Positions 1-57,763 of a stretch of DNA of 57,763 nucleotides are shown in pieces. Below the pieces are notes generated by a model that ran no database searches, had not been told where the DNA came from, and saw only the letters and a program-made list of their open reading frames with translations. The position numbers and the translations under genes were made by a program. Positions within the stretch are counted from its first letter, which is position 1; every line of letters begins with the position of its first letter. Origin of the DNA: a virus; the IMG/VR virus record IMGVR_UViG_3300045988_077974. One strand, given 5' to 3'.

Positions 1-108
1 GTAATCTCCAGAGCTACCAATCTGTGCGGAATCTCCAGAGCTACCAATCTTTGCGGAATCTCCAGAGCTACCAATCTTTGCGGAATCTCCAGAGCTACCA
101 ATCTGCGC
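1..108. repeat. 27-bp tandem repeat, 4 units (consensus ggaatctccagagctaccaatctgtgc)
   Basis: Units at 1-27, 28-54, 55-81 and 82-108 differ only at three variable positions. Same family as 57373..57763. Confidence 0.95.
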
Positions 109-480
109 GTTTCTTTCTTTGCTGTCGTTTTTGCCAGAACCATCACAGGTAAATCTTGTCTTTTCGATGGTAAAGTCAACACACGCTTTGATAAATCCTT
201 TAAGACCAAGCTTTAAACCGACGTGTAATTTGTTCGTAGCACATTTATCCTCTTTTTCGTATACATCTCCGACAGCTTCCACCTCTGAAAATTCAGAAAT
301 ATTGCCATTTTCATCTACTAATGGATAATAATTAAGCACGTCGAACGGCTCCTTGCAAAAATGCATAACACCAGATTCACAAATTTCGTTTCCGCTTTCC
401 TCGTAAGTAGTATTTTCCTCATACTGCTTTCCTTTGCAAATCATTCCTTTTTCGTAAGCTTTGTAACCTTTAACTGACAT
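1..480 (-). CDS. Repeat protein, N-terminal part: DUF7666-like head followed by IGSSGD[YS]A[QK] nonapeptide repeats. The ORF runs off the window start and is continued by 57149..57763 if the molecule is circular
   Basis: ATG at 480-478 sits behind a GGAGA RBS. My translation MSVKGYKAYEKGMICKGKQYEENTTYEESGNEICESGVMHFCKEPFDVLNYYPL... stays open to nt 1 and enters the 27-bp repeats. It is absent from the ORF track because no stop lies in the window. Confidence 0.7.
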   Translation of the reverse strand, partial: MSVKGYKAYEKGMICKGKQYEENTTYEESGNEICESGVMHFCKEPFDVLNYYPLVDENGNISEFSEVEAVGDVYEKEDKCATNKLHVGLKLGLKGFIKACVDFTIEKTRFTCDGSGKNDSKERNAQIGSSGDSAKIGSSGDSAKIGSSGDSAQIGSSGDY

Positions 481-494
481 AAACGTCTCCTTTC

Positions 495-1232
495 TTAAAT
501 TTCCATCTGCTTAAACTTATTGATAAAGTAAATCTGACCTTTACCGCTAACCTTTGTGGTTCGTGTAATTCTCACGCTTCCATCGGGATTCTGAAAGTTG
601 CTTTCTTTCACCTCGAAAAGCCCCTGTTCGACATAACGCTGCTGCGGCATATTCCTTGACGAACCACTTTTGATTAAGTAGCCGTTGCTCCGTAACCACT
701 CAAACAATCGTTTCTGCCCTATCTGGTAGCCGTTCTGACAAATTAGTTTTGCCAAATCGCCAACAAGAATTGACGTCTTACTGGTTGCTACCGCATCAGC
801 AAAAACCTCTTTCGGTTTCATACGCTGAATAATCCTGTCCCTCTCTGCGATTTTGTTATTTGCAACAACCAACGCCTTTGCCATCAGCTCTTCATCAGAT
901 AAATACTCCTGCCCGTCAATGTAACCTCCGTTCTTTCTGATTGACGGCAACACCTCTGACGTAACCCATTTGCGGAATTTCTTTGCATTTGGCTTATCAC
1001 TTCGCAGGATAACAGCATAAAGACCGCTTTCTGTAATGAAGTTGGTATTTCCTGCACGCCCTAGATTTAATCTAGTGCGTTCGTCTTCATCAAGCCTTTT
1101 TGCTACGTCAGTAGCATTCTTAATCCCCAACGCCTTGCAAACATCAGCCAAGCAAAACATTGGTTCATCATCCACAGTTACGGTTCGGATTTCTCCAAAC
1201 TCACTGTTTTGAAAAATCTGTAAATCTTCCAT
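495..1232 (-). CDS. Phage antirepressor (Bro-N domain plus KilAC/ANT-like C-terminal domain)
   Basis: The N-terminus FQNSEFGEIRTVTVDDEPMFCLADVCKALG...KFRKWVTSEVLPSIRKNG matches the Bro-N signature. The C-terminal ILVGDLAKLICQNGYQIGQKRLFEWLR resembles KilAC. Confidence 0.85.
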   Translation of the reverse strand: MEDLQIFQNSEFGEIRTVTVDDEPMFCLADVCKALGIKNATDVAKRLDEDERTRLNLGRAGNTNFITESGLYAVILRSDKPNAKKFRKWVTSEVLPSIRKNGGYIDGQEYLSDEELMAKALVVANNKIAERDRIIQRMKPKEVFADAVATSKTSILVGDLAKLICQNGYQIGQKRLFEWLRSNGYLIKSGSSRNMPQQRYVEQGLFEVKESNFQNPDGSVRITRTTKVSGKGQIYFINKFKQMEI

Positions 1233-1284
1233 ATAATCTCCTTTCTGTGATATAATGTCCTAAAAAACTTTAGGAGGATTTCGT

Positions 1285-1710
1285 ATGCTTTCTTTGAAAA
1301 CACAAAATTTGTCGGTAATCATTCCTGCAATTACGCTTATGGTTTCTATCGTATCTCCCGTTATTGTGGCTTTGATAAACAACGTCCATAATAGCCATAT
1401 GAAAAGAATGGAATTAAAATACGAAAAGCTATCTTCTTATTACGAAAAACAGCAAGAAGTATTTTCAAACTTCCTAAGTAGCGTTTCTCGGCAAATAGAG
1501 TCGAATTATCAAAGTCAGCGTATTGAATACATTCGTTGTTACAATGAATTGTTTCTTTACACACCGAGTAAATACTGGGATGAATTTCAGAAACTAAACG
1601 AATTGATACTTTCAAGGAATACATCAGAAGCAAAGGTAAAACTATCTTCTGTCGCTAAAACATTGGGCAAAATCCTACAAATATCTGAGAAACAATTCCC
1701 AAAAATATAG
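1285..1710 (+). CDS. Hypothetical membrane-anchored protein
   Basis: RBS taggagga lies 6 nt before the ATG. N-terminal hydrophobic segment. No recognisable family. Confidence 0.4.
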   Translation: MLSLKTQNLSVIIPAITLMVSIVSPVIVALINNVHNSHMKRMELKYEKLSSYYEKQQEVFSNFLSSVSRQIESNYQSQRIEYIRCYNELFLYTPSKYWDEFQKLNELILSRNTSEAKVKLSSVAKTLGKILQISEKQFPKI

Positions 1711-1846
1711 TGTAGAAGAGACCGTATAACCCCCATCCCTGCTCTGACCTTGCGTGCCAATACGAAGTGGCACAGGTGATAATCACAAAAATAGAAATCG
1801 GAATTGCGTCAAGCAAACTTCGATTTAATACCTGTAATGTCAACAT
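1655..1846 (-). CDS. Small hydrophobic protein (2 TM-like segments)
   Basis: GGAGGG RBS before the ATG at 1846. Follows the 1907..2053 ORF in the same operon. Overlaps the 3' end of 1285..1710, so one of the two may be spurious. Confidence 0.3.
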   Translation of the reverse strand: MLTLQVLNRSLLDAIPISIFVIITCATSYWHARSEQGWGLYGLFYTIFLGIVSQIFVGFCPMF

Positions 1847-1906
1847 CTTCCCTCCTCATTTTGATATACCGCTTCTTCCTTTTCTAAGTAAACCAGTTCG
1901 TCCAAG

Positions 1907-2053
1907 CTAAGCCTCCTTTGCTTCCTTATGCTTCTTCTCTTTCTGCTCTGCCATATTCTCTACTTTTCCGAGAATGTATCCCTTGTCAAAATCCGACATT
2001 TTAGGAATGGCGTCTTTGAGCTTCTCGACAATGTTCTTTTCCTTTTCACTCAT
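1907..2053 (-). CDS. Small early protein (48 aa, MSEKEKNIVEKLKDAIPKMSDFDKGYILGKVENMAEQKEKKHKEAKEA)
   Basis: Hand translation. GGGGAGG RBS 8 nt upstream. First gene of the leftward early operon, divergent from the XRE gene. Too short for the ORF track. Confidence 0.45.
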   Translation of the reverse strand: MSEKEKNIVEKLKDAIPKMSDFDKGYILGKVENMAEQKEKKHKEAKEA

Positions 2054-2072
2054 AGGCTTTTACCTCCCCTCT

Positions 2073-2157
2073 TTGTTGATTCTAAAACAAGTATATGTCA
2101 TTCTAAAACATTTGTCAATAAGTTTTTGTTGATTTTTTCAACAATGTATGGTATTCT
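2073..2157. promoter_or_regulatory. Divergent early control region: operator-like direct repeats plus a putative rightward promoter
   Basis: ATTCTAAAACA occurs at 2079-2089 and 2100-2110 (21-bp spacing). TTGTTGATT occurs at 2073-2081 and 2126-2134. Putative promoter: -35 TTGATT at 2129-2134, 17-nt spacer, extended -10 TGgTATTCT at 2149-2157. Confidence 0.45.
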
Positions 2158-2181
2158 ATTATCAGAAAGGAGGGAATAGTC

Positions 2182-2544
2182 TTGAATGAGCGTATTAAAC
2201 AAATAAGAAACACGTTCGATCTTACTCAACAGGAATTTGCGGATAAGATAAAAGTAAAAAGGAATACTGTAGCCACATATGAAATGGGAAGAAGTATTCC
2301 AAGTGATTCCGCAATAGCATTGATATGTAGAGTTTTTGGTGTTAGCGAGGATTGGCTTAGAACAGGGAGCGGAGAAATGCTTTCTAAAAGCACCAAAGAC
2401 GAACAGATTTCAGAAATGTTAGGAGAAATTCAAAGAGGAGAAGAAGACAGTTTCAAACGCAGACTTGTTTCCGCACTATCTAAATTAAGCGATTCAGAAT
2501 GGGATGTTTTAGAAAAACTGATTGATTCTATCGCAGAAAAGTAA
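2182..2544 (+). CDS. XRE-family helix-turn-helix regulator (Cro/CI-type)
   Basis: TTG start behind AAGGAGGG. IRNTFDLTQQEFADKIKVKRNTVATYEMGRSIPSDSAIALICRVFGVSEDWL is a canonical HTH_3/XRE motif. Confidence 0.85.
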   Translation: MNERIKQIRNTFDLTQQEFADKIKVKRNTVATYEMGRSIPSDSAIALICRVFGVSEDWLRTGSGEMLSKSTKDEQISEMLGEIQRGEEDSFKRRLVSALSKLSDSEWDVLEKLIDSIAEK

Positions 2545-2548
2545 CAAA

Positions 2549-2581
2549 GAGCCACGGTAGGCAAAACCGTGGCTCTTTTTC
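2549..2581 (+). terminator. Rho-independent terminator
   Basis: Stem GAGCCACGG (2549-2557) pairs with CCGTGGCTC (2567-2575), followed by TTTTT. Confidence 0.8.
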
Positions 2582-2687
2582 ATCCTATAAGTTTTTTCAG
2601 ATAAGCGTATATGGCTTTTAGCCAGTAAAGGCTCTGACAATTATTCACCATTTCAATAATTTCCTGTTTCAATTCATCCTTTTCCAT
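2580..2687 (-). CDS. Possible 35-aa ORF (MEKDELKQEIIEMVNNCQSLYWLKAIYAYLKKLIG)
   Basis: GGAGGT RBS 5 nt upstream of the ATG at 2687. Very short, with no other support. Confidence 0.25.
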   Translation of the reverse strand: MEKDELKQEIIEMVNNCQSLYWLKAIYAYLKKLIG

Positions 2688-2760
2688 ACAATACCTCCAT
2701 AGCCAATCTCCCAGTGACGATTTACCCCATTATAGAACGTATGTTCTTTTATGTCAATAC

Positions 2761-2789
2761 TTGACTTCATTCGTAAATCATCGTAAAAT
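2761..2789 (+). promoter_or_regulatory. Near-consensus sigma70/sigmaA-type promoter for the CI-like gene
   Basis: TTGACT at 2761-2766, 17-nt spacer, TAAAAT at 2784-2789. Confidence 0.6.
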
Positions 2790-2914
2790 TTTTATGTGCT
2801 TAAAATTTCGGGACGGCAGAAACGCCAATAACTACCGCCCCTATGCCAAAACTTGAAGTCCCCCTCTTTGTAGGGGGTATATATATCATAGCACGCTTAA
2901 TAGGAGGAGAAAGT

Positions 2915-3709
2915 ATGATAAGGGATGAAAAATTGAAACAAATTTCGACAAAGTTAATTCGTTCTGACAAAGTGGACGATATCGCCACGCTACGCCGTAA
3001 CGTGGAAATGTACGTTCAAGACCCCGATATTACGATACGGGATATTTCGGAACAGTCGGGCGTACCGATACCAACGATAAACAATCTGCTATACAAAGAC
3101 AAGCAGGGAATACGGCTGTCTACCGTCATAGCACTGGCAAGGGCATTACAGGTCAGCATTGATGAATTGGTCGGCTGTCAGACTATGACAAAGGAAATGC
3201 GGGAAAGCGTAGAAATCTGCCGTGGACTACCCGAAAATGCGCTGCTGTTAGTTCGGTACTTCATACGCCATCAGCAAATGCTATACTCAAAAGTAAGTAA
3301 CAAATCTAATTATATCTCTGTATTCGTTCCGAAGTATGAAAATGGAATCCTAGCAACTACCAACGTATCTGAAATGGTCAATTTAGAGAATTTTCCGTCA
3401 AATGTGAAATCCAAGGCTTATACTGGAATTAAAATTCCTAACGACAGTTATATGCCCTACTATATGGAAAATGAGATTGTACTGGTTGCCTGCGACCGTG
3501 AAGCTGTCAAAGGTGAGCATTGTATTATTACCAGTGGCGGCGGTATCTATATTGTAAAGAAAGAAATCAGTGTTCGGAACTGCAGGAAAGAAAAGCACTA
3601 CATATCTCTTTATGGTGATTCTGACATTATCCCAGACAGCAAAATTGACGATAGGATAGGTTATGTGGTCGGTTTTATCGACAGCAACGGAAAATGGGGT
3701 GTTCGGTGA
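2915..3709 (+). CDS. CI-like repressor: N-terminal HTH plus C-terminal S24/LexA-like domain
   Basis: ATG at 2915 behind AGGAGG (the track ORF starts earlier, at 2843). HTH segment: ITIRDISEQSGVPIPTINNLLYKDKQGIRLSTVIALARALQVSIDEL. The C-terminus (IKIPNDSYMPYY...IVLV...GEHCII...GYVVGF) resembles the S24 fold, from memory of the GDSM-type motif. Confidence 0.65.
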   Translation: MIRDEKLKQISTKLIRSDKVDDIATLRRNVEMYVQDPDITIRDISEQSGVPIPTINNLLYKDKQGIRLSTVIALARALQVSIDELVGCQTMTKEMRESVEICRGLPENALLLVRYFIRHQQMLYSKVSNKSNYISVFVPKYENGILATTNVSEMVNLENFPSNVKSKAYTGIKIPNDSYMPYYMENEIVLVACDREAVKGEHCIITSGGGIYIVKKEISVRNCRKEKHYISLYGDSDIIPDSKIDDRIGYVVGFIDSNGKWGVR

Positions 3710-3723
3710 TTGAATTTTGGCAA

Positions 3724-3756
3724 TAAAAAAAGGGGGGGCATATGCCCCCTTTTGAT
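3724..3756. terminator. Bidirectional terminator between the convergent CI-like and endolysin genes
   Basis: Perfect palindrome GGGGGCATATGCCCCC (3734-3749) flanked by an A-run and a T-run. Confidence 0.75.
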
Positions 3757-3757
3757 T

Positions 3758-4552
3758 TTAAAATTTTAAATATTTTTTTGCTACATATCCTGCTTTTCCC
3801 TTGTATTTCACTTTAGACATAGTATAAAGCGTGCCGCAAATTATCATCTTTTTTGCGTTTTTATCAAGAACAGAAACGCTACATTCTTTTAAAATAGAAC
3901 CTATTTTCTTTCCTTTTGAGTTTCTAAATGCAAGGCAGGAAGCATTTACTTTTGCTATTACAGAACTTCCATTTTTTGTTTTTTCTTTTTTTACATTTTT
4001 AGAATCATACGGAGGTCTGCCAAACCCTGCAATCCTCCCGTAATTAATTGGATATGTTTTTAAAGCAACACATCCACCGTTTGCAATCACTCCGATTTTA
4101 GAGCTTGTATTCCCCTCTATTGTATCAAATTCGTTAGACCTAACTTTTACTACAAGACCTGTATGGCAAATTCTTCCTTTTGAATTTTTAAAAAATACCT
4201 GGTCTCCTGCTTTTGGGTTTTTATGCCATGCATTTTTTGATTTGTACATGTTAGAACTGCTTATTGTATAATCATCAAAATTTCCGCAAATAAGTTTTTT
4301 GGCTGTTGAAATTCCGTAAGCTTTCTGAAAACACCAATCAACAAAACAATCACACCAATATGCAGGAAAATCCATAACAGACGGGTATATTTTGTGCATA
4401 TCTCTTCCATATTTTGTATAATTGTCCGACCCCGCACCCTCTTTTTTCTTATCAAGGACGGATGGGTCCATTTTGTATGCTGATTTTGATTTTTCAATAT
4501 AACCTATCTCTTTTTTTGCGACTTTAATTACAGTTTTTGGACAAATTGACAT
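3758..4552 (-). CDS. Endolysin: CHAP/NlpC-like hydrolase domain plus SH3b-like C-terminal domain
   Basis: Motifs YWCDCFVDWCF...GDQVFF...ICHTGLVV...FDTIEGNTS are typical of CHAP lysins. The C-terminal ~65 aa (GYVAKKYLKF) is SH3b-like. Last gene of the late operon. Confidence 0.8.
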   Translation of the reverse strand: MSICPKTVIKVAKKEIGYIEKSKSAYKMDPSVLDKKKEGAGSDNYTKYGRDMHKIYPSVMDFPAYWCDCFVDWCFQKAYGISTAKKLICGNFDDYTISSSNMYKSKNAWHKNPKAGDQVFFKNSKGRICHTGLVVKVRSNEFDTIEGNTSSKIGVIANGGCVALKTYPINYGRIAGFGRPPYDSKNVKKEKTKNGSSVIAKVNASCLAFRNSKGKKIGSILKECSVSVLDKNAKKMIICGTLYTMSKVKYKGKAGYVAKKYLKF

Positions 4553-4554
4553 TT

Positions 4555-4668
4555 TTATGCCTCCTTTTCTTTATTTAATTCTTTTTCGACAAGATCACGC
4601 CACTTAACAGGAACATCTTCCAATTTCTTTTTCCCTGCCTTAATTTGTAATACATAAAATTTTACCAT
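4555..4668 (-). CDS. Small conserved late protein (37 aa, MVKFYVLQIKAGKKKLEDVPVKWRDLVEKELNKEKEA), in an XkdX-like position
   Basis: Hand translation. GGAGGTGAATAAT RBS. The motif L.DVP..WR..V is recalled from small proteins found between the fibre and lysis genes of Firmicutes phages. Confidence 0.5.
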   Translation of the reverse strand: MVKFYVLQIKAGKKKLEDVPVKWRDLVEKELNKEKEA

Positions 4669-4669
4669 A

Positions 4670-4945
4670 TTATTCACCTCCAATAATGGATGCAAGTTCA
4701 TCAATTGCAGATTCTATTGCACTTAATCTTTCTTCTGTTGTTGGTTCTATATAGTCCGTAGATTGTGAGTTTTTAATATCATTCAACACATCATTGTCTA
4801 CAATCAACATTTTTTTGTCTTTGTCGTATTTATACGCAAAGAGATCAGATACCGATTCTACAGATGGCATTTCTTCTACTTCCACAATATTTTCTGCATC
4901 TTTTTCTGCATAATAGCCCTTATTATCAATTCCTATTTTATACAT
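4670..4945 (-). CDS. Hypothetical tail-fibre-associated protein
   Basis: ORF track. Tightly packed between the fibre and lysis genes. Confidence 0.55.
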   Translation of the reverse strand: MYKIGIDNKGYYAEKDAENIVEVEEMPSVESVSDLFAYKYDKDKKMLIVDNDVLNDIKNSQSTDYIEPTTEERLSAIESAIDELASIIGGE

Positions 4946-4960
4946 ATTAAATTTCCCTCC

Positions 4961-6067
4961 TTAATTTATTTGAAGTAAACTAATCGTAAAGCTACCACTT
5001 TGACTGTTAATCCATCCGCTTCCGCTTACCGTTAATGTATATCCGCTAACTGAATTGCTTGCAAAATTTTGATCTAATGCGCGACATAGATTTCCGTCAT
5101 AACCATATAAGATTCCTCTTACAATTCCAGTCGTGGGACTTTGTGGGTTATATTTACAACTGCCATAAAAAACAGCTATCCAAAATTTATTTTTCGGAAG
5201 AGAAACCGATGCACTTCCATTATTACTTTCTTTCCTTTCTATCGTTTTTGCGTATCCCCAATCATTTACTATTGAATCTGTTACCTTATTATTTTCAAAT
5301 TTTTCATACAAAACTTTATTTTGAACTGGGTTTTCGCTAGTGCTTGAAAGCTCAGTATCTATAGTTATATTTGCAATTTTTTTGGCTTGTTCTGAATAAT
5401 ACTTTGCGTTGTCTGTATCTTCCCCATCTCTGATACCGCTCTTCCCAACTGCGTAAGATTGTGATAATTTAGCGTCTGTTAATGCATTGCTTTCGCTTGT
5501 AGATGCATTTTCAGCACTGCTACTTGCGGATTGTGCTTGTGCAGTTATATTAGATAAATAATTTTGTTCTAAATATTCATCTGTAATACTTCCTTTTAAA
5601 ATATCAGCATTTACAGCAAAACTTCCATCTGCATTTTCGATTTTTTCAAAACGAATCCTTTGACTATTATTAAAATTGTAAGTAGGAATCATGCTTCCAA
5701 TATTAGCTTGCCATTCGGTTCCGTCTTCCGTTGTCATTACAAGCACTCCGTTGCTATTCAAGGAAAATGATACTGGTATTTTTTCGATGTTAAAATCAAT
5801 GCTAAAACTTGTTCCGTCAAAAAACTTAAAAGTCAAAATCCCTGTTTCAGCATCCCATGTAGGCGTTTCTGAAAGTAATTTATTTGCCGAAGATTTGTCA
5901 AGCTTTTCAATGCTAAATCCATTGTATACGACATCCATAATTTCACACAATTTTTTTATTGTATTGTCCATTTTGTTTAAATTGTTTTTATCAATAGGCG
6001 TCTTAAGGCTTTCTGATCTGTTTTCCCATCCAACGGGATAATAAATAATTTTTTCGTAATTATCCAT
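4961..6067 (-). CDS. Tail fibre / receptor-binding protein candidate
   Basis: Position after the tail tip gene. Ala/Ser/Gln-rich coiled segment AQAQSASSSAENASTSESNALTDAKLSQSYA, typical of phage fibres. Confidence 0.6.
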   Translation of the reverse strand: MDNYEKIIYYPVGWENRSESLKTPIDKNNLNKMDNTIKKLCEIMDVVYNGFSIEKLDKSSANKLLSETPTWDAETGILTFKFFDGTSFSIDFNIEKIPVSFSLNSNGVLVMTTEDGTEWQANIGSMIPTYNFNNSQRIRFEKIENADGSFAVNADILKGSITDEYLEQNYLSNITAQAQSASSSAENASTSESNALTDAKLSQSYAVGKSGIRDGEDTDNAKYYSEQAKKIANITIDTELSSTSENPVQNKVLYEKFENNKVTDSIVNDWGYAKTIERKESNNGSASVSLPKNKFWIAVFYGSCKYNPQSPTTGIVRGILYGYDGNLCRALDQNFASNSVSGYTLTVSGSGWINSQSGSFTISLLQIN

Positions 6068-6078
6068 ATTCTTTCCTC

Positions 6079-8901
6079 CTAAACTCTAGCCCAGTATCCA
6101 TAATTTATCCTGTAATATTGCCCTTGTGTTTCTATATCTGTATGATATACCATTATTTCTTGTAAAGATGGAATAATAGAAACTCCTAAAACGTAAAATT
6201 CACAAGAATCAAAATCTCCATTTGTTGCATTCGCAGGCATATCTGTTATAATTCCTGGGGTGCTTATTCTTAAATACGCATGCTCATTTGAATCATTACC
6301 TGAATACACATTTACAACTGTTCCTGTAACATATTTCATATTATTCAAAATTATAGAATCCGTTTTGATTGAAGGTGTTGATATTCCTTTTGAAACTTCT
6401 ACTATATCACCATTTTCTTCAACGGTTGTTGATTCTCCGAATTGAAATTTACCACAATCTGTAACAAATTTTGGCAATGGGTTAAAGTCTCCATCATATC
6501 CTCCATTCTCTATCTTTACATTAGCAGTTATTACTTCTTGCTTTGCAACTCCCATCCTTGTTGTGTATTCAATTTTTTCAAAAACCAACTCACCTTTTGA
6601 TATTCCACAAGAAATTCCCTCTTTAAATGTTTCTGTTTTTGTACCTCCATTCCCATCTTCTATTTCTAAAGATTTGTCAGTATGGTCAGAACAAGATATT
6701 TCACCTCCACTACTAAGAGAAACCTCACTCCATTGTACACCATCTGGTATTTCTTCTTGAGTTACATCATACCATTTTGCTTCTCCTTCTATAACAATAT
6801 ACTGATAAAGCCTACTATTTTCAGTATCAAAATAATGTGCCCCCAAAGTTGCAAGAGTAAAATTAGGTGCTCCTTGTCCGATATATTCAATATTTTGACT
6901 TTCTAAATAATTATTTCTTAGAAGTATTAATCCTTCTTCGTTTGATGCTGTTTGAAGATTTATTTTTCCTCCTGTCACATCTATTGATTTTGCAACAACC
7001 TCTCCGTCAGAATTAACAGAAAAAAGCTCGCTAATTATGTTAATTTTATTCGCTGTAAGGTTTATTGTTTTTCCCGAAATAATGTTTAATATATCTTCTG
7101 CTGTAAAATCAATATTATCTGCGGTTAATTTTATGTAATTTTTCCCGGAATCGGCATCAACACCAAGTTCAACACTTACTATTTTCCCGTTTTTATCTAC
7201 TTTTAAAACGATTTCAGAGGCAAATTGTTCAATTGAAGATTCTAATTTTTCTACGCTTTCTTCTGCCTGTCCTATTTCTTTCCAAGAACCGCTTGGATTG
7301 GTCTTTTGGTAAATTTTGCCATCCGAAACATTGAGATAATAGTCTTTTTTTGAAGAAAACCAAAGCTTTGGCGTAGGCAATCCATAACCGTATTCGTAAG
7401 AATCCGCATTTTCTACATACCATTTTGATTGAGAAGAAGAAACCGTACTGCTTATTTCCTCTGCCGTTTGTTCTATAGATGTTTGCAATGTTTTTTTCGA
7501 GGAATTTGCATCTTCTTTTGTTTCGTATGTTTTTGAAACAGAAGATATTATTTCTTCTGCTGTTTGCTCTATATTACTTTGAAGTTTTTCTTCTTCTTCT
7601 GTAGCTCTTTTTACTTCTGTTGTGATTTGCTCGGCAGTTTGTTCAAATCTTGAAGATGTATTTTCACCGAGATTTTTTATATCCACAGACAACCCATCAA
7701 TAGATTTTTTTATTTCAAAACTTTTGCCAAGTAATTGTATGATTTCATCACGGCTTGTTGTCTCATTTGCCATTATTTTATTTCCTTTTGCCGTAAATTC
7801 ATCTTTTAGCCCTTGTATTCCGCTTAATGTCCTTGAAAAAACAAACGCTGTAACAGTATCTCTATTTTTCACTAAAGAATATGAATCTCCCAAATCAATA
7901 AATGGCAAGCCGTATAATTTTGTTGTGTTTGGTCTATATACTATATTCCTTATTTCGTTATGAATTGATTTTCCGATGGTTTTTAATTCTTGTTCGGATT
8001 TTCCGAAAAGTAAAAAATTAGAGGATATAACATAAGGATTGCTTTCATCGCTGTTTGATGAAACTCCGATATCGCTAGATGAAGATTTTATTGTTACGCA
8101 TGTAATAGGCATGGTTTCATATTCTTCATATTTTGTTTCAATGTATTGTAACCCCTCTGATTCAGAATCCAAAAACTCGACATTTGATTTTTCCGGGTAT
8201 AAATCTTCTGATGGATAAAGGTTGAAATCCGGATATATTCCAGATACTTTTACCGCTTTTATCTCATTAAATTTACCATATCGGTCAATATATCCAAAAG
8301 AACCATTTATTTCGCATATATATTTTAAAAGTAAAGCACCTGTAACTGTTCCTTTTCCCATTTCTACAGTCTTTTCAATATATATATCGTCATTTGCAAA
8401 TTCTCCACCGGAAAATTCTATCCCAAAATGTTTTAAAAGTTTTGAGCGAAATTCTGACAATTTAATTTTTTCATTTTCAGAAAATATATCGTTATAAAAA
8501 TCTGAAATATCTTCTGAAACGTCATAAAGCACATCATATGCAGTTATTTTCTTATAATCCTTATCATCTACGCATTTTGCACTATCGACACGATATACAC
8601 CCATAGGGACGGTTAAAACGATGTTGCCGTCTGAATCTTCCACATCCATATAGCACTTAAACTCAATTTCTGTAATGTCTTTATCCATAATTTCAGAAAC
8701 TTCAAATTCAAGCGAAGATGCAATACATCCACCTAAGACTAATTCCGAATCGCTACAGATAGATTGAGTAATTGTGACACTTTCTTGGTGAATTGTTTCG
8801 TTGTCAATCGTCAAGTTAATATCATCAAAAACCATCCGGTATCCCTTGTAATATCCGGACGAATAAAACATAGCTTTTTGTTCGTCTGTCAGATTAAGCA
8901 T
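6079..8901 (-). CDS. Tail tip / Tal-like minor structural protein (940 aa)
   Basis: Size and position (second gene after the tape measure). Central coiled-coil with repeated IEQTAEEI(S/I)S units. The N-terminal region resembles the prophage-tail family. Confidence 0.65.
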   Translation of the reverse strand: MLNLTDEQKAMFYSSGYYKGYRMVFDDINLTIDNETIHQESVTITQSICSDSELVLGGCIASSLEFEVSEIMDKDITEIEFKCYMDVEDSDGNIVLTVPMGVYRVDSAKCVDDKDYKKITAYDVLYDVSEDISDFYNDIFSENEKIKLSEFRSKLLKHFGIEFSGGEFANDDIYIEKTVEMGKGTVTGALLLKYICEINGSFGYIDRYGKFNEIKAVKVSGIYPDFNLYPSEDLYPEKSNVEFLDSESEGLQYIETKYEEYETMPITCVTIKSSSSDIGVSSNSDESNPYVISSNFLLFGKSEQELKTIGKSIHNEIRNIVYRPNTTKLYGLPFIDLGDSYSLVKNRDTVTAFVFSRTLSGIQGLKDEFTAKGNKIMANETTSRDEIIQLLGKSFEIKKSIDGLSVDIKNLGENTSSRFEQTAEQITTEVKRATEEEEKLQSNIEQTAEEIISSVSKTYETKEDANSSKKTLQTSIEQTAEEISSTVSSSQSKWYVENADSYEYGYGLPTPKLWFSSKKDYYLNVSDGKIYQKTNPSGSWKEIGQAEESVEKLESSIEQFASEIVLKVDKNGKIVSVELGVDADSGKNYIKLTADNIDFTAEDILNIISGKTINLTANKINIISELFSVNSDGEVVAKSIDVTGGKINLQTASNEEGLILLRNNYLESQNIEYIGQGAPNFTLATLGAHYFDTENSRLYQYIVIEGEAKWYDVTQEEIPDGVQWSEVSLSSGGEISCSDHTDKSLEIEDGNGGTKTETFKEGISCGISKGELVFEKIEYTTRMGVAKQEVITANVKIENGGYDGDFNPLPKFVTDCGKFQFGESTTVEENGDIVEVSKGISTPSIKTDSIILNNMKYVTGTVVNVYSGNDSNEHAYLRISTPGIITDMPANATNGDFDSCEFYVLGVSIIPSLQEIMVYHTDIETQGQYYRINYGYWARV

Positions 8902-8912
8902 ACGGCACCTCC

Positions 8913-9365
8913 TTAATACTCAATAAATTCCCAAGAAATCGGCATATACGTTGGAACGCCCTCATAAGTACCTCCGTACTGAAATTGAACGTCCGGAACA
9001 TAAAAGAATCCATGGTCATAATCGTTAGTCCATTCATTGAAATACCGTATTCTTATTTTCTTTTCCGGCAATCCTGCACAATCTTTTTGTTTCATTCCTG
9101 TAGTAAGTATTTTCATGAAAGAACGCATAGTAGTGTTTTTCATGTAAATGGTCGAAAATGCGATTCCGTCACGCATATGCTTTAACACATTTCTTTTAAG
9201 ATGACCGTTTGCATTTACATAGCTGTCAAGGTCCTGCGCTCTGCCGGGAGTGATATTAAGATTGTCAGCGGCAATGTATTTATCAATCTTTGTATACTGA
9301 TAATCACCTCCGGAATAACCGGTTGCTATCGAAACAAGACCTTTTGCTTTCTCAAATCCTGCCAT
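8913..9365 (-). CDS. Putative distal tail protein (assigned by position)
   Basis: First tail gene after the tape measure (apart from the inserted zinc-ribbon ORF). No motif recognised. Confidence 0.35.
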   Translation of the reverse strand: MAGFEKAKGLVSIATGYSGGDYQYTKIDKYIAADNLNITPGRAQDLDSYVNANGHLKRNVLKHMRDGIAFSTIYMKNTTMRSFMKILTTGMKQKDCAGLPEKKIRIRYFNEWTNDYDHGFFYVPDVQFQYGGTYEGVPTYMPISWEFIEY

Positions 9366-9415
9366 TTTATACCTCCAATTATTAAAGGTTAGCGGCTCTG
9401 AATAGACATAGCCGG

Positions 9416-9446
9416 AAATAAAAAAGAGCGGTGTTATCCGCTCTTT
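9416..9446 (-). terminator. Rho-independent terminator after the zinc-ribbon ORF
   Basis: Stem AGAGCGG (9425-9431) pairs with CCGCTCT (9438-9444). The plus-strand A-run at 9420-9425 gives a U-tail on the minus strand. Confidence 0.65.
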
Positions 9447-9465
9447 TCGTAAATAAACAATATTT

Positions 9466-9807
9466 TTAGAATCCCTGTGATGCCGTTATAATTAAGCTAA
9501 CAACTATAAAAGCATATATACATGCATTCCTTGTCTTTTTCACGCTTCTCACATTATATTCCGGGTCTTTTGACCTTTTAGAGTAAATCGTCTGATAAAC
9601 AATAAGCCACCCAAGAATAACCAGGTACGCACCAACCCACCACGGGCTAAAACCCAAAAATAAAGAAAATGCTAAACTAAAAAAGCAAAGCAAATCCAAA
9701 ATTTTATTATTTGCTTCTTTCTTTTTCACCTTTGCTCCGCAATGCGGGCAACTGTCTGCTGTTGTGCTTACCTCATTTCCACATTCGCTACATTTAATCA
9801 TTGCCAT
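9466..9807 (-). CDS. Zinc-ribbon membrane protein (moron-like insert between tape measure and distal tail genes)
   Basis: CSECGNEVSTTADSCPHCG zinc ribbon followed by 3 hydrophobic segments. Has its own terminator. Confidence 0.65.
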   Translation of the reverse strand: MAMIKCSECGNEVSTTADSCPHCGAKVKKKEANNKILDLLCFFSLAFSLFLGFSPWWVGAYLVILGWLIVYQTIYSKRSKDPEYNVRSVKKTRNACIYAFIVVSLIITASQGF

Positions 9808-9867
9808 AATACTTATCCCTCCTGTTTTTAAAATTTACCCTATTATACACTACAAACGACAGATTGT

Positions 9868-12800
9868 CTATGCATAAAGCGGTCTGCCGTTTGTTTTCTT
9901 AAATTTTTCGTTTGCATCGGTCGTAATTCTGACGATATCACCATCAGAAACGCCCTCGACGTAAAGTGCTTGACCGTTTCCGCTGTTCATTTTGTTGATG
10001 GCAACAACCAGACTTGTAAGCACCGGGGTCATTACATTGTAAACAGCATCCGCAACACCTTTAGATGTAGATGCAATAATCTGGTCATTGTTGATTACTT
10101 TTGTCCTGTTGCCTTGTCTACCGACAAGCTCCGGTTTGCCATTTTCTCTCGCATAAAAAAGCTCACCCATTTTAGGGGTACCACCAGTTTCAAACGTAGC
10201 AATATGGCTTATATTAAAACCGAGCTTTCCTCCCCCTAATGCTTTTGGTATTTTTAATGATATCTTATTAAGATTATCAATAATTTTTCCGTTAATCCAT
10301 CCTATAAGCGTATTAATTCCTTTTTTTAATGTTTCCATAGAAAATATGCTCTTAATTTTTAAAGCCTTATCTCCCCACCATTTTTTAACATTGTCCCACC
10401 ATTTTGCTATCTCATTTGCTTTTGTGGCTAACGCAGATTTTACATTTACTGCTTTTTCTCCCCACCAGTCTTTTACATTTCCCCACCAATTTTTAACCTT
10501 GCTTTTGGTGGTCTCAAAATTTGATTTTACTGAAAGTGCTTTTTCTCCCCACCATTCTTTTACGCCAGTCCACCAGTCTCCTATAGACTTTTTCCATTCT
10601 CCAAATTTTATTTTAATGCTTAATCCCTTTTTGCTCCACCAGTCTTCAACATCTACCCACCAGTCAGCAAATGCTTGCCAAAAATCAGACCAATCCTCTG
10701 AATCCCACTTAAATACATCTGAAAAATTCAAATGATACGCATATTTTTTTTGATCGTCAGACATAATAAGCTTTCCTATTTCTTGACCTAAATGAAATCC
10801 GACAAAAGCTGCGGCCAACGCCGCTACCACTCCTCCAAGAATGCTTGCAGCTGTAGCGGCTGCACCGCTAGAAATGAATGTACCTATAAGTGACGGTATT
10901 TTTGTTACCGCCGTACCGATTGCACTGCAAATGGATTTTGCAATACTAGCGGTACCTCCAGCGTTGATAATTGCAAGTCCTATTTTATCCATTACATAAG
11001 ACGCAAGGTTTTTAAACACGCTCGTCCCAAGTCCTGTAAATTTAAGTGTAGCAAAAATACCGATAATTGCTGTTTCAATAGGTGCTGTTTCCATAGACCC
11101 TTTAATTGCTTTTCCAATGGCTTTTCCAATGGCAATCGCAAGTTTTCCAAAATCTAATGCAACCTTTCCAAAATCAATTCCAGAAAGAAAATTGCCTATA
11201 GATTGACCGACATTTTCCCAGTCAACTCCATCTAAAGCTGTTGTAAGCGTAGTTGCTATACCGCTAAATGTTGAGCTTATGCTTTTGCCAAGTTTTTTCC
11301 ATCCGCTTTTTCCGAATCCTTTGAAAAATCCATTTATTCCATCCGATATTTTAGTGCCTAAATCTTTCCATGTTTGTTTTTTTGATACTAAAGTATAAAG
11401 AGCATTTACTATGGAATCTACAAGCTTTCCAAAGTTTTCCCCAATACCAGATGCATTAATATCGGAAATTAATTGACCAATACGCTTTGCTATCAAACTC
11501 CAATCAGTACGATTTATTGCTGATATCATGCTTTTTAAAATTCCATTTACAACATTATTGAATGTAGAAGCAGTAAGACCTGCATTCCATGAAGTAAAAA
11601 ATCCGTTAATTCCAAGTCCTAAATTTCTTCCAAATTCATCCCACTTAAAAGTAGTCGCAAAACTATTTAGTCCAGTCAGGGCTGTATTTAATGAGTTTGC
11701 AATGGTTTTTCCTAAGTTTGAAAAAAGTCTTGCTCCCTCGCCTCCTGCAAAAAGTCCGTTAAGGAAAGATGCTAACCCCGTTCCAAATCCTGCCGCTTTT
11801 TGATAAATGGATTTCCAGTCAATATCCTCCATAGCCTTTGACAATGTTGTAGATATCTTTTTTCCAAGCTTTTCAAGTGTATCAATATCGCTTTCAAACT
11901 TCTTGAAAATGCTATCTTTCTGTTTCCACTTACCGCCACTTCCAGAGCCAATGTTAGACAGATTCCCAACACTAGTGCCTTTGTCATTTCCTGTACCGTC
12001 ATTATCTTTTCCTTTTGAGGATGTAAGGTTATTCAGACGGTCAAAGCCCTGCAACTGCTTATTGAACTCTTTTTGTGCCTTTGTAGCCTTTTTGGTAGCA
12101 TCGGCTGTATCGTTCGCTCCGTCAGCGGCATCTTCCATATCATCCTTGTAATTTTGAGTAACGCCGCCGCCCTCTTCATATTCCCATCCGAAAATCTTTC
12201 CAAGTGCGTCTCTGGCTGATTTTGCAAATTTATCCAGATGAACTAAAGTGCTGTTCATAGCTTTTACAAACGGCTTAAAAGCGTTAATCGCAATTTGACC
12301 AATCGTAGAGCCTAACTGCTGAAAATTTTGTTTCAGCATACGGGTTTGGTTTGCCCAGGTATTAGAAGTCCTAGAAAAATCCCCCTGTGCAGCACCGGTT
12401 TGTGAAATCACATACTGATAGCGGAGCATTGTCTTTTCCGCTTGTGACATAGATTTAATATTGGCATCTATGCCCTGCTTATGCGCCCACTCTTGAAGAG
12501 TTGCTTGCGTAAGGTCAATTCCATACTTTCTAAGTGGCATTGTTGTTCCGGTAAACACGGATTGCAGAGACTTGGCAACCTTTTCCTGATCTTCATTATA
12601 GAAAGATGCCATATCAGCAGACAGCTTTGTTAATTCAGTAGACATTCCCGACATTTTCTTTTGTGAAAATCCGACTGCTGTTCCCATTGCTTGGAAACGT
12701 CCGGCAATCTGCTTTGCTGTCAATTCAGACATACCGTAGTCTTGAATAGACGTTTTTGCCAAGTCTTCAATCTTGCTTTTATACTTTCCGAAACCAACGT

Positions 12801-14301
12801 CAACGACATTCTGAACCTCTGTCAAATTAGAAGAATAGTCCATTGCTGATTTTAGACCATTGAAAGCTCCCTTTGCCGCATTTACTCCGATAACAAGTTT
12901 TGTAAGCTTGGATGCAATGCCGCCGAATCCACTGCTTAATTTTCTTTGAGAAGAAAATCCGCTTTTTATTCTAGCAAAGAAAGAGCCGATAGACGCACTG
13001 GAAGCTTTTATGTTTTTCCCTATATTAGAAAAAGCCGAAATCATACTTTTTTGGAAAGAACCGGCATCTTTTCCAGTATCATTCAGCGTTTTTTTATAAG
13101 TCTTAAGCTCTGATTCCGCTTTTACAAGCTCTTGATATGATTTATCAAATCCCTCGTTTCCGAAACCGATACCGGCAGATTGCATCTTTTTAAGGTTTGC
13201 CCTTAATTTGCTTACTTTTGCATCTAAACTGTCTGTTTCTGTAATGTCGGTAGTAATTCCTTTTGCTTTCTGATTAAGCGCCGCCTTATACCTCTTTGCT
13301 TCGTCCGTAACTTTTGCCAAAGCCATATATGCAGTATCCCATTCAGAAGTACCCATTCCGAGACCGCTTTGCTCAACACTAGCCAAATACGATTTAGCAT
13401 CCTGCACCATAGCGGTATATCTCGAAATACCGTCTAAATTAGGATTAAGACCAGATTTTAACTCTTCCTTATAGTCTCTTACCTTTTTGTCAAGCTTTTC
13501 AACAGCTAAATAGGCATCATTCCACTCTTTATCTCCGACAGAATATCCTTGACTGGATAATTCCTTGAGGCGTTGCTTCGCATTATTAAGAGCGTCACCG
13601 TACTCATTTGTACTCTTTTCTGCTTTTTTAGTTTCTTTAATTGTCTGCATCAAAGAATCAGAATATCCAACCGCTGATTTCGGAATATAGGAAGTCTTTG
13701 GCTGTGCGGCTTTGGTATCTTTCAGACCGCCATTATCGCTACGGTTAATCTGAATCTGCTTTTGCGATGTTGCCATTTCTTTCATTTTCTTTGAAAGAGC
13801 ATCCATTTTGTTAATAGTTTCAGCAATATCGTACTGCATATTCACAAAAGAGCTTTTACCAGTAGATGCACTACCGGTAGCCAAAGCCTTTTTCTCTTTT
13901 TCTGCTAAATTATCCAGCTTCGCAGAAAGCTTGTCATACTCTTTCTGTAATTGTACGGTAGAACCATCAAACTTTGCATCTTTTCCGATTTCAGAAAACT
14001 TTTCCTGTAATGCTCTGATGGCTTCCATTCCAGTTTTTGTATCGACATTGACTTTTGTTTTTCTCTTTCCGAGATTTTTTACAGACTTATCAATTCCGTC
14101 AATAGCGGCTTTGGCGTCTTTCAGACCGCCATTTTTAACAATGCCATTAATATTTTTAGCAAAATTACCCAGTGCGGATGTATCAACTCCTCCAATAGCA
14201 GAAGATACCGCACCAAGCTTTTTTATAAGGCTATCAAGTGCGGCATTTGCCTTTTTCGCACTCGCTTCAATTTCTAACTCTAAGCTTTCCTCTGTAGCCA
14301 T
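9868..14301 (-). CDS. Tail tape measure protein (1477 aa)
   Basis: Size and position after the chaperones. Long coiled-coil N-terminus, TP901-type core (MSELTAKQIAGRFQAMG), Gly/Ala hydrophobic stretch and Trp-rich WW..KA repeats near the C-terminus. Confidence 0.92.
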   Translation of the reverse strand: MATEESLELEIEASAKKANAALDSLIKKLGAVSSAIGGVDTSALGNFAKNINGIVKNGGLKDAKAAIDGIDKSVKNLGKRKTKVNVDTKTGMEAIRALQEKFSEIGKDAKFDGSTVQLQKEYDKLSAKLDNLAEKEKKALATGSASTGKSSFVNMQYDIAETINKMDALSKKMKEMATSQKQIQINRSDNGGLKDTKAAQPKTSYIPKSAVGYSDSLMQTIKETKKAEKSTNEYGDALNNAKQRLKELSSQGYSVGDKEWNDAYLAVEKLDKKVRDYKEELKSGLNPNLDGISRYTAMVQDAKSYLASVEQSGLGMGTSEWDTAYMALAKVTDEAKRYKAALNQKAKGITTDITETDSLDAKVSKLRANLKKMQSAGIGFGNEGFDKSYQELVKAESELKTYKKTLNDTGKDAGSFQKSMISAFSNIGKNIKASSASIGSFFARIKSGFSSQRKLSSGFGGIASKLTKLVIGVNAAKGAFNGLKSAMDYSSNLTEVQNVVDVGFGKYKSKIEDLAKTSIQDYGMSELTAKQIAGRFQAMGTAVGFSQKKMSGMSTELTKLSADMASFYNEDQEKVAKSLQSVFTGTTMPLRKYGIDLTQATLQEWAHKQGIDANIKSMSQAEKTMLRYQYVISQTGAAQGDFSRTSNTWANQTRMLKQNFQQLGSTIGQIAINAFKPFVKAMNSTLVHLDKFAKSARDALGKIFGWEYEEGGGVTQNYKDDMEDAADGANDTADATKKATKAQKEFNKQLQGFDRLNNLTSSKGKDNDGTGNDKGTSVGNLSNIGSGSGGKWKQKDSIFKKFESDIDTLEKLGKKISTTLSKAMEDIDWKSIYQKAAGFGTGLASFLNGLFAGGEGARLFSNLGKTIANSLNTALTGLNSFATTFKWDEFGRNLGLGINGFFTSWNAGLTASTFNNVVNGILKSMISAINRTDWSLIAKRIGQLISDINASGIGENFGKLVDSIVNALYTLVSKKQTWKDLGTKISDGINGFFKGFGKSGWKKLGKSISSTFSGIATTLTTALDGVDWENVGQSIGNFLSGIDFGKVALDFGKLAIAIGKAIGKAIKGSMETAPIETAIIGIFATLKFTGLGTSVFKNLASYVMDKIGLAIINAGGTASIAKSICSAIGTAVTKIPSLIGTFISSGAAATAASILGGVVAALAAAFVGFHLGQEIGKLIMSDDQKKYAYHLNFSDVFKWDSEDWSDFWQAFADWWVDVEDWWSKKGLSIKIKFGEWKKSIGDWWTGVKEWWGEKALSVKSNFETTKSKVKNWWGNVKDWWGEKAVNVKSALATKANEIAKWWDNVKKWWGDKALKIKSIFSMETLKKGINTLIGWINGKIIDNLNKISLKIPKALGGGKLGFNISHIATFETGGTPKMGELFYARENGKPELVGRQGNRTKVINNDQIIASTSKGVADAVYNVMTPVLTSLVVAINKMNSGNGQALYVEGVSDGDIVRITTDANEKFKKTNGRPLYA

Positions 14302-14319
14302 TACCGCACCCCACTTTCA

Positions 14320-14424
14320 TTACTGTGCCTTGTTGTATACCAAAACAGAGTCTACGATTGCCTGTGCAATCTTACCCTGCGGATTATGACCGACGTGTAC
14401 CGTTACCGCTGTAATCTTTGCCAT
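14320..14424 (-). CDS. Possible 34-aa ORF (MAKITAVTVHVGHNPQGKIAQAIVDSVLVYNKAQ)
   Basis: GGAGGGATAAAG RBS before the ATG at 14424. Fills the gap between the chaperone and the tape measure. Very short. Confidence 0.3.
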   Translation of the reverse strand: MAKITAVTVHVGHNPQGKIAQAIVDSVLVYNKAQ

Positions 14425-14460
14425 CTTTATCCCTCCATTCAAAAAAAGACGGCGGGGCTT

Positions 14461-14829
14461 TTACACCTCGCCGTTACTTTCCATCAGTTTTCTACTCTGA
14501 ATTTCAAGCCTATGATTTGCACGTCTTGTAAGTGCATCAAGCCTTCGCGTTTCTGCTTCCGCCTTATCATTTTTAACATTATTAGAATCTTTATCCACTT
14601 CAATGTTTGAATAAAAAGGCTTCTCCGGATATTTTACCTTGTCTCCATTAAATGCACTTCCGATTGAAAATTGCGTGTAAAACCCAATAAGCCAAGCGAA
14701 ATACTCCCTATCATCGTTTTCGCTTTTCAATCTGTCGTTATATGCTGTAATTCTTCGATTTATCGCTGCCGGAGTCATATGAAAAAATTCACACTCTGTC
14801 AATCCGATTTTCAATGCTGCTGGCAACAA
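14461..14829 (-). CDS. Tail assembly chaperone, gpT-like -1 frame extension
   Basis: The motif LTECEFFHMTPAAINRRI..AYN is typical of the second chaperone ORF. It lies in the -1 frame relative to 14838..15305, and that frame stays open upstream past a TTTTTTC heptamer. Confidence 0.6.
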   Translation of the reverse strand: MLPAALKIGLTECEFFHMTPAAINRRITAYNDRLKSENDDREYFAWLIGFYTQFSIGSAFNGDKVKYPEKPFYSNIEVDKDSNNVKNDKAEAETRRLDALTRRANHRLEIQSRKLMESNGEV

Positions 14830-14837
14830 ATCTTCAA

Positions 14838-15305
14838 TTACTCGCTCTCGGAAACTTTTGGCTGCTTCTTCTTGTGATCCTGTGGTTTCTTCTGCTCTTT
14901 CTCCTCGGTCATCGGAGACATCATCTCTTCCAGACCGATCAGTTTGAAAAAACCATCTTCACCCATCTGATCTAACAACATTTCCATAACCGACCAGAAA
15001 TTTCCGTTGTTTTCCTTAATATAACTTTTCAAAAGGATTTTAGCCGTTTTCTTATCCGGCACCTCTCCGTCTCCCTCTTCCGTTCCGTGATGTTCCATAA
15101 GACCTGCATAAAACATAGAAAGAGCCACTTGAGGAATGTCTGAAATCCCTTTGAATTTTGTCTTAATGCTCTCAGCGTTATCGCCGTCTTCATTAACTGC
15201 CGTCATAAGATTTATTACTTTCTCTGTACACTCACCATACAATGAAGCTTCCACAGAAAATTCGATCTTATAATCTTTTCCAGAAATTTTCAAAACCTTA
15301 TACAT
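14838..15305 (-). CDS. Tail assembly chaperone (gpG-like)
   Basis: Position between the major tail and tape measure genes. Acidic C-terminus. Confidence 0.65.
   Translation of the reverse strand: MYKVLKISGKDYKIEFSVEASLYGECTEKVINLMTAVNEDGDNAESIKTKFKGISDIPQVALSMFYAGLMEHHGTEEGDGEVPDKKTAKILLKSYIKENNGNFWSVMEMLLDQMGEDGFFKLIGLEEMMSPMTEEKEQKKPQDHKKKQPKVSESE
14946..14952 (-). promoter_or_regulatory. Candidate -1 slippery heptamer U UUU UUC
   Basis: In the zero frame of 14838..15305 the sequence reads GGT TTT TTC. The -1 frame is open from here into 14461..14829 (checked by hand). Confidence 0.35.
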
Positions 15306-15454
15306 TTTACCTATCCTTTCCCTCCCTTTTTATAAGGGAAAGGGGCAGTCCGAAAACCGCCCCCTTATAAACTAATTATTAAGTTCTGTATCATCTACGG
15401 CTGATTCGTCATAGCCAGCCACAGCCTTTTTACTGCTCGTTTCAGACTGGCTAT

Positions 15455-15955
15455 CTATTCCCCCGAATGCTCGGTAGGAGTTACAGCTGTATCCTCTCCC
15501 TTAAGCTCGTCCGTGATACAGTTCATCTGCATTGTAAGAAGTCCGTTCTGCTCTTTTGCAGTCTTCGGGATTCTAGCAGGAGGAGACGCAACGATAAACT
15601 CCGCATTGGTAAGTCCCTCTGTAATTTCTTGGAACCAAACTCTTTTACCTGCTGCTTTAGCCGTCTGTGCTTCACTGATCAGATCGGTCCATTCCTTGAC
15701 CGTTTGGTCTGTCTTATTTACCGTAACAACGTAATTTTCCGTTACGGTATCTCTTCCGGCAATATTTCTCGTCTGCTTATCTTCCAAAGCAGAAGCGTCA
15801 ATAGCTTCCGGCTCAACCGTTACTTCGTCAATGGAGTTAATTCTGTGAAGCAACGTAAATTTAGTTGGTTTTTGACCAGCCACCGTTTCAATGCCATAAG
15901 ACAGAGTGGTACCGTTGGTGCTAACGCCAGCCACATAAGATGTATTATCTGCCAT
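15455..15955 (-). CDS. Major tail (tube) protein
   Basis: 166 aa, immediately upstream of the chaperone pair. Weak GC hairpin downstream at about 15340-15375. Confidence 0.7.
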   Translation of the reverse strand: MADNTSYVAGVSTNGTTLSYGIETVAGQKPTKFTLLHRINSIDEVTVEPEAIDASALEDKQTRNIAGRDTVTENYVVTVNKTDQTVKEWTDLISEAQTAKAAGKRVWFQEITEGLTNAEFIVASPPARIPKTAKEQNGLLTMQMNCITDELKGEDTAVTPTEHSGE

Positions 15956-16023
15956 TATTTACCTCTCTTTCTACCGCTAATTATTGCGGTCAGCGAACAT
16001 TTCAATAAATGCCCGGTACATAG

Positions 16024-16437
16024 TTACAAAATAGTGTCGTTCGCTCCATATAAGCGTCTAAAACGCATCGTTGAAGTATATATGCCGTCAGACTTTCCGT
16101 AAGTCGGCATACCGACAGCGTCAAATCTCAATTCCTTGAACGAATTTGCCACGGTTGCCGTTACCAATCGAACATCTGAACCGCTTGTATTTGAAGAAAT
16201 ATCGACTTGTATAGTTTCCAAAACTGCATTGACGGTTTGCCCGTCAAGCGTTTGTCCCTGTTCTAATCCAGACAGTTCGTGAATGTAAACAGTCGGAAAA
16301 ATAGGTTTTTGATTTGTTTCTCCCTCGTCCGTGATATACACATCAGGGAATTTCTTTTGCAAAATAGGCTCTGCTCTGGATTTCACAACATAAAAGATTG
16401 TGTTTCCAAGTTCAAACGCCCAACTGTTATCTACCAT
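16024..16437 (-). CDS. Putative tail terminator / completion protein (assigned by position)
   Basis: Gene order only. Confidence 0.4.
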   Translation of the reverse strand: MVDNSWAFELGNTIFYVVKSRAEPILQKKFPDVYITDEGETNQKPIFPTVYIHELSGLEQGQTLDGQTVNAVLETIQVDISSNTSGSDVRLVTATVANSFKELRFDAVGMPTYGKSDGIYTSTMRFRRLYGANDTIL

Positions 16438-16961
16438 CAGCTAAACACCTCCTTGAAAATCTTTTCATATTGCGAAATAATCTCCATACTAGCCTTATAA
16501 ATAGGCATTGTTGCTTTGATTCCTTTTGAATAGTGCCACTTATTATCATTACCGAGGTAATACCACCCATCTTCAAAGGCGTGTATTTGCCCCGGATATG
16601 TTCCGACACCATATCCCATATCGTTTGCTTTCGAGTTAGGCTCCGGGTTGTAGTGGATACCGGTACCAAATTCTACAGCTAAAACCGTGTAGAACGGGTC
16701 TCTGTCTTTTACCTCATGTACTTTACCAGTAGCAATCAAAACGGCTTTACAGCCCATTTTAGACGGTTCTCTGTCTATGCTAAGAGTTATTTGATTCCCG
16801 ATAGGGCTTTCATTGATTGCTTGTATCGCTACTTGCTCTCCAATTTTTGTCAATCGGTCAACATACTCTTTGCATTTTTTATTGATATCAGATTTATATT
16901 GCTCAATCTGCTTTATCGCTTCTTGAATAGACTTTTTCGACAACCCCATTTTTACCTTCAT
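16437..16961 (-). CDS. HK97 gp10-like head-tail component
   Basis: The VLAVEFGTG motif is typical of the HK97 gp10 family. Position is consistent. Confidence 0.6.
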   Translation of the reverse strand: MKVKMGLSKKSIQEAIKQIEQYKSDINKKCKEYVDRLTKIGEQVAIQAINESPIGNQITLSIDREPSKMGCKAVLIATGKVHEVKDRDPFYTVLAVEFGTGIHYNPEPNSKANDMGYGVGTYPGQIHAFEDGWYYLGNDNKWHYSKGIKATMPIYKASMEIISQYEKIFKEVFS

Positions 16962-16970
16962 AAAAACCGC

Positions 16971-17396
16971 CTACTTTGTTGTTTTCTGCAAAAGAAAAAG
17001 GTCTACTGTCAATCCCTCGTCAGCCACACCTTTGACGATGTAGTCAGCGGTCAAGATATCAACAAGACCTTCTTTCGTATGTCCCACGTCAGATTTTTTC
17101 CAAATATAATCACCGGACTTAATCGGCAAATATCCCTTGTCTGTCGTGATCTGGCAGTAAGATGTGCTATCATCAATACCAAACTCTTTGACAAGAACTT
17201 CCGAAAGTTTATTGCTGATATTTGCCATAAACGATACCGGCTCCGAAAATCCATCCACTTTTTTTGTGTAGTAGATTTTTTCGCCGTCTGACGTTTCGTA
17301 AAATTTACGATTTCCGTCATCGTCCGTCTCATAAATGGTTATTTTCTGACCGGCACGGGAATATTTCATTTTCTGTTTGTTAGCCTTTAAGCTCAT
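16971..17396 (-). CDS. Putative head-closure / head-tail adaptor protein
   Basis: Position. Preferred start is the ATG at 17396 behind GGAGGAAG (the track start 17423 would overlap the holin more). Confidence 0.45.
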   Translation of the reverse strand: MSLKANKQKMKYSRAGQKITIYETDDDGNRKFYETSDGEKIYYTKKVDGFSEPVSFMANISNKLSEVLVKEFGIDDSTSYCQITTDKGYLPIKSGDYIWKKSDVGHTKEGLVDILTADYIVKGVADEGLTVDLFLLQKTTK

Positions 17397-17592
17397 TTGC
17401 ATCTTCCTCCGGCAGTCCGGCAACGCTTGTCAGCAAAGATACCAGTCCTGCAAGAACGGAAGCCGACACAACCACCTTCCAATCTACCGCACTAATGACC
17501 ATGCTCGAACCGATTACACCAATTGCCGTTTGTGCAACTGTCTTTACCGCTCTGATTCCTGCTTTCTTCGCCCAGTCTTTCCAATCTCTCAT
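17380..17592 (-). CDS. Holin, phage r1t-type family
   Basis: WAKKAGIRAVKTVAQTAIGVIGSS...VDWKVVVSASVLAGLVSLLTSVAGLPE matches the r1t-holin pattern (ERAVKT.AQ...VDW...LLTS) as I remember it. Confidence 0.65.
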   Translation of the reverse strand: MRDWKDWAKKAGIRAVKTVAQTAIGVIGSSMVISAVDWKVVVSASVLAGLVSLLTSVAGLPEEDANELKG

Positions 17593-17919
17593 TTACGATG
17601 CCCCCTTACAATTGATACGTTCCGCAATTTCATTGATACGATGATGAGCTTGCTTTACGCTCTCCTCGACAACCGTAATTCTGCTATCGTGAGAATCAAG
17701 CTCCTTCTTCATTTCAGACCGTTCATTTTTCATTTCATTGATAGTGTCAAGTATTGCATCTAATTTCATATTGATTTTAGTGTTTTCCTTCACCCTATCT
17801 TCGATTTCCTTAGTATCTGTATGTTTGCTGTTTTTTGCATTGTAACTTAAGCTAAAAAAGCCGAAAAAGACGGAAAAAACGACCGAAACGCCGCTTATAA
17901 TAATTGGTATTATATTCAT
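17593..17919 (-). CDS. N-terminal TM plus coiled-coil protein (possible holin partner)
   Basis: MNIIPIIISGVSVVFSVFFGFFSL TM segment followed by a heptad-rich region. Stop abuts the holin start. Confidence 0.5.
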   Translation of the reverse strand: MNIIPIIISGVSVVFSVFFGFFSLSYNAKNSKHTDTKEIEDRVKENTKINMKLDAILDTINEMKNERSEMKKELDSHDSRITVVEESVKQAHHRINEIAERINCKGAS

Positions 17920-18021
17920 ATATACCGCCTTTCATAAAAAATGGCACGCCGCCCACCACCCTTAAAGCGTGCCGCCTGCTACCATTTTGTTGACCTAAAC
18001 AAAATCGCAACGCACAATCTT

Positions 18022-18402
18022 CTATAAGACTTTAGCAAACGGAAAAACTCCTGCCAGTAATTCTTTTCTGTCCTTCCAATTACGACTAATGCCGTTTTCG
18101 GAATAAGAAGACATATATGATTCGCCAGCTTGCGAATAATCATACACAGCAAGGTTGACAATGACTGATTGATATTTCTTCATATCTTCGTCTATTCGCT
18201 CATCGGTATAACTATCCGGATAATTTCTTAATGTCCTTATTTCTTCCGTTGCCTGCTCTATAAGCTGTTCGATAAGAGGGTTTTCCTCCTTTTTGTCAAA
18301 AACAACAACGTCAGAAGTGGTATCATCGCCGTTATCAACCGTATCAATATGAAATTGTTCTAATCGGATTTTCACCTGCTCTAACGTGCTGTATTTCGTC
18401 AT
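18022..18402 (-). CDS. Head-tail connector protein (gp6-like / DNA-packaging QLRG family)
   Basis: Position after the capsid genes. Pattern ...LIEQATEEIRTLRNYP...NLAVYDYSQ is typical of Phage_connect_1. Confidence 0.6.
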   Translation of the reverse strand: MTKYSTLEQVKIRLEQFHIDTVDNGDDTTSDVVVFDKKEENPLIEQLIEQATEEIRTLRNYPDSYTDERIDEDMKKYQSVIVNLAVYDYSQAGESYMSSYSENGISRNWKDRKELLAGVFPFAKVL

Positions 18403-18413
18403 ATGGATGCCTC

Positions 18414-18668
18414 CTACAAACCAAGCTTATCAACCAAAAGTTTTTTAAGGTCTGCCCCTGTATAGGTGTCAGCCTCTTCGATATCAAGTTCTTTTGCCAG
18501 TTTCTTTAAATCAGCCGTACTCATACGGGAAATTTCGGTTTTGGTATATTCCGGCGGATTCATATGATTAGAAAAAGCAGAAGTATTTTTATCCTCTGCT
18601 TTTCCCTTGATTTCCTCTCCCGGTCTATACCACACGCCGTTAATTTTTACGGAATGTGTTGCAACCAT
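18414..18668 (-). CDS. Small protein with Rho-N/SAP-like HeH motif
   Basis: The C-terminal MSTADLKKLAKELDIE...TGADLKKLLVDKL is a duplicated HeH motif, common just after capsid genes. Confidence 0.5.
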   Translation of the reverse strand: MVATHSVKINGVWYRPGEEIKGKAEDKNTSAFSNHMNPPEYTKTEISRMSTADLKKLAKELDIEEADTYTGADLKKLLVDKLGL

Positions 18669-19765
18669 TACTCACCCTCCTTGACCTTCATAACAACTAC
18701 GCTGTCCATTCCCTCGAATGTAGGAAGTCCAATCATAGAAACTACGCAGTGAGTGTTGATAGGATGATTTGTAGCATATGTGTAAACAGCGATACCGGTC
18801 TCTACGATAGAAAGATTTCCGTCTGTAAGACTTCCACTTCTCTCCTCTGGAGTTCTGCCGAATACATATTCCCCAAGGAATACTCCGCCGGACTGTGCTG
18901 ACACAATGCCGGTAGGTACAAAGCTCTTTGTCTTTCCATCTGCCGGATCAATGTACAGCTTGTCGTAAATCTCAATCTCGATACCGTACCCACGAAGATA
19001 CTCTGTTACCTGTCCCGGCTGCAATCTGATTCCACCATTGTAAGCGGTAATTCCAAGCACTTGCTTCTTTGTATCCTCTGCCTTGAGAACCATTTCCCAA
19101 GTCTCTGTATTCATCGTAAATCGTGTGAGCGAATATCCTGTTTTCTTTGCAAACTCACGTCTGGTTTGAATAAGATCATCAAGAGGAGTTGCAGTTGCCG
19201 ACTTATCCCATGCACTTGTATCCTTAAACTCAACAAAGTGGTCTGTTTTATGCTCTGCTCCGTTATCTGCCGTGTAGTCGATTGTGTATTTCTTATCGCC
19301 AAGAACAACATCAACCTTCGGAATACCATCTTTCGGTGCAAGCAACTGCCAAATCTGTCTCTCCGGAACCACTCTAGCTCCCTCGATAAGGTTCATTGGC
19401 TTTTTGCTGATCTCACGAAGCACGCTATTGGCAAGGCCTGAATTTTCAGCGTTTTGATAATTTGCGTACTCCTGCTCCTCTTTCTCTGTTACCATGTAAC
19501 TCTCACGGTAAAAAGGCATCTCACTCTGAATGTCAGAGAAACCTCCAACGTCTCTTAACTCTGCCTGTGCGTCAAAATTAGATGCTTTCAAAGAGACCGG
19601 GAGTCCGCTCTTTCCTTTGATAAACCTAAGATCGAGACTATCCTGCTTTCTTGTTCCAAACTTTAAACGTCCAAGATAAGGCTCCGTTCCTAATGTTTTC
19701 TTGTAATTATCCCACATTACACCGAGACTTCTCGCTGTAAATGCTTCTGCTAATGGTAATGCCAT
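18668..19765 (-). CDS. Major capsid protein (lambda gpE-like family)
   Basis: 365 aa, preceded by decoration and scaffold genes. The N-terminus MALPLAEAFTARSL...YLGRLKFGTRK is typical of Phage_cap_E. Confidence 0.85.
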   Translation of the reverse strand: MALPLAEAFTARSLGVMWDNYKKTLGTEPYLGRLKFGTRKQDSLDLRFIKGKSGLPVSLKASNFDAQAELRDVGGFSDIQSEMPFYRESYMVTEKEEQEYANYQNAENSGLANSVLREISKKPMNLIEGARVVPERQIWQLLAPKDGIPKVDVVLGDKKYTIDYTADNGAEHKTDHFVEFKDTSAWDKSATATPLDDLIQTRREFAKKTGYSLTRFTMNTETWEMVLKAEDTKKQVLGITAYNGGIRLQPGQVTEYLRGYGIEIEIYDKLYIDPADGKTKSFVPTGIVSAQSGGVFLGEYVFGRTPEERSGSLTDGNLSIVETGIAVYTYATNHPINTHCVVSMIGLPTFEGMDSVVVMKVKEGE

Positions 19766-19787
19766 AGTTTTTTACCTCCTTAAATCA

Positions 19788-20135
19788 TTACACCTGTGCA
19801 ATCTTTGGTGCGCCGTAAAATGTAACCCTTGGTGTTGCTTTTCTTGCTGCGTCAGCAATCGCTGGATCAAGATTTTTTACCTTTTCCCAGTCGATTGTCC
19901 CTTGATAAACATAGGTACCAGGTGCATCACCCTGTGTAACATCTACATCCTCAAGCAGATATCCAAGGCATCCATCATCATTTGTTGGGTAAGGTGTTCC
20001 TGCAGGAACAATCTTTCTTTCGTTTGCATCTGCAACAACTCCCGACTGCGCTACTACGCAAGCCGCTCCCTCATAAGGGAAAAATTTCAAAATCCCTTTA
20101 CTTTGTGTAAAATCCCTTGTAATAGGCTTTCCCAT
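19788..20135 (-). CDS. Head decoration protein (gpD-like)
   Basis: 115 aa between the scaffold and capsid genes. The GDAPGTYVYQG-type segment resembles gpD-like proteins. Confidence 0.65.
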   Translation of the reverse strand: MGKPITRDFTQSKGILKFFPYEGAACVVAQSGVVADANERKIVPAGTPYPTNDDGCLGYLLEDVDVTQGDAPGTYVYQGTIDWEKVKNLDPAIADAARKATPRVTFYGAPKIAQV

Positions 20136-20149
20136 CGTCTTTTACCTCC

Positions 20150-20701
20150 TTAAATCACATAATGGTTTTGATCTTCTACGTTAGTCTCAACGCCAAAAGT
20201 AATGTTTTCGGCGTTTTCAACGTCAGCTGTTTTTTCTTTGTTTTTACCACCGCCGGCACTTCCACCGCCCGGATTTGTAGAACCGTTTGCGATTTCCTGC
20301 TCTTTTGCTTGTGCGGCAGCGGTTTCTTTCTCGGACATAATTTTTCCAAGAGCAGCCGTGTCGAAATTTCCATCATCACCAACAACTTCTTTTGCCTGTT
20401 CTGCTGTGATGCGAAAATCTGTCATAGCTTTTTCACGAAGATCTCTAATTGCATTATTTTTTTGTAACTCTGCAATCTGCTGATTAGCTGTCTCCAATGC
20501 TTTGTTAGCTTTATCAAGCTCGGTAAGGTTTCCAGCTTCAAAATCATCAATCTTTTTTTGAAGCTCATCTGCTTTTTCAGCTTTTTCCTTATATTGAGCT
20601 GTTTTTGCCTTTTCCCTTTGGATAGAGCTGCCGTAATCTGCCATAATCTTGTCAGCGTCTTCTTCGCTAACTCCCATAGCAATAAGTTCTTCTCTCTTCA
20701 T
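20150..20701 (-). CDS. Scaffolding protein (GP20-like)
   Basis: Start at 20701 behind GGAGGTAATT. Highly charged coiled-coil: MKREELIAMGVSEEDADKIMADYG... Confidence 0.75.
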   Translation of the reverse strand: MKREELIAMGVSEEDADKIMADYGSSIQREKAKTAQYKEKAEKADELQKKIDDFEAGNLTELDKANKALETANQQIAELQKNNAIRDLREKAMTDFRITAEQAKEVVGDDGNFDTAALGKIMSEKETAAAQAKEQEIANGSTNPGGGSAGGGKNKEKTADVENAENITFGVETNVEDQNHYVI

Positions 20702-20815
20702 AATTACCTCCGATATGTCATACGATTTTTTATACGGTGCAACGACACCGATTGACATTGTTGATTTTTACGCTCACAACTTTGCGAATTTTTATAAAAT
20801 AAAAACGGCTACTGA

Positions 20816-22276
20816 TTATTCAGCAACCGTTTTATCTATCTCTTTGTCTAATGGATTGTCGTTATTTAATTTATCTGTTATTTCCTTGGCTTTTCTTTCC
20901 TGTTCTTCCAAATCATCAATCGTTTGATATTTCGCTTTTAAGTACGGATCAGAAAGAATAAATGTTTTTTCCGCATCTCCCCAAAGACCAACTGTTTTAA
21001 TAGCCACAAGCGGATGAATACCACATTGTAAAAGTACCGTAAGCGTTTGTGCTTTTGTGTACATATTATCCTGCGGACTGTGATTGATCTGCACATCAAA
21101 ATCCCTTGAGGTAATGCCAAGATCATGATCTTTTATTCTGATAATGTTCAGAATAATTTTCGCCAGCTTCTTTTCTGCAGACTTTACCAATGGGTCTTTC
21201 AGCTTTGCCCTTGTCTTTGAAAAATCCCAACCATTTCTAAGTTGAACCGCTCCCTGTGTATCTCCACCGGAATTATTATTGTTTTTATTTGGGATTGCTA
21301 AAATTGATAAAGCGTTATCCCACAGATCATCTTTCGCAACCTGGCATTCCGTTTGATTAAGCTCCTGCGTCATCACATCAACATCTGATTTATTGTCTTT
21401 GTTGATTGACTTTACGACCAAGGCTCGATTCATTTTCATTTTTTCAAATTCTTCTGAATCAATTTCACAATTTACGAATTTTATCCAGCTTTGAACGAAT
21501 TGTTCAATACCGTCCATTCTGTTCGATTGCATTGTATTGATAGAATCTAAAATATCAATGACAAGTTCGATATCAGATATTCTTTCGTGGTTGTTCGGAA
21601 ACTCCACAATCGGAATACCACCAAAACCGTGTAATTTCCAATCATAAACTTTTCCGTCTGCAATTTTGCATTCATGTGTCTTTGTATAGCAAAGCTTATA
21701 CCACTCGCCATCTTCATTTTTCAATTCTTGGACGGCAACCAACGCCTCTTCTGTATGTCTGCTATAAATAACAAACGTATTCATCGGAGATGGAGCAACG
21801 ATACGAAACGGTATGTCGCCATCGGAAAATTGTGCCGCTTTAAACGACGTCCCTACGGCAGATTGCCATTCTCCGGCTTTGATATCTTTTTCCTGTTTGT
21901 CGGCATCCGTTGTATAATCGTTATATTCATCAACAGCCTTGTTAATGTTTTCATCATTTTTCCGGCTTACCATTTGCACCGGCTCACCGTAAGTTTGCCC
22001 TACTTTAAATTGCACAATTTCATATGCGTGATTTTCTTCTACCTTATTTGTGATATCTTCATTCGATACTTTGGTTCTATAAAGCACCGGCTGATCTCCT
22101 TTGTAATAATTCCAAAGGTACTCAATAGCTGTTTTATTGTAGTTAAAAATTCCAATGCAATTTCCGATAACATTAGAAATATTATTCGCCGTTATCGTTT
22201 CTACGTCCGTATATGCAATTTTCCGTCCGTATCTACCTTTCGCAATATCACGAAATGGCATTTTGTTTCTTAACAT
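20816..22276 (-). CDS. Portal protein (SPP1 gp6-like)
   Basis: 486 aa downstream of terL. YLWNYYKGDQPVLYR and the QSWIKF region are typical of SPP1-type portals. Confidence 0.88.
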   Translation of the reverse strand: MLRNKMPFRDIAKGRYGRKIAYTDVETITANNISNVIGNCIGIFNYNKTAIEYLWNYYKGDQPVLYRTKVSNEDITNKVEENHAYEIVQFKVGQTYGEPVQMVSRKNDENINKAVDEYNDYTTDADKQEKDIKAGEWQSAVGTSFKAAQFSDGDIPFRIVAPSPMNTFVIYSRHTEEALVAVQELKNEDGEWYKLCYTKTHECKIADGKVYDWKLHGFGGIPIVEFPNNHERISDIELVIDILDSINTMQSNRMDGIEQFVQSWIKFVNCEIDSEEFEKMKMNRALVVKSINKDNKSDVDVMTQELNQTECQVAKDDLWDNALSILAIPNKNNNNSGGDTQGAVQLRNGWDFSKTRAKLKDPLVKSAEKKLAKIILNIIRIKDHDLGITSRDFDVQINHSPQDNMYTKAQTLTVLLQCGIHPLVAIKTVGLWGDAEKTFILSDPYLKAKYQTIDDLEEQERKAKEITDKLNNDNPLDKEIDKTVAE

Positions 22277-22288
22277 ACAATTCCACCT

Positions 22289-22486
22289 CTAAAAAAATGT
22301 CATACCGCTCGAAGTTTCCCTCGCAGGTAACTTTTTAATCTCTCTTTTTCCTGTTTCCGGATAATAAATAACACGCTTTACGCATTTATTGCACCGGCAA
22401 ACAATATTCATCGTCCCTCTCCCGTCATAAGTTCCGACCTTACGACCGCAATTAGGACAATATATCGTTCTTTTTACATACTCCAT
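22289..22486 (-). CDS. Com-like zinc-ribbon protein
   Basis: CPNCGRK...CRCNKC four-Cys arrangement, resembling the Mu Com zinc finger. Function not established. Confidence 0.45.
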   Translation of the reverse strand: MEYVKRTIYCPNCGRKVGTYDGRGTMNIVCRCNKCVKRVIYYPETGKREIKKLPARETSSGMTFF

Positions 22487-22501
22487 AAAATACCTCTTTT
22501 T

Positions 22502-22531
22502 AAAACAAAAAAGGACACCTAAATGGTGTCC
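22502..22531 (-). terminator. Rho-independent terminator between the DUF1492 gene and the portal block
   Basis: Stem GGACACC (22513-22519) pairs with GGTGTCC (22525-22531). The plus-strand A-run at 22502-22512 gives a U-tail on the minus strand. Confidence 0.7.
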
Positions 22532-22622
22532 CCTCTACATCACAGGAGTAAAGATATGAGCTTTAACTCTTTCTTCACGATAAATATTATCATAAAAGAT
22601 ATATGACATTCTATGACAAGTT

Positions 22623-23045
22623 TTACAAATATTCTTCTCCGTACTTTTTTTCAAATTGTTGCAACGCTTTTCCGTGTAATCTGACAATCTGCCTCCACGA
22701 ATATTCCATTTCGGTAGCAATTTTTTCAAAAGTCTTTTTTTCTATGTACCTGGAAAATAAAATTTGATAAACGCTTTCTTCCTCCATTGTATCTATTTGA
22801 GCAATAATCCTTTCTCTTTTGACTAAATATTCGTCAATCATTTTATCGAGATTGTTCTCCAGTTCATCTATTTTTGCGATCGCTGTTCCTATTTTGTCAA
22901 AATTAGGAGAAGTCTGTACCTTTTCATCGTTTCCAATAGCTGATATGCTTACAGAAAGCTCTCTTAATTGAGATATTTCAGACAACTTATTGTTTATCAT
23001 TTTGTTTAATCTGCTTACTTGTGATAAATAATCTTTAGTTTTCAT
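22623..23045 (-). CDS. DUF1492-type sigma70-region-4-like transcriptional regulator
   Basis: KDYLSQVSRLNKMINNKLSEISQLRE...ILFSRYIEKKTFEKIATEMEYSWRQIVRLHGKAL matches the DUF1492 pattern (AYRLD.RI..K...; ...W..IA.EMGY..R...RLHG.AL). Confidence 0.7.
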   Translation of the reverse strand: MKTKDYLSQVSRLNKMINNKLSEISQLRELSVSISAIGNDEKVQTSPNFDKIGTAIAKIDELENNLDKMIDEYLVKRERIIAQIDTMEEESVYQILFSRYIEKKTFEKIATEMEYSWRQIVRLHGKALQQFEKKYGEEYL

Positions 23046-23046
23046 C

Positions 23047-24771
23047 TCAATACCTCCTAAATGGATTTTTTATTGCTTCTACTTTTGCAACTCTATTTCC
23101 TTGGGTTATTCTTAGAGCAAAGTTTGAAAAAACATCCGGCACATCATCTAATTGTTTTTTCCCGGATACAGAATATTGCTTTAATAACGACATCATCACG
23201 CCGTATGGATCGTTTGGTTTATAAAGAGAACTGTCTTTAAAAATTACATGCTGCAATATCCAGTTTGAACATTGAAAAATTCTTGCTTCTTTGTTCGTTT
23301 CCGTTGGAACGTCAGTTATATTGCATATCCACCCAACACTTTCCACACGTTTATTTACTTCCATGGCTACACGGTCTCCGCCGGCATTACGCTCAAATTC
23401 GCATTCTTGTACTTTATTATTTACAAGAACTCCTGCGGCGTTTCTATATTGTTCTTCATAATCTGCCGTGTTATCGCACACGCAATCCACGCAATAATAA
23501 TCTTCTCCGTATTTTTGTAGAACAGGCAACACAAAATAGTCAGTTCCTTTTCCTTTTGTATCACACTGACCCGTAACAATTTCCGGTTCTCCGTGCGGCA
23601 AATTAAGATACCGTCGAATTTTATCTTCCGGAAACAATAGCCCTTCTCTTTCAATCGGATCCTGTTTGTATAGGCAGCGATAAGAAATTTCATCCATAAG
23701 CAACTGTATGTCTTCAAAATCCTTTACCGTATATCCACCGAATTCAAAGTTGAAATTACTTTCTCCAGTTTTCGGGTCAATGTCCGGAACCGATATCACC
23801 TTTACCCTTTTATTTCCCTCATATGCCTGTATAATACGACCTATAACATCCCGAACGCTCCATCTCGTAGCAATGTGTATTTCCTTGCACGGATTTCCGT
23901 CTTCGTCCGGAATTTTTCTCTGTCTAGCATCTACAGCATACTTTCCCCATAATTTATCAAGATAAGTAGGGTTTAGTGCTTCTTCAATTCCCCCAATCAT
24001 ATCATCAACAAGCAAAAATTTATTTGCACGGACTTTACCAGCATTTTTACTTCCGACTGACGTACATTGTACAGACTGAAACGGCTTATACTTTCCGACA
24101 TTAAATTGTTCAAGTTTTGCGTTTGTACTTGTTACTTTAAGGTCTGGGAATATTTCATTCCAGGTATATTCATCTTCGTTCGTTACAATATCGTACATAC
24201 CGTCATAATACATTCTGGTAATATCTCCGCTATGGGAATAAAAAAGATTATATCCACTCGTATACCATCCTATAACCGCAGAATGGAAAAATTTTTCAAT
24301 CGTTGTCTTTCCTGTTCCTGGGGGTAATGAGATACACAATATGTCGTACTTATCATCAATCATCCCCTGCAACGCATCCACAAGACCAATTTTTAAAAAT
24401 TGTTTTCTTCTTGGCATATAAAAACGCTCTTTAGGCTCTCTTTTTTTCTCAATGTACCTAAAAAAACTGTCAACAATTTTATTTTGAGCTTCGATCAACA
24501 AAATCTCATAATATTTATCCAGCAATTCAAAAGAGCTTTTATTTTTGAAAACAAACTTTTCTATGCCCCACATATCAAGTCCTGTGTCACGAATGCATAC
24601 GGTTTCTATCAGCTCTTTTGCTCTAGCCGTACATTTCAGCATTAAGTCAGTTTTTTTTTCTTCCTTAGCAAGCTGGCACACATCACAGTATGTATTTATT
24701 ATGTTTTCATCAATTCCATTTCGGGTAATATACTTTTCGCAATCAGAAATCAGATTTTCTAATTCAGACAT
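23047..24771 (-). CDS. terL: Terminase large subunit
   Basis: Walker A ISLPPGTGKTT and LLVDDMIGG, plus the C-terminal nuclease half. Preferred start is the ATG at 24771 (MSELENL...) behind GAGGTG. Confidence 0.9.
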   Translation of the reverse strand: MSELENLISDCEKYITRNGIDENIINTYCDVCQLAKEEKKTDLMLKCTARAKELIETVCIRDTGLDMWGIEKFVFKNKSSFELLDKYYEILLIEAQNKIVDSFFRYIEKKREPKERFYMPRRKQFLKIGLVDALQGMIDDKYDILCISLPPGTGKTTIEKFFHSAVIGWYTSGYNLFYSHSGDITRMYYDGMYDIVTNEDEYTWNEIFPDLKVTSTNAKLEQFNVGKYKPFQSVQCTSVGSKNAGKVRANKFLLVDDMIGGIEEALNPTYLDKLWGKYAVDARQRKIPDEDGNPCKEIHIATRWSVRDVIGRIIQAYEGNKRVKVISVPDIDPKTGESNFNFEFGGYTVKDFEDIQLLMDEISYRCLYKQDPIEREGLLFPEDKIRRYLNLPHGEPEIVTGQCDTKGKGTDYFVLPVLQKYGEDYYCVDCVCDNTADYEEQYRNAAGVLVNNKVQECEFERNAGGDRVAMEVNKRVESVGWICNITDVPTETNKEARIFQCSNWILQHVIFKDSSLYKPNDPYGVMMSLLKQYSVSGKKQLDDVPDVFSNFALRITQGNRVAKVEAIKNPFRRY

Positions 24772-24777
24772 AAAGAA

Positions 24778-24807
24778 AAGCACCTCGCTTTCACAGCAAA
24801 GGTGCTT
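24778..24807 (-). promoter_or_regulatory. Hairpin sequestering the terL RBS (terminator/attenuator-like)
   Basis: AAGCACCT (24800-24807) pairs with AGGTGCTT (24778-24785) on the minus-strand RNA, followed by UUCUUU and the AUG. The GAGGUG RBS is inside the 3' arm. Confidence 0.5.
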
Positions 24808-24872
24808 ATAGACCTCTGCCTATAATTTTTCTAGGGTAGCGACTACAATCAATATGTAGCCGGTAATATCAC

Positions 24873-25157
24873 TTAATCAATGTCCGCAATGCTTTCTACA
24901 AAACAATTGTAATAAATATATCTCTTTCCATTGAAGTCAAACTTAACATATCCACCATCATTTGTATCAATATCAATCTTTCCTTTATATGTTGCAAGCT
25001 CTTTACCATCTGCCGTATATACAGTAATTGTTCTGTTCATACCGCCATTGATATTGCTCTTAAAATCAGTTACACTTCTTTCCCATTGTGCAGTACATCC
25101 AGTCATTCCAAAACACAATGTTAATCCTAATACTACAGATAAAATTTTCTTCTTCAT
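24873..25157 (-). CDS. Small lipoprotein (moron-like)
   Basis: Signal peptide MKKKILSVVLGLTLCFGMTGC with a lipobox-like MTGC. Confidence 0.7.
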   Translation of the reverse strand: MKKKILSVVLGLTLCFGMTGCTAQWERSVTDFKSNINGGMNRTITVYTADGKELATYKGKIDIDTNDGGYVKFDFNGKRYIYYNCFVESIADID

Positions 25158-25222
25158 AATAATTCCTTTCTGCTGATATCAGCAATTTATTTTTTGTCTT
25201 CGTTTTATTTATTTCAACATAT

Positions 25223-25603
25223 TCATACGTCATCCTCCTCAAATATTTTTTTTACTTTTTCCATATAATCCGGCATACCATCTAATATTTTATACAATTC
25301 ATCTGCTGTGTTTGGAGTTCTGCTTCCTGTATGTAATATTTCTTTTCCTTTTTTGAATATCGACATTGAAGTTTCACCATACAAACAACCTTCATATCCG
25401 TTTTTATGTTTAACAATTATTTGATTGTTTTTTATTTCATATTTTATTCCGTTTTTAGATATGTATATTCCATTTTGCATACTAATATCCTCAATTTTTA
25501 AATTAAAATCATTCCTATTCATTCTAAATTTATCTAAATAGGCTTGTATCATTCCCTTTGCTACAAGTGTAAATGGTATATTCTTCCCCTGTTTCTTCAT
25601 CAA
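25223..25603 (-). CDS. Hypothetical protein
   Basis: ORF track. Co-oriented packing. Start uncertain. Confidence 0.45.
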   Translation of the reverse strand: MMKKQGKNIPFTLVAKGMIQAYLDKFRMNRNDFNLKIEDISMQNGIYISKNGIKYEIKNNQIIVKHKNGYEGCLYGETSMSIFKKGKEILHTGSRTPNTADELYKILDGMPDYMEKVKKIFEEDDV

Positions 25604-25641
25604 AAACGAAATCTTCTTCGCTTAATTTACATTTTAAACAA

Positions 25642-25920
25642 TCATTCATTCCTAGCAGCTCTGCACACATAAGTATGGCACCTCCTTGAATATCTAATAC
25701 ACATTACAGAGTCATGTACAAGGTCTGGCATATACCCTGTTTCTAAAATAGTTTTCGATATTTTTCTCGCTTGCTTGATACTATTGAGTAATGGCATGTT
25801 TAAATCTTTTCTAAAGTGCTTAAAGTACGAAAGGAACCATTCTCTTTGTGCATATCTTATATTGTGCCTTATTCTGCTATCTAATTGCAGACAATGAAGT
25901 ATTTCTTTAATTCTTCTCAT
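25642..25920 (-). CDS. Hypothetical protein
   Basis: ORF track. An alternative 46-aa ORF with a strong RBS starts near 25673, so this call is uncertain. Confidence 0.35.
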   Translation of the reverse strand: MRRIKEILHCLQLDSRIRHNIRYAQREWFLSYFKHFRKDLNMPLLNSIKQARKISKTILETGYMPDLVHDSVMCIRYSRRCHTYVCRAARNE

Positions 25921-26143
25921 TCCTCATAAACCTCTCAAAATCTTTCCTACACTTAGGACATAACTCGTAATTCCATTTTAGAAAATGTGTATAGGTAACT
26001 TTTTCAAACAAATTTTCATCTTCGTACTTAGGAACAACATCTCCATATACACCGCACATCTGAAAACTCATTTTTGTCATTGGTTTGATTTTGATTTTTG
26101 CATCGCACCTGTCGCAAGTACGCCATTCTTTTTGATGTTTCAT
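25907..26143 (-). CDS. Hypothetical Cys-pair (zinc-ribbon-like) protein
   Basis: CDRCDAK...CPKC motifs. Confidence 0.5.
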   Translation of the reverse strand: MKHQKEWRTCDRCDAKIKIKPMTKMSFQMCGVYGDVVPKYEDENLFEKVTYTHFLKWNYELCPKCRKDFERFMRNEKN

Positions 26144-26167
26144 TCTTCCACCACCTATTCTATATGC

Positions 26168-26311
26168 TTAAATGTTCGCTACAATCATTGTCAAAAGAAA
26201 TATAATACTTAAAAACCCCACTTCTGCGACTTCTCTAATATTTTTGGATTTCTTTATGAGCCATAACGATAAGATATAGTAAATAAACAATGCTATTTTA
26301 CACAATATCAT
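26168..26311 (-). CDS. Possible 47-aa two-TM peptide (MILCKIALFIYYILSLWLIKK...)
   Basis: Hand translation. GGTGGAAG RBS. Confidence 0.35.
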   Translation of the reverse strand: MILCKIALFIYYILSLWLIKKSKNIREVAEVGFLSIIFLLTMIVANI

Positions 26312-26326
26312 TCTTCCACCAGCTTT

Positions 26327-26536
26327 CTATATTTCTGATATATCTTTTATTTCTCCATCTGGAAGTTTTACCTTAACTTTGTCTGCTAGTAATGTTATTT
26401 GAATTTCTTTTGCTGTGTCCTTTTGATAAATATTGGATATACCATCAATACTTATTACTCCTTTTAAAAATTCGCCATCAAGAAATAATCTAACAATTCC
26501 GCTTGAATGGTCAAGCAACACCTCTTTAACCATCAT
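26327..26536 (-). CDS. Hypothetical protein
   Basis: ATGA-type overlap with the stop of 26533..26793. The track start 26602 is less likely. Confidence 0.5.
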   Translation of the reverse strand: MMVKEVLLDHSSGIVRLFLDGEFLKGVISIDGISNIYQKDTAKEIQITLLADKVKVKLPDGEIKDISEI

Positions 26537-26793
26537 TCCACCAACTTTCTGCCACACATAGGGCAATAATTTATTTTTATATATCCTCTTGCGTATTCCC
26601 AACTCGAATTATCAAAATATAGTCGATTTTCTTCATCTTCGTTCACTAATGTTACTCCGTTGACTTCGTTAAGTTTATAATCTCTTGAACAAAAAATACT
26701 TTTTGTTCTTTTTGTATATTTTTTCCCTTTTCCATACCCATCTACAATTTTAAAATTTATTTTTTCGCAAAATTCACACATATTACACCTCAA
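26533..26793 (-). CDS. Hypothetical zinc-ribbon protein
   Basis: CNMCEFC...CPMCG motifs. Confidence 0.55.
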   Translation of the reverse strand: MRCNMCEFCEKINFKIVDGYGKGKKYTKRTKSIFCSRDYKLNEVNGVTLVNEDEENRLYFDNSSWEYARGYIKINYCPMCGRKLVE

Positions 26794-26859
26794 TCAAATA
26801 TTCTTTGAAATAGTTTTCAATATCTTTAGGCATATTAACAATTCTAAGCCATGTCCATT

Positions 26860-27084
26860 TTACAATCCGTTACAATGTACCGTGAATCCGCCATCCATAT
26901 ACTCTTTTACAGCTTTTCGCAACGCAGACTTTGACTTATATCTCTTTCTTAGCATAATAGCCACGCCTTTTCTCTCGATAGCATAAATTCCAAACGGAAC
27001 GGTATCGCTTGCAATTTTCAGAAGTTCATTAAACTGAACAATAGAAAGTCCATCATAAATGCTTTTCCCTATATTGACCGTCAT
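26860..27084 (-). CDS. Hypothetical protein
   Basis: ORF track. RBS GGAGGGATTAT before the ATG. Confidence 0.5.
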   Translation of the reverse strand: MTVNIGKSIYDGLSIVQFNELLKIASDTVPFGIYAIERKGVAIMLRKRYKSKSALRKAVKEYMDGGFTVHCNGL

Positions 27085-27182
27085 ATAATCCCTCCTACAC
27101 CTTGTATATCGCTCATATTCAAACGATTTTATTTTTTATGCACAATTCCCTGCTTTTGTCCTAAAATTGATTTACGGGCAAA

Positions 27183-27380
27183 TTAGACATTTCTCAAATC
27201 CGTAATGATAACCATTCTATCAAAATTATCTTCCATAGCTTTATCGAAAGTCTTTGTTGCATAAAGAAATTCGCCAGTATAAAAATCTGTCACAGCATAT
27301 CTGTATTCCGGATAAAGGTCATATTTTATCTTTTCCAAAGTCTTTTCTGTCTTTTTGATTGCATTTCCCGTTCCAAACAT
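27183..27380 (-). CDS. Hypothetical protein
   Basis: ORF track. Co-oriented. Confidence 0.45.
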   Translation of the reverse strand: MFGTGNAIKKTEKTLEKIKYDLYPEYRYAVTDFYTGEFLYATKTFDKAMEDNFDRMVIITDLRNV

Positions 27381-27382
27381 CC

Positions 27383-27595
27383 CTAAATCCTCACAATTTC
27401 GTCAAGGTCGTAATTATCTCTGACATAATCAACAACCTCGCTCAATCTGTTTTTCACAAATTCATCATTAGCAATTTCCGGCAAACAATGAAATGTGCAG
27501 CTATTCTCTTTCCCGTACTTTTTATACTTCCCGTAGTCAAATGTCATATAAAAATCGGTATTTGCGTCAGATTTTTCGTTTTTCTGCAAAGCCAA
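27383..27595 (-). CDS. Hypothetical protein
   Basis: ORF track. TTG start without a clear RBS. Confidence 0.35.
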   Translation of the reverse strand: MALQKNEKSDANTDFYMTFDYGKYKKYGKENSCTFHCLPEIANDEFVKNRLSEVVDYVRDNYDLDEIVRI

Positions 27596-27610
27596 TGGTT
27601 AAAAATCCAT

Positions 27611-27763
27611 TCAATCATTGTTTTCCTCCATACACAAAACTAATTTCACAATTTCTAAACACTTTTCACGATTTTCTTCATCAGTGCAACACCCAAAAGC
27701 GTTATACCGGCAATCGTGAAAGTGACAACTATAATCTTTTGGTGCGATATCAGAAAAATTCAT
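27611..27763 (-). CDS. Possible 50-aa Cys-rich protein (MNFSDIAPKDYSCHFHDCRYNAFGCCTDEENREKCLEIVKLVLCMEENND)
   Basis: Hand translation. GGAG RBS 5 nt upstream. Confidence 0.4.
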   Translation of the reverse strand: MNFSDIAPKDYSCHFHDCRYNAFGCCTDEENREKCLEIVKLVLCMEENND

Positions 27764-27770
27764 ATTTCTC

Positions 27771-28712
27771 CTAACTCATGACAAATTGTGCCAGTTTCAA
27801 AAGATACTTTTTGTTACAAAAATGAGCTATGCTATAATCTGTCTTACCATTGTGGCTTCTGGCAAAGTGCAGTCTTACCATTTCTTCCAACGGCATCGTT
27901 CCATCTTCTTTTTGTTTTGAAAAATCAAACTCCTCAAAATGATTAAACTCTTTATCGTTTATATGCGATAAAGCTGAGCATACATCAATCAGCGTTTCGC
28001 TTCTAAGTATCGGATGTATCTTCCCTGTTTTCTTCGTAAACAAATCCAGGTAAAGATTAAAAGCATTATTTACTGCTTCTTTCAAATCGCCATGACCGAT
28101 AGATACATCGCAGATATCATAAAAGCGTTTAGACATGTCCTTTTGTTTTTTCTGCAATTCTGATTTTGTGAGTTTTGTTTTTACATCATTTTCTGAAAAT
28201 GATGTATTTACCTTTCCATCATCGTTAGATGATGTATTATCCTCTATGTAGTCTTTGTATGTATTCTCTGCAGTAGTCTCTGGTATTGCTTTGCTGAGAT
28301 TGCCATGTCCATCTGTGCAATTTGCCATGTCGTGAACGCAATCTGCCATATCGTAATTGTCAACAAGACTTTGCAGCTTTTCATAGTCAATAGAATACCA
28401 CTTTGTCTTGTCAATTTTCATTTTGTTATAATTAGCTGTAATGACAATGCCTTTTTTCTCCAGACTGGTTATTGTTCTTCTGATCGTGTCTACTGACCAA
28501 AAATCAAAATCAGTTTCTTTCCATGACTGATATGTATTAAAAATCCAGTATCTTCCATCACGGAAATTTTTATCTGCCTTTTTATTAATTTCAAGCCAAT
28601 AATGTATCTGATTGAGAACAACAGCTTCATTCAGATTACCCAAAACCTTTACAAGCGTTTTTCGGATAAGCAAAACATCGTCTTTGTTTATAAACAGCTC
28701 ATTATAATTCAT
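27771..28712 (-). CDS. Winged-helix DNA-binding protein, replication-initiator/replisome-organiser-like N-terminal domain
   Basis: AVVLNQIHYWL...YWIFNTYQSWKE.DFDFWSVDTIRRTITSLEKKGIVI...DKTKWYSIDYEKL resembles a recurrent phage/plasmid wHTH family, recalled from memory. Confidence 0.45.
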   Translation of the reverse strand: MNYNELFINKDDVLLIRKTLVKVLGNLNEAVVLNQIHYWLEINKKADKNFRDGRYWIFNTYQSWKETDFDFWSVDTIRRTITSLEKKGIVITANYNKMKIDKTKWYSIDYEKLQSLVDNYDMADCVHDMANCTDGHGNLSKAIPETTAENTYKDYIEDNTSSNDDGKVNTSFSENDVKTKLTKSELQKKQKDMSKRFYDICDVSIGHGDLKEAVNNAFNLYLDLFTKKTGKIHPILRSETLIDVCSALSHINDKEFNHFEEFDFSKQKEDGTMPLEEMVRLHFARSHNGKTDYSIAHFCNKKYLLKLAQFVMS

Positions 28713-28872
28713 ATTGTTTACCTCCTACGAAACATAAACAGCACCACGCTTTATGTGCTAAACTCTACGATTAATAAAAAACAACAAACAGGCAGTCGTA
28801 GGTCTGCTTTTCGGTCTGCATCACCTAGTTTGTTGCATTTATTTACTGATAATATTCAAATATCAGCAAAAC

Positions 28873-28958
28873 GGACGGTTGCGGATTTGAACCGCAATCA
28901 CTCTTTTATGTTGGAGCAAAGGAGTGAAAACCTCCAACCGGCATTCCAGCCTCCGTCC
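28873..28958 (-). ncRNA. Atypical 86-nt tRNA-like gene (canonical T-arm and acceptor, aberrant D/anticodon region)
   Basis: Minus-strand sequence GGACGGAGGCTGGAATGCCGGTTGGAGGTTTTCACTCCTTTGCTCCAACATAAAAGAGTGATTGCGGTTCAAATCCGCAACCGTCC. Acceptor is 6 bp plus an A:A mismatch. T-arm is UGCGG/UUCAAAU/CCGCA. The anticodon register is ambiguous. Confidence 0.4.
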
Positions 28959-29012
28959 ACCAGTCTTTTATTAAGACCAGCCGGTCACAGGAATAAATCC
29001 CGTGCCGGATAA

Positions 29013-29077
29013 TGGCAAGGATGGATTCGAACCATCTTTCCGTCTGCACGAATAACGGATGCCCTGCGCACTTGCCA
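29013..29077 (-). ncRNA. Short (65-nt) tRNA-like element or tRNA pseudogene
   Basis: Sequence TGGCAAGTGCGCAGGGCATCCGTTATTCGTGCAGACGGAAAGATGGTTCGAATCCATCCTTGCCA. It has a perfect 7-bp acceptor and a GATGG/TTCGAAT/CCATC T-arm, but only 32 nt remain for the D and anticodon arms. Confidence 0.3.
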
Positions 29078-29159
29078 CTCAAAAACATACAATTATCAGT
29101 GGAGGATTTTGTATGAAATGACACCGCCTGTTACGGCTACGCTCATGCCAAAAAGCGTA

Positions 29160-29262
29160 AGTTGATTTGCACGCTTGAGCATCGTTGGATAGATGCTCAA
29201 GAAATCCCCTCCGATCCTTGTGACGGATCTTTAATCAGCTTTCCGCTAGAGGGGTATTAGAA
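29160..29262 (-). other. Unclassified structured segment: three-way-junction-like fold plus a perfect 10-bp hairpin
   Basis: Minus strand: CCCCTC...GAGGGG encloses AGC-GGAAA-GCT and GATCC-GTCACAA-GGATC. It is followed by CTTGAGCATC-TATCCAAC-GATGCTCAAG (29173-29200), then AGCGT..ACGCT and a U-run. Confidence 0.35.
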
Positions 29263-29346
29263 AGGAGATGTACAATGCAAATAGCATGTAGCATCATGGT
29301 CCCGGCAGGGGAGAAAAAGTATAATACTAAAAGCACCTGCCGGAAA

Positions 29347-29418
29347 CTAGGGTACCCGGATTCGAACCGGGAAGTCTGGGAACCAAAATCCCATGCCTTA
29401 CCATTTGGCGATACCCCA
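29347..29418 (-). tRNA. tRNA-Gln (anticodon UUG)
   Basis: Minus-strand sequence TGGGGTATCGCCAAATGGTAAGGCATGGGATTTTGGTTCCCAGACTTCCCGGTTCGAATCCGGGTACCCTA-G. Full cloverleaf drawn by hand: U1:A72, G73, anticodon loop UUUUGGU, T-loop TTCGAAT. No encoded CCA. Confidence 0.88.
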
Positions 29419-29558
29419 TCACTTACGGGCGAAGAGACCAATCAAACGCCCGTAAACTACTACGATTAAAAGGTTAATTATGACACGTTTATTTCAGACT
29501 GTTATTTATAGTTCAATTGTTATTCCTTTCCCGCTACCTAGTTGGGCATCTGATTTTT

Positions 29559-29750
29559 CTATTCTGATCCATAGACTTTACCTCCTTTTCGCTTATCTAA
29601 ATGTTCAAACTGACATTTAACCATGTCAGTGACATTACTACGTTGGCAATCAATGCCATGGCCGGCTTTAAATAATTCACATTCAAACATCCGGACGCAT
29701 TTCGTACATTCATCGTCAATCTCTTTACGACCTATTTTCATCTTTCTCAC
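29559..29750 (-). CDS. Hypothetical Cys-rich protein
   Basis: ORF track. Confidence 0.45.
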   Translation of the reverse strand: MRKMKIGRKEIDDECTKCVRMFECELFKAGHGIDCQRSNVTDMVKCQFEHLDKRKGGKVYGSE

Positions 29751-30060
29751 TCAATTCAATGTATTTATTCAAATACCAAACTGCTTTTTTTACATCCTCT
29801 AATCCATTCTTTTTACGGTGCCGGTAGATATACTTAAATGCATTGCAGATGCAGAAATCTTTTACCGCTTCTGTGCCTTGCGTTTCCTCCATCACGTCTA
29901 TGCATTGGTATTTTCCAGTTTCATAATGCGACGGATGATTTACGTTGTCATTCTTAATTCCGTTGCACAGTTCTAAAACTTTTTCTTGTTCTGCTTCCGT
30001 AAAAATATCAAGATCAATCTTGGAAGCATCAATCATTTTATCGCTCATCGGATCAAACAT
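29725..30060 (-). CDS. DUF3310-family protein
   Basis: NHPSHY...CIDVME...CICNAFKYIYRHRKKNGLEDVKKAVWYLNKYI matches the DUF3310 signature. Start at 30060 behind GGAGGA. Confidence 0.75.
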   Translation of the reverse strand: MFDPMSDKMIDASKIDLDIFTEAEQEKVLELCNGIKNDNVNHPSHYETGKYQCIDVMEETQGTEAVKDFCICNAFKYIYRHRKKNGLEDVKKAVWYLNKYIELSEKDENRS

Positions 30061-30082
30061 ATATTCCTCCATTTTTAGTTTA

Positions 30083-30241
30083 TTACTCAACTTTAACCAA
30101 AATGTAACTATGTCTCTTTATCCAATTATCAGCATTGCCATATTTACTAACTAAGTAATAGCCACGGAATAAGTGTATTATTTCTACTTCCGGAAACTTA
30201 TATGGCAAAAGAAATAATTTATTCGGTGTTGTTCTTATCAT
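30083..30241 (-). CDS. Possible 52-aa ORF (MIRTTPNKLFLLPYKFPEVEIIHLFRGYYLVSKYGNADNWIKRHSYILVKVE)
   Basis: Hand translation. GGAGTG RBS. Confidence 0.4.
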   Translation of the reverse strand: MIRTTPNKLFLLPYKFPEVEIIHLFRGYYLVSKYGNADNWIKRHSYILVKVE

Positions 30242-30434
30242 TGTTTTCACTCCTGTTGTATATTGATTATGGTTAATGCTGTCAAGAGCAGGTCTTTTTG
30301 TTTTTGAGAATATTTGGGGGGCTTAGTACGCCCGCTAGGGCGTCCGGTACAGAGGGGGACGCCCCTTTTTCATCTGGAGCCGTGAAATGGTCCCGAAATG
30401 GTGATTTTTCTTCCGGTTTCCTGCCGTTCCTTTG

Positions 30435-30470
30435 GCTCTCTTTGATAAAGTCCGGTTTATCCAAGAGAGC
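30435..30470. other. Long hairpin (15-bp stem, one mismatch) just downstream of terS
   Basis: GCTCTCTTTGATAAA (30435-30449), loop gtccgg, TTTATCCAAGAGAGC (30456-30470). Confidence 0.8.
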
Positions 30471-30491
30471 TACCACAATATATAGTGGTGT

Positions 30492-31157
30492 TTATCCACC
30501 ATCCACAACATCTTGTGTTTCGGTGTGTTTGCTGTCAGACAACCGAGCTCGAATGTCTGACGCTGTAAGCGCTTTCTTCGCTTCTCGCTCCTTGCTTACG
30601 CCTGGTAGGTTCCACCCGTAGTGCTTATTGAGGATTGCTATCTGAGCTACCGCCTGCTTACTGTCCACCAGCTTTGCGCTCAAGCTCTCTTCTCTTTCCT
30701 GCGATAATTTTTTGTAAATATCCGCACCCGAATCACTTAATATATTCTTTTCATCTCTCCAAGCATAAATAGTATTATCATCTATACCAGTTAATTTATT
30801 AAATCCTAATATGCTAACTTCTTTACAGTATTGATAACACATATATATATAATAATCACATATCTCATTTACTAAACTAATATTATAAGCATTACAATTC
30901 GATTTATTGAGATTACTGGTAACATCAGAGTTATTATTGTTTTTGTAACCATTAAGGTGATTGTTTAATTTTAATTTATTAGTTCCTTTGAAAAGGTGAT
31001 GTTGAATATATAAAAGAGCCGCATTCCATACCCCCTGCGGTGCTGTGGTCATATCCTCGATTGGTGGCTTTCTCTGCTCGCAAAACTCCTGCAAATAATA
31101 TTCGATATCGTTGGCGAACACCTCGCCGGTCAATGGCTCATCCTCTAATCGTTCCAC
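30492..31157 (-). CDS. terS: Terminase small subunit candidate
   Basis: GTG start behind AAGGAGGTGA. The C-terminal half (ILGFNKLTGIDDNTIYAWRDE...KLSQEREESLSAKLVDSKQ.AVAQIAILNKHYGWN) resembles the HTH plus oligomerisation region of TerS proteins. First gene after a long regulatory gap. Confidence 0.55.
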   Translation of the reverse strand: MERLEDEPLTGEVFANDIEYYLQEFCEQRKPPIEDMTTAPQGVWNAALLYIQHHLFKGTNKLKLNNHLNGYKNNNNSDVTSNLNKSNCNAYNISLVNEICDYYIYMCYQYCKEVSILGFNKLTGIDDNTIYAWRDEKNILSDSGADIYKKLSQEREESLSAKLVDSKQAVAQIAILNKHYGWNLPGVSKEREAKKALTASDIRARLSDSKHTETQDVVDGG

Positions 31158-31177
31158 GTTCTCACCTCCTTAAATCA

Positions 31178-31213
31178 AATAAAAAACGCCCACAAGAAAG
31201 ACCTAACAGGCGT
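31178..31213 (-). terminator. Leader terminator immediately upstream of the terS RBS
   Basis: Minus-strand RNA reads ACGCCUG-(14 nt)-UGGGCGU followed by UUUUUUAUUU, about 15 nt before AAGGAGGUGA. Confidence 0.5.
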
Positions 31214-31340
31214 ATATATAACACCTCTGGTCATTCCTGCGAGCGTTCCGTTGCCGTCCTGGCTCGTCATCCTATCGCTTTAAGTATCTGCTCCCCTCTC
31301 ACGGCTCCGGGGTGATCCTCTGCCGGTAACACCGGCTGCG
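31214..31340 (-). ncRNA. GC-rich structured leader RNA of the late operon (unclassified)
   Basis: Locally GC-rich in an AT-rich genome. Hairpins include GCCGG-UGUUA-CCGGC, CCCC...GGGG and CGAGC...GCUCG. No credible ORF, and no riboswitch class recognised. Confidence 0.4.
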
Positions 31341-31510
31341 ATTCAGATCTAAATTGTAATTGAGATTATAAATCAATATTTTTATTTTGTCAATATCTAA
31401 AAAAAATAATAATTTATTTTCGTTTTTTCTTTCCTTTTTTCTTTCCTTTTCTCTTTCTTCTTTTCTCCTATTGTACAAAAAGTATTTATTTTAGTGTATT
31501 ATTTTGGCGC

Positions 31511-31542
31511 AAAATAAAAAAGCACCTATATTTCAAGGTGCT
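31511..31542 (-). terminator. Rho-independent terminator ending the upstream (early/middle) unit
   Basis: AGCACC (31521-31526) pairs with GGTGCT (31537-31542). The plus-strand A-run at 31511-31520 gives a U-tail on the minus strand. Confidence 0.75.
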
Positions 31543-31564
31543 TAAAATGATATCTACTTTTTCT

Positions 31565-31858
31565 TTATTCATCTTCATTTTTGACGGCTAAATAATAAGT
31601 CTCTTCATTCTCTTCTCCGTCTTCATCGGTCCATCTCGTCCCTACGTTGTAAAAGCTGTATCCGTAAACCTCATCATTTGGCTGCTCCGGATCAAGATAT
31701 GCTTCTTGCACATACGTTACAACCTCATCATATCCATCACTAGAATACACTCCATACGCTTCGCCCTCCTTTGGGATCCTATCTACAACGTCATAAGACC
31801 TATGATATATCTTATTGCTCCTCTCGTTATATCCTACGTTTGCCTTTATTGTCTTCAT
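31565..31858 (-). CDS. Hypothetical acidic protein
   Basis: ORF track. Followed by a terminator. Confidence 0.55.
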   Translation of the reverse strand: MKTIKANVGYNERSNKIYHRSYDVVDRIPKEGEAYGVYSSDGYDEVVTYVQEAYLDPEQPNDEVYGYSFYNVGTRWTDEDGEENEETYYLAVKNEDE

Positions 31859-31923
31859 GATAATCTCCTTTCATCCGCTTCACCCTGCGGCGGGTTGCTT
31901 TCTTTTTGATCTAAAAACAGTAT

Positions 31924-31939
31924 ATAACGATATCGTTAT
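31924..31939. promoter_or_regulatory. 16-bp perfect palindrome ATAACGATATCGTTAT (operator-like)
   Basis: Same half-site as the iterons at 32405-32588. Lies just downstream of the RHH gene. Confidence 0.6.
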
Positions 31940-31960
31940 AATGTCAATAGTTAATTGCAA

Positions 31961-32380
31961 CTATTTATTATTTTTTGTCGCTTTATCAAAAACCTTGTCC
32001 GGAACGCATACAAGGAGCGTTCTGTCTCGCTTTCTTTCTTCTTCTGCTGTCAATTCTGCTTTCTTGGTAGCCATCTTTTGATTGACTTGCTTTTGTAATT
32101 CTTCCGCTTCTTCGGCTTCTTCTGGGGTCCTCTCTCCTGCCACAGGTGGGATCGTAAACGGTCTTTCTGGTGCTGTGTCTGCTTCGTTCCGCAATTCTGG
32201 CAATGCTCCGGACGCATTGACCTTTTCCATAACGGCTTCAACGATAAACCCATTCAAGCTCTTTCCTGCTGCTGCTCGTATCGCTTCTTCGTCTTCTTTC
32301 TTAAAACGGACTAAGGTTTTGAAATATGATTTATCCTCGTATTTTTTGGTCGCTCTGATTTGACTTTCTTTTACTGCCAT
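31961..32380 (-). CDS. Ribbon-helix-helix (Arc/CopG-like) DNA-binding protein with an acidic/charged tail
   Basis: The N-terminus SQIRATKKYEDKSYFKTLVRFKKEDEEAIRAAAGKSLNGFIVEAVMEKV fits the RHH beta-alpha-alpha pattern. Confidence 0.65.
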   Translation of the reverse strand: MAVKESQIRATKKYEDKSYFKTLVRFKKEDEEAIRAAAGKSLNGFIVEAVMEKVNASGALPELRNEADTAPERPFTIPPVAGERTPEEAEEAEELQKQVNQKMATKKAELTAEEERKRDRTLLVCVPDKVFDKATKNNK

Positions 32381-32404
32381 CGCTTCTTACCTCCTAATAT
32401 ATGA

Positions 32405-32588
32405 TATCGTTATATTATTATATAATGTTATCGTTATTTTGTCAAGCATTTTGAAGAACGGTATCTTATAGCATTATCGTTATATTATTATATAATGTTA
32501 TCGTTATACATATTGCACAATAAATAATATAATGTTATCGTTATATTTGTGTGGTTTGTCTATTGAAATCATATAACGATAGCGTTAT
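32405..32588. repeat. Iteron array: six TTATCGTTAT-type sites, including a 33-bp direct repeat and one inverted pair
   Basis: Sites at 32405-32413, 32428-32437, 32474-32483, 32498-32507 and 32535-32544, plus the inverted pair ATAACGAT/AGCGTTAT at 32573-32588. The unit tatcgttatattattatataatgttatcgttat occurs at 32405-32437 and 32475-32507. Confidence 0.9.
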
Positions 32589-32642
32589 ACTATATTCAAG
32601 ATCAAAAGAAAGGAGCCGGAAAATCCGGCAGGGTAAAGAAAA

Positions 32643-32759
32643 ATGAGAAAATGCGAAATTAGAGTTGATGGACTTCTGGTAGGAGTTGAAGAGTTTACAA
32701 TCGAGGAGATCAAGGAACTGAACAAGGACGCAGAGATCAGCGTAACAATCATTAAATAA
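32643..32759 (+). CDS. Possible 38-aa ORF (MRKCEIRVDGLLVGVEEFTIEEIKELNKDAEISVTIIK)
   Basis: Hand translation. Weak RBS. First ORF of the plus-strand island. Confidence 0.35.
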   Translation: MRKCEIRVDGLLVGVEEFTIEEIKELNKDAEISVTIIK

Positions 32760-32779
32760 ATAATAAGGAGGGCAAAACA

Positions 32780-32932
32780 ATGACATATCAAATCAAAATC
32801 ACGGGTAGCATTTACAACGAAGATTACACCTTCACAGATCCGGCAGAGGGATCTATCAGGGAAGAGGTTGAGGCCATTCTTGAGGATATGGCAAACGGCA
32901 ATATTGACAGTCTGGAAATGTCAATCAAATAG
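32780..32932 (+). CDS. 50-aa ORF (MTYQIKITGSIYNEDYTFTDPAEGSIREEVEAILEDMANGNIDSLEMSIK)
   Basis: Hand translation. AAGGAGGG RBS 7 nt upstream. Confidence 0.55.
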   Translation: MTYQIKITGSIYNEDYTFTDPAEGSIREEVEAILEDMANGNIDSLEMSIK

Positions 32933-32976
32933 CAAGACCGGCAGGCGGTTCTGGGGTTCAATTCCCCGGCTTGCTT
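32931..32976 (+). ncRNA. tRNA-like minihelix (acceptor-like stem plus canonical T-arm, no D or anticodon arms)
   Basis: AGCAAGA-ccggcaggcggtt-CTGGGG-TTCAATT-CCCCGG-CTTGCT. Followed by GC-rich hairpins ACGCTC..GAGCGT and CACCGCGGGA..TCCCGGTG up to the RBS of 33066. Confidence 0.35.
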
Positions 32977-33065
32977 TACCCGATAGCCGAAACGCTCAAT
33001 TCCGGAGCGTCCACCGCGGGATGGTCTCCCGGTGCTGATGATGGCAGACCAGAAAGGGAAATATT

Positions 33066-33515
33066 ATGAATACAATTAAATTACAAGGAATTTACAGCAG
33101 ACAGAAAGCAATACCGGCGGCAGATCTTAAGCCGGGAATGGTTACAACTTGGAATTATGGTTATACTGAGACAGTTAAAAGCGTAGAGCCTACCAAGAGC
33201 GGTAAAAGCGTTAAATGCGTTATCATCTCAAACGAAAGCGGAACTGAATGCGTACGAACAATGAGAGCTGATAGGCTTGTAGGAGTTAAAGAGGAAGAAC
33301 CAAAAACCCCTATTGACAAAGCACTAGAAAATAGGACTAAAACATACAGCGGGATTTATAGCGATGTCGGCACAGCCTTAGAAGCTTTCAGCACTTCGGA
33401 GCTTGCGGAATATTATATACAGCGTTTCGGCGATAGTGCATTACGATATTTTCTTGAGCAGGGAATAATTTCCGCAGAAATCAACGCAGAGAAAGAGAAA
33501 AGAGAAATTTGTTAA
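33066..33515 (+). CDS. Hypothetical protein
   Basis: ORF track. Plus-strand island. Confidence 0.6.
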   Translation: MNTIKLQGIYSRQKAIPAADLKPGMVTTWNYGYTETVKSVEPTKSGKSVKCVIISNESGTECVRTMRADRLVGVKEEEPKTPIDKALENRTKTYSGIYSDVGTALEAFSTSELAEYYIQRFGDSALRYFLEQGIISAEINAEKEKREIC

Positions 33516-33563
33516 TTTTCACACGCCCCGGAGTAATCCGGGGATGGGCAGAAAGGAGCTAAA

Positions 33564-33719
33564 ATGGATAAGATAGTTAAATGGCTTATATCTTGCGGAT
33601 ATAATGAAAGAGAAGCTGTAAAAGAAGCAAATAAAATGATTGAGCAGAACAGATGGGACGGAGTAGAAAAATGCTCAAGGGAATTCGCTATAAATATGAT
33701 TTTAGAGAATTTAGAATAA
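33564..33719 (+). CDS. 51-aa ORF (MDKIVKWLISCGYNEREAVKEANKMIEQNRWDGVEKCSREFAINMILENLE)
   Basis: Hand translation. AAAGGAG RBS. Followed by a terminator. Confidence 0.5.
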   Translation: MDKIVKWLISCGYNEREAVKEANKMIEQNRWDGVEKCSREFAINMILENLE

Positions 33720-33726
33720 TTTGAAT

Positions 33727-33752
33727 AAGGGGCGAAAGCCCCTTATTTTTTT
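33727..33752 (+). terminator. Rho-independent terminator (GNRA tetraloop)
   Basis: AAGGGGC-GAAA-GCCCCTT followed by a T-run. Confidence 0.85.
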
Positions 33753-33878
33753 GTTTTGATTTCTTTTAATTTCTTTTTGTAGTGCTTAAAATGCCACCGC
33801 AAGCGGATGATCTTCACGCCGTCACGCTCAACGGTGTATGTTTCTGCGATAGCGTCAGCGCCGAAAACATAACCGCCC

Positions 33879-34583
33879 TTATTCGTTCCGGATCTGCTGC
33901 CCATCCTTGCACCCCCTTAATTTTTGCGTCAGCTCCTGTCCGAAGCTGTCAAGGTATATTACTTCTGTCGTTTCTTTCGTTCCTGTCTCTATCGGTCTAC
34001 CCACCACCAGAACCCGGAACGGCTCCAACCGCCGGACCATTTCGCGGAATCCTGCTATATAGCAATGCTTTCCGGCATCCGTAAAACAACGGTTTGTGCT
34101 GACTATTAGCGTGCTGTGTATTGGCAGACCGTCAAAACAAAAGTCGTATGTATCCGCAGATCCCCAACCAACAACCGGTATCACGTCCATACCGTTTAGC
34201 GTCAGCCACCAAGACAACGCCCGCGATCGGTATGCCTGGTATATCTGCAACGCTACCGGCATATCATCGTAAAAACTGAAATCAACACCGGCGATGTATT
34301 TGAAATTGCCAAGCATATCAAAATATTTCTGTGGATTGTTCCATAGACGCTCAAACAAATTATCGTCTATGAAGAAATGACACAGGCAGTCTGCCGGATG
34401 CTTTTCTTTCGATGCTGAATTAAACGGAACTGGTCGCAATCCGTCTGCGGATGCATTTATCGGTGGCAACTGTGGAAATTCATATTTACCGACCAGATCC
34501 GCACCGTAAATAAAACGCTCACGCAAAACATCATCTTTCGTGTTCACGCAGATTCCGTTCGTGTTGTCGAAGTTATTGACCAT
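33879..34583 (-). CDS. DUF4417-family protein (independent transcription unit)
   Basis: FIDDNLFERLWNNPQKYFDML..F.YIAGVDFSFYDDMPVALQIYQAYRSRALSWWL..NGMDVIPVVGW matches the DUF4417 pattern. Start at 34583 behind GAGGTG (track start 34616). Confidence 0.7.
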   Translation of the reverse strand: MVNNFDNTNGICVNTKDDVLRERFIYGADLVGKYEFPQLPPINASADGLRPVPFNSASKEKHPADCLCHFFIDDNLFERLWNNPQKYFDMLGNFKYIAGVDFSFYDDMPVALQIYQAYRSRALSWWLTLNGMDVIPVVGWGSADTYDFCFDGLPIHSTLIVSTNRCFTDAGKHCYIAGFREMVRRLEPFRVLVVGRPIETGTKETTEVIYLDSFGQELTQKLRGCKDGQQIRNE

Positions 34584-34691
34584 ATCGTTGCACCTCACTT
34601 TCGTCATTTTGCACAATGTGCGTCGTGTACTTCAAATTATAAATTGTGCAAAAAAACATAAAATGCATTTTAATTTACATTTTATAAATGT

Positions 34692-34720
34692 ATTATACCA
34701 TAATTAAAAATAATTTGCAA
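34692..34720 (-). promoter_or_regulatory. Consensus promoter for the DUF4417 gene
   Basis: Minus strand reads TTGCAA, 17 nt, TGgTATAAT (extended -10 with a perfect TATAAT). Confidence 0.7.
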
Positions 34721-34759
34721 CAAAAAAGCTACCGGACGCCGCTTGAATGCCCGATAGCT
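34721..34759 (-). terminator. Rho-independent terminator
   Basis: Minus strand reads AGCUAUCGG...CCGGUAGCU (9 bp) followed by UUUUUUG. Confidence 0.8.
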
Positions 34760-34796
34760 TTTATGGATAACTTGTAGAATATATTAAATTGTATAA

Positions 34797-34958
34797 CTAC
34801 AATAACATATTTCTAACATTTTTGCAAGTATTATTTTCTGCGGTCATAATCAGAGAACGTGAAGCATACCCGTTTACTGATAATTCTTTGACCAATTTCT
34901 CCTCTGTAATATCCGGATTCGTCCGGCGAACGTAGTCAAGTAGCTGTTTAATATCCAT
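34797..34958 (-). CDS. 53-aa ORF (MDIKQLLDYVRRTNPDITEEKLVKELSVNGYASRSLIMTAENNTCKNVRNMLL)
   Basis: Hand translation. Its start overlaps the stop of 34958..35278 (TGATG). Confidence 0.45.
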   Translation of the reverse strand: MDIKQLLDYVRRTNPDITEEKLVKELSVNGYASRSLIMTAENNTCKNVRNMLL

Positions 34959-35278
34959 CACGCAACCCTCCTCATAGACGATAGCAACATATCAACGATT
35001 TCAAAGACTTCCGCCCCGTATGTTGCTACAAAATCACATAAAACTTCTTCCTGCTCAAGCGGCAGATAAATGTCATAACTAAGGCAAATGGCGTGACATA
35101 TTTCGTGAGTAAGCACTTTTCTGAAAAATCCACCTTTTACAAGGCTAGAAATGTAAATTTCGTGAGTATTGCTGTCGGTAACACCGATGCTCATAGTGCC
35201 ATCACTCCGAAGCAGCCGGTAATCATCCGGTGGAACAATCACAACATCCCATGCCGTATCATTGATCGTAAACATCAC
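34958..35278 (-). CDS. Small zinc-metallopeptidase-like protein (HExxH)
   Basis: VLTHEICHAI motif, with an overall layout like SprT/ImmA-type minimal metalloproteases. Confidence 0.55.
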   Translation of the reverse strand: MMFTINDTAWDVVIVPPDDYRLLRSDGTMSIGVTDSNTHEIYISSLVKGGFFRKVLTHEICHAICLSYDIYLPLEQEEVLCDFVATYGAEVFEIVDMLLSSMRRVA

Positions 35279-35293
35279 GCCATCACCTCACTG

Positions 35294-35917
35294 TCAAATT
35301 TTAGAAACCAGTGTTGAAAGCTTGTTTCTAAGTAAATTCTTTTCTTCTGCCGTCATATCGTGCATAAGCTTTGTCACATCTCCGGTAATCTCTTTCATAT
35401 AGCTGTCAAGAGACTCCATCTTTTTCTGCTTATCCTCCGGCGTGTCAGCCTTGTGCATATCTTTTGTTTCCGTGTAATGACGTTTTGCACGGTCGTAATT
35501 GCTTTCTTTCATTTCCGGACGGTTCATGCCAGTGTCGGTGTAATGCATTTTACCATCGTGTCTATCCATATCACGATCCCACTCCGGATCCGTATGGTAA
35601 TACGGCGGTTCATCATATCCCCTGCGTGTACCCCTGCCCTTTGGAGCGAATCTTCCGTCAGCGTAGCGGTAGTGGTCATAGTATCTTCTGTCCGGATAAT
35701 CTTCGTACTGTTCAAGCATACGCATGATATCTTCGTTATCTTCTGACTTTTCCATAGCTTCAACAATTCTGTAATCCTTATCAAAGCAAACTATGTTCTT
35801 AGCTATTTCTGTAAAATCCTTTAAATCGTCAAGGTTTTGCCCTTCAAAGCTATCTAATCCGATTGCTTCAACCTTAGCCTTGACACATTCCATAATCTGT
35901 TTAGCCCATTTATGCAT
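35294..35917 (-). CDS. Hypothetical Tyr/His/Asp/Arg-rich protein
   Basis: Low-complexity core YYDHYRYADGRFAPKGRGTRRGYDEPPYYHTDPEWDRDMDRHDGKMHY. No family recognised. Confidence 0.6.
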   Translation of the reverse strand: MHKWAKQIMECVKAKVEAIGLDSFEGQNLDDLKDFTEIAKNIVCFDKDYRIVEAMEKSEDNEDIMRMLEQYEDYPDRRYYDHYRYADGRFAPKGRGTRRGYDEPPYYHTDPEWDRDMDRHDGKMHYTDTGMNRPEMKESNYDRAKRHYTETKDMHKADTPEDKQKKMESLDSYMKEITGDVTKLMHDMTAEEKNLLRNKLSTLVSKI

Positions 35918-35921
35918 AATA

Positions 35922-36341
35922 TCAAGCCTCCCTTACTGCAATCAAATTGCTGTTCTGAACCTCAATAGCTTGTGCTGACGTATTCTGCACGGCAACAGTG
36001 CTACAGCAACCGCAAGGAACGTCAATATAAGCCTGTGCGGAGACATTAAAGAAATTTTCTACAGCCGCAGGAGTGACAATCATCCGTGTTGCCTGCAATG
36101 GCTCTCCGTCTACTGCAATGGCAAGGGAAATGGCTTCCACCGTACCACCTGTAGGTATCTGAATATTGCCACTGTAAGAAACCAAAAACCTAGCCCTGCA
36201 TTGATTGGTTATTCCTCTAAGCTTAATAATTCCGCTTCCCTGTCTGTGGACTATACATTTGGTTCCGCATACTGGCGTTTCTGTAAATGCAACATCCTCT
36301 CCGGCGGCAACTGTTTGCAACGCAATTCCTGTTATTTCCAT
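35922..36341 (-). CDS. Beta-rich protein resembling the BclA C-terminal (C1q/TNF-like) domain
   Basis: Start at 36341 behind GAGAGG. The pattern QTVAAGEDVAFTE....GSGIIKL...G.FLVSYSGNI......ISLAIAVDGEPL...V.....NF.NVSAQAYIDV......V.N.S resembles BclA-CTD-like jelly rolls. Recalled from memory, weak. Confidence 0.35.
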   Translation of the reverse strand: MEITGIALQTVAAGEDVAFTETPVCGTKCIVHRQGSGIIKLRGITNQCRARFLVSYSGNIQIPTGGTVEAISLAIAVDGEPLQATRMIVTPAAVENFFNVSAQAYIDVPCGCCSTVAVQNTSAQAIEVQNSNLIAVREA

Positions 36342-36464
36342 AGTTTTTACCTCTCTTTCACAAAATAAGGGCAAACATTACAGTCTGCCCTTTGATTCAA
36401 AAGTAATACTGCTTAGCAGACATAATCGAGTTAAACTCAATTAAGATACTCAATTATTTAGTTG

Positions 36465-37256
36465 TTAGCAGTTACAACCCGTATTACATCCGCAACCATA
36501 AGCATATGCGTTAGGATTAGGAACGACATACGCCGGAACAGCTGTAGGATTTACAGAATTGATAATCTGCTGCGTCTGTGCATTCATTGCAGTTGTCAGA
36601 AATGCGGACTGGCGATCCTGCGAAGCTGCTCTGCGAAGATCATTGTTCTCTGCCTGCAGGGTAGAGATTTTTTCCTGGCAAAGGTAATCAAGGATTGCAC
36701 GGGTGCCAGCATTCTGGCTGTCAATGATGTCTCTGGTGTTGTTATTCATTGTGTTCTGTAAAGCACATGCGTTTTGAGCTGCATTGTAGTTTACACCTTG
36801 AATAGCCTCTCTTACATCACAGCAGCAACTAGCAATCTGCGACTGTAAAGCATTTGTGTTTTGCATATTTGCCACAGTATCGGCGTTAATAGCCTGCTGA
36901 ATTCCGTACCCGGTCTGCATTACATTGGTGTTAATGCCATTAAACCCAGTAAGCATACCGTTATTCATAGCATAAAAACCATCACACAAACCGTTGTTGA
37001 TTCCGTCAAGCTTTCCGATGATAGACTGTGTATCAAATCCTCTCTGAATTGCACTGTCTGTGTATGCGGCTGCTGTAGATCCCATTCCGCCGCCATTGCC
37101 GCCCCAGCCGTTACCGCCGAAGCTGCCCCAGCCAAAGATCATAGCGAAGATGATAATAGCCCACCAGCCATCACCGCCCCACATACCATCATTATTCCTG
37201 TTGTTTCCTGTCACTGCCGCAATATCGGCAAGACTTGGTGAATTTCCATTAAACAT
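36465..37256 (-). CDS. Membrane-anchored Gly/Trp-rich, Gln/Asn-rich, Cys-rich protein
   Basis: WGGDGWWAIIIFAMIFGWGSFGGNGWGGNGGG TM/Gly region, Q/N-rich helical core with CC/CCC motifs, and C-terminus YGCGCNTGCNC. Confidence 0.7.
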   Translation of the reverse strand: MFNGNSPSLADIAAVTGNNRNNDGMWGGDGWWAIIIFAMIFGWGSFGGNGWGGNGGGMGSTAAAYTDSAIQRGFDTQSIIGKLDGINNGLCDGFYAMNNGMLTGFNGINTNVMQTGYGIQQAINADTVANMQNTNALQSQIASCCCDVREAIQGVNYNAAQNACALQNTMNNNTRDIIDSQNAGTRAILDYLCQEKISTLQAENNDLRRAASQDRQSAFLTTAMNAQTQQIINSVNPTAVPAYVVPNPNAYAYGCGCNTGCNC

Positions 37257-37325
37257 TTTGGTTTACCTCCGTAAATTTATTTACATCGGGTAACCGGTCT
37301 TTTTGTGCGCACGACCCAAAATGTA

Positions 37326-37565
37326 TCAATGTTTGTTAAACATACCCATAACTTGTTGTTTGGCTTGGTCTACCGTAATTCCACGCTCTTTGCACATATT
37401 TTCAGCCATATTCTGCAAGCCCCTCGTATCTCCGTTTTGATACATTTTCATGGCGTTTTGTGCAAGCGGATTGTTTTGAACATTAGGATTGTTTTCAATT
37501 ATGCTTTGAATTGCCTGCTGCGGATTTCCGCTTGTCATCATTTGAATAATGTTAATTGGGTTCAT
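37326..37565 (-). CDS. Hypothetical Gln/Asn-rich small protein
   Basis: ORF track. Overlaps the stop of 37562..38077. Confidence 0.55.
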   Translation of the reverse strand: MNPINIIQMMTSGNPQQAIQSIIENNPNVQNNPLAQNAMKMYQNGDTRGLQNMAENMCKERGITVDQAKQQVMGMFNKH

Positions 37566-38077
37566 TCAGCATCACTCTCCTTTTTGGTTGAAGATCTTGT
37601 GCTTTTCGCTGTATTTTTTGTTAATGACGATTCAATGGACGATATTTTGCTTTCCAATTCATCAAATCGTTTCATAAACGCCCCTGTAACATCGTCAGAT
37701 AGCCCTATTTCAAGTTTTTTACCATCATCCATAGGATTTACACCATCCGTCATCGAAACAGGCTTAAAAACGACAGTATCAAGAGTGCCGTTGCTGTTCC
37801 AAGCCTTGACATAGATTTCTGATAAGTCCTGTTTTGGAAAAAATGCCGGGGATCCGGTCATTGGTACGTCCTGTGGAGCTATATCTTCTATTCTTCCGAC
37901 CATTTTACCTACCATACCGGACATCGGTGCTGGTTGTTGTACTTGCTGTGGTTGCATCTGTTCTTGCGGCAACCTCTGTTGTACGTTTTGCATCGGATTG
38001 TATTGATAAGCGTTAAATTCCGGACTATAAGTCATAGTCGGAGCCTGCTGATATGTCTGATACGGATTCATCTGCAT
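37562..38077 (-). CDS. Hypothetical protein with a Gln/Pro/Tyr-rich N-terminus
   Basis: MQMNPYQTYQQAPTMTYSPEFNAYQYNPMQNVQQRLPQEQMQPQQVQQP... GAGGAGGG RBS. Confidence 0.6.
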   Translation of the reverse strand: MQMNPYQTYQQAPTMTYSPEFNAYQYNPMQNVQQRLPQEQMQPQQVQQPAPMSGMVGKMVGRIEDIAPQDVPMTGSPAFFPKQDLSEIYVKAWNSNGTLDTVVFKPVSMTDGVNPMDDGKKLEIGLSDDVTGAFMKRFDELESKISSIESSLTKNTAKSTRSSTKKESDAE

Positions 38078-38201
38078 TTATTTCGCCCTCCTCCAAAACT
38101 TCGTCTATTGCCTTCAAAATAAGGGACAGCGTAACAAGGTCAACACGCTTCATTACTGTTTCATTCCCGAAAATACGTTCTCGCATTGCGTCTGTAATCA
38201 T
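38025..38201 (-). CDS. Hypothetical small acidic protein
   Basis: Start at 38201 behind AAAGGAGGGAACGG. The track start 38258 would run through a terminator hairpin. Confidence 0.45.
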   Translation of the reverse strand: MITDAMRERIFGNETVMKRVDLVTLSLILKAIDEVLEEGEINADESVSDISAGSDYDL

Positions 38202-38233
38202 CTGCCGTTCCCTCCTTTGATTAAATTTTTGCA

Positions 38234-38262
38234 TAAAAAAAGAGATGTGAATTATCACATCT
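38234..38262 (-). terminator. Rho-independent terminator downstream of int/attP
   Basis: AGATGTGA-(4-nt loop)-TCACATCT followed by a U-run on the minus strand. Confidence 0.7.
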
Positions 38263-38320
38263 TTATCAATTTTTTATCATTGCATAGGGCTTTTTGAATT
38301 ATTTTTTTAGTATTTTGTTT

Positions 38321-38582
38321 ATGTACCAATCTATGTACCAATCGTGTACCAATTTTTGTTAAATTATGAAAATATATGATTAAATTCGTAAATGTTAGGT
38401 AATTTTGAAATGCTGTATTTTCAATGCATTGAAACAATTTGAGCAATTATGTAAAATTACGCAAAAATCCAATGTACACAAACTTTACATTTGTGTTAAA
38501 ATTCAATTAAATATTGGAAACAACTGAAAACACTGCATTGCAATATACTACGTTCTTAATTATGTACCAATTATGTACCAAT
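38321..38582. promoter_or_regulatory. Probable attP: integrase arm-type repeats flanking a core region
   Basis: ATGTACCAAT at 38321-38330, 38333-38342, 38562-38571 and 38573-38582, and GTGTACCAAT at 38344-38353. 14-bp palindrome TTCAATGCATTGAA at 38420-38433. Directly 3' of int. Confidence 0.55.
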
Positions 38583-38583
38583 T

Positions 38584-39708
38584 TCAAACAATGTTAATTG
38601 CATCCCCTACCTTGAAAAGTTCCTCTATACCATAATCATCTCCCGGTGTGACATACAGATCAAGTGTTGTTGATATTTTTTGATGCCCCATAATTCTTTG
38701 CAGTGCTTTCGGGTTCATCCCAGCTTGTATGCACCGTGTGGCGAAAGTGTGTCTTAATAGATGCATTGATATGTTTCGTAGTCCGTTTGTCTTACAAACA
38801 TAAGCTATTCTTGTCGATAAACAAAATCTAGGTATACAGCTTCCGTCTGAATTTTTAAAAACCAAATCACCATATACTATGTTTGTAGCATATCCTTTTT
38901 GAGATTTTTTTACAATCCGTAGTATCCTTAACGCTTCCGTTGTCAATGGTATATTTCTTTTTCCGGCTTTCGTTTTTGTTTCGCCTAAAAACCAGCTATT
39001 ATCATTTTTATCTTGAATCAAGCTTCTATTTACCGACAAAGTATTATTTTCATAGTCTATATCGGACCACTTCATGCCAAGAACCTCTCCAACTCTCAAT
39101 CCTGTTTGCAGTACGAATCTGAATATATATTCGTATTTTCCTCCGGTTATTGCTTCTACAAATATTTTTTGCTCATTTTTGCTCATGGCAATCCGTTCAC
39201 GTTCTTCTTTTCCTGTTAATTTAACAGTTTTTCCGCACGGATTTTCTTTTAAAACCTTATTTTGCACTGCATAATCAAACATATTTCCCATTATAGCCTT
39301 TACGATATCTTCTGTTTTATTGCTCATTCCTGCATCTGACATATCATTAAGAACTCTTTGGCACGTTAATGGTATTATTTTTTTAATTTCAACATCTCCT
39401 ATTTTTGGCTTTATATGTTTTTCGTAATTAAAAGAATAAATATATAATGTCCCCTGCTTAACAGTCCTTCTTTTCATATCAATCCATATTTCATACCATG
39501 AATTAACCGTCATATTGTCTGGTTGCTCAATATCGCTATGTTCATTATGGTATTTACTATCAGCAACCCATTTCTGGCATTCTCGAACATTACGAAACAA
39601 TTTCTGCCTACGTTTACCAAATCTATCGGTATATCTGCCAACATAGTAACCGTCCTTTCTTTGAGATATACCCTCTCCAAGCTCCTTGCCTTTCAGACTT
39701 TTTCCCAT
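38584..39708 (-). CDS. int: Tyrosine integrase
   Basis: C-terminal catalytic region ...GLRVGEVLGMKW...HLLRHTFATRCIQAGMNPKALQRIMGHQKISTTLDLYV (R..HxxR..Y). Confidence 0.92.
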   Translation of the reverse strand: MGKSLKGKELGEGISQRKDGYYVGRYTDRFGKRRQKLFRNVRECQKWVADSKYHNEHSDIEQPDNMTVNSWYEIWIDMKRRTVKQGTLYIYSFNYEKHIKPKIGDVEIKKIIPLTCQRVLNDMSDAGMSNKTEDIVKAIMGNMFDYAVQNKVLKENPCGKTVKLTGKEERERIAMSKNEQKIFVEAITGGKYEYIFRFVLQTGLRVGEVLGMKWSDIDYENNTLSVNRSLIQDKNDNSWFLGETKTKAGKRNIPLTTEALRILRIVKKSQKGYATNIVYGDLVFKNSDGSCIPRFCLSTRIAYVCKTNGLRNISMHLLRHTFATRCIQAGMNPKALQRIMGHQKISTTLDLYVTPGDDYGIEELFKVGDAINIV

Positions 39709-39732
39709 TGCTGTTCTCTCCTTTCTTATACA

Positions 39733-39774
39733 GAAAAAGCCCTATGCAACATTACATACTATCACATAAGGCTT
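39733..39774 (-). terminator. Hairpin terminator between xis and int
   Basis: Minus strand reads AAGCCUUAUG...CAUAGGGCUU (10 bp including one G:U) followed by UUUUCU. Confidence 0.55.
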
Positions 39775-39781
39775 CATAAGT

Positions 39782-40180
39782 CTACAATTCAACATTTTCC
39801 TCGATGTATTTTTCAAAGGATTTTCTTTTAATCAATCGTTTCTTGCCGACAAAAACAACAAATCCGCATCTCGGATTATTGGACAGCTCACGGATCTTGT
39901 GGATTCCTATGTTGCTATATGCTGCTGCTTCCTCTATAGTCAGCGTAACTTTCTCCCAGATTGGTACTTCCTTTGTTTTCATATAATCGCCACCTATCTT
40001 CTTTTTAATACTTTCTATCCTCCTGCTAACCGTTGCTGTTGATATTGCGTGTTCAAATGCTATCTGTTCCAGACTTTTCCCTTTTGATAGCATTTTAAAC
40101 ACATATTCTTCATCTTCTGTTAAATTGGCGTTTTCAAGTATCTCTTCAAGTTCTGGCTTAGTCAGTTTCGATAACTTCAT
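39782..40180 (-). CDS. xis: Excisionase-family DNA-binding protein fused to (or preceded in-frame by) a sigma70-region-4/LuxR-like HTH
   Basis: The C-terminal half LTIEEAAAYSNIGIHKIRELSN....FVVFVGKKRLIKRKSFEKYI is an excisionase/MerR-type HTH. The N-terminal half EEYVFKMLSKGKSLEQIAFEHAISTATVSRRI is region-4-like. An internal ATG (MKTKEV...) could give a separate Xis. Confidence 0.7.
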   Translation of the reverse strand: MKLSKLTKPELEEILENANLTEDEEYVFKMLSKGKSLEQIAFEHAISTATVSRRIESIKKKIGGDYMKTKEVPIWEKVTLTIEEAAAYSNIGIHKIRELSNNPRCGFVVFVGKKRLIKRKSFEKYIEENVEL

Positions 40181-40194
40181 AAGCCAATCTCCTA

Positions 40195-40341
40195 TTATTT
40201 TGTTTTATCTTTCATTTTCTCCTGCCATTCTTCTTCCAGCTTTAAAGCGTGATACACTGTGACGTACATTTCCGTATCATTTCTGCTTAAATCCAAAAGA
40301 ATCGGTGCTATGAATTTCCATATTTCTTTAGGATCGGTCAT
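40195..40341 (-). CDS. 48-aa ORF (MTDPKEIWKFIAPILLDLSRNDTEMYVTVYHALKLEEEWQEKMKDKTK)
   Basis: Hand translation. ATGA overlap with the stop of 40338..40595. Confidence 0.45.
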   Translation of the reverse strand: MTDPKEIWKFIAPILLDLSRNDTEMYVTVYHALKLEEEWQEKMKDKTK

Positions 40342-40595
40342 TTCTTCATCCCACCTCCCTCTACTATTCCAATTGCCCTTTCATATGCATCCTTTAAGCC
40401 TTCAGCGTAATCAACGCTAGTGCTTCTTACTATTCCATAACATCGTTTCAACTGTTCTACAACTCCGTCAATATCATAAGCTGTTGGATATTCTTCTAGT
40501 AAATACAATACTGCATTTGTATTTACTAAAGTTTCATTGCTTAAAGTAACCGATTTTAAATCTTTCTTTAGTGCATCTGCATCTATCAATTTCAT
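40338..40595 (-). CDS. Hypothetical protein
   Basis: ORF track. Overlapping stop/start with neighbours. Confidence 0.55.
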   Translation of the reverse strand: MKLIDADALKKDLKSVTLSNETLVNTNAVLYLLEEYPTAYDIDGVVEQLKRCYGIVRSTSVDYAEGLKDAYERAIGIVEGGGMKK

Positions 40596-40885
40596 TCTTT
40601 ACCACTCCAATCTAACCTACAACCGCAATTGCTACAGTAATTTGGTGCATTGTTGTTATTCATTATTCCTACATCATGACTGACTTTGATTGTGTTTCCA
40701 CATTCACAATGGAATACAGAAAGAGTATCACTAAGGTTATGGTTAAATATAGGTTTCTTCGGTATCTGCTTTTCAAGTGCCTGTATTGCAAATTTGACAG
40801 CTTCTATCCCATCTGTAAGTGCGTTATTTTTAACCTGTATCTCTAAATCTCTTTGTAATATTTTAATTGCTTCACTCTCTGTCAT
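40592..40885 (-). CDS. Hypothetical zinc-ribbon protein
   Basis: Start at 40885 behind GAGGGATAAT. CECG...CSNCG motifs. Confidence 0.55.
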   Translation of the reverse strand: MTESEAIKILQRDLEIQVKNNALTDGIEAVKFAIQALEKQIPKKPIFNHNLSDTLSVFHCECGNTIKVSHDVGIMNNNNAPNYCSNCGCRLDWSGKE

Positions 40886-40886
40886 A

Positions 40887-41249
40887 TTATCCCTCGCTTT
40901 CTGATAATTCCGGATTGTCAAAAATGTTGCCAATAACTTCATCCTGTTGTAAATTCCAACGCATAGACTTAGAATATGTGAAGATAGGAGGTTGATATTC
41001 AATGAAATCAATTCTTGTTCCACCCCAATCGTATTTAACAATATCATTCTCCCAAATCAGCTTGCCGTTCTTATCTTTCAAGCCTGTGCATTGACAGATT
41101 GTGAATGGGTCTACTTCGAATCCCTGAAGAGAACCATCTGCCGGATTCTGGTTGAATATAGTAGATGCGTCATCGTGAAGCAGCAATGCACCTAGCACCC
41201 ATTCTCCGTTATCAATTCGCTTTGCCTTAAATAAATATCTATCTTCCAT
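40887..41249 (-). CDS. YopX-family protein
   Basis: FKAKRIDNGEWV.G......VDPFTICQCTGLKDKNGKLIWENDIV matches the YopX signature. Start at 41249 behind AGGAGAG. Confidence 0.75.
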   Translation of the reverse strand: MEDRYLFKAKRIDNGEWVLGALLLHDDASTIFNQNPADGSLQGFEVDPFTICQCTGLKDKNGKLIWENDIVKYDWGGTRIDFIEYQPPIFTYSKSMRWNLQQDEVIGNIFDNPELSESEG

Positions 41250-41257
41250 GTTCTCTC

Positions 41258-41464
41258 CTATTCTGCTTCTGATTGAAGCCATTCCAGTAAATCTCCATAA
41301 CTGTCATGAATTTCTTCTTCCCGATCGGTATCAAGGTTATAGATTGACTTATATGGTTCTTCGTGTCTTTCGATATCGCACATGTTAGTAAGCCATTCCG
41401 CCAACTCTTCATCCGACATATTCCTTATCCTGTCAGCATTGCTCTGTTTACCACTCATTTTCAA
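41258..41464 (-). CDS. Hypothetical protein, member of the NADRIRNMSDEELAE[WF]L...LQSEAE paralog family
   Basis: Shares a motif and 39-bp plus 24-bp identical DNA segments with 47798..48352. Confidence 0.6.
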   Translation of the reverse strand: MKMSGKQSNADRIRNMSDEELAEWLTNMCDIERHEEPYKSIYNLDTDREEEIHDSYGDLLEWLQSEAE

Positions 41465-41649
41465 TCTACCTCCACTTCATCCAACAAATCAATAACACAA
41501 TCTTTACACAACTGCCTGCCGTCAAATTCGTACAGTTTTTCTTCATCACCGCACTTGTCACAATAGCAATGTGGAACCCTGCTGTTAGGGCATCCATCAC
41601 CGATACAAACTGTATCGCAATGCAGGCATTCATTCTCGTAAACTACCAT
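41461..41649 (-). CDS. Hypothetical Cys-rich protein
   Basis: ORF track. Multiple CxxC motifs. Confidence 0.5.
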   Translation of the reverse strand: MVVYENECLHCDTVCIGDGCPNSRVPHCYCDKCGDEEKLYEFDGRQLCKDCVIDLLDEVEVD

Positions 41650-42269
41650 AAAATGCCCTCCTTAATCAAATTCTTTCTAGCTTTTTTTGCGTTCTCACAA
41701 TTAGCCATTTTTACCATTTTCTCATAATGAAATTCACAAACTTTGTATCCAGGCTTTAATGGTTTGTCGCAAAAAGTACATAAACCCAAAATATGCCTAT
41801 CCGACCTTTTACGCCTTGTATAATATCCGCTCCTTATTCTTTTCTGTTCAAGTATTTTAGCATGACAAATTTCGCACATTCTTCCATTTGCCGCCGGTCT
41901 TTTTTTGCAGTTAGGGCAAATGCCGGCATCTATCAGTTCGTGATATCTTCTGTTTTGAGATTTCTTGTGCTGTTCGTTTATCTTCTTTCCGTTTTTTTCT
42001 CTTGCCTTTTGCATCCATTCAGCTTTCTTGGCTCTGCATTCCGGGCAATTCTTTTCTTCTCCAAAAATCTTATTTTTTCCGCATATAGGACATATCCCGT
42101 GTTCTTTATACCATTTTCGTGATTCATTTTCGTATTTCTTATGCTTTTCGTTGCAAGAAATACAAATGGAACCTTTTCTGTCCAATGGCTTTCCACATTT
42201 TCCACAAAGTCCTTGTGCAACTCTTTTTCTATAAAGAGTTTTTACAGCTTCACAATGCTTCGTAGTCAT
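41643..42269 (-). CDS. Multi-zinc-ribbon protein (repeated CxxC pairs)
   Basis: CGKCGK..CISC, CPICG..CPEC, CPNC..CEIC, CTFC..CEFH. Confidence 0.6.
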   Translation of the reverse strand: MTTKHCEAVKTLYRKRVAQGLCGKCGKPLDRKGSICISCNEKHKKYENESRKWYKEHGICPICGKNKIFGEEKNCPECRAKKAEWMQKAREKNGKKINEQHKKSQNRRYHELIDAGICPNCKKRPAANGRMCEICHAKILEQKRIRSGYYTRRKRSDRHILGLCTFCDKPLKPGYKVCEFHYEKMVKMANCENAKKARKNLIKEGILW

Positions 42270-42270
42270 A

Positions 42271-43116
42271 TTATCCCTCCTGTCTCCTAATAGCGTTTAT
42301 CAACTCATACATATTTTCTTTAGCAATCCTATCTCTCACGCTTTCCTCCGGGAACGGTAATACAAAAGACCTCTCCTTGATACGGTTTACAATGCGATCA
42401 TCGTATCCGAGATTTTCTATGCCGGAATTGCTGGTGTAAATCGTCACATTTTTGTCCATATAGCGTGAATTGATAATTTGATAAAACCTTTCGCTTATCC
42501 ACGCCTTTTCACCCTGTTCCACATCGAAATCGTCAATAATTAACACTTCCGTGTTGGATAACTGGTTAATCAGCTCGCTTTCGCTCTGATATTCCGAGTT
42601 TTTATCCCAGCTTTTCTTGATTTCTGCCAAAATTTGCAGCGAAGTAGCGAATTTAACCTGTATACCCTTGTCCATCAATTCATTAGCAAGACTAACCGCC
42701 ATTCTGGTTTTTCCGCTCCCTTTAGTTTGTGAGTAAATGTACAAGCCCTTCCCTTGCCCTTTTAAGGCACTAAAATTATTTAGGTAATAGTTTATACCTT
42801 TGACAGCATTTCGTGCCGCATTTTGGCAATTAGGGCTATTGTAGGCGGCAATATCAAAACTGCTGATGCGTAATTTGCTAAAATTCGACGGCAAATTAGC
42901 AAATCGCATCCGATTTTCTTCAATCTGCCTCCTGCGGATACCACACTTACACTCCCGGCAGAATGTGTAACCGTCTTTCTCATATTCTTCCCACCCAGTA
43001 TCGTTACATACCGGGCAGGAATGCTTTGGTTCTTCATCAATGTGCCTCTCGGAAGAATTTCTCATAATCTGAATATCCGCCATCACTTTGTCTATTGTCC
43101 TGTCTATTACATCCAT
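42271..43116 (-). CDS. DnaC/IstB-like AAA+ helicase loader
   Basis: Walker A GLYIYSQTKGSGKTRMAVSLANEL and Walker B VLIIDDFD, with an N-terminal CPVC..CREC zinc motif. Start uncertain (43116, 43083 or 43170). Confidence 0.8.
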   Translation of the reverse strand: MDVIDRTIDKVMADIQIMRNSSERHIDEEPKHSCPVCNDTGWEEYEKDGYTFCRECKCGIRRRQIEENRMRFANLPSNFSKLRISSFDIAAYNSPNCQNAARNAVKGINYYLNNFSALKGQGKGLYIYSQTKGSGKTRMAVSLANELMDKGIQVKFATSLQILAEIKKSWDKNSEYQSESELINQLSNTEVLIIDDFDVEQGEKAWISERFYQIINSRYMDKNVTIYTSNSGIENLGYDDRIVNRIKERSFVLPFPEESVRDRIAKENMYELINAIRRQEG

Positions 43117-43798
43117 CATTGCCTCCCTTGTAATTCTTGTCCAGATAATCAACAAACGGTGTGGCAGCACTAAGAAATGTCGTTCCGTGCTTTATGTACT
43201 CCGTAGGCGTGCCTTTCTTTTTGCATTCATCCGCATAATTTCTGACGGCTTCTAAAAGCTCCGCCTCGGAATAACCGCTGTTTACTCTGGAACAGTAACA
43301 CTCATATGCCTTACCCTTGTTGATTTTCCGTGGGTAAATTTTCCAAAATTCCTCAAATGCACATATATATTTCTTTCTTTCTTTACTTCTTACATTCTTT
43401 ATATTCTTGTTTTGTGGTTCGTCTGATGGTTCGTCTGATGGTTCGTCTGATGGTTCACCAAAATTTTCGTACCCTTGATAAACCCCGTAATTTACTACGG
43501 TTATGAGCGTTCCTCTCTTGGTTCGTTCTGTGTACAACATTTGTTCACTTTCCAGTTCACTCAAGTAACGCTTAACCTTGTTCCGAGACCATCGCCAACG
43601 TGACGCTAATTTGTCAATACTGAACATATATGATCCACGCTTCACAGACTTAACAACTCCATCAACCATCATCTTCTTATCATTGTGTTGCATAAGAAGA
43701 AGCAGATCCACCCAGGCACTTCTTTTGTCAAACGGTTCGTTAGATTGCCAAATACAGCAGTCAACCATTTTCCTGTAAAGTTTTATCCATCCGTCCAC
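43037..43798 (-). CDS. DnaD/replisome-organiser-like replication protein
   Basis: The N-terminal WIKLYRKMVDCCIWQS..F..R.AWVDLLLL pattern and the C-terminal FEEFWKIYPRK segment are typical of phage replication organisers. Immediately upstream of the loader. Confidence 0.6.
   Translation of the reverse strand: MDGWIKLYRKMVDCCIWQSNEPFDKRSAWVDLLLLMQHNDKKMMVDGVVKSVKRGSYMFSIDKLASRWRWSRNKVKRYLSELESEQMLYTERTKRGTLITVVNYGVYQGYENFGEPSDEPSDEPSDEPQNKNIKNVRSKERKKYICAFEEFWKIYPRKINKGKAYECYCSRVNSGYSEAELLEAVRNYADECKKKGTPTEYIKHGTTFLSAATPFVDYLDKNYKGGNDGCNRQDNRQSDGGYSDYEKFFREAH
43416..43456. repeat. 12-bp tandem repeat x3.4 (encodes EPSDEPSDEPSDEP linker)
   Basis: ggttcgtctgat at 43416-43427, 43428-43439 and 43440-43451, plus a partial unit. 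Confidence 0.9.
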
Positions 43799-43812
43799 AA
43801 TTCACATCACCT

Positions 43813-44031
43813 TTATCTGTCTACCCATTCTATGCCGCCACCGTGACCACCACGGTGACAAACAATATTATCTTTGTAAACTTTCTTTAAATACGCCATA
43901 TCATAACGGATCGTACGTGTAGTAACGCCCAAAACTTCTTGCAATTCCGATGCCGTGCAAAATTTTTCACGTTTCAATATTTCAACAATCCGCATTTGTC
44001 TTTCGTTCACTCCATGAAGACCCATCACCAC
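43813..44031 (-). CDS. Small HTH (DeoR/HTH_11-like) regulator
   Basis: RQMRIVEILKREKFCTASELQEVLGVTTRTIRYDMAYLKK. Confidence 0.6.
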   Translation of the reverse strand: MVMGLHGVNERQMRIVEILKREKFCTASELQEVLGVTTRTIRYDMAYLKKVYKDNIVCHRGGHGGGIEWVDR

Positions 44032-44261
44032 ACCACCTTAGTTACAGTGCCACAATTAGGACATTTAACGTCAATACACGGATTTTCATTTTCTGGTAAA
44101 AGATTTTCCTCTATAAGCCGTATTGCGTAGTCAATTCCGTAAAACTGACCGTCTTCAAAACAATTATCAGGTCCATACGTTTCATCGGTCACACCACTAT
44201 CTGCCAGCTCTTTTTTTAAATCCTGTAAAACCTCCATCACTGACATTTTCTTATTTTCCAT
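44025..44261 (-). CDS. Hypothetical protein with a C-terminal zinc ribbon
   Basis: ORF track. CIDVKCPNCG motif. Confidence 0.5.
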   Translation of the reverse strand: MENKKMSVMEVLQDLKKELADSGVTDETYGPDNCFEDGQFYGIDYAIRLIEENLLPENENPCIDVKCPNCGTVTKVVW

Positions 44262-44272
44262 TTTTCTCTACC

Positions 44273-45894
44273 TCATTTCTGTTCAATATTCAAATTCTTA
44301 AACATAGCACACATAACATCTACGACTATGCTGTTGCCAAACTGCTTGTATAGCTGCGAATTACTATTTACTTCTTCCATTTTGGAAATATCTTCATCGG
44401 ATACAGCCATAAGACGCCCGCATTCTCTAGGTGTTAATTTTCTAATCCTATATTGTGGCTCAATCACAAGGTTATCTTTCTGCACACTTGTCAGACAATT
44501 ACTGGTTCTTTGCGTATTCACTTCTAATCTCTGTTCTGTTGGTCTACCCACGGACCTATCGGACGGATTATCGGGATTTCTGCCACGCATAGCAACTATC
44601 TGACTTTCAAAAATTTTCGGTTCTTGACCGCCACCTTGCATAGTACTCAATGTTGGACTACACCCCCCACATCATAAATTCGGTTCGTGCTTTCAAATTT
44701 GCTTTCAAGCGAACCTATCACTTTAACTTCATTCATTAAAACAACTCCTAAATCGTGCTTTTCAGCTTTCACACACCTTGCGATGGGAAATATACCTCTT
44801 TGAAATTTCTCTGAAACTTCCGTGTAAATACTTCCTATTAATTCCATTCAATCACTCCGTTACTTCCATAATTATCAAAGCCTTTGTAGTCTCTCGCTCT
44901 CAATGTTGTTGCAATATAAATTTGTTTATCTAATGTTGCTCCTTGGTCTTTCAACAACACAGTTTCCATCTGACCGCAAGTTGCTGATTCCTGCGTCATA
45001 TTTTGCCTTGATGCAGTTTGCAACTTCTCTTCTTCCCGGTTCACAAATTGTTCCGTCAACGCAAGTCTGCTCTGCTCTGCTCTGCTCTGCTCTGCTCTGC
45101 TCTGCTCTGCTCTTAGGGATTTTATCTGGCAATGTTCCGTTGTCAATAAGTGTCTGAATAAGTTTCTGTGCCTTTTCATTGTTAATGTAATACTTTTCTT
45201 CTACATTTTCCTCTAAGTAGTCTTTAAGTTTCTTTTTGAGTGGTATAGGGTTAGGAAACTTGTAATTATATTCTCCTAAGAATGAAAACATAAAGCATCT
45301 TTCCCTATTCTGTGCTACACCATAGTTCTTAGCATTTAAGTCTTGCCAGTAATTCACATATCCCAAACTTTCAAGGAAATCTAGCCACTTTCTAAAATCC
45401 GGCATATTGTCTTGACTATGTACCTGTGGCACATTCTCCATAAACAGTATCTGCGGAAGTTCTCCGTTGCTATCTCTGATTTCAGTTAAAATTCTCTCAA
45501 CTTCCCACAGTAGACCGCTTCTTGTACCACTACCCTTAGACATTCCGGCTTGTTTTCCGGCAACTGATAAATCCGTACAAGGGAATGAATAGGTAAGTAA
45601 ATAGGTGAATGCTGCTGTGTCACAAATGTTTAAATCTTCTGCGTGGACCTTTGTTATATCCATTGTAGGAAAATTCGTTCCGTGTACTGCGTTATAACTT
45701 GCAATAGCATACTTATCAAACTCCACAACTCTGTAATGTTCAAATTTTGCACCTATTTTCTTTAACGCCATAGCCTGCGAACCATATCCGGCAAATAATT
45801 CTATCAATCGGATAGGCTTTGTTATGCTAATTGGTTCTCTTGTGAAGTCAAATATAGACATCTGATTATCACAAGAATAATTTTCAAAATTCAT
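44273..45894 (-). pseudogene. DNA (cytosine-5)-methyltransferase with several TRD-like modules, split over four reading-frame segments
   Basis: Motif I ELFAGYGS, IV SFPCTDLS, VI ENV and VIII QNRER lie in 44926..45894. TRD-like pieces are VANCIKAKYDAGISN..GNCVVE, ATTLRARDYKGF..NGVIE and RIYDVGG/SPTLSTMQGGGQEPKI. Motifs IX RKLTPRECGRLM and X GNSIVV lie in 44273..44650. Frame changes occur near 44930, near 44845 and at the C6 run 44663-44668. Confidence 0.8.
45066..45113. repeat. Pentanucleotide microsatellite (tctgc)9.6, (GCAGA)n on the coding strand
   Basis: Nine full units at 45066-45110 plus tct. Encodes (SRAEQ)3 between motif VIII and the first TRD of the methyltransferase. Confidence 0.95.
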
Positions 45895-45960
45895 TTTCTC
45901 TTACCAAAAGGAAACCTCGGTTTTATGTCCGGACAACCTATTCCTTTCTTTGATTTTTAG

Positions 45961-46236
45961 TTAGTTATCTTCTTTTCTTTCAAAATCCTCGCAAGATACA
46001 TTAAGCAAGCAACCACATTGTTCGCTTTCTCCCATTGCATAATATGTCTTATATCTGTAAGAGTTTTTGCAGTTAAAGCAGAAATCACTGCCACTATTCA
46101 GCTTGCAACTTGTCTTTTTATCTTCCAACTTTTTCCCGATACTCTCGTTTGTCCTTTTGAGTTTCTCTAGATTTTCCTGTAATTCCTCTAAATCTTCAAT
46201 GAGTTTATTGTATTTCTTTTTACTTAAAATCTTCAT
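45961..46236 (-). CDS. Hypothetical coiled-coil / Cys-rich protein
   Basis: ORF track. Confidence 0.55.
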   Translation of the reverse strand: MKILSKKKYNKLIEDLEELQENLEKLKRTNESIGKKLEDKKTSCKLNSGSDFCFNCKNSYRYKTYYAMGESEQCGCLLNVSCEDFERKEDN

Positions 46237-46538
46237 TTTGAATCACCCTTTCCGTTCCTATATTCTTCTATTGCCTCGTCAACTTTGTCTTTGCCCCAAT
46301 CTGCACTATAGTACCATTCAACAGCTTTAAAAACAGGACTTAACATTTCAAAGAGCGTTTCCACTCTTATTTTAGCTGATTTGATATATTCAACTAACCG
46401 CATTGTATCTTTCGCCACATCTTCATATCCGTTTTGATTGAGATAATCAGCCATTTCTTCCAACAATTCAATATTTCCAGACTGTATAAGTTCATCAGCT
46501 TCTCTGGAATACAGATAGCTCCAACTTCCACCGCTCAT
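46233..46538 (-). CDS. Hypothetical protein
   Basis: ORF track. Overlapping stop/start. Confidence 0.55.
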   Translation of the reverse strand: MSGGSWSYLYSREADELIQSGNIELLEEMADYLNQNGYEDVAKDTMRLVEYIKSAKIRVETLFEMLSPVFKAVEWYYSADWGKDKVDEAIEEYRNGKGDSK

Positions 46539-47128
46539 TATTCCTCACCTACTTTCAATAAATCCATAAACTTCTCATACTGCCTTTGAGAAATTTTATT
46601 GTGCTTCTTATCCTCTCTGATTTCAATTTTAAGGTGTTTTTCTGCAATAGAGGATAATTCCCTCGCCAAGTTCTTTTCACCCTGTTTTAGACCGTCTCTG
46701 TATCCTCTGGAGGGCTTAAACTCATTTATCTTTTCCTTTCCCTCTCCTTGACCGCCAGCCGTCTTGTTATATCTGCACTGATAACCTTTCTTTGTGTATT
46801 CCAAAATCCAATACTGTTCCATTTTGTCAAGCTCCGATTTTGGATAGTTGATAAAATTCAGTTTCCATCCATAAGGGTTTTCCTCGCCGGAAAACCCCCT
46901 TTTCTTAATGGAAAGGTCAATATGCTGATACCCTGTTAAGTGACCGCACATTCTCTGGATGATGTTCACTGCTTGTCCGATGTAAAAATACGAAATATCG
47001 TTTTCGTCTGTACGGGTAAGAAAGTAAATGCCGCTACGGTCATTCAGATTAGGATTCACTTTCAGAAGCCGCTCACAGTTCTTCTTCTCGACAGCTTTGA
47101 TTTTCGCTATGTTTTTATACTGACTCAT
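46538..47128 (-). CDS. GIY-YIG nuclease-domain protein (free-standing, homing-endonuclease-like)
   Basis: GIYFL...YFYIGQAVNIIQRMCGH...YWILEY...YNKTAGG fits GIY-YIG motifs. Confidence 0.7.
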   Translation of the reverse strand: MSQYKNIAKIKAVEKKNCERLLKVNPNLNDRSGIYFLTRTDENDISYFYIGQAVNIIQRMCGHLTGYQHIDLSIKKRGFSGEENPYGWKLNFINYPKSELDKMEQYWILEYTKKGYQCRYNKTAGGQGEGKEKINEFKPSRGYRDGLKQGEKNLARELSSIAEKHLKIEIREDKKHNKISQRQYEKFMDLLKVGEE

Positions 47129-47328
47129 TCCGCAGCTCCTTTCAGCTTATCCGAAATTTCTTTGATTGTATTTTCTTCGATACAATCACCTTTTTCGAGA
47201 ACTTCCATAAGCTCCTCCGAAAATTTGTCATAACAGCGATTTTCAAAGTCCTGCAAAGTTTCGTGCAAGCAATCCCAACTACTGCATTTGCTATTCACAT
47301 AATGAACGCAACTTTTACATTCTCGCAT
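47125..47328 (-). CDS. Hypothetical Cys-rich protein
   Basis: Start at 47328 behind AAGGAGGA. Confidence 0.5.
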   Translation of the reverse strand: MRECKSCVHYVNSKCSSWDCLHETLQDFENRCYDKFSEELMEVLEKGDCIEENTIKEISDKLKGAAE

Positions 47329-47332
47329 AAAA

Positions 47333-47581
47333 TCAATCCTCCTTAATGTGATTTTTGAGGGTTTCAAGAATGCCGGAAAGAATGTCAACCGATTCTTTTC
47401 TGATTTCCTTTTCGCTCATAAGACCTCTTTTGTAAGATCGTTCCACCATTTCTTTTGCCTCGTCTTTTCCGTAATTTTCAGTCAGACTTTCAACCATACC
47501 TTTTGTAAGTGATGAAAATTCTGCCAAAATAATTGTAGTTGTCCCGTTGATTTCAACTTCTCCCATATTTGATTTAATCAT
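47333..47581 (-). CDS. Hypothetical protein
   Basis: ORF track. RBS AGGAGGTAAAAAATT. Confidence 0.55.
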   Translation of the reverse strand: MIKSNMGEVEINGTTTIILAEFSSLTKGMVESLTENYGKDEAKEMVERSYKRGLMSEKEIRKESVDILSGILETLKNHIKED

Positions 47582-47609
47582 AATTTTTTACCTCCTAAAA
47601 TTTAATTTT

Positions 47610-47786
47610 TTATGCTTCACTTTTTAAAAACTCAATAATTCTCGGTACGCAAATTTCCTCTGCACCGCTGCAGCTGTCGCAATCTTCATCACAGGAAACG
47701 AATTTAGCCGTTCCCTCTGAGACGCCGTAAAGAAACTCCGCCAGCTCTTCTGCTGACATTCCCTTAATTCTTTGAAATTCTGTCAT
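47610..47786 (-). CDS. 58-aa ORF, third member of the ...MSxEELAEFL...FLKSEA family
   Basis: Hand translation MTEFQRIKGMSAEELAEFLYGVSEGTAKFVSCDEDCDSCSGAEEICVPRIIEFLKSEA. GGAGGAGGAAG RBS. Confidence 0.5.
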   Translation of the reverse strand: MTEFQRIKGMSAEELAEFLYGVSEGTAKFVSCDEDCDSCSGAEEICVPRIIEFLKSEA

Positions 47787-47797
47787 TCTTCCTCCTC

Positions 47798-48352
47798 CTA
47801 TTCTGCTTCTGATTGAAGCTCTTTAATCCACCCATCATAATCCCATAAGCTTCCACATATAATATCACTTGTTACAGTTGTTAGAAATTCTGCTAACTCT
47901 TCATCCGACATATTCCTTATCCTGTCAGCATTGGTGTGGCTGTCACTTTCCACAATTTCAAAATATGTATCAATGTAACCTAATACAATTTTTAAGTCGT
48001 AAGAACTATATCCGATAGAATAATCTTCTTTGCCAACCTCTCTGTACTTCACTTCGTAATATGGTTTGTTGCCTATCATTCGTACAATTATTTCTAAGCT
48101 ATCTACCTTGACTATTTCAGCATTGGTCTGTCTGCTGTCACATCTGCAACAAGGCTCATTATCTCTCGAATTGCTGTTGTGCTGGCAGTTACAAGCATGA
48201 GCTTTTTCTTTTGTAGCTAAGTCAAGATAATATTTCAAATCTTTTATCAAACTGATAGTTCCGTAGAGTTGTTTTTCCTCAAGCATTTCAACAACTTCCG
48301 ATATTCTTCTATCAAAGTCACGCTTGTTTACGTTTTCAAGGAATTTATCCAT
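47798..48352 (-). CDS. Hypothetical protein with a C-terminal NADRIRNMSDEELAEFL...LQSEAE module
   Basis: ORF track. Shares DNA repeats with 41258..41464. Confidence 0.6.
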   Translation of the reverse strand: MDKFLENVNKRDFDRRISEVVEMLEEKQLYGTISLIKDLKYYLDLATKEKAHACNCQHNSNSRDNEPCCRCDSRQTNAEIVKVDSLEIIVRMIGNKPYYEVKYREVGKEDYSIGYSSYDLKIVLGYIDTYFEIVESDSHTNADRIRNMSDEELAEFLTTVTSDIICGSLWDYDGWIKELQSEAE

Positions 48353-48812
48353 TTTCTCCGCCTCTCAATTCTTTCAGTCTTGCTTTTACTTTTTCCTCTG
48401 TAGAAAAATACTTGCAATTTTCCTTATCAATATTCTCAATCTCGTATATCGCAAGCTCCCTTATAGATCTTTTCATAACCATTGAATACTTTGGATTGTT
48501 TATATCAACAATGAAATACACATCTTTGCAGGGTAGAAGAACAAGTCTGCCTTGTTCTTCTAAATCCTTATACTTTCTCCACTTGTCAACATCACCATCA
48601 GTCAGTACGATTGCTTTCTTCGGATGATGGCAACCATCGGGGATATGCTGACGGAAGATTCTTGCAAGTTCCTCTAGCGGTACGCCGATAAGCTCCTCTA
48701 AATCCTCATAATCAGCTAATTTTATAGCGGCTGATATATAATCATGGTTTTTGACCCATACCCCAGACTCTCCATCTGGGACATTATCAATCCTTTCTGT
48801 TAATCTCTCCAT
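48345..48812 (-). CDS. Hypothetical protein
   Basis: ORF track. Confidence 0.55.
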   Translation of the reverse strand: MERLTERIDNVPDGESGVWVKNHDYISAAIKLADYEDLEELIGVPLEELARIFRQHIPDGCHHPKKAIVLTDGDVDKWRKYKDLEEQGRLVLLPCKDVYFIVDINNPKYSMVMKRSIRELAIYEIENIDKENCKYFSTEEKVKARLKELRGGENG

Positions 48813-48830
48813 TACTGCTCCTTTCTGCCT

Positions 48831-48980
48831 TTAATCGTCCTTTTCTTCAAAATCATCGCAACTATCATCATACATAGTTGCTATTCTGTAATTGTCGCTA
48901 TCGGTATTGCGACAATAAAATTCCTTTTCTGTTGTAGAATACTTGTTATATTTGCATTCTCCGCAAATTTCTCTAGCCAT
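48831..48980 (-). CDS. 49-aa Cys-rich ORF (MAREICGECKYNKYSTTEKEFYCRNTDSDNYRIATMYDDSCDDFEEKDD)
   Basis: Hand translation. AAAGGAG RBS. Confidence 0.45.
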   Translation of the reverse strand: MAREICGECKYNKYSTTEKEFYCRNTDSDNYRIATMYDDSCDDFEEKDD

Positions 48981-48992
48981 ATAATCTCCTTT

Positions 48993-49730
48993 CTAAAACG
49001 GACACTCATTAGGATTTTTCGAATCCCAACTTTTCCCTGCTACTGCGACATCTACATTCGCCACAGGAGCGACTTTTTTCATCTTCTTGATAAAACTATC
49101 ACTATCGGAATTTTCACTCGATAAATGGCACATTATGACGTTCTGCAGGCGGTCTGAATAATTCTCCTTGACAAAATCACAAGCCGTGTCGATGGATAAA
49201 TGACCTCTGAAAACGTGATTGTTTTTAGCCGGATTGCTCCAGTCAACCATATCTTTGTCGTAATTGACACCAAGAAGAATATGGTCAATATCCTTAAATC
49301 TCCATTTGATAACTTCGCAATCGGTTATGTAAAGCATTCTCCCCATTTCCTTGTGAGTAATCAGAAAGCCGAATATCGGGCAAGGCTCGCCGTTTGCGTT
49401 TGTATGTGTCCAGTTTCCATCCATTGTTGTTAAATCAAATATTCTTACAGTAAAATAAGAATTTGCTAGAAACTGGTTCATAAGCAAGGTTTCATATGGC
49501 TTACATATTGGAATACCCATAGCTTCAAAATCTTTTACCGACTTGCTATGGTCAAGGTGCCGATGGGTGCATAACACACCCACAACATCTTTAATGTTCC
49601 AGTCTAATCCTTTTTTAATCTCCTTAATCGGTATTCCACAATCAAGGATAAGTGTTTCTCCGCTGTCGGAAGTTAGCGTATAGCAATTTCCGGCTGACGA
49701 TGAACCTAAGCATTTTAATCTCATACTCAC
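48993..49730 (-). CDS. Metallo-beta-lactamase-fold hydrolase (probable nuclease of the recombination module)
   Basis: LCTHRHLDHSKS (HxHxDH) motif, and the C-terminal MCHLS motif. Confidence 0.8.
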   Translation of the reverse strand: MSMRLKCLGSSSAGNCYTLTSDSGETLILDCGIPIKEIKKGLDWNIKDVVGVLCTHRHLDHSKSVKDFEAMGIPICKPYETLLMNQFLANSYFTVRIFDLTTMDGNWTHTNANGEPCPIFGFLITHKEMGRMLYITDCEVIKWRFKDIDHILLGVNYDKDMVDWSNPAKNNHVFRGHLSIDTACDFVKENYSDRLQNVIMCHLSSENSDSDSFIKKMKKVAPVANVDVAVAGKSWDSKNPNECPF

Positions 49731-50065
49731 ACCTCGATTTCTTCATCCCGCGGGAATTGAAAAACATTCATATTGCGATATTGTTTATTAATAGAATTCA
49801 CTTCATCCTCGTTCAATTCCCTTTCCATATATTCAGCGGTACCGTTTGCAATGACTTTCATCACCTCTAATTTACCGTATGCTTCTCTAAGCATTTCCAT
49901 AGCCTTAACCGCTTTTTCTTCGGTTGAATATGTGGCTATCTTTGTACCTTTGCAACCACCAGTAGACGGAACAATCTTTATTACACGTCCATCCATATAG
50001 TCAATAAACAAAGTGCTGTTTTCATATGGATAATCGCATTTCCCATCCTGTGATATAACCCTCAT
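49727..50065 (-). CDS. Hypothetical protein
   Basis: ORF track. Overlapping stop/start. Confidence 0.55.
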   Translation of the reverse strand: MRVISQDGKCDYPYENSTLFIDYMDGRVIKIVPSTGGCKGTKIATYSTEEKAVKAMEMLREAYGKLEVMKVIANGTAEYMERELNEDEVNSINKQYRNMNVFQFPRDEEIEV

Positions 50066-50066
50066 A

Positions 50067-50957
50067 CTACGCCTCCTCCGCTTTCATAAATTCCGGCAAA
50101 TCATCGTTTTCCTCCGCTGTCGCATCGTCAACATCGGTCGCAACGCTGTCGATAACGTCTGATTCGTCAAAATCAACGCTGTTTGCGTTCTGCTCAATAT
50201 CGTACTCGACATCTTTCTCGATCATTTCCTGCTCACTGACAACATTCAAATCGTCAATGTCGATCTCTGTGCCGGTATGCGAATTGTTGATATATTTCAG
50301 AAGCCGGTTTTTCACCGTTTTCATTGCCATCTGATCCGGAAACTTCTGGTGAGTTCCATTTCCATTCTCTTTGTATCCGTACCCCTGCTGCCAAGACTGC
50401 TTAATCTGATCCATCGTCATTACTTCCGAAATAATTTCCCCGTCATCCATAACAGCCACGGCATAAGCACCAATAATGTTATCATTGCTCATATTTTCAA
50501 AGGACTGCTCGTGAGAATCAATCACCGTCTTTGCGTTTTCCTTATGAAATTTGAAGATATCGCCTTTATAAATCACAGAAGCATTGATATCTTTCAGCCC
50601 AAAACGTCTCGCAATGCAGGTGTTTCCGTAAACGGAACGCTGACATTGTAATTTACCGCCATATGCGACTGGATAGCACTGCTTCTTTCTCATAGAAAGA
50701 CCGTCAGTGACCATTTCAATAAGGGCGTTTTCAATACTTGCTCTGCTGCAACTTTGCAAAACAGGCTTTTTATTTCTGTCAGTAGTCTCCTGTAAAATAA
50801 GCATTGCCGACATAAACTCATTGGTATAGTTGTAATCTTTCGGAAACGTCAAACCGAATTGCTCTTTCTGCTTGATCTTTACGACCATTCCCTCTGTGAA
50901 ATCTTTTGCAACCAGTTCTTTGCTTTCTGCTTCTTTAATTTCATTCTCCATAGTCAT
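50067..50957 (-). CDS. recT: RecT-family single-strand annealing protein
   Basis: MRKKQCYPVAYGGKLQCQRSVYG...IIGAYAVAVMDDGE...MTMDQIKQSW is a typical RecT core, with an acidic tail. Confidence 0.85.
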   Translation of the reverse strand: MTMENEIKEAESKELVAKDFTEGMVVKIKQKEQFGLTFPKDYNYTNEFMSAMLILQETTDRNKKPVLQSCSRASIENALIEMVTDGLSMRKKQCYPVAYGGKLQCQRSVYGNTCIARRFGLKDINASVIYKGDIFKFHKENAKTVIDSHEQSFENMSNDNIIGAYAVAVMDDGEIISEVMTMDQIKQSWQQGYGYKENGNGTHQKFPDQMAMKTVKNRLLKYINNSHTGTEIDIDDLNVVSEQEMIEKDVEYDIEQNANSVDFDESDVIDSVATDVDDATAEENDDLPEFMKAEEA

Positions 50958-51982
50958 TCCTCACTTTCAAATAATTCTTTTACATATAAATCCATTGAAT
51001 AACAAAGTTTTACGCAATTTCCGTGTAATGCATGATTTTTCCAGGAATTGTACTTCTCATAAAACTTCTTTTCTATCATTCTTCCAGATTTCACAAGCTT
51101 TACCCATGTTCTAATCTTCTTGCGGATTTTACGTTTATTCGATCCTGTAAGTTTTCTTATGTATTTTCCGTCTTTCGTAATGTAATGATGAAAACCGGTA
51201 AACAGTATCCCGTTTTTAAACGGCAATATTTGCGTTTTCCCATTCAGCGACAATCTGAGACTGGCAACAAATTCCCTTATGCAGTCAAGGCACCACATCA
51301 AATAACCTTTATCTTGGTGGATTAAGTAGAAATCGTCCATATATCGTCCGTATAGTTTTATACCTAATTCTCCGGTAATAAAACGATCTAACCCGTTAAG
51401 CGTCAACAAAGCATAAACCTGTGCAACTTGGTTTCCAAGCGGAAGCCCCAAACCATCTGTGCTGTCTATAAACAAATGATTTAACCACTTCACATATTCG
51501 TCTGTAAAATGATAGTCTACAATGTCTTTCAAAACCTCATGATCTATCTGGTAGAAAAACTTCGTAATATCACATTTAAGAATCCAACCATTAAGACCAT
51601 GCTCTCTGTAAAACTCAAGCATTTGATCTCTTAGACAATCCATTCCGAAATGAGTTCCTTTTCCTTTCTGCCCTGCATAATTGGTTTTGATAAACTCGCT
51701 TTCCAATCTCGGATGCAATATGTTGTCGCACAGACAATGTTGAACAACTTTATCCTTAAAAGAACACGATTTAATCACTCTCTCCTTAGGTTCATAGACC
51801 TTAAATTCATTGTACGGATTCATCCGGTATGTCTGATTTTCAAGCTGTTCTTTTAAAAGATGCAATCCCTCAAGGCTCATTGTCTGAAATTTTGCACTGC
51901 TGCCATTGAATTTTTTACCATATTTAGCTTTCTTATAAGCCTTATACAGATTTTCATAATCACAAATAATATCTTTATCCAT
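50954..51982 (-). CDS. DGR-type reverse transcriptase
   Basis: 342 aa. RT motifs ...ILKCDITKFFYQIDH..., GLPLGNQVAQVYA (resembles the DGR [IL]GxxxSQ motif) and GRYMDDFYLI. Sits directly 3' of a TR whose copies differ at adenines. Confidence 0.9.
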   Translation of the reverse strand: MDKDIICDYENLYKAYKKAKYGKKFNGSSAKFQTMSLEGLHLLKEQLENQTYRMNPYNEFKVYEPKERVIKSCSFKDKVVQHCLCDNILHPRLESEFIKTNYAGQKGKGTHFGMDCLRDQMLEFYREHGLNGWILKCDITKFFYQIDHEVLKDIVDYHFTDEYVKWLNHLFIDSTDGLGLPLGNQVAQVYALLTLNGLDRFITGELGIKLYGRYMDDFYLIHQDKGYLMWCLDCIREFVASLRLSLNGKTQILPFKNGILFTGFHHYITKDGKYIRKLTGSNKRKIRKKIRTWVKLVKSGRMIEKKFYEKYNSWKNHALHGNCVKLCYSMDLYVKELFESEE

Positions 51983-52003
51983 AGTAAAAATTCCTTTGTA
52001 TTT

Positions 52004-52021
52004 ATCCTTTTAGGAAAGGAT
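52004..52021 (-). other. 7-bp hairpin in the TR-RT spacer
   Basis: ATCCTTT-TAGG-AAAGGAT on the plus strand, between the TR and the RT start codon. Confidence 0.6.
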
Positions 52022-52081
52022 GCGCACTTTTTTGTATCTTTTTCCGATTTCGGCTTACTGCCTACTCTAACTGTCTGTGTA

Positions 52082-52157
52082 ATACAGAATGGGCGAACAC
52101 CGTTGTTGTTATTGTAGTTCCTGTTGTTGATATTGCCGGACGAAGCAACAACGGTTT
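52082..52157 (-). repeat. DGR template repeat (TR)
   Basis: About 76 nt. The sense strand is AAC/AAT-rich (AAT ATC AAC AAC AGG AAC TAC AAT AAC AAC AAC) and non-coding, between avd and the RT. It aligns to VR1 and VR2 with mismatches almost only at TR adenines. Confidence 0.9.
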
Positions 52158-52180
52158 ATACAGTGCGCAACCTAATAAAT

Positions 52181-52552
52181 TTATCTTTCTTTATCCTTAG
52201 TTCTCCAAGCAATCGCCATATGCTTAATGTCAGAAACCATCTTCGACCAATATTCCATGCTTTTTGCATTTATGATGTTTAGTTTCATTGATAATTCAAT
52301 GTAAAACAAAAGTTCGTCACAATGCGTTATTGCTTTGGTTTGAAGCTCCGACCGCTCCCTGCGATACAACTTCAAATCCGTTCGATTCGCTTCATACAGA
52401 TATTCATAGATTTCAAGTGCTTTATTTTGCATTTTATCCACAAGAGAAAATCTGTATTTCTTCGGATATCTATTGCAGTTTGAAGTTATCCGCAGCGTAT
52501 GTTCGGCAAGGTCTTTTGCTTTCAAGATTACCTTTAATTCCGTTCCAGCCAT
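52181..52552 (-). CDS. avd: Avd-like accessory variability determinant (four-helix-bundle, 23S rRNA IVS protein family)
   Basis: 123 aa, basic and helical. KAKDLAEHTLRITSN...YPKKYRFSLVDKMQNKALEIYEYLYEAN fits the Avd/IVS-protein pattern. Canonical position between target and TR. Confidence 0.8.
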   Translation of the reverse strand: MAGTELKVILKAKDLAEHTLRITSNCNRYPKKYRFSLVDKMQNKALEIYEYLYEANRTDLKLYRRERSELQTKAITHCDELLFYIELSMKLNIINAKSMEYWSKMVSDIKHMAIAWRTKDKER

Positions 52553-52556
52553 TTAA

Positions 52557-53165
52557 TTACTCCTCTGATTCAAAGATTGAAGAAGAAAAGATACAAAACG
52601 GGCGAACACCGTAGTCGCAATTGTAGTTCCTGATGATGAAATCGCCGGACGAAGAAACAACGGTAACCGAATATTCATAATCGTTGCAAGGTGTACTCCA
52701 AGGAGTAATAAGCCACCACCATTTTTTCTCGTTCGGAATAAGACTTCGATATTTCCTGTATTCATCTACAGTAAGAAGAGAAACGGAATCTTCGCACTTT
52801 TCATATTCCGTCTGACCGTCCAGAGATAACAGATCTCTTTCAAACTTAACGATATTTTCTTCTCCAACTTCATCGGATATCTTTTTGAGAAAATCTCCAT
52901 TCAAATATTCTCTTAAACCGCTCGATTTCCAGTCGTTAGAAGAATCGTCAAACTTCATATCTTCTTCCAAAATTTCACAAAGGCAAGAATAACCATTGTC
53001 TGTAATGTCAATAATCTTCCAGTCAAGACCTGCGATTTTAAAAGTGTCTCCAATTTTAAGGCTGGAAGGGATTTTAGAAACACTTTTCTCCGCTTTCAAA
53101 ATAGCAACATCATTCCTAAGTTCGTTGATCTGATCCTGCAAAATTTTCATTGTTAAATTAGCCAT
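52557..53165 (-). CDS. DGR target protein 1 (VR1 at the C-terminus)
   Basis: C-terminus WWWLITPWSTPCNDYEYSVTVVSSSGDFIIRNYNCDYGVRPFCIF. The overall layout (GD.F..G...W.V......LREYLN..F....vsLLTVDEY...WWW...) resembles DUF6273/CLec-like DGR targets. Alternative start at 53171. Confidence 0.85.
   Translation of the reverse strand: MANLTMKILQDQINELRNDVAILKAEKSVSKIPSSLKIGDTFKIAGLDWKIIDITDNGYSCLCEILEEDMKFDDSSNDWKSSGLREYLNGDFLKKISDEVGEENIVKFERDLLSLDGQTEYEKCEDSVSLLTVDEYRKYRSLIPNEKKWWWLITPWSTPCNDYEYSVTVVSSSGDFIIRNYNCDYGVRPFCIFSSSIFESEE
52591..52666 (-). repeat. DGR variable repeat VR1
   Basis: Aligned by hand to the TR. 9 in-frame substitutions at TR adenines and 2 at non-adenines. Confidence 0.9.
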
Positions 53166-53167
53166 AA

Positions 53168-53776
53168 TCATTCTCCTTTCGATACAAAGATATTAGATTT
53201 CAAGATACAAAATGGGCGAACACCGTTGCAGTTACCGTAGCCCCCGCAGCTGAAATTGCCGGACGAAGCAACAACGGCGATTGAATACTCCCATCCTCTT
53301 TCAGCTGTAGACCACGATGTGCAAGTCCACCACCAATCATTTAACTCGTTATTCACAAGAAGATCATTGTACTTTCTTGCTTCATCAAATGTAATAGGTC
53401 TGACCTTGCATTTAAAACGAGAAAATTCTTCCTGCATATCAACCGATGTCAAGTCGACAGAACATTCAACGATGTTTTCTTCACCAACCTCCGATTCAAT
53501 AATTGGCTGAATATCTTCCTCGATAACCTTTCTAAGATTAGATTTTCTGTAGTCTCTCGTATCATCATCAAATACGATATTTTTTGCCATAAATCCTTTT
53601 GAAATTACTGCCGTTGTTTCTGCATATTCATTCTGATCAAGCACAATAAAATCATGATCTCCAATTTTGAATGTATTGCCCGGATGCAATTCGCAAAGTT
53701 TGACTTTGCTTTTTTTCTCCTCTTCTTCAAGCCTTTTTACCAGTTCCCTTGCCATTTCCAATGTTTTACTATTCAT
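53168..53776 (-). CDS. DGR target protein 2 (VR2 at the C-terminus), paralog of target 1
   Basis: C-terminus WWWTCTSWSTAERGWEYSIAVVASSGNFSCGGYGNCNGVRPFCIL. Same architecture as target 1. RBS GGAGGG. Confidence 0.85.
   Translation of the reverse strand: MNSKTLEMARELVKRLEEEEKKSKVKLCELHPGNTFKIGDHDFIVLDQNEYAETTAVISKGFMAKNIVFDDDTRDYRKSNLRKVIEEDIQPIIESEVGEENIVECSVDLTSVDMQEEFSRFKCKVRPITFDEARKYNDLLVNNELNDWWWTCTSWSTAERGWEYSIAVVASSGNFSCGGYGNCNGVRPFCILKSNIFVSKGE
53205..53280 (-). repeat. DGR variable repeat VR2
   Basis: Aligned by hand to the TR. 12 substitutions at TR adenines and 1 at a non-adenine. Confidence 0.9.
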
Positions 53777-53779
53777 TTT

Positions 53780-55696
53780 TTATCCCTCCATAATTTCCAT
53801 ATCTTTGTTATCAACAATCAGAAGAATCTTCTGACTTTCGATCATATCAATTACTTTCGCCCGGTTCGCTTCATCCAAGCTCTCAACATCATCAATCCAA
53901 ATAGGGCAACGGATTCCGCTCATTTTCTGAATCGAATTACAAATGTCAATCCTGCCAATGATGCGGTTCCCCTTATTGCTCATAGTGGTTAGAATTGACT
54001 TTCCATCCACCATAGGGATGCAATCTGATTTGTAGCCGCCGGATTTTCCGATCTCAAACAATTTCCATTTGACAATTCCGAAATTAGCATTTACGGCATC
54101 AGCTAATTTTGAGTTTTTCACTTTCTCCAAATCCTCAATCAAATGAAGAACCCTCTCCGCATCTGCCTGCTTCTGTGATTTTTCACGCTGCTCTTTTCGC
54201 AGATGCTCTAATCTATCCTCGCAGTCGGAAGTATCTGACTGCGTCAGAAGCTTTTCCCATTCTGCCAATTCTGACCGTATTTCCGTCTCTTCTCCGGCTA
54301 GCATAGTTTTCAAAGCCGAAATGTCATTGTATTTCTCAAGGAATTTCTCCTTTTCGGAAATCTCACTTTCCAACTTCTTGTAATCATCGGTGCTGGTAAC
54401 GTCTCTTCTTTCTTCGGACAGATTGTTTTCAAGCTGCTTAATCTCTTCTGCCAAAATTTTCTTATCAGCTTCGTTATTTTTGTTTAGTTCCTCTAATTTA
54501 GATATTTCTTTGTTGTTTTCCTTGATTTCTTTCTTAATTTTCAAACCGTCACTCTCGATTTTTTTGATCCGATCATTCTTTGACTTCTCAAAATCAGATT
54601 TCAGAGTTTCAATTTCTTCATCCGGAAACTCCCGGTGACACGTCGGACATACAGTCGATTTCTCGTCGAATTGCTCTGATTTCACAGACTGCCAAACATT
54701 AGAAAGCCTTTCTCTCTCCTCGTTCAGCTTAATGTTTTCTTTTTTGTAACCAGAAAGCTCAAAAGTATTTTTCTGTATTTTTACATTAAGCTTTGTAAAA
54801 AGCTCTTCTTTTCTTCCAATCTGTTTTTTAATGTCACTCAATTCTTTTTCCGTTTTCTCATTCGCCTCACGAACCATATCATTAAGCCGAAATTTCATAT
54901 CAAGGATATCGTTCGTCTCCTTATCGTAAGAATCCATAAGATTCTTGTTAGAAGCCTGCTTGTCTTTGTTTTCTTTCAGACGTTCCAGTAAAAAGTTTCT
55001 TTGCAACTCTAACGCCGATACGTCCGTTTCCTGCTTCTGCTTGATCTCAAGCTCTTTCTCTGCGATGCGACCGGAATATGTTGATAATTCCTTTTTCATA
55101 TCGCTGACAATAGATTTGTTCATTGCCGTTATCTCTTCTACCGTATAATCAGCCAACAGCGGCAAAAGGTCTTTCAAATCTTCGTTTCCTGCGGCGATAT
55201 CATAATCGCTAATACTATCCGTATGAGCGAAAAGGTATTTCCTCATTTCGGTTGGCTTCTGTGCGGTAAAAGCGTTGATGTTGCAACACATCTTGACAAT
55301 GTCCATATCAATGCAGAGGTAACCCTTAAAGTCCTTGGCAGTTTTTAGAACGTCGTTAATAAAATACCTGTTATCGTCCTTGTAACTGCTGCCGTCTTTA
55401 CTATATGTCCGCTTCTGAACCTTTTTCATTGTGACTATTTTGCCATCAACACAAAACCTGGCAGTAACGCTAACATCGTCATCAACAGGCACCCCGTTTT
55501 CTTCCCGTCTTACAACCGGCTTCGGTGTCAAATCGTAGTCACAATCAAACAAAAGCCACATATAAGCATTCGCAATAGTGCTTTTTCCAACTCCGTTGCG
55601 ACCGATGATTCTGGTCAAATCGTTGAAACCGACCTTTTCGTAGCCATAAGCCATGAAGTTTGTCATTTCAATGTCAATGATTTTGATTTCTTTCAT
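53780..55696 (-). CDS. SMC/Rad50/SbcC-like AAA ATPase with a long coiled-coil and a CxxC hook
   Basis: Walker A IGRNGVGKSTI, about 350 aa of coiled coil containing CPTC, and a C-terminal ...IWIDDVESLD (Walker B/D-loop-like) motif. Confidence 0.8.
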   Translation of the reverse strand: MKEIKIIDIEMTNFMAYGYEKVGFNDLTRIIGRNGVGKSTIANAYMWLLFDCDYDLTPKPVVRREENGVPVDDDVSVTARFCVDGKIVTMKKVQKRTYSKDGSSYKDDNRYFINDVLKTAKDFKGYLCIDMDIVKMCCNINAFTAQKPTEMRKYLFAHTDSISDYDIAAGNEDLKDLLPLLADYTVEEITAMNKSIVSDMKKELSTYSGRIAEKELEIKQKQETDVSALELQRNFLLERLKENKDKQASNKNLMDSYDKETNDILDMKFRLNDMVREANEKTEKELSDIKKQIGRKEELFTKLNVKIQKNTFELSGYKKENIKLNEERERLSNVWQSVKSEQFDEKSTVCPTCHREFPDEEIETLKSDFEKSKNDRIKKIESDGLKIKKEIKENNKEISKLEELNKNNEADKKILAEEIKQLENNLSEERRDVTSTDDYKKLESEISEKEKFLEKYNDISALKTMLAGEETEIRSELAEWEKLLTQSDTSDCEDRLEHLRKEQREKSQKQADAERVLHLIEDLEKVKNSKLADAVNANFGIVKWKLFEIGKSGGYKSDCIPMVDGKSILTTMSNKGNRIIGRIDICNSIQKMSGIRCPIWIDDVESLDEANRAKVIDMIESQKILLIVDNKDMEIMEG

Positions 55697-55952
55697 TTGC
55701 CGCCGCTCTCCTTTCTTCTTCTCTTTTTCTTTCTTTCTCCTGTAAAAATTTGATTACTTCCTGTGCGTCAATCGTACCGATGACTGTCAGCATTTGAGTG
55801 ACATTCACATAACCGTCAAGTCTGATAAGCTCAACAAGTACACCAATACGGCTCTCAATCCCTAAAAGCTCCTCGTAACGCTTTCTGTCAATCTCAATGA
55901 CATTCTTCTTACACTCACAAACCTTTTCTTCAACTCCTGCAACTTCTAACAT
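55674..55952 (-). CDS. Hypothetical protein
   Basis: ORF track. Confidence 0.5.
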   Translation of the reverse strand: MLEVAGVEEKVCECKKNVIEIDRKRYEELLGIESRIGVLVELIRLDGYVNVTQMLTVIGTIDAQEVIKFLQEKERKREEERRAAANERNQNH

Positions 55953-55954
55953 AT

Positions 55955-56083
55955 CTACTTCTCCTTTCCAGGAAAGACAATCTTTGTAACCTTTCCGTTA
56001 TTGATTACAAAACCAATGCCGGTAAAAGCACTGATAACTTCCAAGTCAACAATTGATAACTCATTAAAATCTACATTTATCAT
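55955..56083 (-). CDS. Possible 42-aa ORF
   Basis: Hand translation MINVDFNELSIVDLEVISAFTGIGFVINNGKVTKIVFPGKEK. Weak RBS. Confidence 0.3.
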   Translation of the reverse strand: MINVDFNELSIVDLEVISAFTGIGFVINNGKVTKIVFPGKEK

Positions 56084-56086
56084 TTT

Positions 56087-56272
56087 CTACATCCTTTCTA
56101 TTTCAAACCGGAGCTTATCGACATATCTAACCTTTCCAGTAGCTTTGTTGATAAATCGAATATAAAACTCCATTTCCTCCAGTAACAACCAGTCATCTGC
56201 GTTCATGAAATTGAAACTGCATAACTCACGCTGACGGCGGCTCAATTTCTTTGGTCTCTTTAACTGTGCCAT
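56087..56272 (-). CDS. Hypothetical small basic protein
   Basis: Start at 56272 (MAQLKRPKKLSRRQRE...) downstream of AAGGAG. Confidence 0.45.
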   Translation of the reverse strand: MAQLKRPKKLSRRQRELCSFNFMNADDWLLLEEMEFYIRFINKATGKVRYVDKLRFEIERM

Positions 56273-56280
56273 CCCACAAA

Positions 56281-56391
56281 TCACTCCTTGTCATCGTGCT
56301 TGAATCCTATATACAGAATGATTGCCACAAATGCCAGCAGTTCAATTCCGACAACGGTTAAAACTCCAGCCCAAAACGGATTTACCCACAT
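56281..56391 (-). CDS. Possible 36-aa single-TM peptide (MWVNPFWAGVLTVVGIELLAFVAIILYIGFKHDDKE)
   Basis: Hand translation. Fills the gap after the 3D-domain gene. Confidence 0.35.
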   Translation of the reverse strand: MWVNPFWAGVLTVVGIELLAFVAIILYIGFKHDDKE

Positions 56392-56395
56392 ATCG

Positions 56396-56836
56396 CTATT
56401 CTCCTTTCTTTAAAATCCTAACTTTGACCGTCTGAACGCCAAACTCTTCTGCATCCTTATGACTTTCAAAGTAAATGTCCAACTTGTTCCCTTTGATTTT
56501 CGCCCCGCAATCCTCGGCGGTAAATTTTCCGATTCCCTTTAGGTGTAACTTCGTCCCATACGAAATCACTTTTGGATCAACTGCAATGGTACGTCCCTGC
56601 TTTGCTTTCGATCCTGTCGCAGTTAATCTTCCCCATCTACCGGAGCATTTCCGACAAGGGCAATATGCTGTAACTTTATACTTCTTCCAAACGATAGAAG
56701 CTTTCTTTTTCGGTTTTGCCTGCACGATTACTTCCTTATTATTAAGAAGCCCGTCAAACTGACATCCAATATCAGCTACCATCAACAGCGGTACGGCTAC
56801 CGCCAATACAAACAGTGCTATTTTCTTTCTTTTCAT
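56396..56836 (-). CDS. Secreted/anchored 3D-domain (RlpA/MltA-like double-psi barrel) cell-wall protein
   Basis: N-terminal hydrophobic signal. VTAYCPCRKCSG...TATGSKAKQGRTIAVDPKVISYGTKLHL.G.G.FTAEDCGAKIKGNKLDIYF matches the 3D-domain signature. Confidence 0.75.
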   Translation of the reverse strand: MKRKKIALFVLAVAVPLLMVADIGCQFDGLLNNKEVIVQAKPKKKASIVWKKYKVTAYCPCRKCSGRWGRLTATGSKAKQGRTIAVDPKVISYGTKLHLKGIGKFTAEDCGAKIKGNKLDIYFESHKDAEEFGVQTVKVRILKKGE

Positions 56837-56848
56837 CTTTCTTCCTTT

Positions 56849-57031
56849 CTAAACATTGATAACAAACTCGTTAAATTCGTTGAAACCAAAACCCGAAACA
56901 AATCTACTTTCGATATCCTCCGGAACGTCTGTTATCGGTCCTTTGAATATCTGCTTCTCCTCCCCTGTTTCAAAAATAAAAACTTCGTCATCATCGTACA
57001 TATAAAGCTCCAACAGCTCTTTAACTTCCAT
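56849..57031 (-). CDS. Hypothetical acidic protein
   Basis: ORF track. Confidence 0.45.
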   Translation of the reverse strand: MEVKELLELYMYDDDEVFIFETGEEKQIFKGPITDVPEDIESRFVSGFGFNEFNEFVINV

Positions 57032-57148
57032 CTTTTTCTCCTTTCATAAAAACCTTGCCAGTGCCGCCGTTATCGCAAATAGAAATAAAATCTCTATCAA
57101 ACGATCAATTATTTTGTTCTCGTCCATATTCTTTCTCCAAAATAATTT

Positions 57149-57763
57149 CTATTCAAGCTCCACAAATTCTCCGTTTTTTAATCGGTAAAACGTATCTTCT
57201 TTAATTTTTTCTCCGTCAACACATTCTGTTTTGACGCATACCGGAATCAAATAAGAATTATCGTTTTCATTTTTTCTTTCCCATTCAGCCAATGTAATCC
57301 AACTGCCAATTTTTGCTTTTGCAACAGAGTCCATTCCAGCTGCCATTATTACGGAGTGTTTGCCTTCCGATTCAATCTGTGCGTAATCTCCAGAGCTACC
57401 AATCTGCGCGTAATCTCCAGAGCTACCAATCTGTGCGTAATCTCCAGAGCTACCAATCTGTGCGGAATCTCCAGAGCTACCAATCTTTGCGGAATATCCA
57501 GAGCTACCAATCTGTGCGTAATCTCCAGAGCTACCAATCTGTGCGGAATCTCCAGAGCTACCAATCTGCGCGGAATATCCAGAGCTACCAATCTGTGCGT
57601 AATATCCAGAGCTACCAATCTTTGCGGAATCTCCAGAGCTACCAATCTGCGCGGAATATCCAGAGCTACCAATCTGTGCGGAATATCCAGAGCTACCAAT
57701 CTGTGCGTAATCTCCAGAGCTACCAATCTGTGCGTAATCTCCAGAGCTACCAATCTGTGCGGA
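57149..57763 (-). CDS. Repeat protein, C-terminal part (nonapeptide repeats plus 65-aa tail); 5' end leaves the window
   Basis: The frame of track ORF 57149..57346 stays open upstream through every repeat. Hand check gives ...SAQIGSSGDYAQIGSSGDYAQIESEGKHSVIMAAGMDSV... The track ORF 57349..57753 (HRLVALEIT) is a different, probably non-coding frame. Confidence 0.7.
   Translation of the reverse strand, partial: SAQIGSSGDYAQIGSSGDYAQIGSSGYSAQIGSSGYSAQIGSSGDSAKIGSSGYYAQIGSSGYSAQIGSSGDSAQIGSSGDYAQIGSSGYSAKIGSSGDSAQIGSSGDYAQIGSSGDYAQIGSSGDYAQIESEGKHSVIMAAGMDSVAKAKIGSWITLAEWERKNENDNSYLIPVCVKTECVDGEKIKEDTFYRLKNGEFVELE
57373..57763. repeat. 27-bp tandem repeat, about 14 units
   Basis: Units start at 57383. 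Variants are gta/gga, atc/ata and ctgtgc/ctgcgc/ctttgc. Continues at 1..108. Confidence 0.95.

What the first reader, a model, noticed from the sequence alone, without database searches (positions are those of the whole stretch)
28740..29560. 820-bp non-coding RNA island between terS and terL: one good tRNA, two aberrant tRNA-like genes and several strong hairpins
On the minus strand I could draw a complete tRNA-Gln(UUG) at 29347-29418, with U1:A72 and G73 as in bacterial tRNA-Gln.

Two further elements have perfect T-arms and acceptor stems but non-canonical cores (28873-28958, 86 nt; 29013-29077, 65 nt).

Between and around them are GC-rich hairpins:
- TTACGGGCG..CGCCCGTAA at 29421-29457;
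- CCGGCAGG..CCTGCCGG at 29300-29344;
- a perfect 10-bp stem at 29173-29200;
- a three-way-junction-like fold at 29204-29258.

All track ORFs in this region look spurious. The island could be a processed polycistronic tRNA/sRNA transcript. The aberrant members could be decoys, pseudogenes or non-standard decoders.
Basis: partly seen in the sequence, partly recalled or inferred. Interest (0 to 1): 0.65.

Follow-up and report, generated by a model that had tools for sequence, protein, structure and literature searches.

The report
Phage tRNA and tRNA-like RNA operon
This 0.8-kb gene-free stretch of a temperate gut-bacterial (Lachnospiraceae-type) phage is a real cluster of non-coding RNA genes: one normal glutamine tRNA, a widely conserved but undescribed folded RNA, two tRNA look-alikes that cannot read codons, and a known RNA motif that ends the cluster. 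It hints that these phages use tRNA shapes as cutting or stabilising handles for other small RNAs.

Summary
The island (28768-29505, minus strand) lies between a DUF3310 gene and a replication-initiator/DnaD-like gene. terL is about 4 kb away (23047-24783).

It contains:
- a canonical tRNA-Gln(UUG);
- two elements (E1 28872-28958, E2 29012-29077) with consensus T-arms and paired acceptor stems. Standard tools reject both: ARAGORN at default settings does not call them, and Rfam gives no tRNA hit at E<=10;

That junction is the core of a structured RNA with no Rfam match. It occurs in >=120 IMG/VR phage contigs and in Lachnospiraceae prophages, with strong covariation. A CU-rich tract that looks like the ribosome's anti-Shine-Dalgarno sequence usually precedes it, and tRNA-Gln usually sits just upstream.

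Relatives carry larger tRNA arrays at the same site. These include constant tRNA "shells" whose anticodon arm is replaced by unrelated inserts. Small tRNA-like elements also sit between protein genes; in this window one sits 8 nt upstream of a hammerhead ribozyme.

Best reading: one precursor transcript, cut by RNase P and RNase Z at each tRNA or tRNA-like unit. Processing is inferred, not shown. The functions of the junction RNA, E1 and E2 are unknown.

The parts
29477..29505 (-). Promoter-like site (ATAACA, 17-nt spacer, TG-n-CATAAT, an extended -10). Candidate start of the island transcript.
   Evidence: Consensus scan: 9 of 12 matches with TG before the -10 hexamer. Weak evidence only: the number of such sites in the region is no higher than in shuffles.
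29423..29455 (-). 5' leader hairpin (9-bp stem TTACGGGCG/CGCCCGTAA), ending 4 nt before tRNA-Gln.
   Evidence: (z -2.43). In L001 and relatives an A-to-G change turns an A-U pair into G.U. That keeps the pair only on the minus-strand RNA.
29347..29418 (-). Canonical tRNA-Gln(UUG) with U1-A72 and G73. No CCA is encoded; the trailer is UUU.
   Evidence: ARAGORN. Rfam RF00005, 56.2 bits. It is the first tRNA of the array in most relatives. The phage's late genes use CAA for 66% of Gln codons.
29267..29343 (-). Two hairpins downstream of tRNA-Gln: an 8-bp stem CCGGCAGG/CCTGCCGG (29302-29343) and an imperfect hairpin (29267-29295).
   Evidence: (z -3.87). Every subfamily has a hairpin at this place, but the sequences differ.
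29260..29268 (-). Single-stranded CU-rich tract UCUCCUUUC, resembling the anti-Shine-Dalgarno 3' end of 16S rRNA as I recall it.
   Evidence: A YCUCC/UCCUUY motif lies just upstream of P1 in 55 of 69 distinct homologues, against 3% of background windows. A second copy, AUCCUCCAC, is at 29099-29107.
29206..29254 (-). Conserved three-way junction: P1, UAG, P2 (GGAAA loop), CUGAUUAAAG, P3 (loop GUCACAA), P1'. No Rfam match.
   Evidence: RNAalifold: 9 of 13 pairs show compensatory changes. Covariance model R1 scores the window copy at 74.7 bits. Across 69 distinct sequences, 96.7% of cells pair against 79.5% in shuffles, with 172 double changes against 61 (0/500). No Rfam hit at E<=10.
29124..29201 (-). 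10-bp hairpin (29174-29201), single-stranded CGUGCAAAUCAAC (29161-29173), hairpin (29138-29159) and a 3-bp mini-hairpin GCCGUAACAGGCGG (29124-29137).
   Evidence: (z -3.90). BLAST finds 29253-29161 conserved in L009 and L023. By eye, related hairpin and motifs also follow the junction in L017-22, L041 and L051. Regex counts put the motifs in only a subset: 15 and 12 of 78 distinct downstream regions, and the single-stranded-motif regex missed the window's own variant. The mini-hairpin stem covaries (CCG/CGG versus CAG/CUG).
29012..29077 (-). E2: a 66-nt tRNA-like element. It has a 7-bp acceptor stem (U1-A72), a 3-bp D-like stem, a stem capped by UUCG in place of the anticodon arm, and a consensus T-arm. 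It cannot decode.
   Evidence: The D-like closing pair occurs as U-A, U.G and C-G in different relatives. The acceptor change C71-to-U keeps G2.U71. Not a tRNA by ARAGORN default or by Rfam. Its acceptor and trailer resemble the small tRNA-like elements found between genes.
28960..29008 (-). Spacer with two strong hairpins between E2 and E1.
   Evidence: z -5.01. The second hairpin has two G.U pairs that would be mismatches on the + strand (read directly from the sequence). Variation among relatives is confined to its loop.
28872..28958 (-). E1: an 87-nt tRNA-like element that folds as a five-arm (class II-like) cloverleaf. Acceptor and T stems are 6 bp each, the discriminator is G73, and the 'anticodon' loop is GUUUUCA.
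   Evidence: the minimum-energy fold is a cloverleaf, z -3.35. ARAGORN finds it only at lowered thresholds, with conflicting anticodon calls; no Rfam tRNA hit; no sequence homology to any of 247 array tRNAs beyond shuffled level.
28845..28867 (-). AU-rich trailer hairpin between E1 and int-alpA.
   Evidence: L002 and L008 carry a longer insert here instead.
28768..28835 (-). int-alpA RNA motif (RF02996): an 8-bp outer stem enclosing two hairpins, followed by U6. Likely the 3' end or terminator of the island transcript.
   Evidence: Rfam, 47.1 bits against a gathering score of 35.8. In relatives it starts 2-3 nt after the last tRNA or tRNA-like unit of the array.
32931..32976 (+). Related element outside the finding: a 46-nt mini tRNA-like element (acceptor, small hairpin, T-arm). 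It begins at the stop codon of ORF 32780-32932 and lies 8 nt upstream of a type II hammerhead ribozyme (32985-33053).
   Evidence: (Hammerhead_II, 64.2 bits). Homologous mini elements sit between protein genes in relatives.

Best explanation
The island is a minus-strand, phage-encoded non-coding RNA operon. It is a cut-down version of a tRNA and small-RNA array that sits upstream of the replication-initiator gene in a clade of temperate Lachnospiraceae-type phages.

Proposed mechanism (inferred). One precursor runs from a promoter near 29480 to the U-tract of the int-alpA motif near 28775. Host RNase P and RNase Z cut at the 5' and 3' sides of each unit that has a tRNA 'top half' (acceptor stem plus T-arm): tRNA-Gln, E2 and E1. 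This would release:
1. a functional tRNA-Gln(UUG), which helps translate the CAA-rich late genes;
2. a structured RNA of about 270 nt carrying CU-rich, anti-Shine-Dalgarno-like tracts and the conserved three-way junction;
3. the two tRNA-like RNAs themselves.

E1 and E2 are therefore read as tRNA-shaped handles for processing and stability (natural 'tRNA scaffolds'), not as decoders.

Shown: the elements, their folds, their strand, their conservation and covariation, and the array context.
Inferred: the single transcript, the cleavages, and any function of the junction RNA, E1 or E2.
For: Canonical tRNA-Gln:
-.
- Late genes use CAA for 66% of Gln codons, early genes 32%.

One transcription unit:
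- One promoter-like site upstream, and no terminator-like site on the minus strand inside the island.
- int-alpA, with a U6 tract, closes it.
- In relatives int-alpA starts 2-3 nt after the last tRNA of the array.

The RNA is on the minus strand:
- The stems contain many G.U pairs, including an invariant U.G that closes P1 (67 of 69 sequences). These would be A.C mismatches on the other strand.
- G.U-preserving substitutions occur in the leader hairpin, and G.U pairs in the spacer hairpin are read directly from the sequence.

The junction RNA is real and widespread:
- At least 120 IMG/VR stretches match its pattern.
- 11 true hits in Lachnospiraceae/Clostridia genomes and MAGs.
- The covariance model finds one copy per locus.
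- Covariation: 0 of 500 shuffles reach the observed values.
- tRNA-Gln(UUG) starts 100-200 nt upstream in 80 of 110 loci. Where it is absent, the position is taken by a tRNA-like minihelix (L051) or a long tRNA-like element (L045).

E1 and E2 keep exactly the parts that RNase P, RNase Z and the CCA-adding enzyme need (their reliance on the acceptor/T-arm half is established knowledge):
- Consensus T-loops whose only variation is a purine-to-purine change at position 57.
- Paired T and acceptor stems.
- U-rich trailers like those of the real tRNAs.
- The E2 D-like closing pair is seen as U-A, U.G and C-G. G.U-preserving changes occur in both acceptor stems.

tRNA-like shells with non-tRNA contents are a family trait:
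- 35 unique 'long' elements share a constant acceptor, D-arm and T-arm around at least 9 unrelated inserts of 30-150 nt.
- The CGGATAG...CTATCCGA shell occurs with UUA, UUG, UCA, an 8-nt loop or a long insert.
- 44-60-nt mini elements sit between protein genes.
- In the window one of these lies 8 nt from a hammerhead ribozyme, so RNA cleavage at such sites is plausibly wanted.
Against: - No expression or end-mapping data exist; processing is inferred from shape alone.
- E1 and E2 are found only in a small, ~96%-identical subgroup: 8 IMG/VR contigs plus 3 metagenome contigs, one of which is the same contig as L008. Covariation support therefore rests on a handful of substitutions.
- Some haplotypes carry mismatches: E1 acceptor A4xG69 in L001/L006, the E2 T-stem in L003, and C.A in the E2 D-like stem in L008.
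- L005 and L177 have a 73-nt deletion that replaces E2's 5' strand and removes the second CU-rich tract. Those parts are therefore dispensable or already decaying.
- The promoter match is weak: such sites are no more frequent here than in shuffles.
- The CU-rich tract reads as GAAAGGAGG plus a nearby start codon on the opposite strand. The resulting ORFs differ in frame and length, so they are not a conserved protein.
Confidence: 0.5

Rival explanations
1. E1 and E2 are decaying tRNA pseudogenes left over from a formerly larger tRNA array. Only tRNA-Gln, and perhaps the junction RNA and int-alpA, are functional. The remaining hairpins are incidental or simply stabilise the transcript.
For: - The window's subgroup has the smallest array: one canonical tRNA, against 3-7 in relatives.
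- Mismatches occur in some haplotypes, and a 73-nt deletion through E2 is seen in two independent assemblies.
- Arrays in this clade turn over quickly.
- E1 and E2 have no homologues outside the subgroup.
Against: - Decay should hit all parts equally. Here the T-loop consensus and the acceptor and T stems are kept, while only the 'bottom half' is un-tRNA-like.
- Substitutions preserve pairing: U-A/U.G/C-G in the E2 D-like stem and G.U in both acceptor stems. T-loop changes are purine-to-purine.
- E1 and E2 show no residual sequence homology to any of 247 array tRNAs.
- The same 'intact shell, foreign interior' design recurs in many unrelated sequences.
Confidence: 0.22
2. E1, E2 and the related shells with altered anticodon arms are anti-defence tRNA mimics. 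They would act as decoys or uncleavable competitors for host tRNA-targeting nucleases (anticodon nucleases of the PrrC, RloC, PARIS or retron type). Alternatively they would sequester other tRNA-binding factors.
For: - The shell stays constant while the anticodon arm is the variable part. One shell is seen with UUA, UUG, UCA, an 8-nt loop or a long insert.
- Tandem pairs of a canonical tRNA and a loop-mutated copy occur, for example Asn GUU next to a copy with loop CUAUUAG.
- That phage tRNAs can escape anticodon nucleases through loop changes is prior knowledge recalled from memory, not tested here.
Against: - No defence or counter-defence gene was linked to the island in this analysis.
- Inserts of 30-150 nt, and elements placed between genes inside mRNAs, are hard to read as anticodon-nuclease decoys.
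- Nothing here tests binding or cleavage.
Confidence: 0.15
3. E1 (and possibly E2) are unusual but working decoders. For example, E1 could be a class II-shaped tRNA with anticodon UUU and SerRS-like acceptor features (G1-C72, G2-C71, A3-U70, G73, long variable arm), or a frameshift or suppressor tRNA.
For: - E1 folds into a complete cloverleaf with a 7-nt loop containing U33.
- Relatives do carry suppressor tRNAs (UUA, UCA) and units with 8-nt loops.
Against: - Rfam's tRNA model gives no hit at E<=10 even on a 224-nt search.
- ARAGORN needs a lowered threshold and gives conflicting anticodons: Thr GGU, or Gln with a 12-nt 'intron'.
- E1's loop has G32 and C37.
- E2 has no 7-nt anticodon loop.
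- The window's long ORFs show no in-frame stops that would call for suppression.
Confidence: 0.05
4. The region works at the DNA level, as a replication origin next to the initiator gene or as an attP or tRNA-fragment integration scar, and not as RNA.
For: - It lies directly upstream of the replication-initiator gene.
- int-alpA is named for its association with integrase and alpA genes.
- Partial tRNA genes commonly mark integration sites (PMC9897764, abstract).
Against: - No iterons in the island: the only repeat family is the T-loop, and the short spaced repeats lie inside the initiator gene.
- The integrase is about 9 kb away.
- E1 and E2 contain both halves of the acceptor stem, which an att fragment does not need.
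- G.U-specific pairing and covariation point to RNA on one strand.
Confidence: 0.04

Closest known systems
Phage tRNA gene clusters with embedded stable RNAs (phage T4 tRNA region with 'species 1' and 'species 2' RNAs; recalled from memory, not checked here)
   Same: A phage-encoded polycistronic cluster in which real tRNAs are co-transcribed with small stable RNAs of unknown function. Those RNAs have tRNA-like ends and depend on the host's tRNA-processing enzymes.
   Different: - No sequence relationship was tested or is expected.
- Here only one canonical tRNA remains.
- The companions include a covarying three-way junction with a CU-rich tract, tRNA-like shells with replaced anticodon arms, and an int-alpA terminal motif.
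- The host is a gut Lachnospiraceae-type bacterium.
int-alpA RNA motif (Rfam RF02996)
   Same: The element at 28768-28835 passes the family's gathering score and has the model's architecture: an outer stem, two inner hairpins and a 3' U-run.
   Different: - Here and in 30 or more relatives it sits at the 3' end of a tRNA array and upstream of a replication-initiator gene, not next to an integrase or alpA gene. The integrase is 9 kb away.
- The upstream three-way junction has a similar layout (P1-UAG-P2-A-rich linker-P3-P1'), but neither model hits the other element.
Theta (minimal HDV-like) ribozymes next to tRNAs in gut phages (Kienbeck et al. 2024, PMC10879173)
   Same: Gut-phage tRNA arrays with structured RNAs between tRNAs, few encoded CCA tails and suppressor tRNAs in relatives. 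The shared idea is that small RNA devices help mature or punctuate phage tRNA transcripts.
   Different: - No HDV-like, hammerhead or other ribozyme family hits inside the island at E<=10.
- The junction starts 93 nt (window) or 30-90 nt (relatives) after the tRNA, not within 5 nt.
- The only ribozyme in the window is a type II hammerhead next to a mini tRNA-like element on the other strand.
tRNA-like processing handles: MALAT1-mascRNA, gammaherpesvirus-68 tRNA-miRNA (TMER) transcripts, mitochondrial 'tRNA punctuation', engineered tRNA scaffolds (recalled knowledge)
   Same: A tRNA-shaped module with no decoding role recruits RNase P or RNase Z to define the ends of neighbouring RNAs, or protects an inserted RNA. 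This is what the island's layout, the mini elements between genes and the shells with inserts suggest.
   Different: - Those systems are eukaryotic, viral-eukaryotic or synthetic.
- I found no description of a bacteriophage equivalent in the literature searches run here.
- Cleavage has not been shown for the phage elements.
Streptococcus sRNA SpF41 (Rfam RF02435)
   Same: Its consensus is also an acceptor-like stem enclosing a hairpin and a GGUUCGAAUCC T-arm, followed by a terminator. E2 aligns weakly to it.
   Different: The score is 17.8 bits against a gathering score of 52 (E = 1.7), so E2 is not a member.

Membership tests
tRNA (RF00005) - tRNA-Gln 29347-29418 | Covariance-model score above gathering, a full cloverleaf, and a 7-nt anticodon loop with U33 and a purine at 37 | tested here: met
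   56.2 bits against 29. ARAGORN draws a cloverleaf with anticodon UUG, U1-A72 and G73.
tRNA (RF00005) - E1 and E2 | Covariance-model score above gathering (29 bits) | tested here: not met
   No tRNA hit at E<=10 in 1.5-kb and 224-nt searches. ARAGORN at default settings does not call either.
tRNA (RF00005) - E1 and E2 | Acceptor stem plus a T-arm with a T-loop consensus (the 'top half') | tested here: met
   E2 has a 7-bp acceptor and a 5-bp T-stem with GGUUCGAAUCC. E1 has 6 + 6 bp with GGUUCAAAUCC.
tRNA (RF00005) - E1 and E2 | Canonical anticodon arm (5-bp stem, 7-nt loop, Y32-U33-NNN-R37) | tested here: not met
   E2 has a 6-bp stem with a 9-nt loop, or by hand a UUCG-capped stem with a CAG bulge. 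E1 has a 4-bp stem with loop GUUUUCA (G32, C37).
int-alpA RNA (RF02996) | Score above the curated gathering threshold over the full model | tested here: met
   47.1 bits against 35.8, model positions 1-71 of 71. 20 further matches in 16 related loci.
int-alpA RNA (RF02996) | Genomic association with integrase or alpA genes (the origin of the family name) | tested here: not met
   The downstream gene is a replication initiator / DnaD-like loader. The integrase is at 38584-39708.
tmRNA | tRNA-like domain plus a tag reading frame, as detected by ARAGORN or RF00023 | tested here: not met
   ARAGORN finds no tmRNA. No RF00023 hit in the island.
Self-cleaving ribozymes (HDV-like/theta, hammerhead, twister, pistol, hatchet) inside the island | Match to an Rfam ribozyme model. 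For theta ribozymes, the cleavage site lies within 5 nt of a tRNA 3' end. | tested here: not met
   No ribozyme family at E<=10 in 28400-29900. The theta RNArobo descriptor is not given in the paper's text, so it could not be run.
Bacterial Y-RNA-like (YrlA) tRNA mimics | Rfam model match, with the tRNA-like domain closed by a loop and the ends in a Ro-binding stem | tested here: not met
   No such hit. In E1 and E2 the 5' and 3' ends lie in the acceptor stem, which is the opposite topology.
tRNA-gene fragment / attP scar | Only the 3' part of a tRNA gene, lying next to an integrase | tested here: not met
   Both acceptor strands are present. The integrase is about 9 kb away.
RNase P / RNase Z substrate ('tRNA punctuation') | Cleavage at the 5' and 3' borders of the tRNA-like unit | not testable with these tools
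   Only the structural prerequisites were checked: a 12-bp acceptor/T-arm stack, no encoded CCA, and U-rich trailers.

The most novel reading that the evidence does not exclude
These gut phages encode a previously undescribed toolkit of 'tRNA-shell' RNAs. Acceptor, D and T arms are kept, and the anticodon arm is swapped for unrelated inserts, from a UUCG hairpin (E2) to 150-nt cargos.

Alongside it they encode a new, widespread three-way-junction RNA flanked by mimics of the ribosome's anti-Shine-Dalgarno sequence.

Together these RNAs would be matured by the host tRNA machinery and act in trans. They might act as decoys for tRNA-targeting defences, as modulators of translation initiation, or both.
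Probability: 0.3. Interest if true: 0.85.

Novelty: new variant of a known kind. Interest (0 to 1): 0.62.

Why it matters
Phage tRNA clusters are usually read as codon-usage helpers. This locus suggests that in one clade of temperate Lachnospiraceae-type gut phages the 'tRNA array' is really a factory for non-coding RNAs.

- **A conserved junction RNA.** The three-way junction covaries strongly and has no Rfam match. It is tied to tRNA-Gln and to a 16S-tail-like CU tract, and it occurs in more than 120 phage contigs and in prophages of cultured Lachnospiraceae.
- **tRNA shapes reused as cassettes.** Acceptor and T-arm modules carry non-tRNA inserts and also sit between protein genes, in one case next to a hammerhead ribozyme.

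If the processing model is right, it would be a bacterial-virus counterpart of the tRNA-like processing handles known in eukaryotes and herpesviruses, and a natural precedent for engineered tRNA scaffolds.

The junction RNA is a well-defined new target for structure probing and for a search for ligands or binding partners. A cultured host carrying a related prophage (Lachnospira intestinalis CLA-AA-H89B) makes this testable.

Tried and rejected
1. **terS/terL context.** Rejected by PHROG and Pfam scans.
2. **Protein coding in the island.** The five ORFs have no PHROG hit, and single-base indels in close relatives break their frames.
3. **An ORF antisense to tRNA-Gln, driven by GAAAGGAGG on the + strand.** A start codon follows in every subfamily. 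However, the ORFs are 3 to 64 codons long and cross the tRNA in three different frames, so they are not a conserved protein. The stems' G.U pairs place the RNA on the tRNA strand.
4. **Pseudoknot between the CU tract and the P2 loop.** No covariation: the P2 loops change (GGAAA, GAGA, AAGA, long U-rich) while the CU tract stays.
5. **Trans targets of the CU tract or the CGUGCAAAUCAAC tract within the window.** Only chance-level matches.
6. **E1 or E2 as recent copies of array tRNAs.** The best global alignment scores are within or near the shuffled range, and what similarity exists is T-loop only.
7. **Homologues in cultured phage records.** Only tRNA-Gln matches in 50,697 GenBank phage records.
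8. **Rfam identity for the long tRNA-like elements.** None at E<=5.
9. **Replication origin.** No iterons in the island.
10. **More E1/E2 haplotypes.** The metagenome scan gave only 3 contigs. These were useful but too few for statistics.
11. **Literature on int-alpA and on phage tRNA-like handles.** Full-text searches found no description of int-alpA beyond listings, and no description of phage tRNA-like shells.
12. **Downstream motifs of the junction RNA.** They are conserved only in a subset: 15 and 12 of 78 distinct sequences. The regex for the single-stranded motif did not match the window's own variant.


Full report
**What is there**

The window is a mostly minus-strand phage genome. 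It encodes a large terminase (23047-24783), an endolysin, an anti-repressor and an integrase (38584-39708).

The finding's region is not between terS and terL. On the minus strand it follows a DUF3310 gene (29725-30090) and a small Cys-rich ORF (29559-29750). It precedes a gene (27771-28712) that matches DnaD-like helicase-loader and replication-initiation PHROGs.

- ARAGORN and Rfam both call tRNA-Gln(UUG) at 29347-29418(-), with U1-A72 and G73.
- The four hairpins and junctions are real.
- The 721-nt island folds far better than shuffles (z -6.24).
- The T-loop word GGTTCRANTCC occurs three times in the island and once more at 32955(+), against 0.21 expected in the whole window.

**The two aberrant elements**

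E2 (29012-29077) folds alone into a four-arm structure:
- a perfect 7-bp acceptor stem;
- a 3-bp D-like stem;
- a stem that can be capped by UUCG where the anticodon arm should be;
- a consensus T-arm.

E1 (28872-28958) folds alone into a five-arm, class II-like cloverleaf (z -3.35). Its acceptor and T stems are 6 bp each, and its 4-bp 'anticodon' stem carries the loop GUUUUCA.

Neither is a tRNA by standard criteria.
- ARAGORN finds them only at lowered thresholds or in mitochondrial mode, and its anticodon calls conflict.
- Rfam's tRNA model gives no hit at E<=10, even when only 224 nt are searched.
- They show no sequence homology, beyond the T-loop, to any of 247 distinct tRNAs from related arrays.

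Rfam places an int-alpA motif (RF02996) at 28768-28835(-), scoring 47.1 bits against a gathering score of 35.8. It is an 8-bp outer stem enclosing two hairpins, followed by U6.

**Relatives**

The initiator protein recovers 38 IMG/VR loci.
- Eight are ~96% identical and carry the same island.
- The others, at 43-54% protein identity, mostly carry larger tRNA arrays at the same place.

These arrays almost always begin with tRNA-Gln(UUG). They contain Ser, Tyr, Asn, Val, Cys and Leu tRNAs, ochre-suppressor (UUA) units and units with 8-nt loops. They always end with int-alpA, which starts 2-3 nt after the last tRNA.

The window's island is therefore a reduced member of a conserved 'array upstream of the initiator' locus.

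Hosts are Lachnospiraceae or other Clostridia. The junction pattern gives 11 true hits in GTDB genomes, including an isolate of Lachnospira intestinalis.

**The three-way junction is the most conserved part**

Downstream of tRNA-Gln, every subfamily has the same order of parts:
1. a hairpin;
2. a single-stranded CU-rich tract (consensus YCCUCCUUUC, which I recall as the 3' tail of 16S rRNA);
3. a three-way junction: P1, UAG, P2 with a GNRA-like loop, CUG(A)UUAA(A)G, P3 with loop GUCACAA, P1'.

Evidence that the junction is a real, selected RNA structure:
- RNAalifold finds compensatory changes in 9 of 13 pairs.
- A covariance model finds exactly one copy per locus in 83 of 93 sources. It finds none in the array-less loci or in the chance pattern hits.
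- Across 69 distinct sequences, 96.7% of cells pair, against 79.5% after shuffling and 25-47% after sliding the partners. There are 172 double-change cells against 61. No shuffle of 500 reaches these values.
- Frequent G.U pairs, including an invariant U.G closing P1, fix the strand as that of the tRNAs.

Further observations:
- The CU-rich motif is present in 55 of 69 distinct sequences, against 3% of background windows.
- tRNA-Gln(UUG) starts 100-200 nt upstream in 80 of 110 loci.
- Rfam 15 has nothing matching the element at E<=10, and 50,697 GenBank phage records contain no blastn match to it.
- Its layout resembles int-alpA, but neither model detects the other element.

**Evidence on what E1 and E2 are**

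Sequence-level homologues exist only in the window's subgroup. Within it the variation is informative but sparse.
- The closing pair of E2's D-like stem occurs as U-A, U.G and C-G, with C.A once.
- E2's C71-to-U change keeps G2.U71, and E1's A3-to-G change keeps a pair with U70.
- Both T-loops vary only G-to-A at position 57.
- Against this, L001/L006 have an A4xG69 mismatch in E1 and L003 has a T-stem mismatch in E2.
- L005 and L177 share a 73-nt deletion between two direct repeats. It gives E2 a new 5' strand that pairs at 6 of 7 positions.

The wider clade gives the stronger argument. An intact tRNA 'top half' with a non-tRNA interior is a recurring design.

Across 158 loci:
- 146 perfect T-arms lie outside ARAGORN-called tRNAs.
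- 35 distinct 'long' elements share a constant shell around at least nine unrelated inserts of 30-150 nt. The shell is UGAUGUG, UG, GCGGAAUGGGUAAACGC, the insert, GUGUGGUUCAAAUCCACAC, CACAUCA. One insert (L017) shares sequence with E2's inner hairpin.
- The shell CGGATAG...CTATCCGA occurs with anticodon arms UUA, UUG, UCA, with an 8-nt loop, or with a long insert giving a 139-nt element.
- Mini elements of 44-60 nt sit between protein-coding genes on the coding strand, followed by a hairpin and the next ribosome-binding site. Their layout is GGCAAG, small hairpin, CCGGGGUUCGAUUCCCCGG, CUUGCUU.

E2's acceptor (GGCAAG/CUUGCC) and its trailer resemble these mini elements.

The window has one such mini element at 32931-32976(+). 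It starts at a stop codon and lies 8 nt upstream of a type II hammerhead ribozyme (64.2 bits), which is followed by the next gene's ribosome-binding site.

**Mechanism proposed**

Shown:
- the elements, their folds, their strand, and their conservation and covariation;
- the array context, and the absence of a terminator-like site on the minus strand inside the island;
- a terminal branched stem plus U-tract;
- a CAA bias in late genes: 66% of Gln codons, against 32% in early genes.

Inferred:
- A single precursor runs from the extended -10 promoter-like site at 29505-29477 to the int-alpA U-tract.
- RNase P and RNase Z cut at tRNA-Gln, E2 and E1. All three lack an encoded CCA and have U-rich trailers.
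- This releases tRNA-Gln, a junction RNA of about 270 nt, and the tRNA-like RNAs.

That RNase P, RNase Z and the CCA-adding enzyme recognise mainly the acceptor/T-arm half is established knowledge. That they act here is untested. The function of the junction RNA is unknown. Its CU tracts suggest pairing with Shine-Dalgarno sequences or mimicry of the 16S tail, but I found no specific target in the window.

**Rivals**

- Pseudogenes, confidence about 0.22. The small array, the mismatches and the deletion favour this. The selective preservation of the top half and the recurrence of the design argue against it.
- Anti-defence decoys, about 0.15. The variable anticodon arm fits. The long inserts and the elements inside mRNAs do not fit well.
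- Odd decoders, about 0.05.
- A DNA-level origin or att site, about 0.04. There are no iterons and the integrase is 9 kb away.

**Comparison with known systems**

By construction this is a phage tRNA cluster with embedded stable RNAs, as in T4 (recalled from memory). Its terminal element is a member of int-alpA by score but not by genomic context. It shares the theme of theta-ribozyme/tRNA arrays in gut phages (PMC10879173), but no ribozyme family matches inside the island.

The proposed use of tRNA shapes as processing or stability handles is known from mascRNA, herpesviral TMERs, mitochondrial punctuation and engineered tRNA scaffolds (recalled knowledge). My literature searches found no phage description.

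I rate it a new variant of a known kind. It contains one clearly new and well-supported RNA motif.

**Verdict**

Interest is moderately high, because the junction RNA and the tRNA-shell design are widespread, undescribed and directly testable. All functional claims remain inference.

Noticed in passing
window 32931-33053 (+): A 46-nt mini tRNA-like element (acceptor, small hairpin, T-arm) begins at the stop codon of ORF 32780-32932. A type II hammerhead ribozyme (32985-33053, 64.2 bits) follows 8 nt later, then the ribosome-binding site of ORF 33066-33515. Close relatives have a plain hairpin where the hammerhead sits.
   Followed up: partly
window 32405-32594: Five copies of a 24-nt repeat (ATTATATAATGTTATCGTTAT...), including an exact 33-nt duplicate. 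They lie in the divergent intergenic region between the leftward and rightward genes, and look like an operator/promoter switch region.
   Followed up: no
window 29534-29572 (-): A 12-codon micro-ORF with a strong ribosome-binding site (AAGGAGG): MDQNRKIRCPTR*. In L001 it reads MRQNRNIRCPTC*, with a synonymous AGA-to-CGT change, which suggests a conserved micro-peptide or leader just upstream of the island's promoter-like site.
   Followed up: no
related loci L009-L158 (e.g. L017 3441-3667; L058; L026): A family of 'long' tRNA-like elements. The acceptor, D-arm and T-arm shell is constant, and inserts of 30-150 nt replace the anticodon arm. There are 35 unique sequences with at least 9 unrelated inserts, and no Rfam match.
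   Followed up: partly
related loci (e.g. L012, L014, L017-21 position ~3813-3884; L115; L025/L026/L030): The same tRNA body (CGGATAG...CTATCCGA), sitting just before int-alpA, carries anticodon UUA (ochre suppressor), UUG (Gln) or UCA (opal) in different phages. In others it has an 8-nt loop CUGCGGUA or a long insert. Many arrays also pair a canonical tRNA-Asn(GUU) with a copy whose loop is CUAUUAG.
   Followed up: partly
L005 and L177 (equivalent to window ~29064-29137): A 73-nt deletion between the direct repeats TGGCATGAGCGTAG and TGGCAAGTGCGCAG. It removes the mini-hairpin, the second CU-rich tract and E2's original 5' strand. It is seen in two independent assemblies.
   Followed up: yes
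window 27841-28243 (inside the initiator gene 27771-28712): Several short direct repeats spaced about 30 nt apart (27841/27872, 28141/28173, 28199/28229). They could be origin iterons inside the initiator gene, as in lambda O.
   Followed up: no
L007 2147-2212: A second int-alpA match (38.4 bits) about 1.8 kb upstream of the initiator gene in one close relative. The window has no counterpart above the gathering score.
   Followed up: no
window, long ORFs: Gln codon choice differs sharply between modules. CAA is 66% of Gln codons in structural and late genes (<25 kb) and 32% in the sampled genes above 25 kb (replication initiator, nuclease, integrase and others). This fits a late-gene role for the phage tRNA-Gln(UUG).
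   Followed up: partly

What the first reader, a model, noticed from the sequence alone, without database searches (positions are those of the whole stretch)
31178..31340. GC-rich structured leader ending in an intrinsic terminator immediately before the terS RBS
The upstream unit ends at a strong terminator (31511-31542). Then come a 46-nt polypurine tract on the coding strand and an AT-rich gap. After that the minus-strand RNA becomes sharply GC-rich for about 125 nt, with several hairpins. It ends in ACGCCUG..UGGGCGU plus U6, about 15 nt before AAGGAGGUGA-GUG of terS.

This layout (promoter-proximal structured RNA, terminator, then late genes) parallels lambda pR'-6S-tR'/Q and the HK022 put RNA. 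It is also the layout of riboswitch attenuators. I could not match it to any riboswitch or ribozyme consensus I know.
Basis: partly seen in the sequence, partly recalled or inferred. Interest (0 to 1): 0.65.

Follow-up and report, generated by a model that had tools for sequence, protein, structure and literature searches.

The report
Phage leader RNA with built-in terminator
Just upstream of a gut phage's DNA-packaging gene lies a conserved, folded RNA that ends in a transcription stop signal; it belongs to an RNA family absent from Rfam 15, and it probably decides whether the genes downstream of it are transcribed.

Summary
On the minus strand there is a perfect TTGACA-17-TATAAT promoter (31393-31365). 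It is followed by a ~115-nt GC-rich folded leader (31350-31236), a long intrinsic terminator with a U-tract (31246-31181), and then the RBS and GTG of a 221-aa gene weakly related to P22 gp3 small terminase.

No Rfam 15 family matches the leader. It does belong to a family of 39 copies in gut-phage contigs, plus two in MAGs. All copies share:
- a closing helix P1, an optional hairpin, and a two-part helix P2;
- a 12-13-nt P2 loop holding GYCGU;
- the tail AGGA-N-GAGCNAGGACGGCAA;
- a terminator whose eight basal pairs never change partner type.

P1, P1a, P2a and the upper terminator stem show compensatory changes. The loop GCCGU can pair with the tail ACGGC. The tail GAGC can pair with GCUC at the terminator base, which would make an antiterminator.

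The motif precedes terS-like genes and also antirepressor-like genes, and one contig carries two copies. Homologous genes in other lineages keep the promoter-leader-terminator layout but have unrelated leaders.

Best reading: a cis-acting antitermination gate. The input signal is unknown.

The parts
31512..31543 (-). Intrinsic terminator that closes the upstream unit (the 97-aa ORF at 31565-31858)
   Evidence: 8-bp stem, 8-nt loop, then a T-run.
31423..31469 (-). 47-nt polypurine tract upstream of the promoter. It may act at the DNA level (UP element or pac region) and is not part of the RNA.
   Evidence: Similar purine tracts lie upstream of the promoter in L117/L118, L125/L129, L200 and Dulem virus 39.
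31365..31393 (-). Sigma-70-type promoter TTGACA-17-TATAAT (12/12). The transcription start is inferred near 31358.
   Evidence: An equivalent consensus-like promoter lies 14-22 nt upstream of the motif in every subtype.
31236..31350 (-). Structured sensor domain of the leader. Its extent is the covariance-model hit of the 'class A' motif.
   Evidence: 104 bits, E about 3e-27 to 5e-27. The window has only this one copy.
31338..31342 (-). P1 5' strand, AUCGC. It pairs with GCGAU at 31278-31274.
   Evidence: Folded in the MFE structure. Four of six P1 columns show changes on both sides across the family.
31322..31336 (-). P1a, an optional hairpin GCCGGU-GUU-ACCGGC
   Evidence: 96% paired, 2 of 5 pairs with changes on both sides. 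Several subtypes lack it.
31293..31312 (-). P2b, CCCC/GGGG, with the conserved 12-nt loop GGAGCCGUGAGA. GCCGU occupies 31305-31301.
   Evidence: The loop consensus across subtypes is GYCGU followed by ...GA.
31270..31278 (-). P1 3' strand GCGAU followed by the invariant AGGA
   Evidence: invariant columns ATAGGA.
31251..31265 (-). Conserved tail GAGCCAGGACGGCAA. ACGGC (31257-31253) can pair with the P2 loop GCCGU. GAGC (31265-31262) can pair with GCUC at the terminator base.
   Evidence: Invariant in 24 leaders. The pseudoknot columns are 100% pairable, with one C-to-U wobble variant. The GAGC:GCUC helix appears in folds of truncated transcripts.
31181..31246 (-). Long intrinsic terminator. 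The 5' strand is 31246-31222 and the 3' strand is 31212-31186. The base ACGCUCGC:GUGGGCGU is followed by U6.
   Evidence: 96% paired, basal 8 bp with no change of partner type, and 7 of the next 8 pairs with changes on both sides.
31155..31171 (-). Shine-Dalgarno AAGGAGGTGA and the GTG start of the downstream gene
30492..31157 (-). 221-aa gene under control of the leader. It is terS-like, of the P22 gp3 / GP3_package type.
   Evidence: Nine of 13 homologues hit PF16677 weakly. The top BFVD fold matches are named DNA-packaging protein gp3 or terminase small subunit. P22 gp3 (3p9a) is a weak PDB match. The window protein itself gives no direct Pfam or PHROG hit.

Best explanation
This is a cis-acting transcription gate at the head of the phage's packaging and morphogenesis operon.

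Shown:
- Host RNA polymerase has a consensus promoter to start from.
- The first ~115 nt of the transcript match a conserved fold (P1, P1a, P2).
- A strong intrinsic terminator lies 10 nt before the ribosome-binding site.
- The fold and the terminator always travel together as one conserved cassette.

Inferred:
- By default transcription stops at the terminator. This yields a ~175-nt RNA and keeps the operon shut, for example in a lysogen.
- When the gate opens, the terminator is bypassed. The P2 loop GCCGU would kiss ACGGC in the tail. That would stabilise a short helix between the tail GAGC and the GCUC at the base of the terminator's 5' strand, so the terminator hairpin cannot nucleate. The folded domain may also act on the polymerase itself, making it resistant to terminators further downstream.
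- The input is most likely a phage- or host-encoded factor, or the polymerase itself. That would make it nut-, put-, conAn2- or canT-like rather than a metabolite sensor. It has not been identified.
For: 1. Anatomy: 12/12 promoter, leader fold with z = -4.5, and a long terminator with U6 just before the RBS.
2. The leader belongs to a family. There are 39 real matches in IMG/VR and two more in MAG contigs, each with a promoter 14-22 nt upstream and the same terminator base.
3. Compensatory changes support P1, P1a and P2a. Overall 84% of cells are paired, against 30-46% when the partners are slid by 1-3 columns. The upper terminator stem also covaries.
4. The basal 8 bp of the terminator, the tail GAGC..ACGGC and the loop GCCGU are invariant or change only to wobble pairs, while the other helices drift. 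This is what shared alternative pairing would produce. Folds of truncated transcripts form GAGC:GCUC in three subtypes.
5. The motif precedes different genes: terS-like genes and Rha, ORF6N and Bro antirepressor-like genes. It occurs twice in one contig (L225 and L236). That distribution is like nutL/nutR or putL/putR.
6. Homologous terS-like genes in other lineages keep the promoter-leader-terminator layout but carry unrelated leaders (classes B, D, E) or only a hairpin. The model R1 does not detect these. This fits lineage-specific recognition elements.
7. Downstream on the same strand there is no 11-12/12 promoter until 9870. Terminator-like elements lie at 28835-28768 (int-alpA), 22536-22508 and 20833-20802. 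Read-through of several terminators therefore seems to be needed.
8. RNA antiterminators placed just after the main promoter are documented in Gram-positive mobile elements: conAn2 with an essential GC-rich segment (PMC8191782) and canT of Tn916 (PMC11658703).
Against: - No antiterminator protein has been identified. No protein was found that all motif-bearing phages share, although most of those genomes are known only in part.
- The proposed P3 helix has only 4-5 bp and shows no covariation. The pseudoknot is invariant, so neither is proven.
- The linker between the tail and the terminator varies from 4 to about 20 nt. A tightly coupled switch would not be expected to tolerate that.
- The family comes from perhaps nine sequence subtypes, so the covariation rests on few independent events.
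- 'Late operon' is an inference. A DnaD-like gene lies between the terS-like gene and terL.
- There are no expression data of any kind.
Confidence: 0.5

Rival explanations
1. It is a small-molecule riboswitch. The P1-P2-pseudoknot domain would be an aptamer for a host metabolite or second messenger. Ligand binding would shift the balance between the GAGC:GCUC antiterminator and the terminator, timing the packaging and antirepressor operons to the state of the host.
For: - Invariant nucleotides sit in loops and junctions while the helices covary.
- A pseudoknot is possible.
- The terminator follows immediately, and its conserved 5' base can pair with a conserved tail segment.
- The motif precedes several different genes and can occur twice in a genome.
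- No known class matches.
Against: - The motif was found only in phage and MAG contigs, never next to metabolic or transport genes.
- At the same genomic position other lineages carry unrelated leaders or none. That is more typical of factor-specific sites than of a universal ligand.
- The candidate antiterminator is only 4-5 bp, against a terminator helix of at least 16 bp.
- The linker length varies.
Confidence: 0.2
2. It is a stand-alone small RNA gene. Promoter and terminator would make an abundant ~175-nt RNA that acts in trans, for example as an immunity RNA like P4 CI or P1 c4, as a decoy, or as a protein sponge. Regulation of the downstream gene would be incidental.
For: - A consensus promoter plus an efficient-looking terminator is the standard anatomy of an sRNA gene.
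- The cassette moves between gene contexts.
- GGA motifs are modestly enriched in some class A leaders: L083 and L201, p = 0.006 against dinucleotide shuffles.
Against: - The cassette always lies in sense orientation a few nucleotides before an RBS.
- Plain promoter-hairpin versions occupy the same position in relatives (L009, L116, L085) and would make an RNA with no content.
- No conserved complementary target was found. The 10-nt complement 851 nt downstream in the window is absent from near-identical relatives, and the count is at chance level.
- GGA enrichment does not hold across leaders in general.
Confidence: 0.13
3. It is a passive attenuator or insulator. The hairpin would always stop a fixed fraction of transcripts, setting a low level of terS and shielding the operon from upstream transcription. 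The folded domain would only stabilise or process the RNA.
For: - Some relatives have only a promoter and a hairpin.
- Terminators serving as insulators are documented in Tn916 (PMC11658703).
Against: This does not explain the ~115-nt domain with invariant loop, tail and terminator-base sequences, nor why the same domain recurs in front of unrelated genes.
Confidence: 0.1
4. The element acts at the DNA level, as a pac site or terS-binding site. The GC-rich block in an AT-rich spacer upstream of terS would be recognised as double-stranded DNA to start packaging.
For: - It lies directly upstream of a terS-like gene. An A-tract and polypurine region precedes it, which by my recollection resembles SPP1 pacL.
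- Contig L003 begins with an Illumina adapter about 330 nt upstream of the gene. That may mark a physical DNA end in this spacer.
Against: - Compensatory changes preserve pairing within one strand.
- The motif also occurs upstream of antirepressor-like genes in phages whose fetched regions hold no terS-like gene, and twice in one contig.
- The possible DNA end lies upstream of the promoter, outside the motif.
Confidence: 0.05

Closest known systems
Lambda pR'-6S RNA-tR' with the Q antiterminator
   Same: - A constitutive, consensus-type promoter.
- A short terminated transcript, ~175 nt here against 194 nt in lambda.
- A terminator that locks a long operon containing packaging, morphogenesis and lysis genes.
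   Different: - Q recognises promoter DNA and a sigma-dependent pause, not a folded RNA. Here the conserved, covarying feature is the RNA.
- No Q homologue was seen among the ORFs scanned.
- -10-like hexamers in the initial transcribed region are not consistent across subtypes.
HK022 put RNA (putL, putR)
   Same: - A promoter-proximal folded RNA.
- More than one copy per genome at the heads of operons.
- It could act in cis on the polymerase to read through several terminators.
   Different: - By my recollection put consists of two stem-loops of about 70 nt, with no pseudoknot and no terminator built in.
- There is no sequence resemblance that I can test with these tools.
- The hosts here are probably Firmicutes. 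The basis is distant prophage homologues in Lacrimispora.
conAn2 RNA of pLS20-type plasmids and canT of Tn916
   Same: - RNA antiterminators of Gram-positive mobile elements, placed just downstream of the main promoter.
- conAn2 needs a short GC-rich segment and a stem-loop (PMC8191782).
- canT acts in cis and processively (PMC11658703).
- The window phage has a Tn916-type Xis.
   Different: - conAn2 and canT are about 300-450 nt and have no defined consensus fold.
- conAn2 works with the ConAn1 protein.
- Sequences were not compared here, and a ConAn1 homologue was not searched for.
Transcriptional riboswitches (aptamer plus terminator). The guanidine-III pseudoknot is the nearest in look.
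   Same: - A compact pseudoknotted domain with invariant loop nucleotides, followed directly by an intrinsic terminator.
- From my memory of its sequence, guanidine-III also uses a GCCGU:ACGGC-type pseudoknot next to CAGGAC.
   Different: - No Rfam riboswitch model scores, even at E <= 10.
- The gene context is phage packaging and antirepressor genes, not metabolism or transport.
- No ligand is known.
P4 CI RNA and P1 c4 immunity RNAs
   Same: A small structured RNA encoded at the 5' end of an operon that controls transcription or translation further down the same operon. The P1 system controls an antirepressor.
   Different: - Those RNAs act through 8-nt or longer complementarity to repeated target sites. 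No conserved target was found here.
- The Rfam c4 models do not match.

Membership tests
Any Rfam 15 family (riboswitches, ribozymes, leaders, phage RNAs) | Covariance-model score at or above the family's gathering threshold | tested here: not met
   whole window; 31100-31600 at E <= 10, only chance-level hits on the leader; related loci; other subtypes at E <= 1.
Intrinsic (factor-independent) terminator | GC-rich hairpin followed directly by a U-tract on the transcribed strand | tested here: met
   The helix has at least 16 bp, is 96% paired across 24 sequences, and is followed by U5-U7.
Lambda-type Q antitermination (pR'/qut/tR') | Strong constitutive promoter with a terminator shortly downstream, ahead of the late operon | tested here: met
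Lambda-type Q antitermination (pR'/qut/tR') | A Q-family protein encoded by the phage | tested here: inconclusive
   Pfam or PHROGs scans of ~37 window ORFs gave no antiterminator family. Many ORFs were not scanned.
Lambda-type Q antitermination (pR'/qut/tR') | Conserved -10-like pause element in the initial transcribed region and a Q-binding element in the promoter | tested here: inconclusive
   The window has TACAAT just after the -10 hexamer. The other subtypes have only generic AT-rich sequence there.
HK022 put-type RNA antiterminator | Promoter-proximal folded RNA, one copy per operon, several per genome | tested here: met
   The motif starts about +8 to +16 in all subtypes. One contig has two copies.
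HK022 put-type RNA antiterminator | Protein-independent, processive modification of RNA polymerase | not testable with these tools
   Needs in vitro transcription.
Metabolite riboswitch | Conserved aptamer with helices supported by covariation | tested here: met
   Compensatory changes in P1 (4 of 6 columns), P1a (2 of 5) and P2a (5 of 5). Invariant loop and tail.
Metabolite riboswitch | Expression platform that is mutually exclusive with part of the aptamer | tested here: inconclusive
   The only candidate is a 4-5-bp GAGC:GCUC helix. It is invariant, so it shows no covariation.
Metabolite riboswitch | Association with genes for metabolism or transport of one compound; specific ligand binding | tested here: not met
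   The downstream genes are terS-like or antirepressor-like. Ligand binding cannot be tested here.
conAn (ConAn1 + conAn2) / canT | Large RNA (300 nt or more) after the main promoter, and for conAn a ConAn1 protein | not tested
   Only the published descriptions were read. No sequences were at hand to compare. The element here is about 115 nt plus the terminator.
Terminase small subunit (label of the downstream gene) | Sequence or fold similarity to a known terS family | tested here: inconclusive
   PF16677 GP3_package hits 9 of 13 homologues (best E = 6e-5) but not the window protein. The AF2 model has mean pLDDT 68. Its BFVD matches are named gp3 or terS (E down to 5e-9 for unnamed or 'DNA-packaging' proteins). 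P22 gp3 in the PDB gives E = 1.9, probability 0.63. The gene is not adjacent to terL.

The most novel reading that the evidence does not exclude
The motif is a previously undescribed regulatory RNA class specific to gut phages. It would be either a riboswitch for a host signal or a self-sufficient, put-like RNA antiterminator. It would co-ordinate a small regulon of packaging-operon and antirepressor-operon leaders, with up to two copies per genome. Its terminator base would form part of the sensor through the GAGC:GCUC helix and the GCCGU:ACGGC kissing interaction.
Probability: 0.35. Interest if true: 0.85.

Novelty: new variant of a known kind. Interest (0 to 1): 0.62.

Why it matters
Little is known about how temperate phages of gut Firmicutes keep their packaging and morphogenesis genes silent, or how they release them. 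The systems I know of rely on protein activators such as RinA, ArpU and LtrC.

This cassette combines a consensus promoter, a conserved pseudoknot-capable leader and a terminator with an invariant base. It recurs in front of different operons. That points to an RNA-centred gate, the Gram-positive phage counterpart of lambda Q/tR', HK022 put or plasmid conAn.

If the input turns out to be a small molecule, this would be a new riboswitch class found only in phages, linking host physiology to lytic development. In either case the family gives an ~175-nt element that is compact and easy to test by mutation. It also gives a covariance model for annotating it in viromes.

Tried and rejected
1. **Rfam.** Scans at gathering and at permissive E-values on the window and on other subtypes found nothing on the leader.
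2. **GenBank phages.** DNA searches with three subtype leaders gave no match. The 8-kb neighbourhood also gave none.
3. **First DNA pattern.** GACGAGCNAGGACGGCAA returned 15 further loci from non-gut metagenomes, and all were chance matches in coding sequence. The refined pattern with ATAGGA gave the real family plus 2 chance hits.
4. **CsrA-type GGA sponge.** GGA is enriched only in some class A leaders and not across leaders in general.
5. **Leader peptide.** The 31-aa ORF at 31175-31270 has no usable SD spacing, and its ATG is absent from the other subtypes.
6. **Long-range antisense target of the P2 loop.** The 10-nt complement 851 nt downstream in the window is absent from near-identical relatives, and the counts are at chance level.
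7. **Homology of class B and D leaders with class A.** They share an AGCCG-containing hairpin loop by eye, but the model R1 finds no match.
8. **Antiterminator pairings other than GAGC:GCUC.** P2 loop GUGAG with CUCAC, and P2 5' strand with GGGCG, are not kept across subtypes (manual inspection of the and 61 sequences).
9. **Protein shared by all motif-bearing phages.** None was found in the partial loci held.
11. **Literature.** Searches on terS and structured RNA gave nothing specific.

Full report
**1. The observation**

Read on the minus strand, the region contains the following, in order.
- The upstream 97-aa ORF ends at an intrinsic terminator, stem 31543-31520 plus a T-run.
- A 47-nt polypurine tract lies at 31469-31423.
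- An AT-rich spacer follows, with GC 0.15-0.20.
- A perfect sigma-70-type promoter, TTGACA-17-TATAAT, lies at 31393-31365.
- GC then rises to 0.52-0.59 over 31349-31200.

The 184-nt transcript folds at -67.5 kcal/mol. Dinucleotide shuffles give -49.6 +/- 4.0, so z = -4.5, and none of 200 shuffles folds as well. The transcript ends in a hairpin and U6 (31186-31181). Nine nucleotides later come AAGGAGGTGA and the GTG of a 221-aa ORF, 30492-31157.

**2. The downstream gene**

The 221-aa protein has no direct Pfam or PHROG hit. It belongs to a large family, with 848 hits.
- Nine of 13 members hit PF16677, the DNA-packaging protein gp3 family, weakly.
- An AlphaFold2 model (mean pLDDT 68) matches predicted viral structures named DNA-packaging protein, gp3 or terminase small subunit.
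- It matches P22 gp3 (3p9a) weakly.

'terS-like' is therefore reasonable but not proven.

The gene is not adjacent to terL (23047-24783). Between them lie a DUF3310 gene, tRNA-Gln(UUG), an int-alpA RNA and a DnaD-like gene.

The phage is temperate. It has an integrase, a Tn916-type Xis, a CI-like repressor and a Bro-N/KilAC antirepressor.

**3. The layout is conserved in relatives**

I fetched homologues of the gene from IMG/VR, GTDB genomes, Logan/ENA contigs and GenBank. Most are preceded by the same layout: a consensus-like promoter, a leader of 60-250 nt, a long hairpin with a U-tract, an SD, and then the gene. The layout persists down to 32% protein identity, in Dulem virus 39, where the polypurine tract is also present.

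The leader itself differs by lineage.
- Class A: the window and its relatives.
- Class B: at least 53 distinct sequences, with two alternative terminators. One of them shows clear double compensatory changes, GAUCAG/CUGAUC against GACAAG/CUUGUC.
- Class D: L117 and L118.
- A further class in Dulem virus 39.
- Bare promoter-hairpin versions: L009, L116 and L085.

Distant prophage homologues in Lacrimispora and other Lachnospiraceae have no such leader.

**4. The window's leader belongs to a wider RNA family**

A divergent copy in a MAG (L083) showed which blocks are conserved. A pattern built on those blocks, ATAGGA-N(1-10)-GAGCNAGGACGGCA, returned 41 stretches from IMG/VR, of which 39 are real. 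A further copy lies in an NCBI MAG (L201).

About nine sequence subtypes share these features:
- a promoter 14-22 nt upstream of the motif;
- the 5' sequence CCGAAUC, which includes the P1 5' strand;
- an optional hairpin, P1a;
- a two-part helix P2, whose upper part CCC/GGG carries a 12-13-nt loop containing GYCGU and ending in GA;
- the P1 3' strand;
- the tail AGGA-N(4-6)-GAGCNAGGACGGCAA;
- a linker of 4 to about 20 nt;
- a terminator whose base is always ACGCUC(A/G)C paired with GUG(G/A)GCGU, followed by a U-tract.

A covariance model built from 24 sequences (R1) scores the window copy at 104 bits. It finds no second copy in the window and no match in class B or D leaders. No Rfam family matches any subtype. 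No GenBank phage carries the motif.

**5. Structural support**

On the model-based alignment, 84% of cells form standard pairs. When the partners are slid by 1-3 columns the figure is 30-46%. Eleven pairs show changes on both sides.

| Helix | Pairs with changes on both sides |
|---|---|
| P1 | 4 of 6 |
| P1a | 2 of 5 |
| P2a | 5 of 5 |

Examples of P1 variants are AUCGC/GCGAU, AUCCGC/GCGGAU, GUUGC/GCAAU, GUUCUGU/ACAGAAU and AUCUUU/AAAGAU.

The terminator helix is 96% paired. Seven of its eight upper pairs show changes on both sides. Its eight basal pairs never change partner type, and the only variants are U-G to U-A and A-U to G-U.

It is not the conserved helix.

The covariation comes from few independent lineages, so it is supportive rather than conclusive.

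**6. Elements that look like a switch**

These points are inferred.
- The loop GCCGU (31305-31301) is complementary to the tail ACGGC (31257-31253). All 30 distinct sequences can form the five pairs. The only variant, GUCGU, keeps pairing through a wobble.
- The tail GAGC (31265-31262) is complementary to GCUC in the terminator's 5' base. When transcripts are folded before the terminator's 3' strand exists, this helix forms in the window, in L206 and in L236, and it encloses ACGGC in its loop.
- These segments are invariant while other helices drift. A structure in which a loop-loop contact stabilises a short antiterminator that competes with the terminator would explain that.
- Neither pairing shows covariation, and the helix is only 4-5 bp.

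**7. Genomic logic**

The motif precedes terS-like genes in six subtypes. In two other subtypes it precedes Rha-, ORF6N- or Bro-type antirepressor-like genes, in phages whose fetched regions hold no terS-like gene. One contig carries two copies, one before each kind of gene. The cassette is therefore a portable regulatory module, like nutL/nutR or putL/putR.

In the window, the minus strand downstream of the leader has no 11-12/12 promoter until 9870. It contains terminator-like elements at 28835-28768 (int-alpA), 22536-22508 and 20833-20802, before the final terminator at 3753-3728. This hints that read-through of several terminators is needed.

RNA antiterminators placed after the main promoter are documented in Gram-positive mobile elements. 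conAn2 has an essential GC-rich segment (PMC8191782). canT of Tn916 acts in cis and processively (PMC11658703).

**8. Verdict**

The most likely function is a cis-acting antitermination gate for the packaging operon (confidence 0.5). The input is more likely a phage or host factor, or the polymerase itself, than a metabolite, because unrelated leaders occupy the same position in sister lineages.

| Rival reading | Confidence |
|---|---|
| Metabolite riboswitch | 0.2 |
| Trans-acting small RNA | 0.13 |
| Passive attenuator | 0.1 |
| DNA-level pac site | 0.05 |

The RNA family is absent from Rfam 15, and my few literature searches turned up no description of it. The kind of regulation, a terminator-gated phage operon, is known.

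Noticed in passing
window 32985-33053 (+): Type II hammerhead ribozyme, 64 bits against a gathering score of 37. It lies among small plus-strand ORFs about 1.6 kb from the leader. Related loci L001, L006, L009, L079 and L236 have hammerhead II copies at comparable positions.
   Followed up: partly
window 28768-28835 (-), 29347-29418 (-): An int-alpA RNA (47 bits), itself ending in a U-run, lies just upstream of the DnaD-like gene, and tRNA-Gln(UUG) lies nearby. In L001 and L006 a second int-alpA copy sits just after the terS-like gene. In L209 an int-alpA directly follows the class A terminator.
   Followed up: partly
window 30255-30495 (-): The GC-rich stretch (GC 0.45-0.55) right after the terS-like stop codon folds unusually well, z = -4.1, and has no Rfam match. 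Relatives have an int-alpA copy at this position. It contains a 10-nt complement of the leader's P2 loop, but close relatives do not keep that complement.
   Followed up: partly
window 31423-31469 (-); L117/L118, L125/L129, L200, L240: A polypurine tract upstream of the promoter recurs in distant relatives, including Dulem virus 39. This suggests a DNA-level role such as an UP element, a bend or a pac region.
   Followed up: no
L003, first ~30 bases; L004, L039, L060 contig starts: Contig L003 begins with an Illumina adapter followed by AT-rich sequence, about 330 nt upstream of the terS-like start. Several other contigs start 260-620 nt upstream of the gene. This may mark a physical genome end or pac cut in this spacer.
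   Followed up: no
L083, L089, L090, L125, L126, 150-300 nt upstream of the terS-like gene: A GC-rich stretch of roughly alternating purines and pyrimidines (for example CGCGCGTGTGCGTGCG, CCGCACGCACACGCGG) followed by ATATATA lies upstream of the promoter in several lineages. The window has nothing like it.
   Followed up: no
L010-L080 (class B leaders): A different conserved leader of about 230 nt occupies the same position. It has two hairpin loops holding GGAGCCGAC, and two mutually exclusive terminators. The loop of the first pairs into the base of the second.
   Followed up: partly
window 32445-32417, 31947-31919, 31393-31365 (-); 2757-2729 (-): Three consensus or near-consensus promoters lie in series within 1.1 kb on the minus strand. 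Each is followed by a short gene or by the leader. They face plus-strand promoter-like sites at 32505-32591. Another 12/12 promoter lies at 2757.
   Followed up: no
window 30750-30950 (inside the terS-like ORF): GC falls to 0.20-0.26 in the middle of the ORF. This stretch encodes an Asn-rich linker (NNNNSDVTSNLNKSNCN) that varies in length among homologues.
   Followed up: no
window 1-120 and 57640-57763: Both ends of the window consist of tandem ~30-nt repeats (AATCTCCAGAGCTACCAATCTGTGCGG...). The assembly appears to break inside a repetitive coding region.
   Followed up: no
window 22508-22536 and 20802-20833 (-): Strong intrinsic-terminator-like hairpins (12 and 14 bp) lie inside the structural-gene operon. 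One follows a 140-aa PHROG 'transcriptional regulator' gene located between terL and portal. The other lies at the end of the portal gene.
   Followed up: no

What the first reader, a model, noticed from the sequence alone, without database searches (positions are those of the whole stretch)
35294..38201. Cluster of low-complexity Cys/Gly/Gln/Tyr-rich proteins next to int-attP (possible cell- or spore-surface conversion module)
Between attP and the metallopeptidase gene lie six co-oriented genes:
- a small acidic protein;
- a protein with a Q/P/Y-rich N-terminus;
- a Q/N-rich 79-aa protein;
- a 263-aa protein with a Gly/Trp-rich TM region, a Q/N-rich core with CCC and CC motifs and a YGCGCNTGCNC end;
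- a beta-rich protein reminiscent of the BclA C-terminal domain;
- a Tyr/His/Asp/Arg-rich 207-aa protein.

The block is set off by terminators (38234-38262 and about 36382-36407). Compositionally these proteins resemble spore-coat and exosporium proteins of Firmicutes (Cys-rich CdeC-like, BclA-like, Tyr-rich coat proteins). The attP-proximal position is where lysogenic-conversion genes usually sit.

This rests on composition only. I recognise no family with confidence.
Basis: inference. Interest (0 to 1): 0.65.

Follow-up and report, generated by a model that had tools for sequence, protein, structure and literature searches.

The report
Widespread unknown gut-phage membrane protein cassette
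The six odd-composition genes are real, but they are one copy of a very common, uncharacterised phage gene cassette that also occurs in phages of bacteria that make no spores, so it is not a spore-surface module.

Summary
Six co-oriented minus-strand genes (38201-35294) lie between a confirmed attP and a small HExxH gene. Their composition is extreme, and the beta-rich protein does model as a BclA-CTD/TNF/C1q-like jelly roll.

The interpretation does not hold. The genes form a conserved cassette: a small GerE/sigma-region-4-type HTH, g2, g3, g4 and g5. A small acidic g1 and an R/D/Y-rich g6 are usually present and an HExxH gene often is. The g4 and g5 families each have at least 8,000 90%-identity clusters in gut metagenomes.

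The cassette is att-proximal here. In other phages it lies after the lysis genes, between the portal and scaffold genes, or after recombination genes. Homologous g2-g5 occur in Butyrivibrio phage Ceridwen, seen only in lytic growth. The centrepiece g4 has clear homologues in crAss-like phages, a Bacteroides phage and predicted archaeal viruses.

No Pfam, NCBIfam, PADLOC or PDB sequence match explains g1-g6.

Best guess, at low confidence: a self-regulated accessory module that builds a membrane-anchored, cysteine-cross-linkable assembly in infected cells, late in infection. In it g4 would be the anchor and stalk and g5 a trimeric head.

The parts
39782..40180 (-). g0: in-frame fusion of a GerE/LuxR/sigma-region-4-type HTH (residues 1-65) and a Tn916-type excisionase (residues 66-132). 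The HTH half is the regulator-like gene that precedes the cassette in other phages.
   Evidence: Pfam Tn916-Xis 9e-24 and GerE 8e-7. NCBIfam sigma70-ECF region 4e-5. Free 67-73 aa homologues lie upstream of the cassette in L002, L003, L010, L011, L013, L017 and L039. Ceridwen has a similar small HTH-like ORF in that position, assigned by eye only.
38584..39708 (-). Tyrosine integrase. This is context, not part of the cassette. It is replaced by a serine recombinase in L002 and is absent between the HTH and g1 in L003.
   Evidence: Pfam Phage_integrase 1.6e-25.
38263..38583 (.). attP region. TTGGTACA arm-type repeats lie at 38563-38581 (two copies) and 38322-38352 (three copies).
   Evidence: 5 copies, 1.3 expected, all here. 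Prophage junctions L030/L031 compared with the free form L029.
38235..38262 (-). Hairpin plus T-run just upstream of g1. It is followed by the conserved element TTTTTTTATGC(A/C)AAAAT(T/G)TAAT and the RBS, and probably insulates the cassette from upstream transcription.
   Evidence: The same architecture, with different stem sequences, is seen in L001, L002, L003, L007, L016 and L017. Identical in L029-L031.
38025..38201 (-). g1: 58-aa acidic protein (pI 4.1).
   Evidence: Homologues in L001, L002, L003, L007 and L017.
37562..38077 (-). g2: Q/P/Y-rich N-terminus, a small conserved middle domain (ANDVPMxGSxAxFPKxDxSEIYxKxWNAxGT), a coiled-coil-like stretch and a basic S/T/K tail. Belongs to phrog_21718.
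   Evidence: 4.7e-10; alignment; only coiled-coil noise in the PDB; Ceridwen homologue 1e-29.
37326..37565 (-). g3: 79-aa Q/N/M-rich helical protein.
   Evidence: The positional counterpart in Ceridwen hits phrog_22984; the window g3 did not hit that family, so no family is assigned to g3.
36465..37256 (-). g4: the centrepiece. It has a short acidic N-tail, a W/G-flanked hydrophobic anchor (about residues 31-45), a Gly/Asn linker, an N/Q/A-rich helical region with indels in blocks of about 11 residues, a conserved Cys triplet (third Cys invariant), the motif DYLCQEKI..LQAEN, a Pro-rich segment and a C-terminal GCGCNxGCxC cluster. Belongs to phrog_16490.
   Evidence: (helical, pLDDT 48).
36357..36392 (-). 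Terminator-like hairpin between g4 and g5; a possible attenuator that would make g4 the most abundant product.
35922..36341 (-). g5: 139-aa single-domain TNF/C1q/BclA-CTD-like jelly roll. C29, C48 and the C112-C113 pair are conserved. Belongs to phrog_20016.
   Evidence: (pLDDT 81, pTM 0.77).
35294..35917 (-). g6: helical ends with an R/D/Y/H-rich middle. The N-terminal 65 aa are swapped in close relatives, while the rest is 100% identical.
   Evidence: Compositional counterparts in L010, L013, Ceridwen, cr53_1 gp67 and C3_41T2LP.
34958..35278 (-). g7: 106-aa HExxH protein (phrog_1233). It often, but not always, follows the cassette.
   Evidence: Weak motif-level match to the PolyVal-type metallopeptidase that follows the cassette in C3_41T2LP (E 0.003).

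Best explanation
The block is one copy of a mobile, self-contained accessory cassette of phages of gut and rumen anaerobes.

Shown:
- A small GerE/sigma-region-4-type HTH gene precedes a conserved gene string g(1)-g2-g3-g4-g5-g6, often followed by an HExxH gene.
- The string occupies different genome positions in different phage backbones.
- It occurs in temperate phages and in phages seen only in lytic growth.
- g4 is conserved from phages of Bacillota to crAss-like and Bacteroides phages and to predicted archaeal viruses.

Inferred mechanism:
- g4 is a single-pass membrane protein. Its Lys-poor, N/Q-rich helical domain oligomerises as a coiled-coil-type stalk, and its conserved Cys triplet and C-terminal Cys cluster allow thiol or metal cross-links.
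- g5 is a trimeric TNF/C1q-like jelly-roll 'head' with conserved cysteines that docks on g4.
- g2, g3 and g6 are low-complexity, coiled-coil partner or scaffold proteins.
- None of g2, g3, g5, g6 or g7 has a strongly hydrophobic segment in the hydropathy scan. The assembly would therefore form on the cytoplasmic face of the host membrane, under control of the cassette's own HTH.
- It would form mainly late in the lytic cycle, acting on the envelope at or around lysis and egress. It would not remodel a spore surface.
For: Conserved synteny across 30 or more loci, with variable placement.

Large families: at least 8,000 90%-identity clusters for g4 and for g5, and 848 50%-identity clusters for g5, the 150 listed being 80-196 aa, so single-domain size.

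g4 architecture is conserved across phyla. The hydropathy maximum is only in g4. g4 models as long helices at low monomer confidence, as expected for an obligate oligomer.

g5 is a TNF/BclA-CTD fold.

Late context:
- In crAss-like cr53_1 the g4 homologue lies between holin/LysB-like genes and tail genes. It and its neighbours carry in-frame TAG codons like the structural and lysis genes. A review describes such recoding as typical of late genes (PMC10136315).
- In L018-L023 and L010 the cassette lies between the portal/minor-capsid and scaffold/capsid genes.
- In Ceridwen, CPD1 and L013 it follows the endolysin and holin genes.

Ceridwen was seen only in lytic growth. A terminator-like hairpin after g4 suggests that g4 is the major product.
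Against: No experiment and no homology supports any function. The topology of g4 is not established, because there is no positive-inside signal. The hydrophobic segment is short, about 13-15 residues.

Only g4 is demonstrably homologous across phyla, with the HExxH gene weakly so. The Bacteroides and crAss 'g5-like' and 'g2-like' neighbours show no profile similarity to g5 or g2.

In this window the cassette lies at the end of the early/integration region, 26 kb or more from the CHAP endolysin, and at a prophage end. That is a classic moron position.

Physical interaction among the products is inferred from synteny only.
Confidence: 0.35

Rival explanations
1. Lysogen-expressed conversion or exclusion module (moron). 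From its own promoter the prophage makes a membrane-anchored g4/g5 complex that changes the cell envelope, for example by blocking DNA entry or adsorption of other phages.
For: The cassette is att-proximal in the window, L001, L002, L013, L017 and L029-L031. It is insulated by a conserved hairpin and T-run. It has its own HTH gene. Its variable placement is typical of morons. Single-pass membrane proteins are typical superinfection-exclusion effectors (general knowledge).
Against: It is present in Ceridwen, seen only in lytic growth, and in crAss-like phages. It is embedded in late blocks with TAG recoding. Five or six conserved genes are many for an exclusion function. No PADLOC hit. No convincing conserved sigma-A promoter was found.
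Confidence: 0.22
2. Virion-associated proteins: fibre, decoration or ejection proteins made late and carried on or in the particle, with g5 as a glycan- or receptor-binding knob.
For: The g4 homologues in crAss-like and Bacteroides phages are annotated 'spike protein/glycoprotein' or 'outer capsid protein/viral fiber'. TNF/C1q-like knobs are common on phage fibres, as the BFVD matches to collagen/C1q proteins show. The cassette lies inside morphogenesis blocks in L018-L023 and cr53_1. The Lys-poor composition would resist gut proteases (inference).
Against: Those annotations are automated. The cassette lies outside the structural module in this window and in C3_41T2LP. g5 is unusually conserved (83% identity in L010, where g4 is 45%), unlike receptor-binding proteins. 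g4 has a membrane anchor. A dedicated HTH and low-complexity partners are not expected of virion parts.
Confidence: 0.13
3. One reading: lysogenic conversion of the spore coat or exosporium. The products would assemble in the mother cell on the forespore under a GerE-like regulator.
For: g5's best solved-structure matches are spore-surface proteins: F-BclA, BclA CTD, ExsFA and BxpB. The Cys-, Tyr- and Gln-rich composition, the lack of export signals and a GerE-type stand-alone HTH all resemble mother-cell coat genes. The hosts of this lineage are Lachnospiraceae, and Oscillospiraceae for related loci; many members of these families carry sporulation genes (general knowledge).
Against: Homologous cassettes occur in phages of Butyrivibrio. 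g4 occurs in crAss-like and Bacteroides phages and in archaeal viruses. The cassette occurs in phages seen only in lytic growth. No Pfam or NCBIfam coat, exosporium, GerQ or BclA_C hit. No collagen-like stalk or exosporium-targeting N-terminus in g5. No sigma-E or sigma-K-like -10 (CATA...) was seen upstream of g1, g4 or g5 (by eye).
Confidence: 0.05

Closest known systems
BclA C-terminal domain, ExsFA/BxpB and F-BclA (Bacillus exosporium TNF/C1q-like jelly rolls)
   Same: The g5 model superposes with TM 0.65-0.73 (Foldseek E 8e-7 to 5e-5). It has the same size, about 140 aa. ExsFA and BxpB are likewise stand-alone single-domain proteins that work with Cys-rich partners (ExsY/CotY; general knowledge).
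   Different: Sequence identity is 10-16%. There is no Pfam hit, no collagen-like repeat and no exosporium-targeting N-terminus. The gene is phage-borne, and Ceridwen, which carries a g5 homologue, infects a non-sporulating host. EDA and 4-1BBL (TNF ligands) and phage C1q-like knobs match about as well.
Type II membrane TNF-family ligands (e.g. EDA-A1): anchor, stalk and trimeric jelly-roll head
   Same: The overall logic is the same: an N-terminal membrane anchor, an elongated stalk and a TNF-fold head. EDA-A1 is among the best structural matches of g5.
   Different: Here the anchor/stalk (g4) and the head (g5) are separate genes. The stalk is helical, not collagenous. Association between the two is only inferred, and there is no sequence relationship.
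Two-component spanin, i-spanin subunit (lambda Rz, P2 LysB)
   Same: An N-terminal transmembrane segment followed by coiled-coil helices with cysteines. The cassette is adjacent to lysis genes in several phages.
   Different: There is no o-spanin lipoprotein partner. The hosts of this window are monoderm. cr53_1 already has a LysB-like gene next to its holin. g4 is much larger and carries a Cys-cluster tail.
Cys-rich exosporium and coat morphogenetic proteins (C. difficile CdeC/CdeM, Bacillus ExsY/CotY) and Tyr-rich coat proteins (CotC/CotU/CotG)
   Same: Compositional resemblance of g4 (Cys clusters) and g6 (Tyr/Asp/Arg-rich), and the lack of signal peptides.
   Different: No sequence similarity was detected. 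g4 has a membrane anchor and homologues in phages of non-sporulating hosts.
Phage morons and lysogenic-conversion cassettes next to att sites
   Same: Att-proximal here, bounded by a terminator, variable in location, and accessory to the backbone.
   Different: Five to seven genes conserved as a unit across very distant phages, including phages seen only in lytic growth, and often embedded in late operons.

Membership tests
BclA_C / C1q / TNF jelly-roll superfamily (g5) | Ten-stranded jelly-roll fold of about 130-150 residues | tested here: met
   AF2 model with pLDDT 81 and pTM 0.77. Foldseek hits to 9h38, 1wck, 2z5w, 7r5i, 8d02 and 1rj7 with TM 0.65-0.75.
BclA_C / C1q / TNF jelly-roll superfamily (g5) | Sequence membership in the Pfam families BclA_C, C1q or TNF | tested here: not met
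   No such hit at E<=1. No PDB sequence hit at E<=10.
BclA-type exosporium nap protein | Collagen-like GXX repeat stalk and N-terminal exosporium-targeting motif on the same polypeptide | tested here: not met
   g5 is a 139-aa single domain. All 150 listed representative clusters are 80-196 aa.
BclA_C / C1q / TNF jelly-roll superfamily (g5) | Homotrimer | not testable with these tools
   Only a monomer prediction was possible.
Spore coat / exosporium proteins (CdeC, CdeM, ExsY/CotY, GerQ, CotC/G) | Sequence homology to a coat or exosporium family | tested here: not met
   Pfam and NCBIfam scans of g1-g7 return nothing relevant.
Spore coat / exosporium proteins | Restricted to endospore-forming hosts | tested here: not met
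   g2-g5 occur in Butyrivibrio phage Ceridwen. g4 occurs in crAss-like phages, a Bacteroides phage and predicted Methanomassiliicoccales viruses.
Spore coat / exosporium proteins | Mother-cell (sigma-E / sigma-K / GerE) promoter and expression during sporulation | tested here: inconclusive
   No CATA-type -10 was seen upstream of g1, g4 or g5 by eye. A GerE-type HTH is present. Expression cannot be tested.
Lysogenic-conversion moron | Located next to att at a prophage end | tested here: met
   True for this lineage, but not for L010, L018-L023, L026 or L027.
Lysogenic-conversion moron | Own promoter and terminator; expressed from the repressed prophage | tested here: inconclusive
   An upstream terminator-like hairpin is conserved. 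The candidate extended -10 elements are weak. Expression is not testable.
Lysogenic-conversion moron | Carried by temperate phages only | tested here: not met
   Ceridwen was seen only in lytic growth and judged virulent by its authors. The crAss-like phage cr53_1 also carries g4.
Two-component spanin (g4 as i-spanin) | Partner outer-membrane lipoprotein gene embedded, overlapping or adjacent; diderm host | tested here: not met
   None of the adjacent products g3, g5 or g6 has a hydrophobic, signal-like segment. The hosts of this lineage are Lachnospiraceae.
Holin | Small membrane protein (usually under 150 aa) next to the endolysin | tested here: not met
   g4 is 263 aa with one hydrophobic segment. 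The CHAP endolysin lies at 3758-4552.
Known anti-phage defence systems | Match to a PADLOC-DB model | tested here: not met
   No hit for g1-g5, g7 or DUF4417. g6 has only a 0.019 chance-level hit.

The most novel reading that the evidence does not exclude
The cassette encodes a previously unrecognised virus-made structure, shared by tailed viruses of Bacillota, Bacteroidota and gut methanogens. It would be a membrane-anchored, coat-like lattice or fibre made of g4 stalks, TNF-fold g5 trimers and Gln/Tyr/Arg-rich matrix proteins. The structure would assemble inside the infected anaerobe and become cross-linked through its cysteine clusters, for example on exposure to oxygen at lysis. That would make it a viral analogue of spore-coat or exosporium assembly, affecting egress or survival of the progeny.
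Probability: 0.1. Interest if true: 0.85.

Novelty: categorically new. Interest (0 to 1): 0.6.

Why it matters
The g4 and g5 families are among the commoner unknowns of the gut virome: each has at least 8,000 90%-identity clusters, and some clusters hold hundreds to more than a thousand member sequences. g4 crosses from Clostridia phages to crAss-like and Bacteroides phages and to predicted archaeal viruses. A multi-gene unit kept together over that range, carried with its own regulator and moved between genome positions, should do something general in the biology of anaerobe phages. Cultured phages that carry it (Butyrivibrio phage Ceridwen, C. perfringens phage CPD1, Bacteroides phage C3_41T2LP) make it testable. 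The result also warns against reading spore-coat-like composition and a BclA-like fold as evidence of spore biology.

Tried and rejected
Sequence searches that gave nothing useful for g1-g6:
- Pfam, NCBIfam, PADLOC and PDB, by single sequence and by profile.
- PHROGs gave only families of unknown function.

Structure prediction of g4 from a 92-sequence diverse alignment failed to give a usable model (pLDDT 48). No fold search was run on it.

Profile-profile tests found no similarity between the Bacteroides/crAss/CPD1 beta-proteins and g5, or between the Bacteroides/crAss 'g2-like' proteins and g2. Only g4 is claimed as homologous across phyla.

Other ideas dropped:
- That the phage tRNA-Gln(UUG) serves the Gln-rich module. 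g4 and g5 mostly use CAG.
- That the TTGGTACA repeats are operators of the cassette's HTH. Two copies by int and three on the far side of the crossover fit integrase arm sites better.
- Searching for relatives that lack the cassette, by anchoring on int and on DUF4417. Only cassette-bearing close relatives were found.

Literature searches for the PHROG numbers, DUF7841, and prophage with exosporium or TNF-like proteins found nothing relevant.


Full report
**1. What is in the sequence**

The window is a temperate siphovirus-type genome. It has a terminase, an SPP1-type portal, an E-type major capsid protein, a 1,477-aa tape measure, a CHAP endolysin, a CI-like repressor, a Bro/ANT antirepressor and a tyrosine integrase.

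Six co-oriented ORFs lie on the minus strand between the integrase (38584-39708) and a 106-aa HExxH gene (34958-35278), exactly as described:
- g1, 38201-38025
- g2, 38077-37562
- g3, 37565-37326
- g4, 37256-36465
- g5, 36341-35922
- g6, 35917-35294

g1 and g5 start at ATGs behind good ribosome-binding sites.

Their composition differs strongly from 46 other genes of the window. g4 has 13.7% Asn, 12.2% Gly, 12.2% Ala and 3.8% Cys, but only 0.8% Lys and 1.1% Glu, against a background of 9.8% and 8.0%. g3 is 30% Gln+Asn. g2 is rich in Gln and Pro. g6 is rich in Asp, Arg, Tyr and His. g4 has the only strongly hydrophobic segment of the block (residues 31-45), a CCC at 144-146 and four cysteines in its last nine residues.

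Terminator-like hairpins lie just upstream of g1 (38262-38243) and between g4 and g5 (36392-36367).

**2. attP**

All five TTGGTACA octamers of the 57.7-kb window lie between int and g1: two next to int and three nearer g1, spaced 11-12 nt apart (0 of 100 shuffles reach five).

A near-identical free phage form (L029) has Xis-int-g1. Near-identical prophages (L030, L031) have the host ribose operon (rbsR, D, A, C, B and ribokinase) directly upstream of g1. Phage and prophage sequences coincide only from about 250 nt upstream of g1. In a lysogen the block sits at one prophage end, co-oriented with the host rbs genes and separated from them by the hairpin and T-run.

**3. The block is a conserved cassette, not a local oddity**

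g4 and g5 each return at least 8,000 clusters at 90% identity from gut metagenomes, all unnamed. g5 has 848 clusters at 50% identity; the 150 best listed are 80-196 aa, i.e. single-domain size. They belong to PHROGs 16490 and 20016, and g2 to 21718, all of unknown function.

In prophages of Lachnospira, other Lachnospiraceae, Eubacterium, Oscillospiraceae and Ruminiclostridium the order g1-g2-g3-g4-g5-g6(-g7) recurs.

A 67-73-aa GerE/LuxR/sigma-region-4-type HTH gene precedes it. In this window that HTH is fused in frame to a Tn916-type excisionase (g0).

Between the HTH and g1 there is a tyrosine integrase here and in Dulem virus 39, a serine recombinase in L002 (a different 1.6-kb insert, not examined, in L039), and nothing in L003. 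The integration module is therefore an insert into the cassette's neighbourhood, not its partner.

**4. Position varies**

- In L013 the cassette follows the holin and endolysin genes and ends at the prophage border.
- In L010-L012 and L018-L023 it lies between the portal/minor-capsid genes and the scaffold/major-capsid genes.
- In Butyrivibrio phage Ceridwen it follows the endolysin.
- In C. perfringens phage CPD1 it lies downstream of the lysis genes.
- In the crAss-like phage cr53_1 the g4 homologue lies between holin/LysB-like genes and tail genes.
- In Bacteroides phage C3_41T2LP it follows recombination genes.

HNH-type endonuclease genes sit in or beside the cassette in three of these phages. 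That offers a plausible route for its spread; this is inference.

**5. Host range of the family**

The Ceridwen proteins hit the same PHROGs as g2, g4 and g5. Its authors saw only lytic growth and judged it virulent (PMC7372960). Its host, Butyrivibrio fibrisolvens, is non-spore-forming by general knowledge.

g4 of cr53_1 and of C3_41T2LP share the whole architecture with the window protein: the W/G-flanked anchor, the CCC, the SASQ...Q motif, the RPxPVPAY segment and the GCGC tail. tblastn also finds the family in viruses assigned to Methanomassiliicoccales.

The neighbours of g4 in the Bacteroides and crAss phages look analogous: a Cys-bearing beta protein, a beta-plus-coiled-coil protein, an R/D/Y-rich protein, a DUF7841 protein as in L013, and an HExxH protein. 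Profile comparison does not show them to be homologous to g5 or g2. Only the HExxH gene gives a weak motif-level match. Cross-phylum homology is therefore claimed for g4 only.

**6. Structure**

g5 models confidently (pLDDT 81, pTM 0.77) as a jelly roll. Its best solved matches are the F-BclA tip domain, EDA-A1, the BclA C-terminal domain, ExsFA and BxpB (TM 0.65-0.75, 10-16% identity). Among viral models the best matches are small uncharacterised phage proteins and collagen/C1q-type fibre knobs. But g5 has no collagen repeat, no Pfam membership, and TNF ligands fit about as well.

g4 did not give a usable monomer model even with 92 diverse sequences (pLDDT 48). It is predicted to be helical, with helices of about 40-50 residues. 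The family shows insertions and deletions in blocks of about 11 residues. Both points fit an oligomeric coiled-coil-type protein; this is inference.

g5 is often far better conserved than g4 between phages, for example 83% against 45% in L010. That argues against a fast-evolving receptor-binding role.

**7. Timing**

In cr53_1 the g4 homologue and its two downstream neighbours contain in-frame TAG codons, as do the flanking lysis and structural genes. A review describes such recoding as a feature of the late transcription unit of crAss-like phages (PMC10136315). Together with placement inside or after late operons in several lineages, this points to late lytic expression, at least there.

In this window the evidence is ambiguous. 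The hairpin and T-run upstream of g1 are conserved in architecture across loci with different stem sequences. They are followed by a conserved TTTTTTTATGC(A/C)AAAAT(T/G)TAAT element and the RBS. I could not identify a convincing conserved promoter or any sigma-E or sigma-K-type motif.

**8. Interpretation**

The spore-surface reading fails one of its own refutation tests for homologous cassettes (non-sporulating hosts) and has no sequence support. It keeps a small probability for this particular host.

Known defence systems, holins and spanins also fail membership tests.

What remains is an uncharacterised, self-regulated accessory cassette. Its products look like a membrane anchor and stalk (g4), a trimeric TNF-fold head (g5), low-complexity partners without export signals (g2, g3, g6), and often a small metalloprotease.

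I commit, at about one chance in three, to a membrane-anchored and cysteine-cross-linkable assembly. It would be built on the cytoplasmic face of the membrane, mainly late in infection, and would act on the envelope around lysis and egress. The main rivals are a lysogen-expressed exclusion or conversion module and a virion-associated fibre or decoration set. Each step beyond the gene content, fold and distribution is inference.

**9. Verdict**

- Observation: confirmed.
- Interpretation: partly supported for position and fold, not supported for function.
- Novelty: the object is real, very widespread, and unlike any characterised system I could test.
- Interest: moderate to high as a target for experiment, with cultured phages available.

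Noticed in passing
window 29347-29418 (-): The phage carries a tRNA-Gln (anticodon UUG). The Gln-rich cassette mostly uses CAG (g4: 16 CAG, 3 CAA), so no link to the cassette is evident.
   Followed up: partly
window 39782-40180 (-): g0 is an in-frame fusion of a GerE/LuxR/sigma-region-4-type HTH with a Tn916-type excisionase. In other phages the HTH is a free 67-73-aa protein directly upstream of the cassette.
   Followed up: partly
window 38322-38352 and 38563-38581: Five TTGGTACA direct repeats, the only copies in the window, flank the attP core and are likely integrase arm sites. The core region of the window differs from that of the otherwise near-identical phage L029, so the integration site may differ (L030 and L031 are integrated next to host rbsK).
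   Followed up: partly
window 32417-32445 (-) and 32780-33719 (+): A perfect TTGACA-17-TATAAT promoter faces a short divergent plus-strand gene set that ends at a strong bidirectional terminator (33723-33748). This may mark the start of the late operon or a second switch region.
   Followed up: no
window 50954-51982 (-): A reverse transcriptase gene (RVT_1, 2e-14) lies in the early region. Whether it belongs to a diversity-generating retroelement or a defence element was not examined.
   Followed up: no
window 33879-34616 (-): A DUF4417 gene (PHROG 'nuclease') with its own good extended -10 promoter (34720-34692) follows the cassette here and in Dulem virus 39.
   Followed up: no
L024 8157-8951; L025 5122-5745; L027 4006-4626; L010 8858-9682: HNH/I-HmuI-like endonuclease genes are inserted within or beside the cassette in three cultured phages, and a PAPS-reductase-like gene in one prophage. 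The endonucleases may explain the mosaic spread of g4 and g5.
   Followed up: no
L018 17613-18713; L021 17068-19421: Related phages carry Acb2/Tad1-hairpin, Tad2-like and Sequestin-type Pfam hits (anti-defence sponge families) among their head-tail genes.
   Followed up: no
window 35294-35917 compared with L036 2629-3252: In close relatives the first 65 or so residues of g6 are replaced by an unrelated helical segment, while the R/D/Y-rich remainder is 100% identical. The 'disordered-looking' part is therefore under strong constraint.
   Followed up: partly
L026 (crAss-like cr53_1) 2907-8886: In-frame TAG codons occur in the holin, LysB-like, g4-like, structural and reverse-transcriptase genes, but not in gp67 (the DUF7841-like, RGG-rich protein).
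   Followed up: partly
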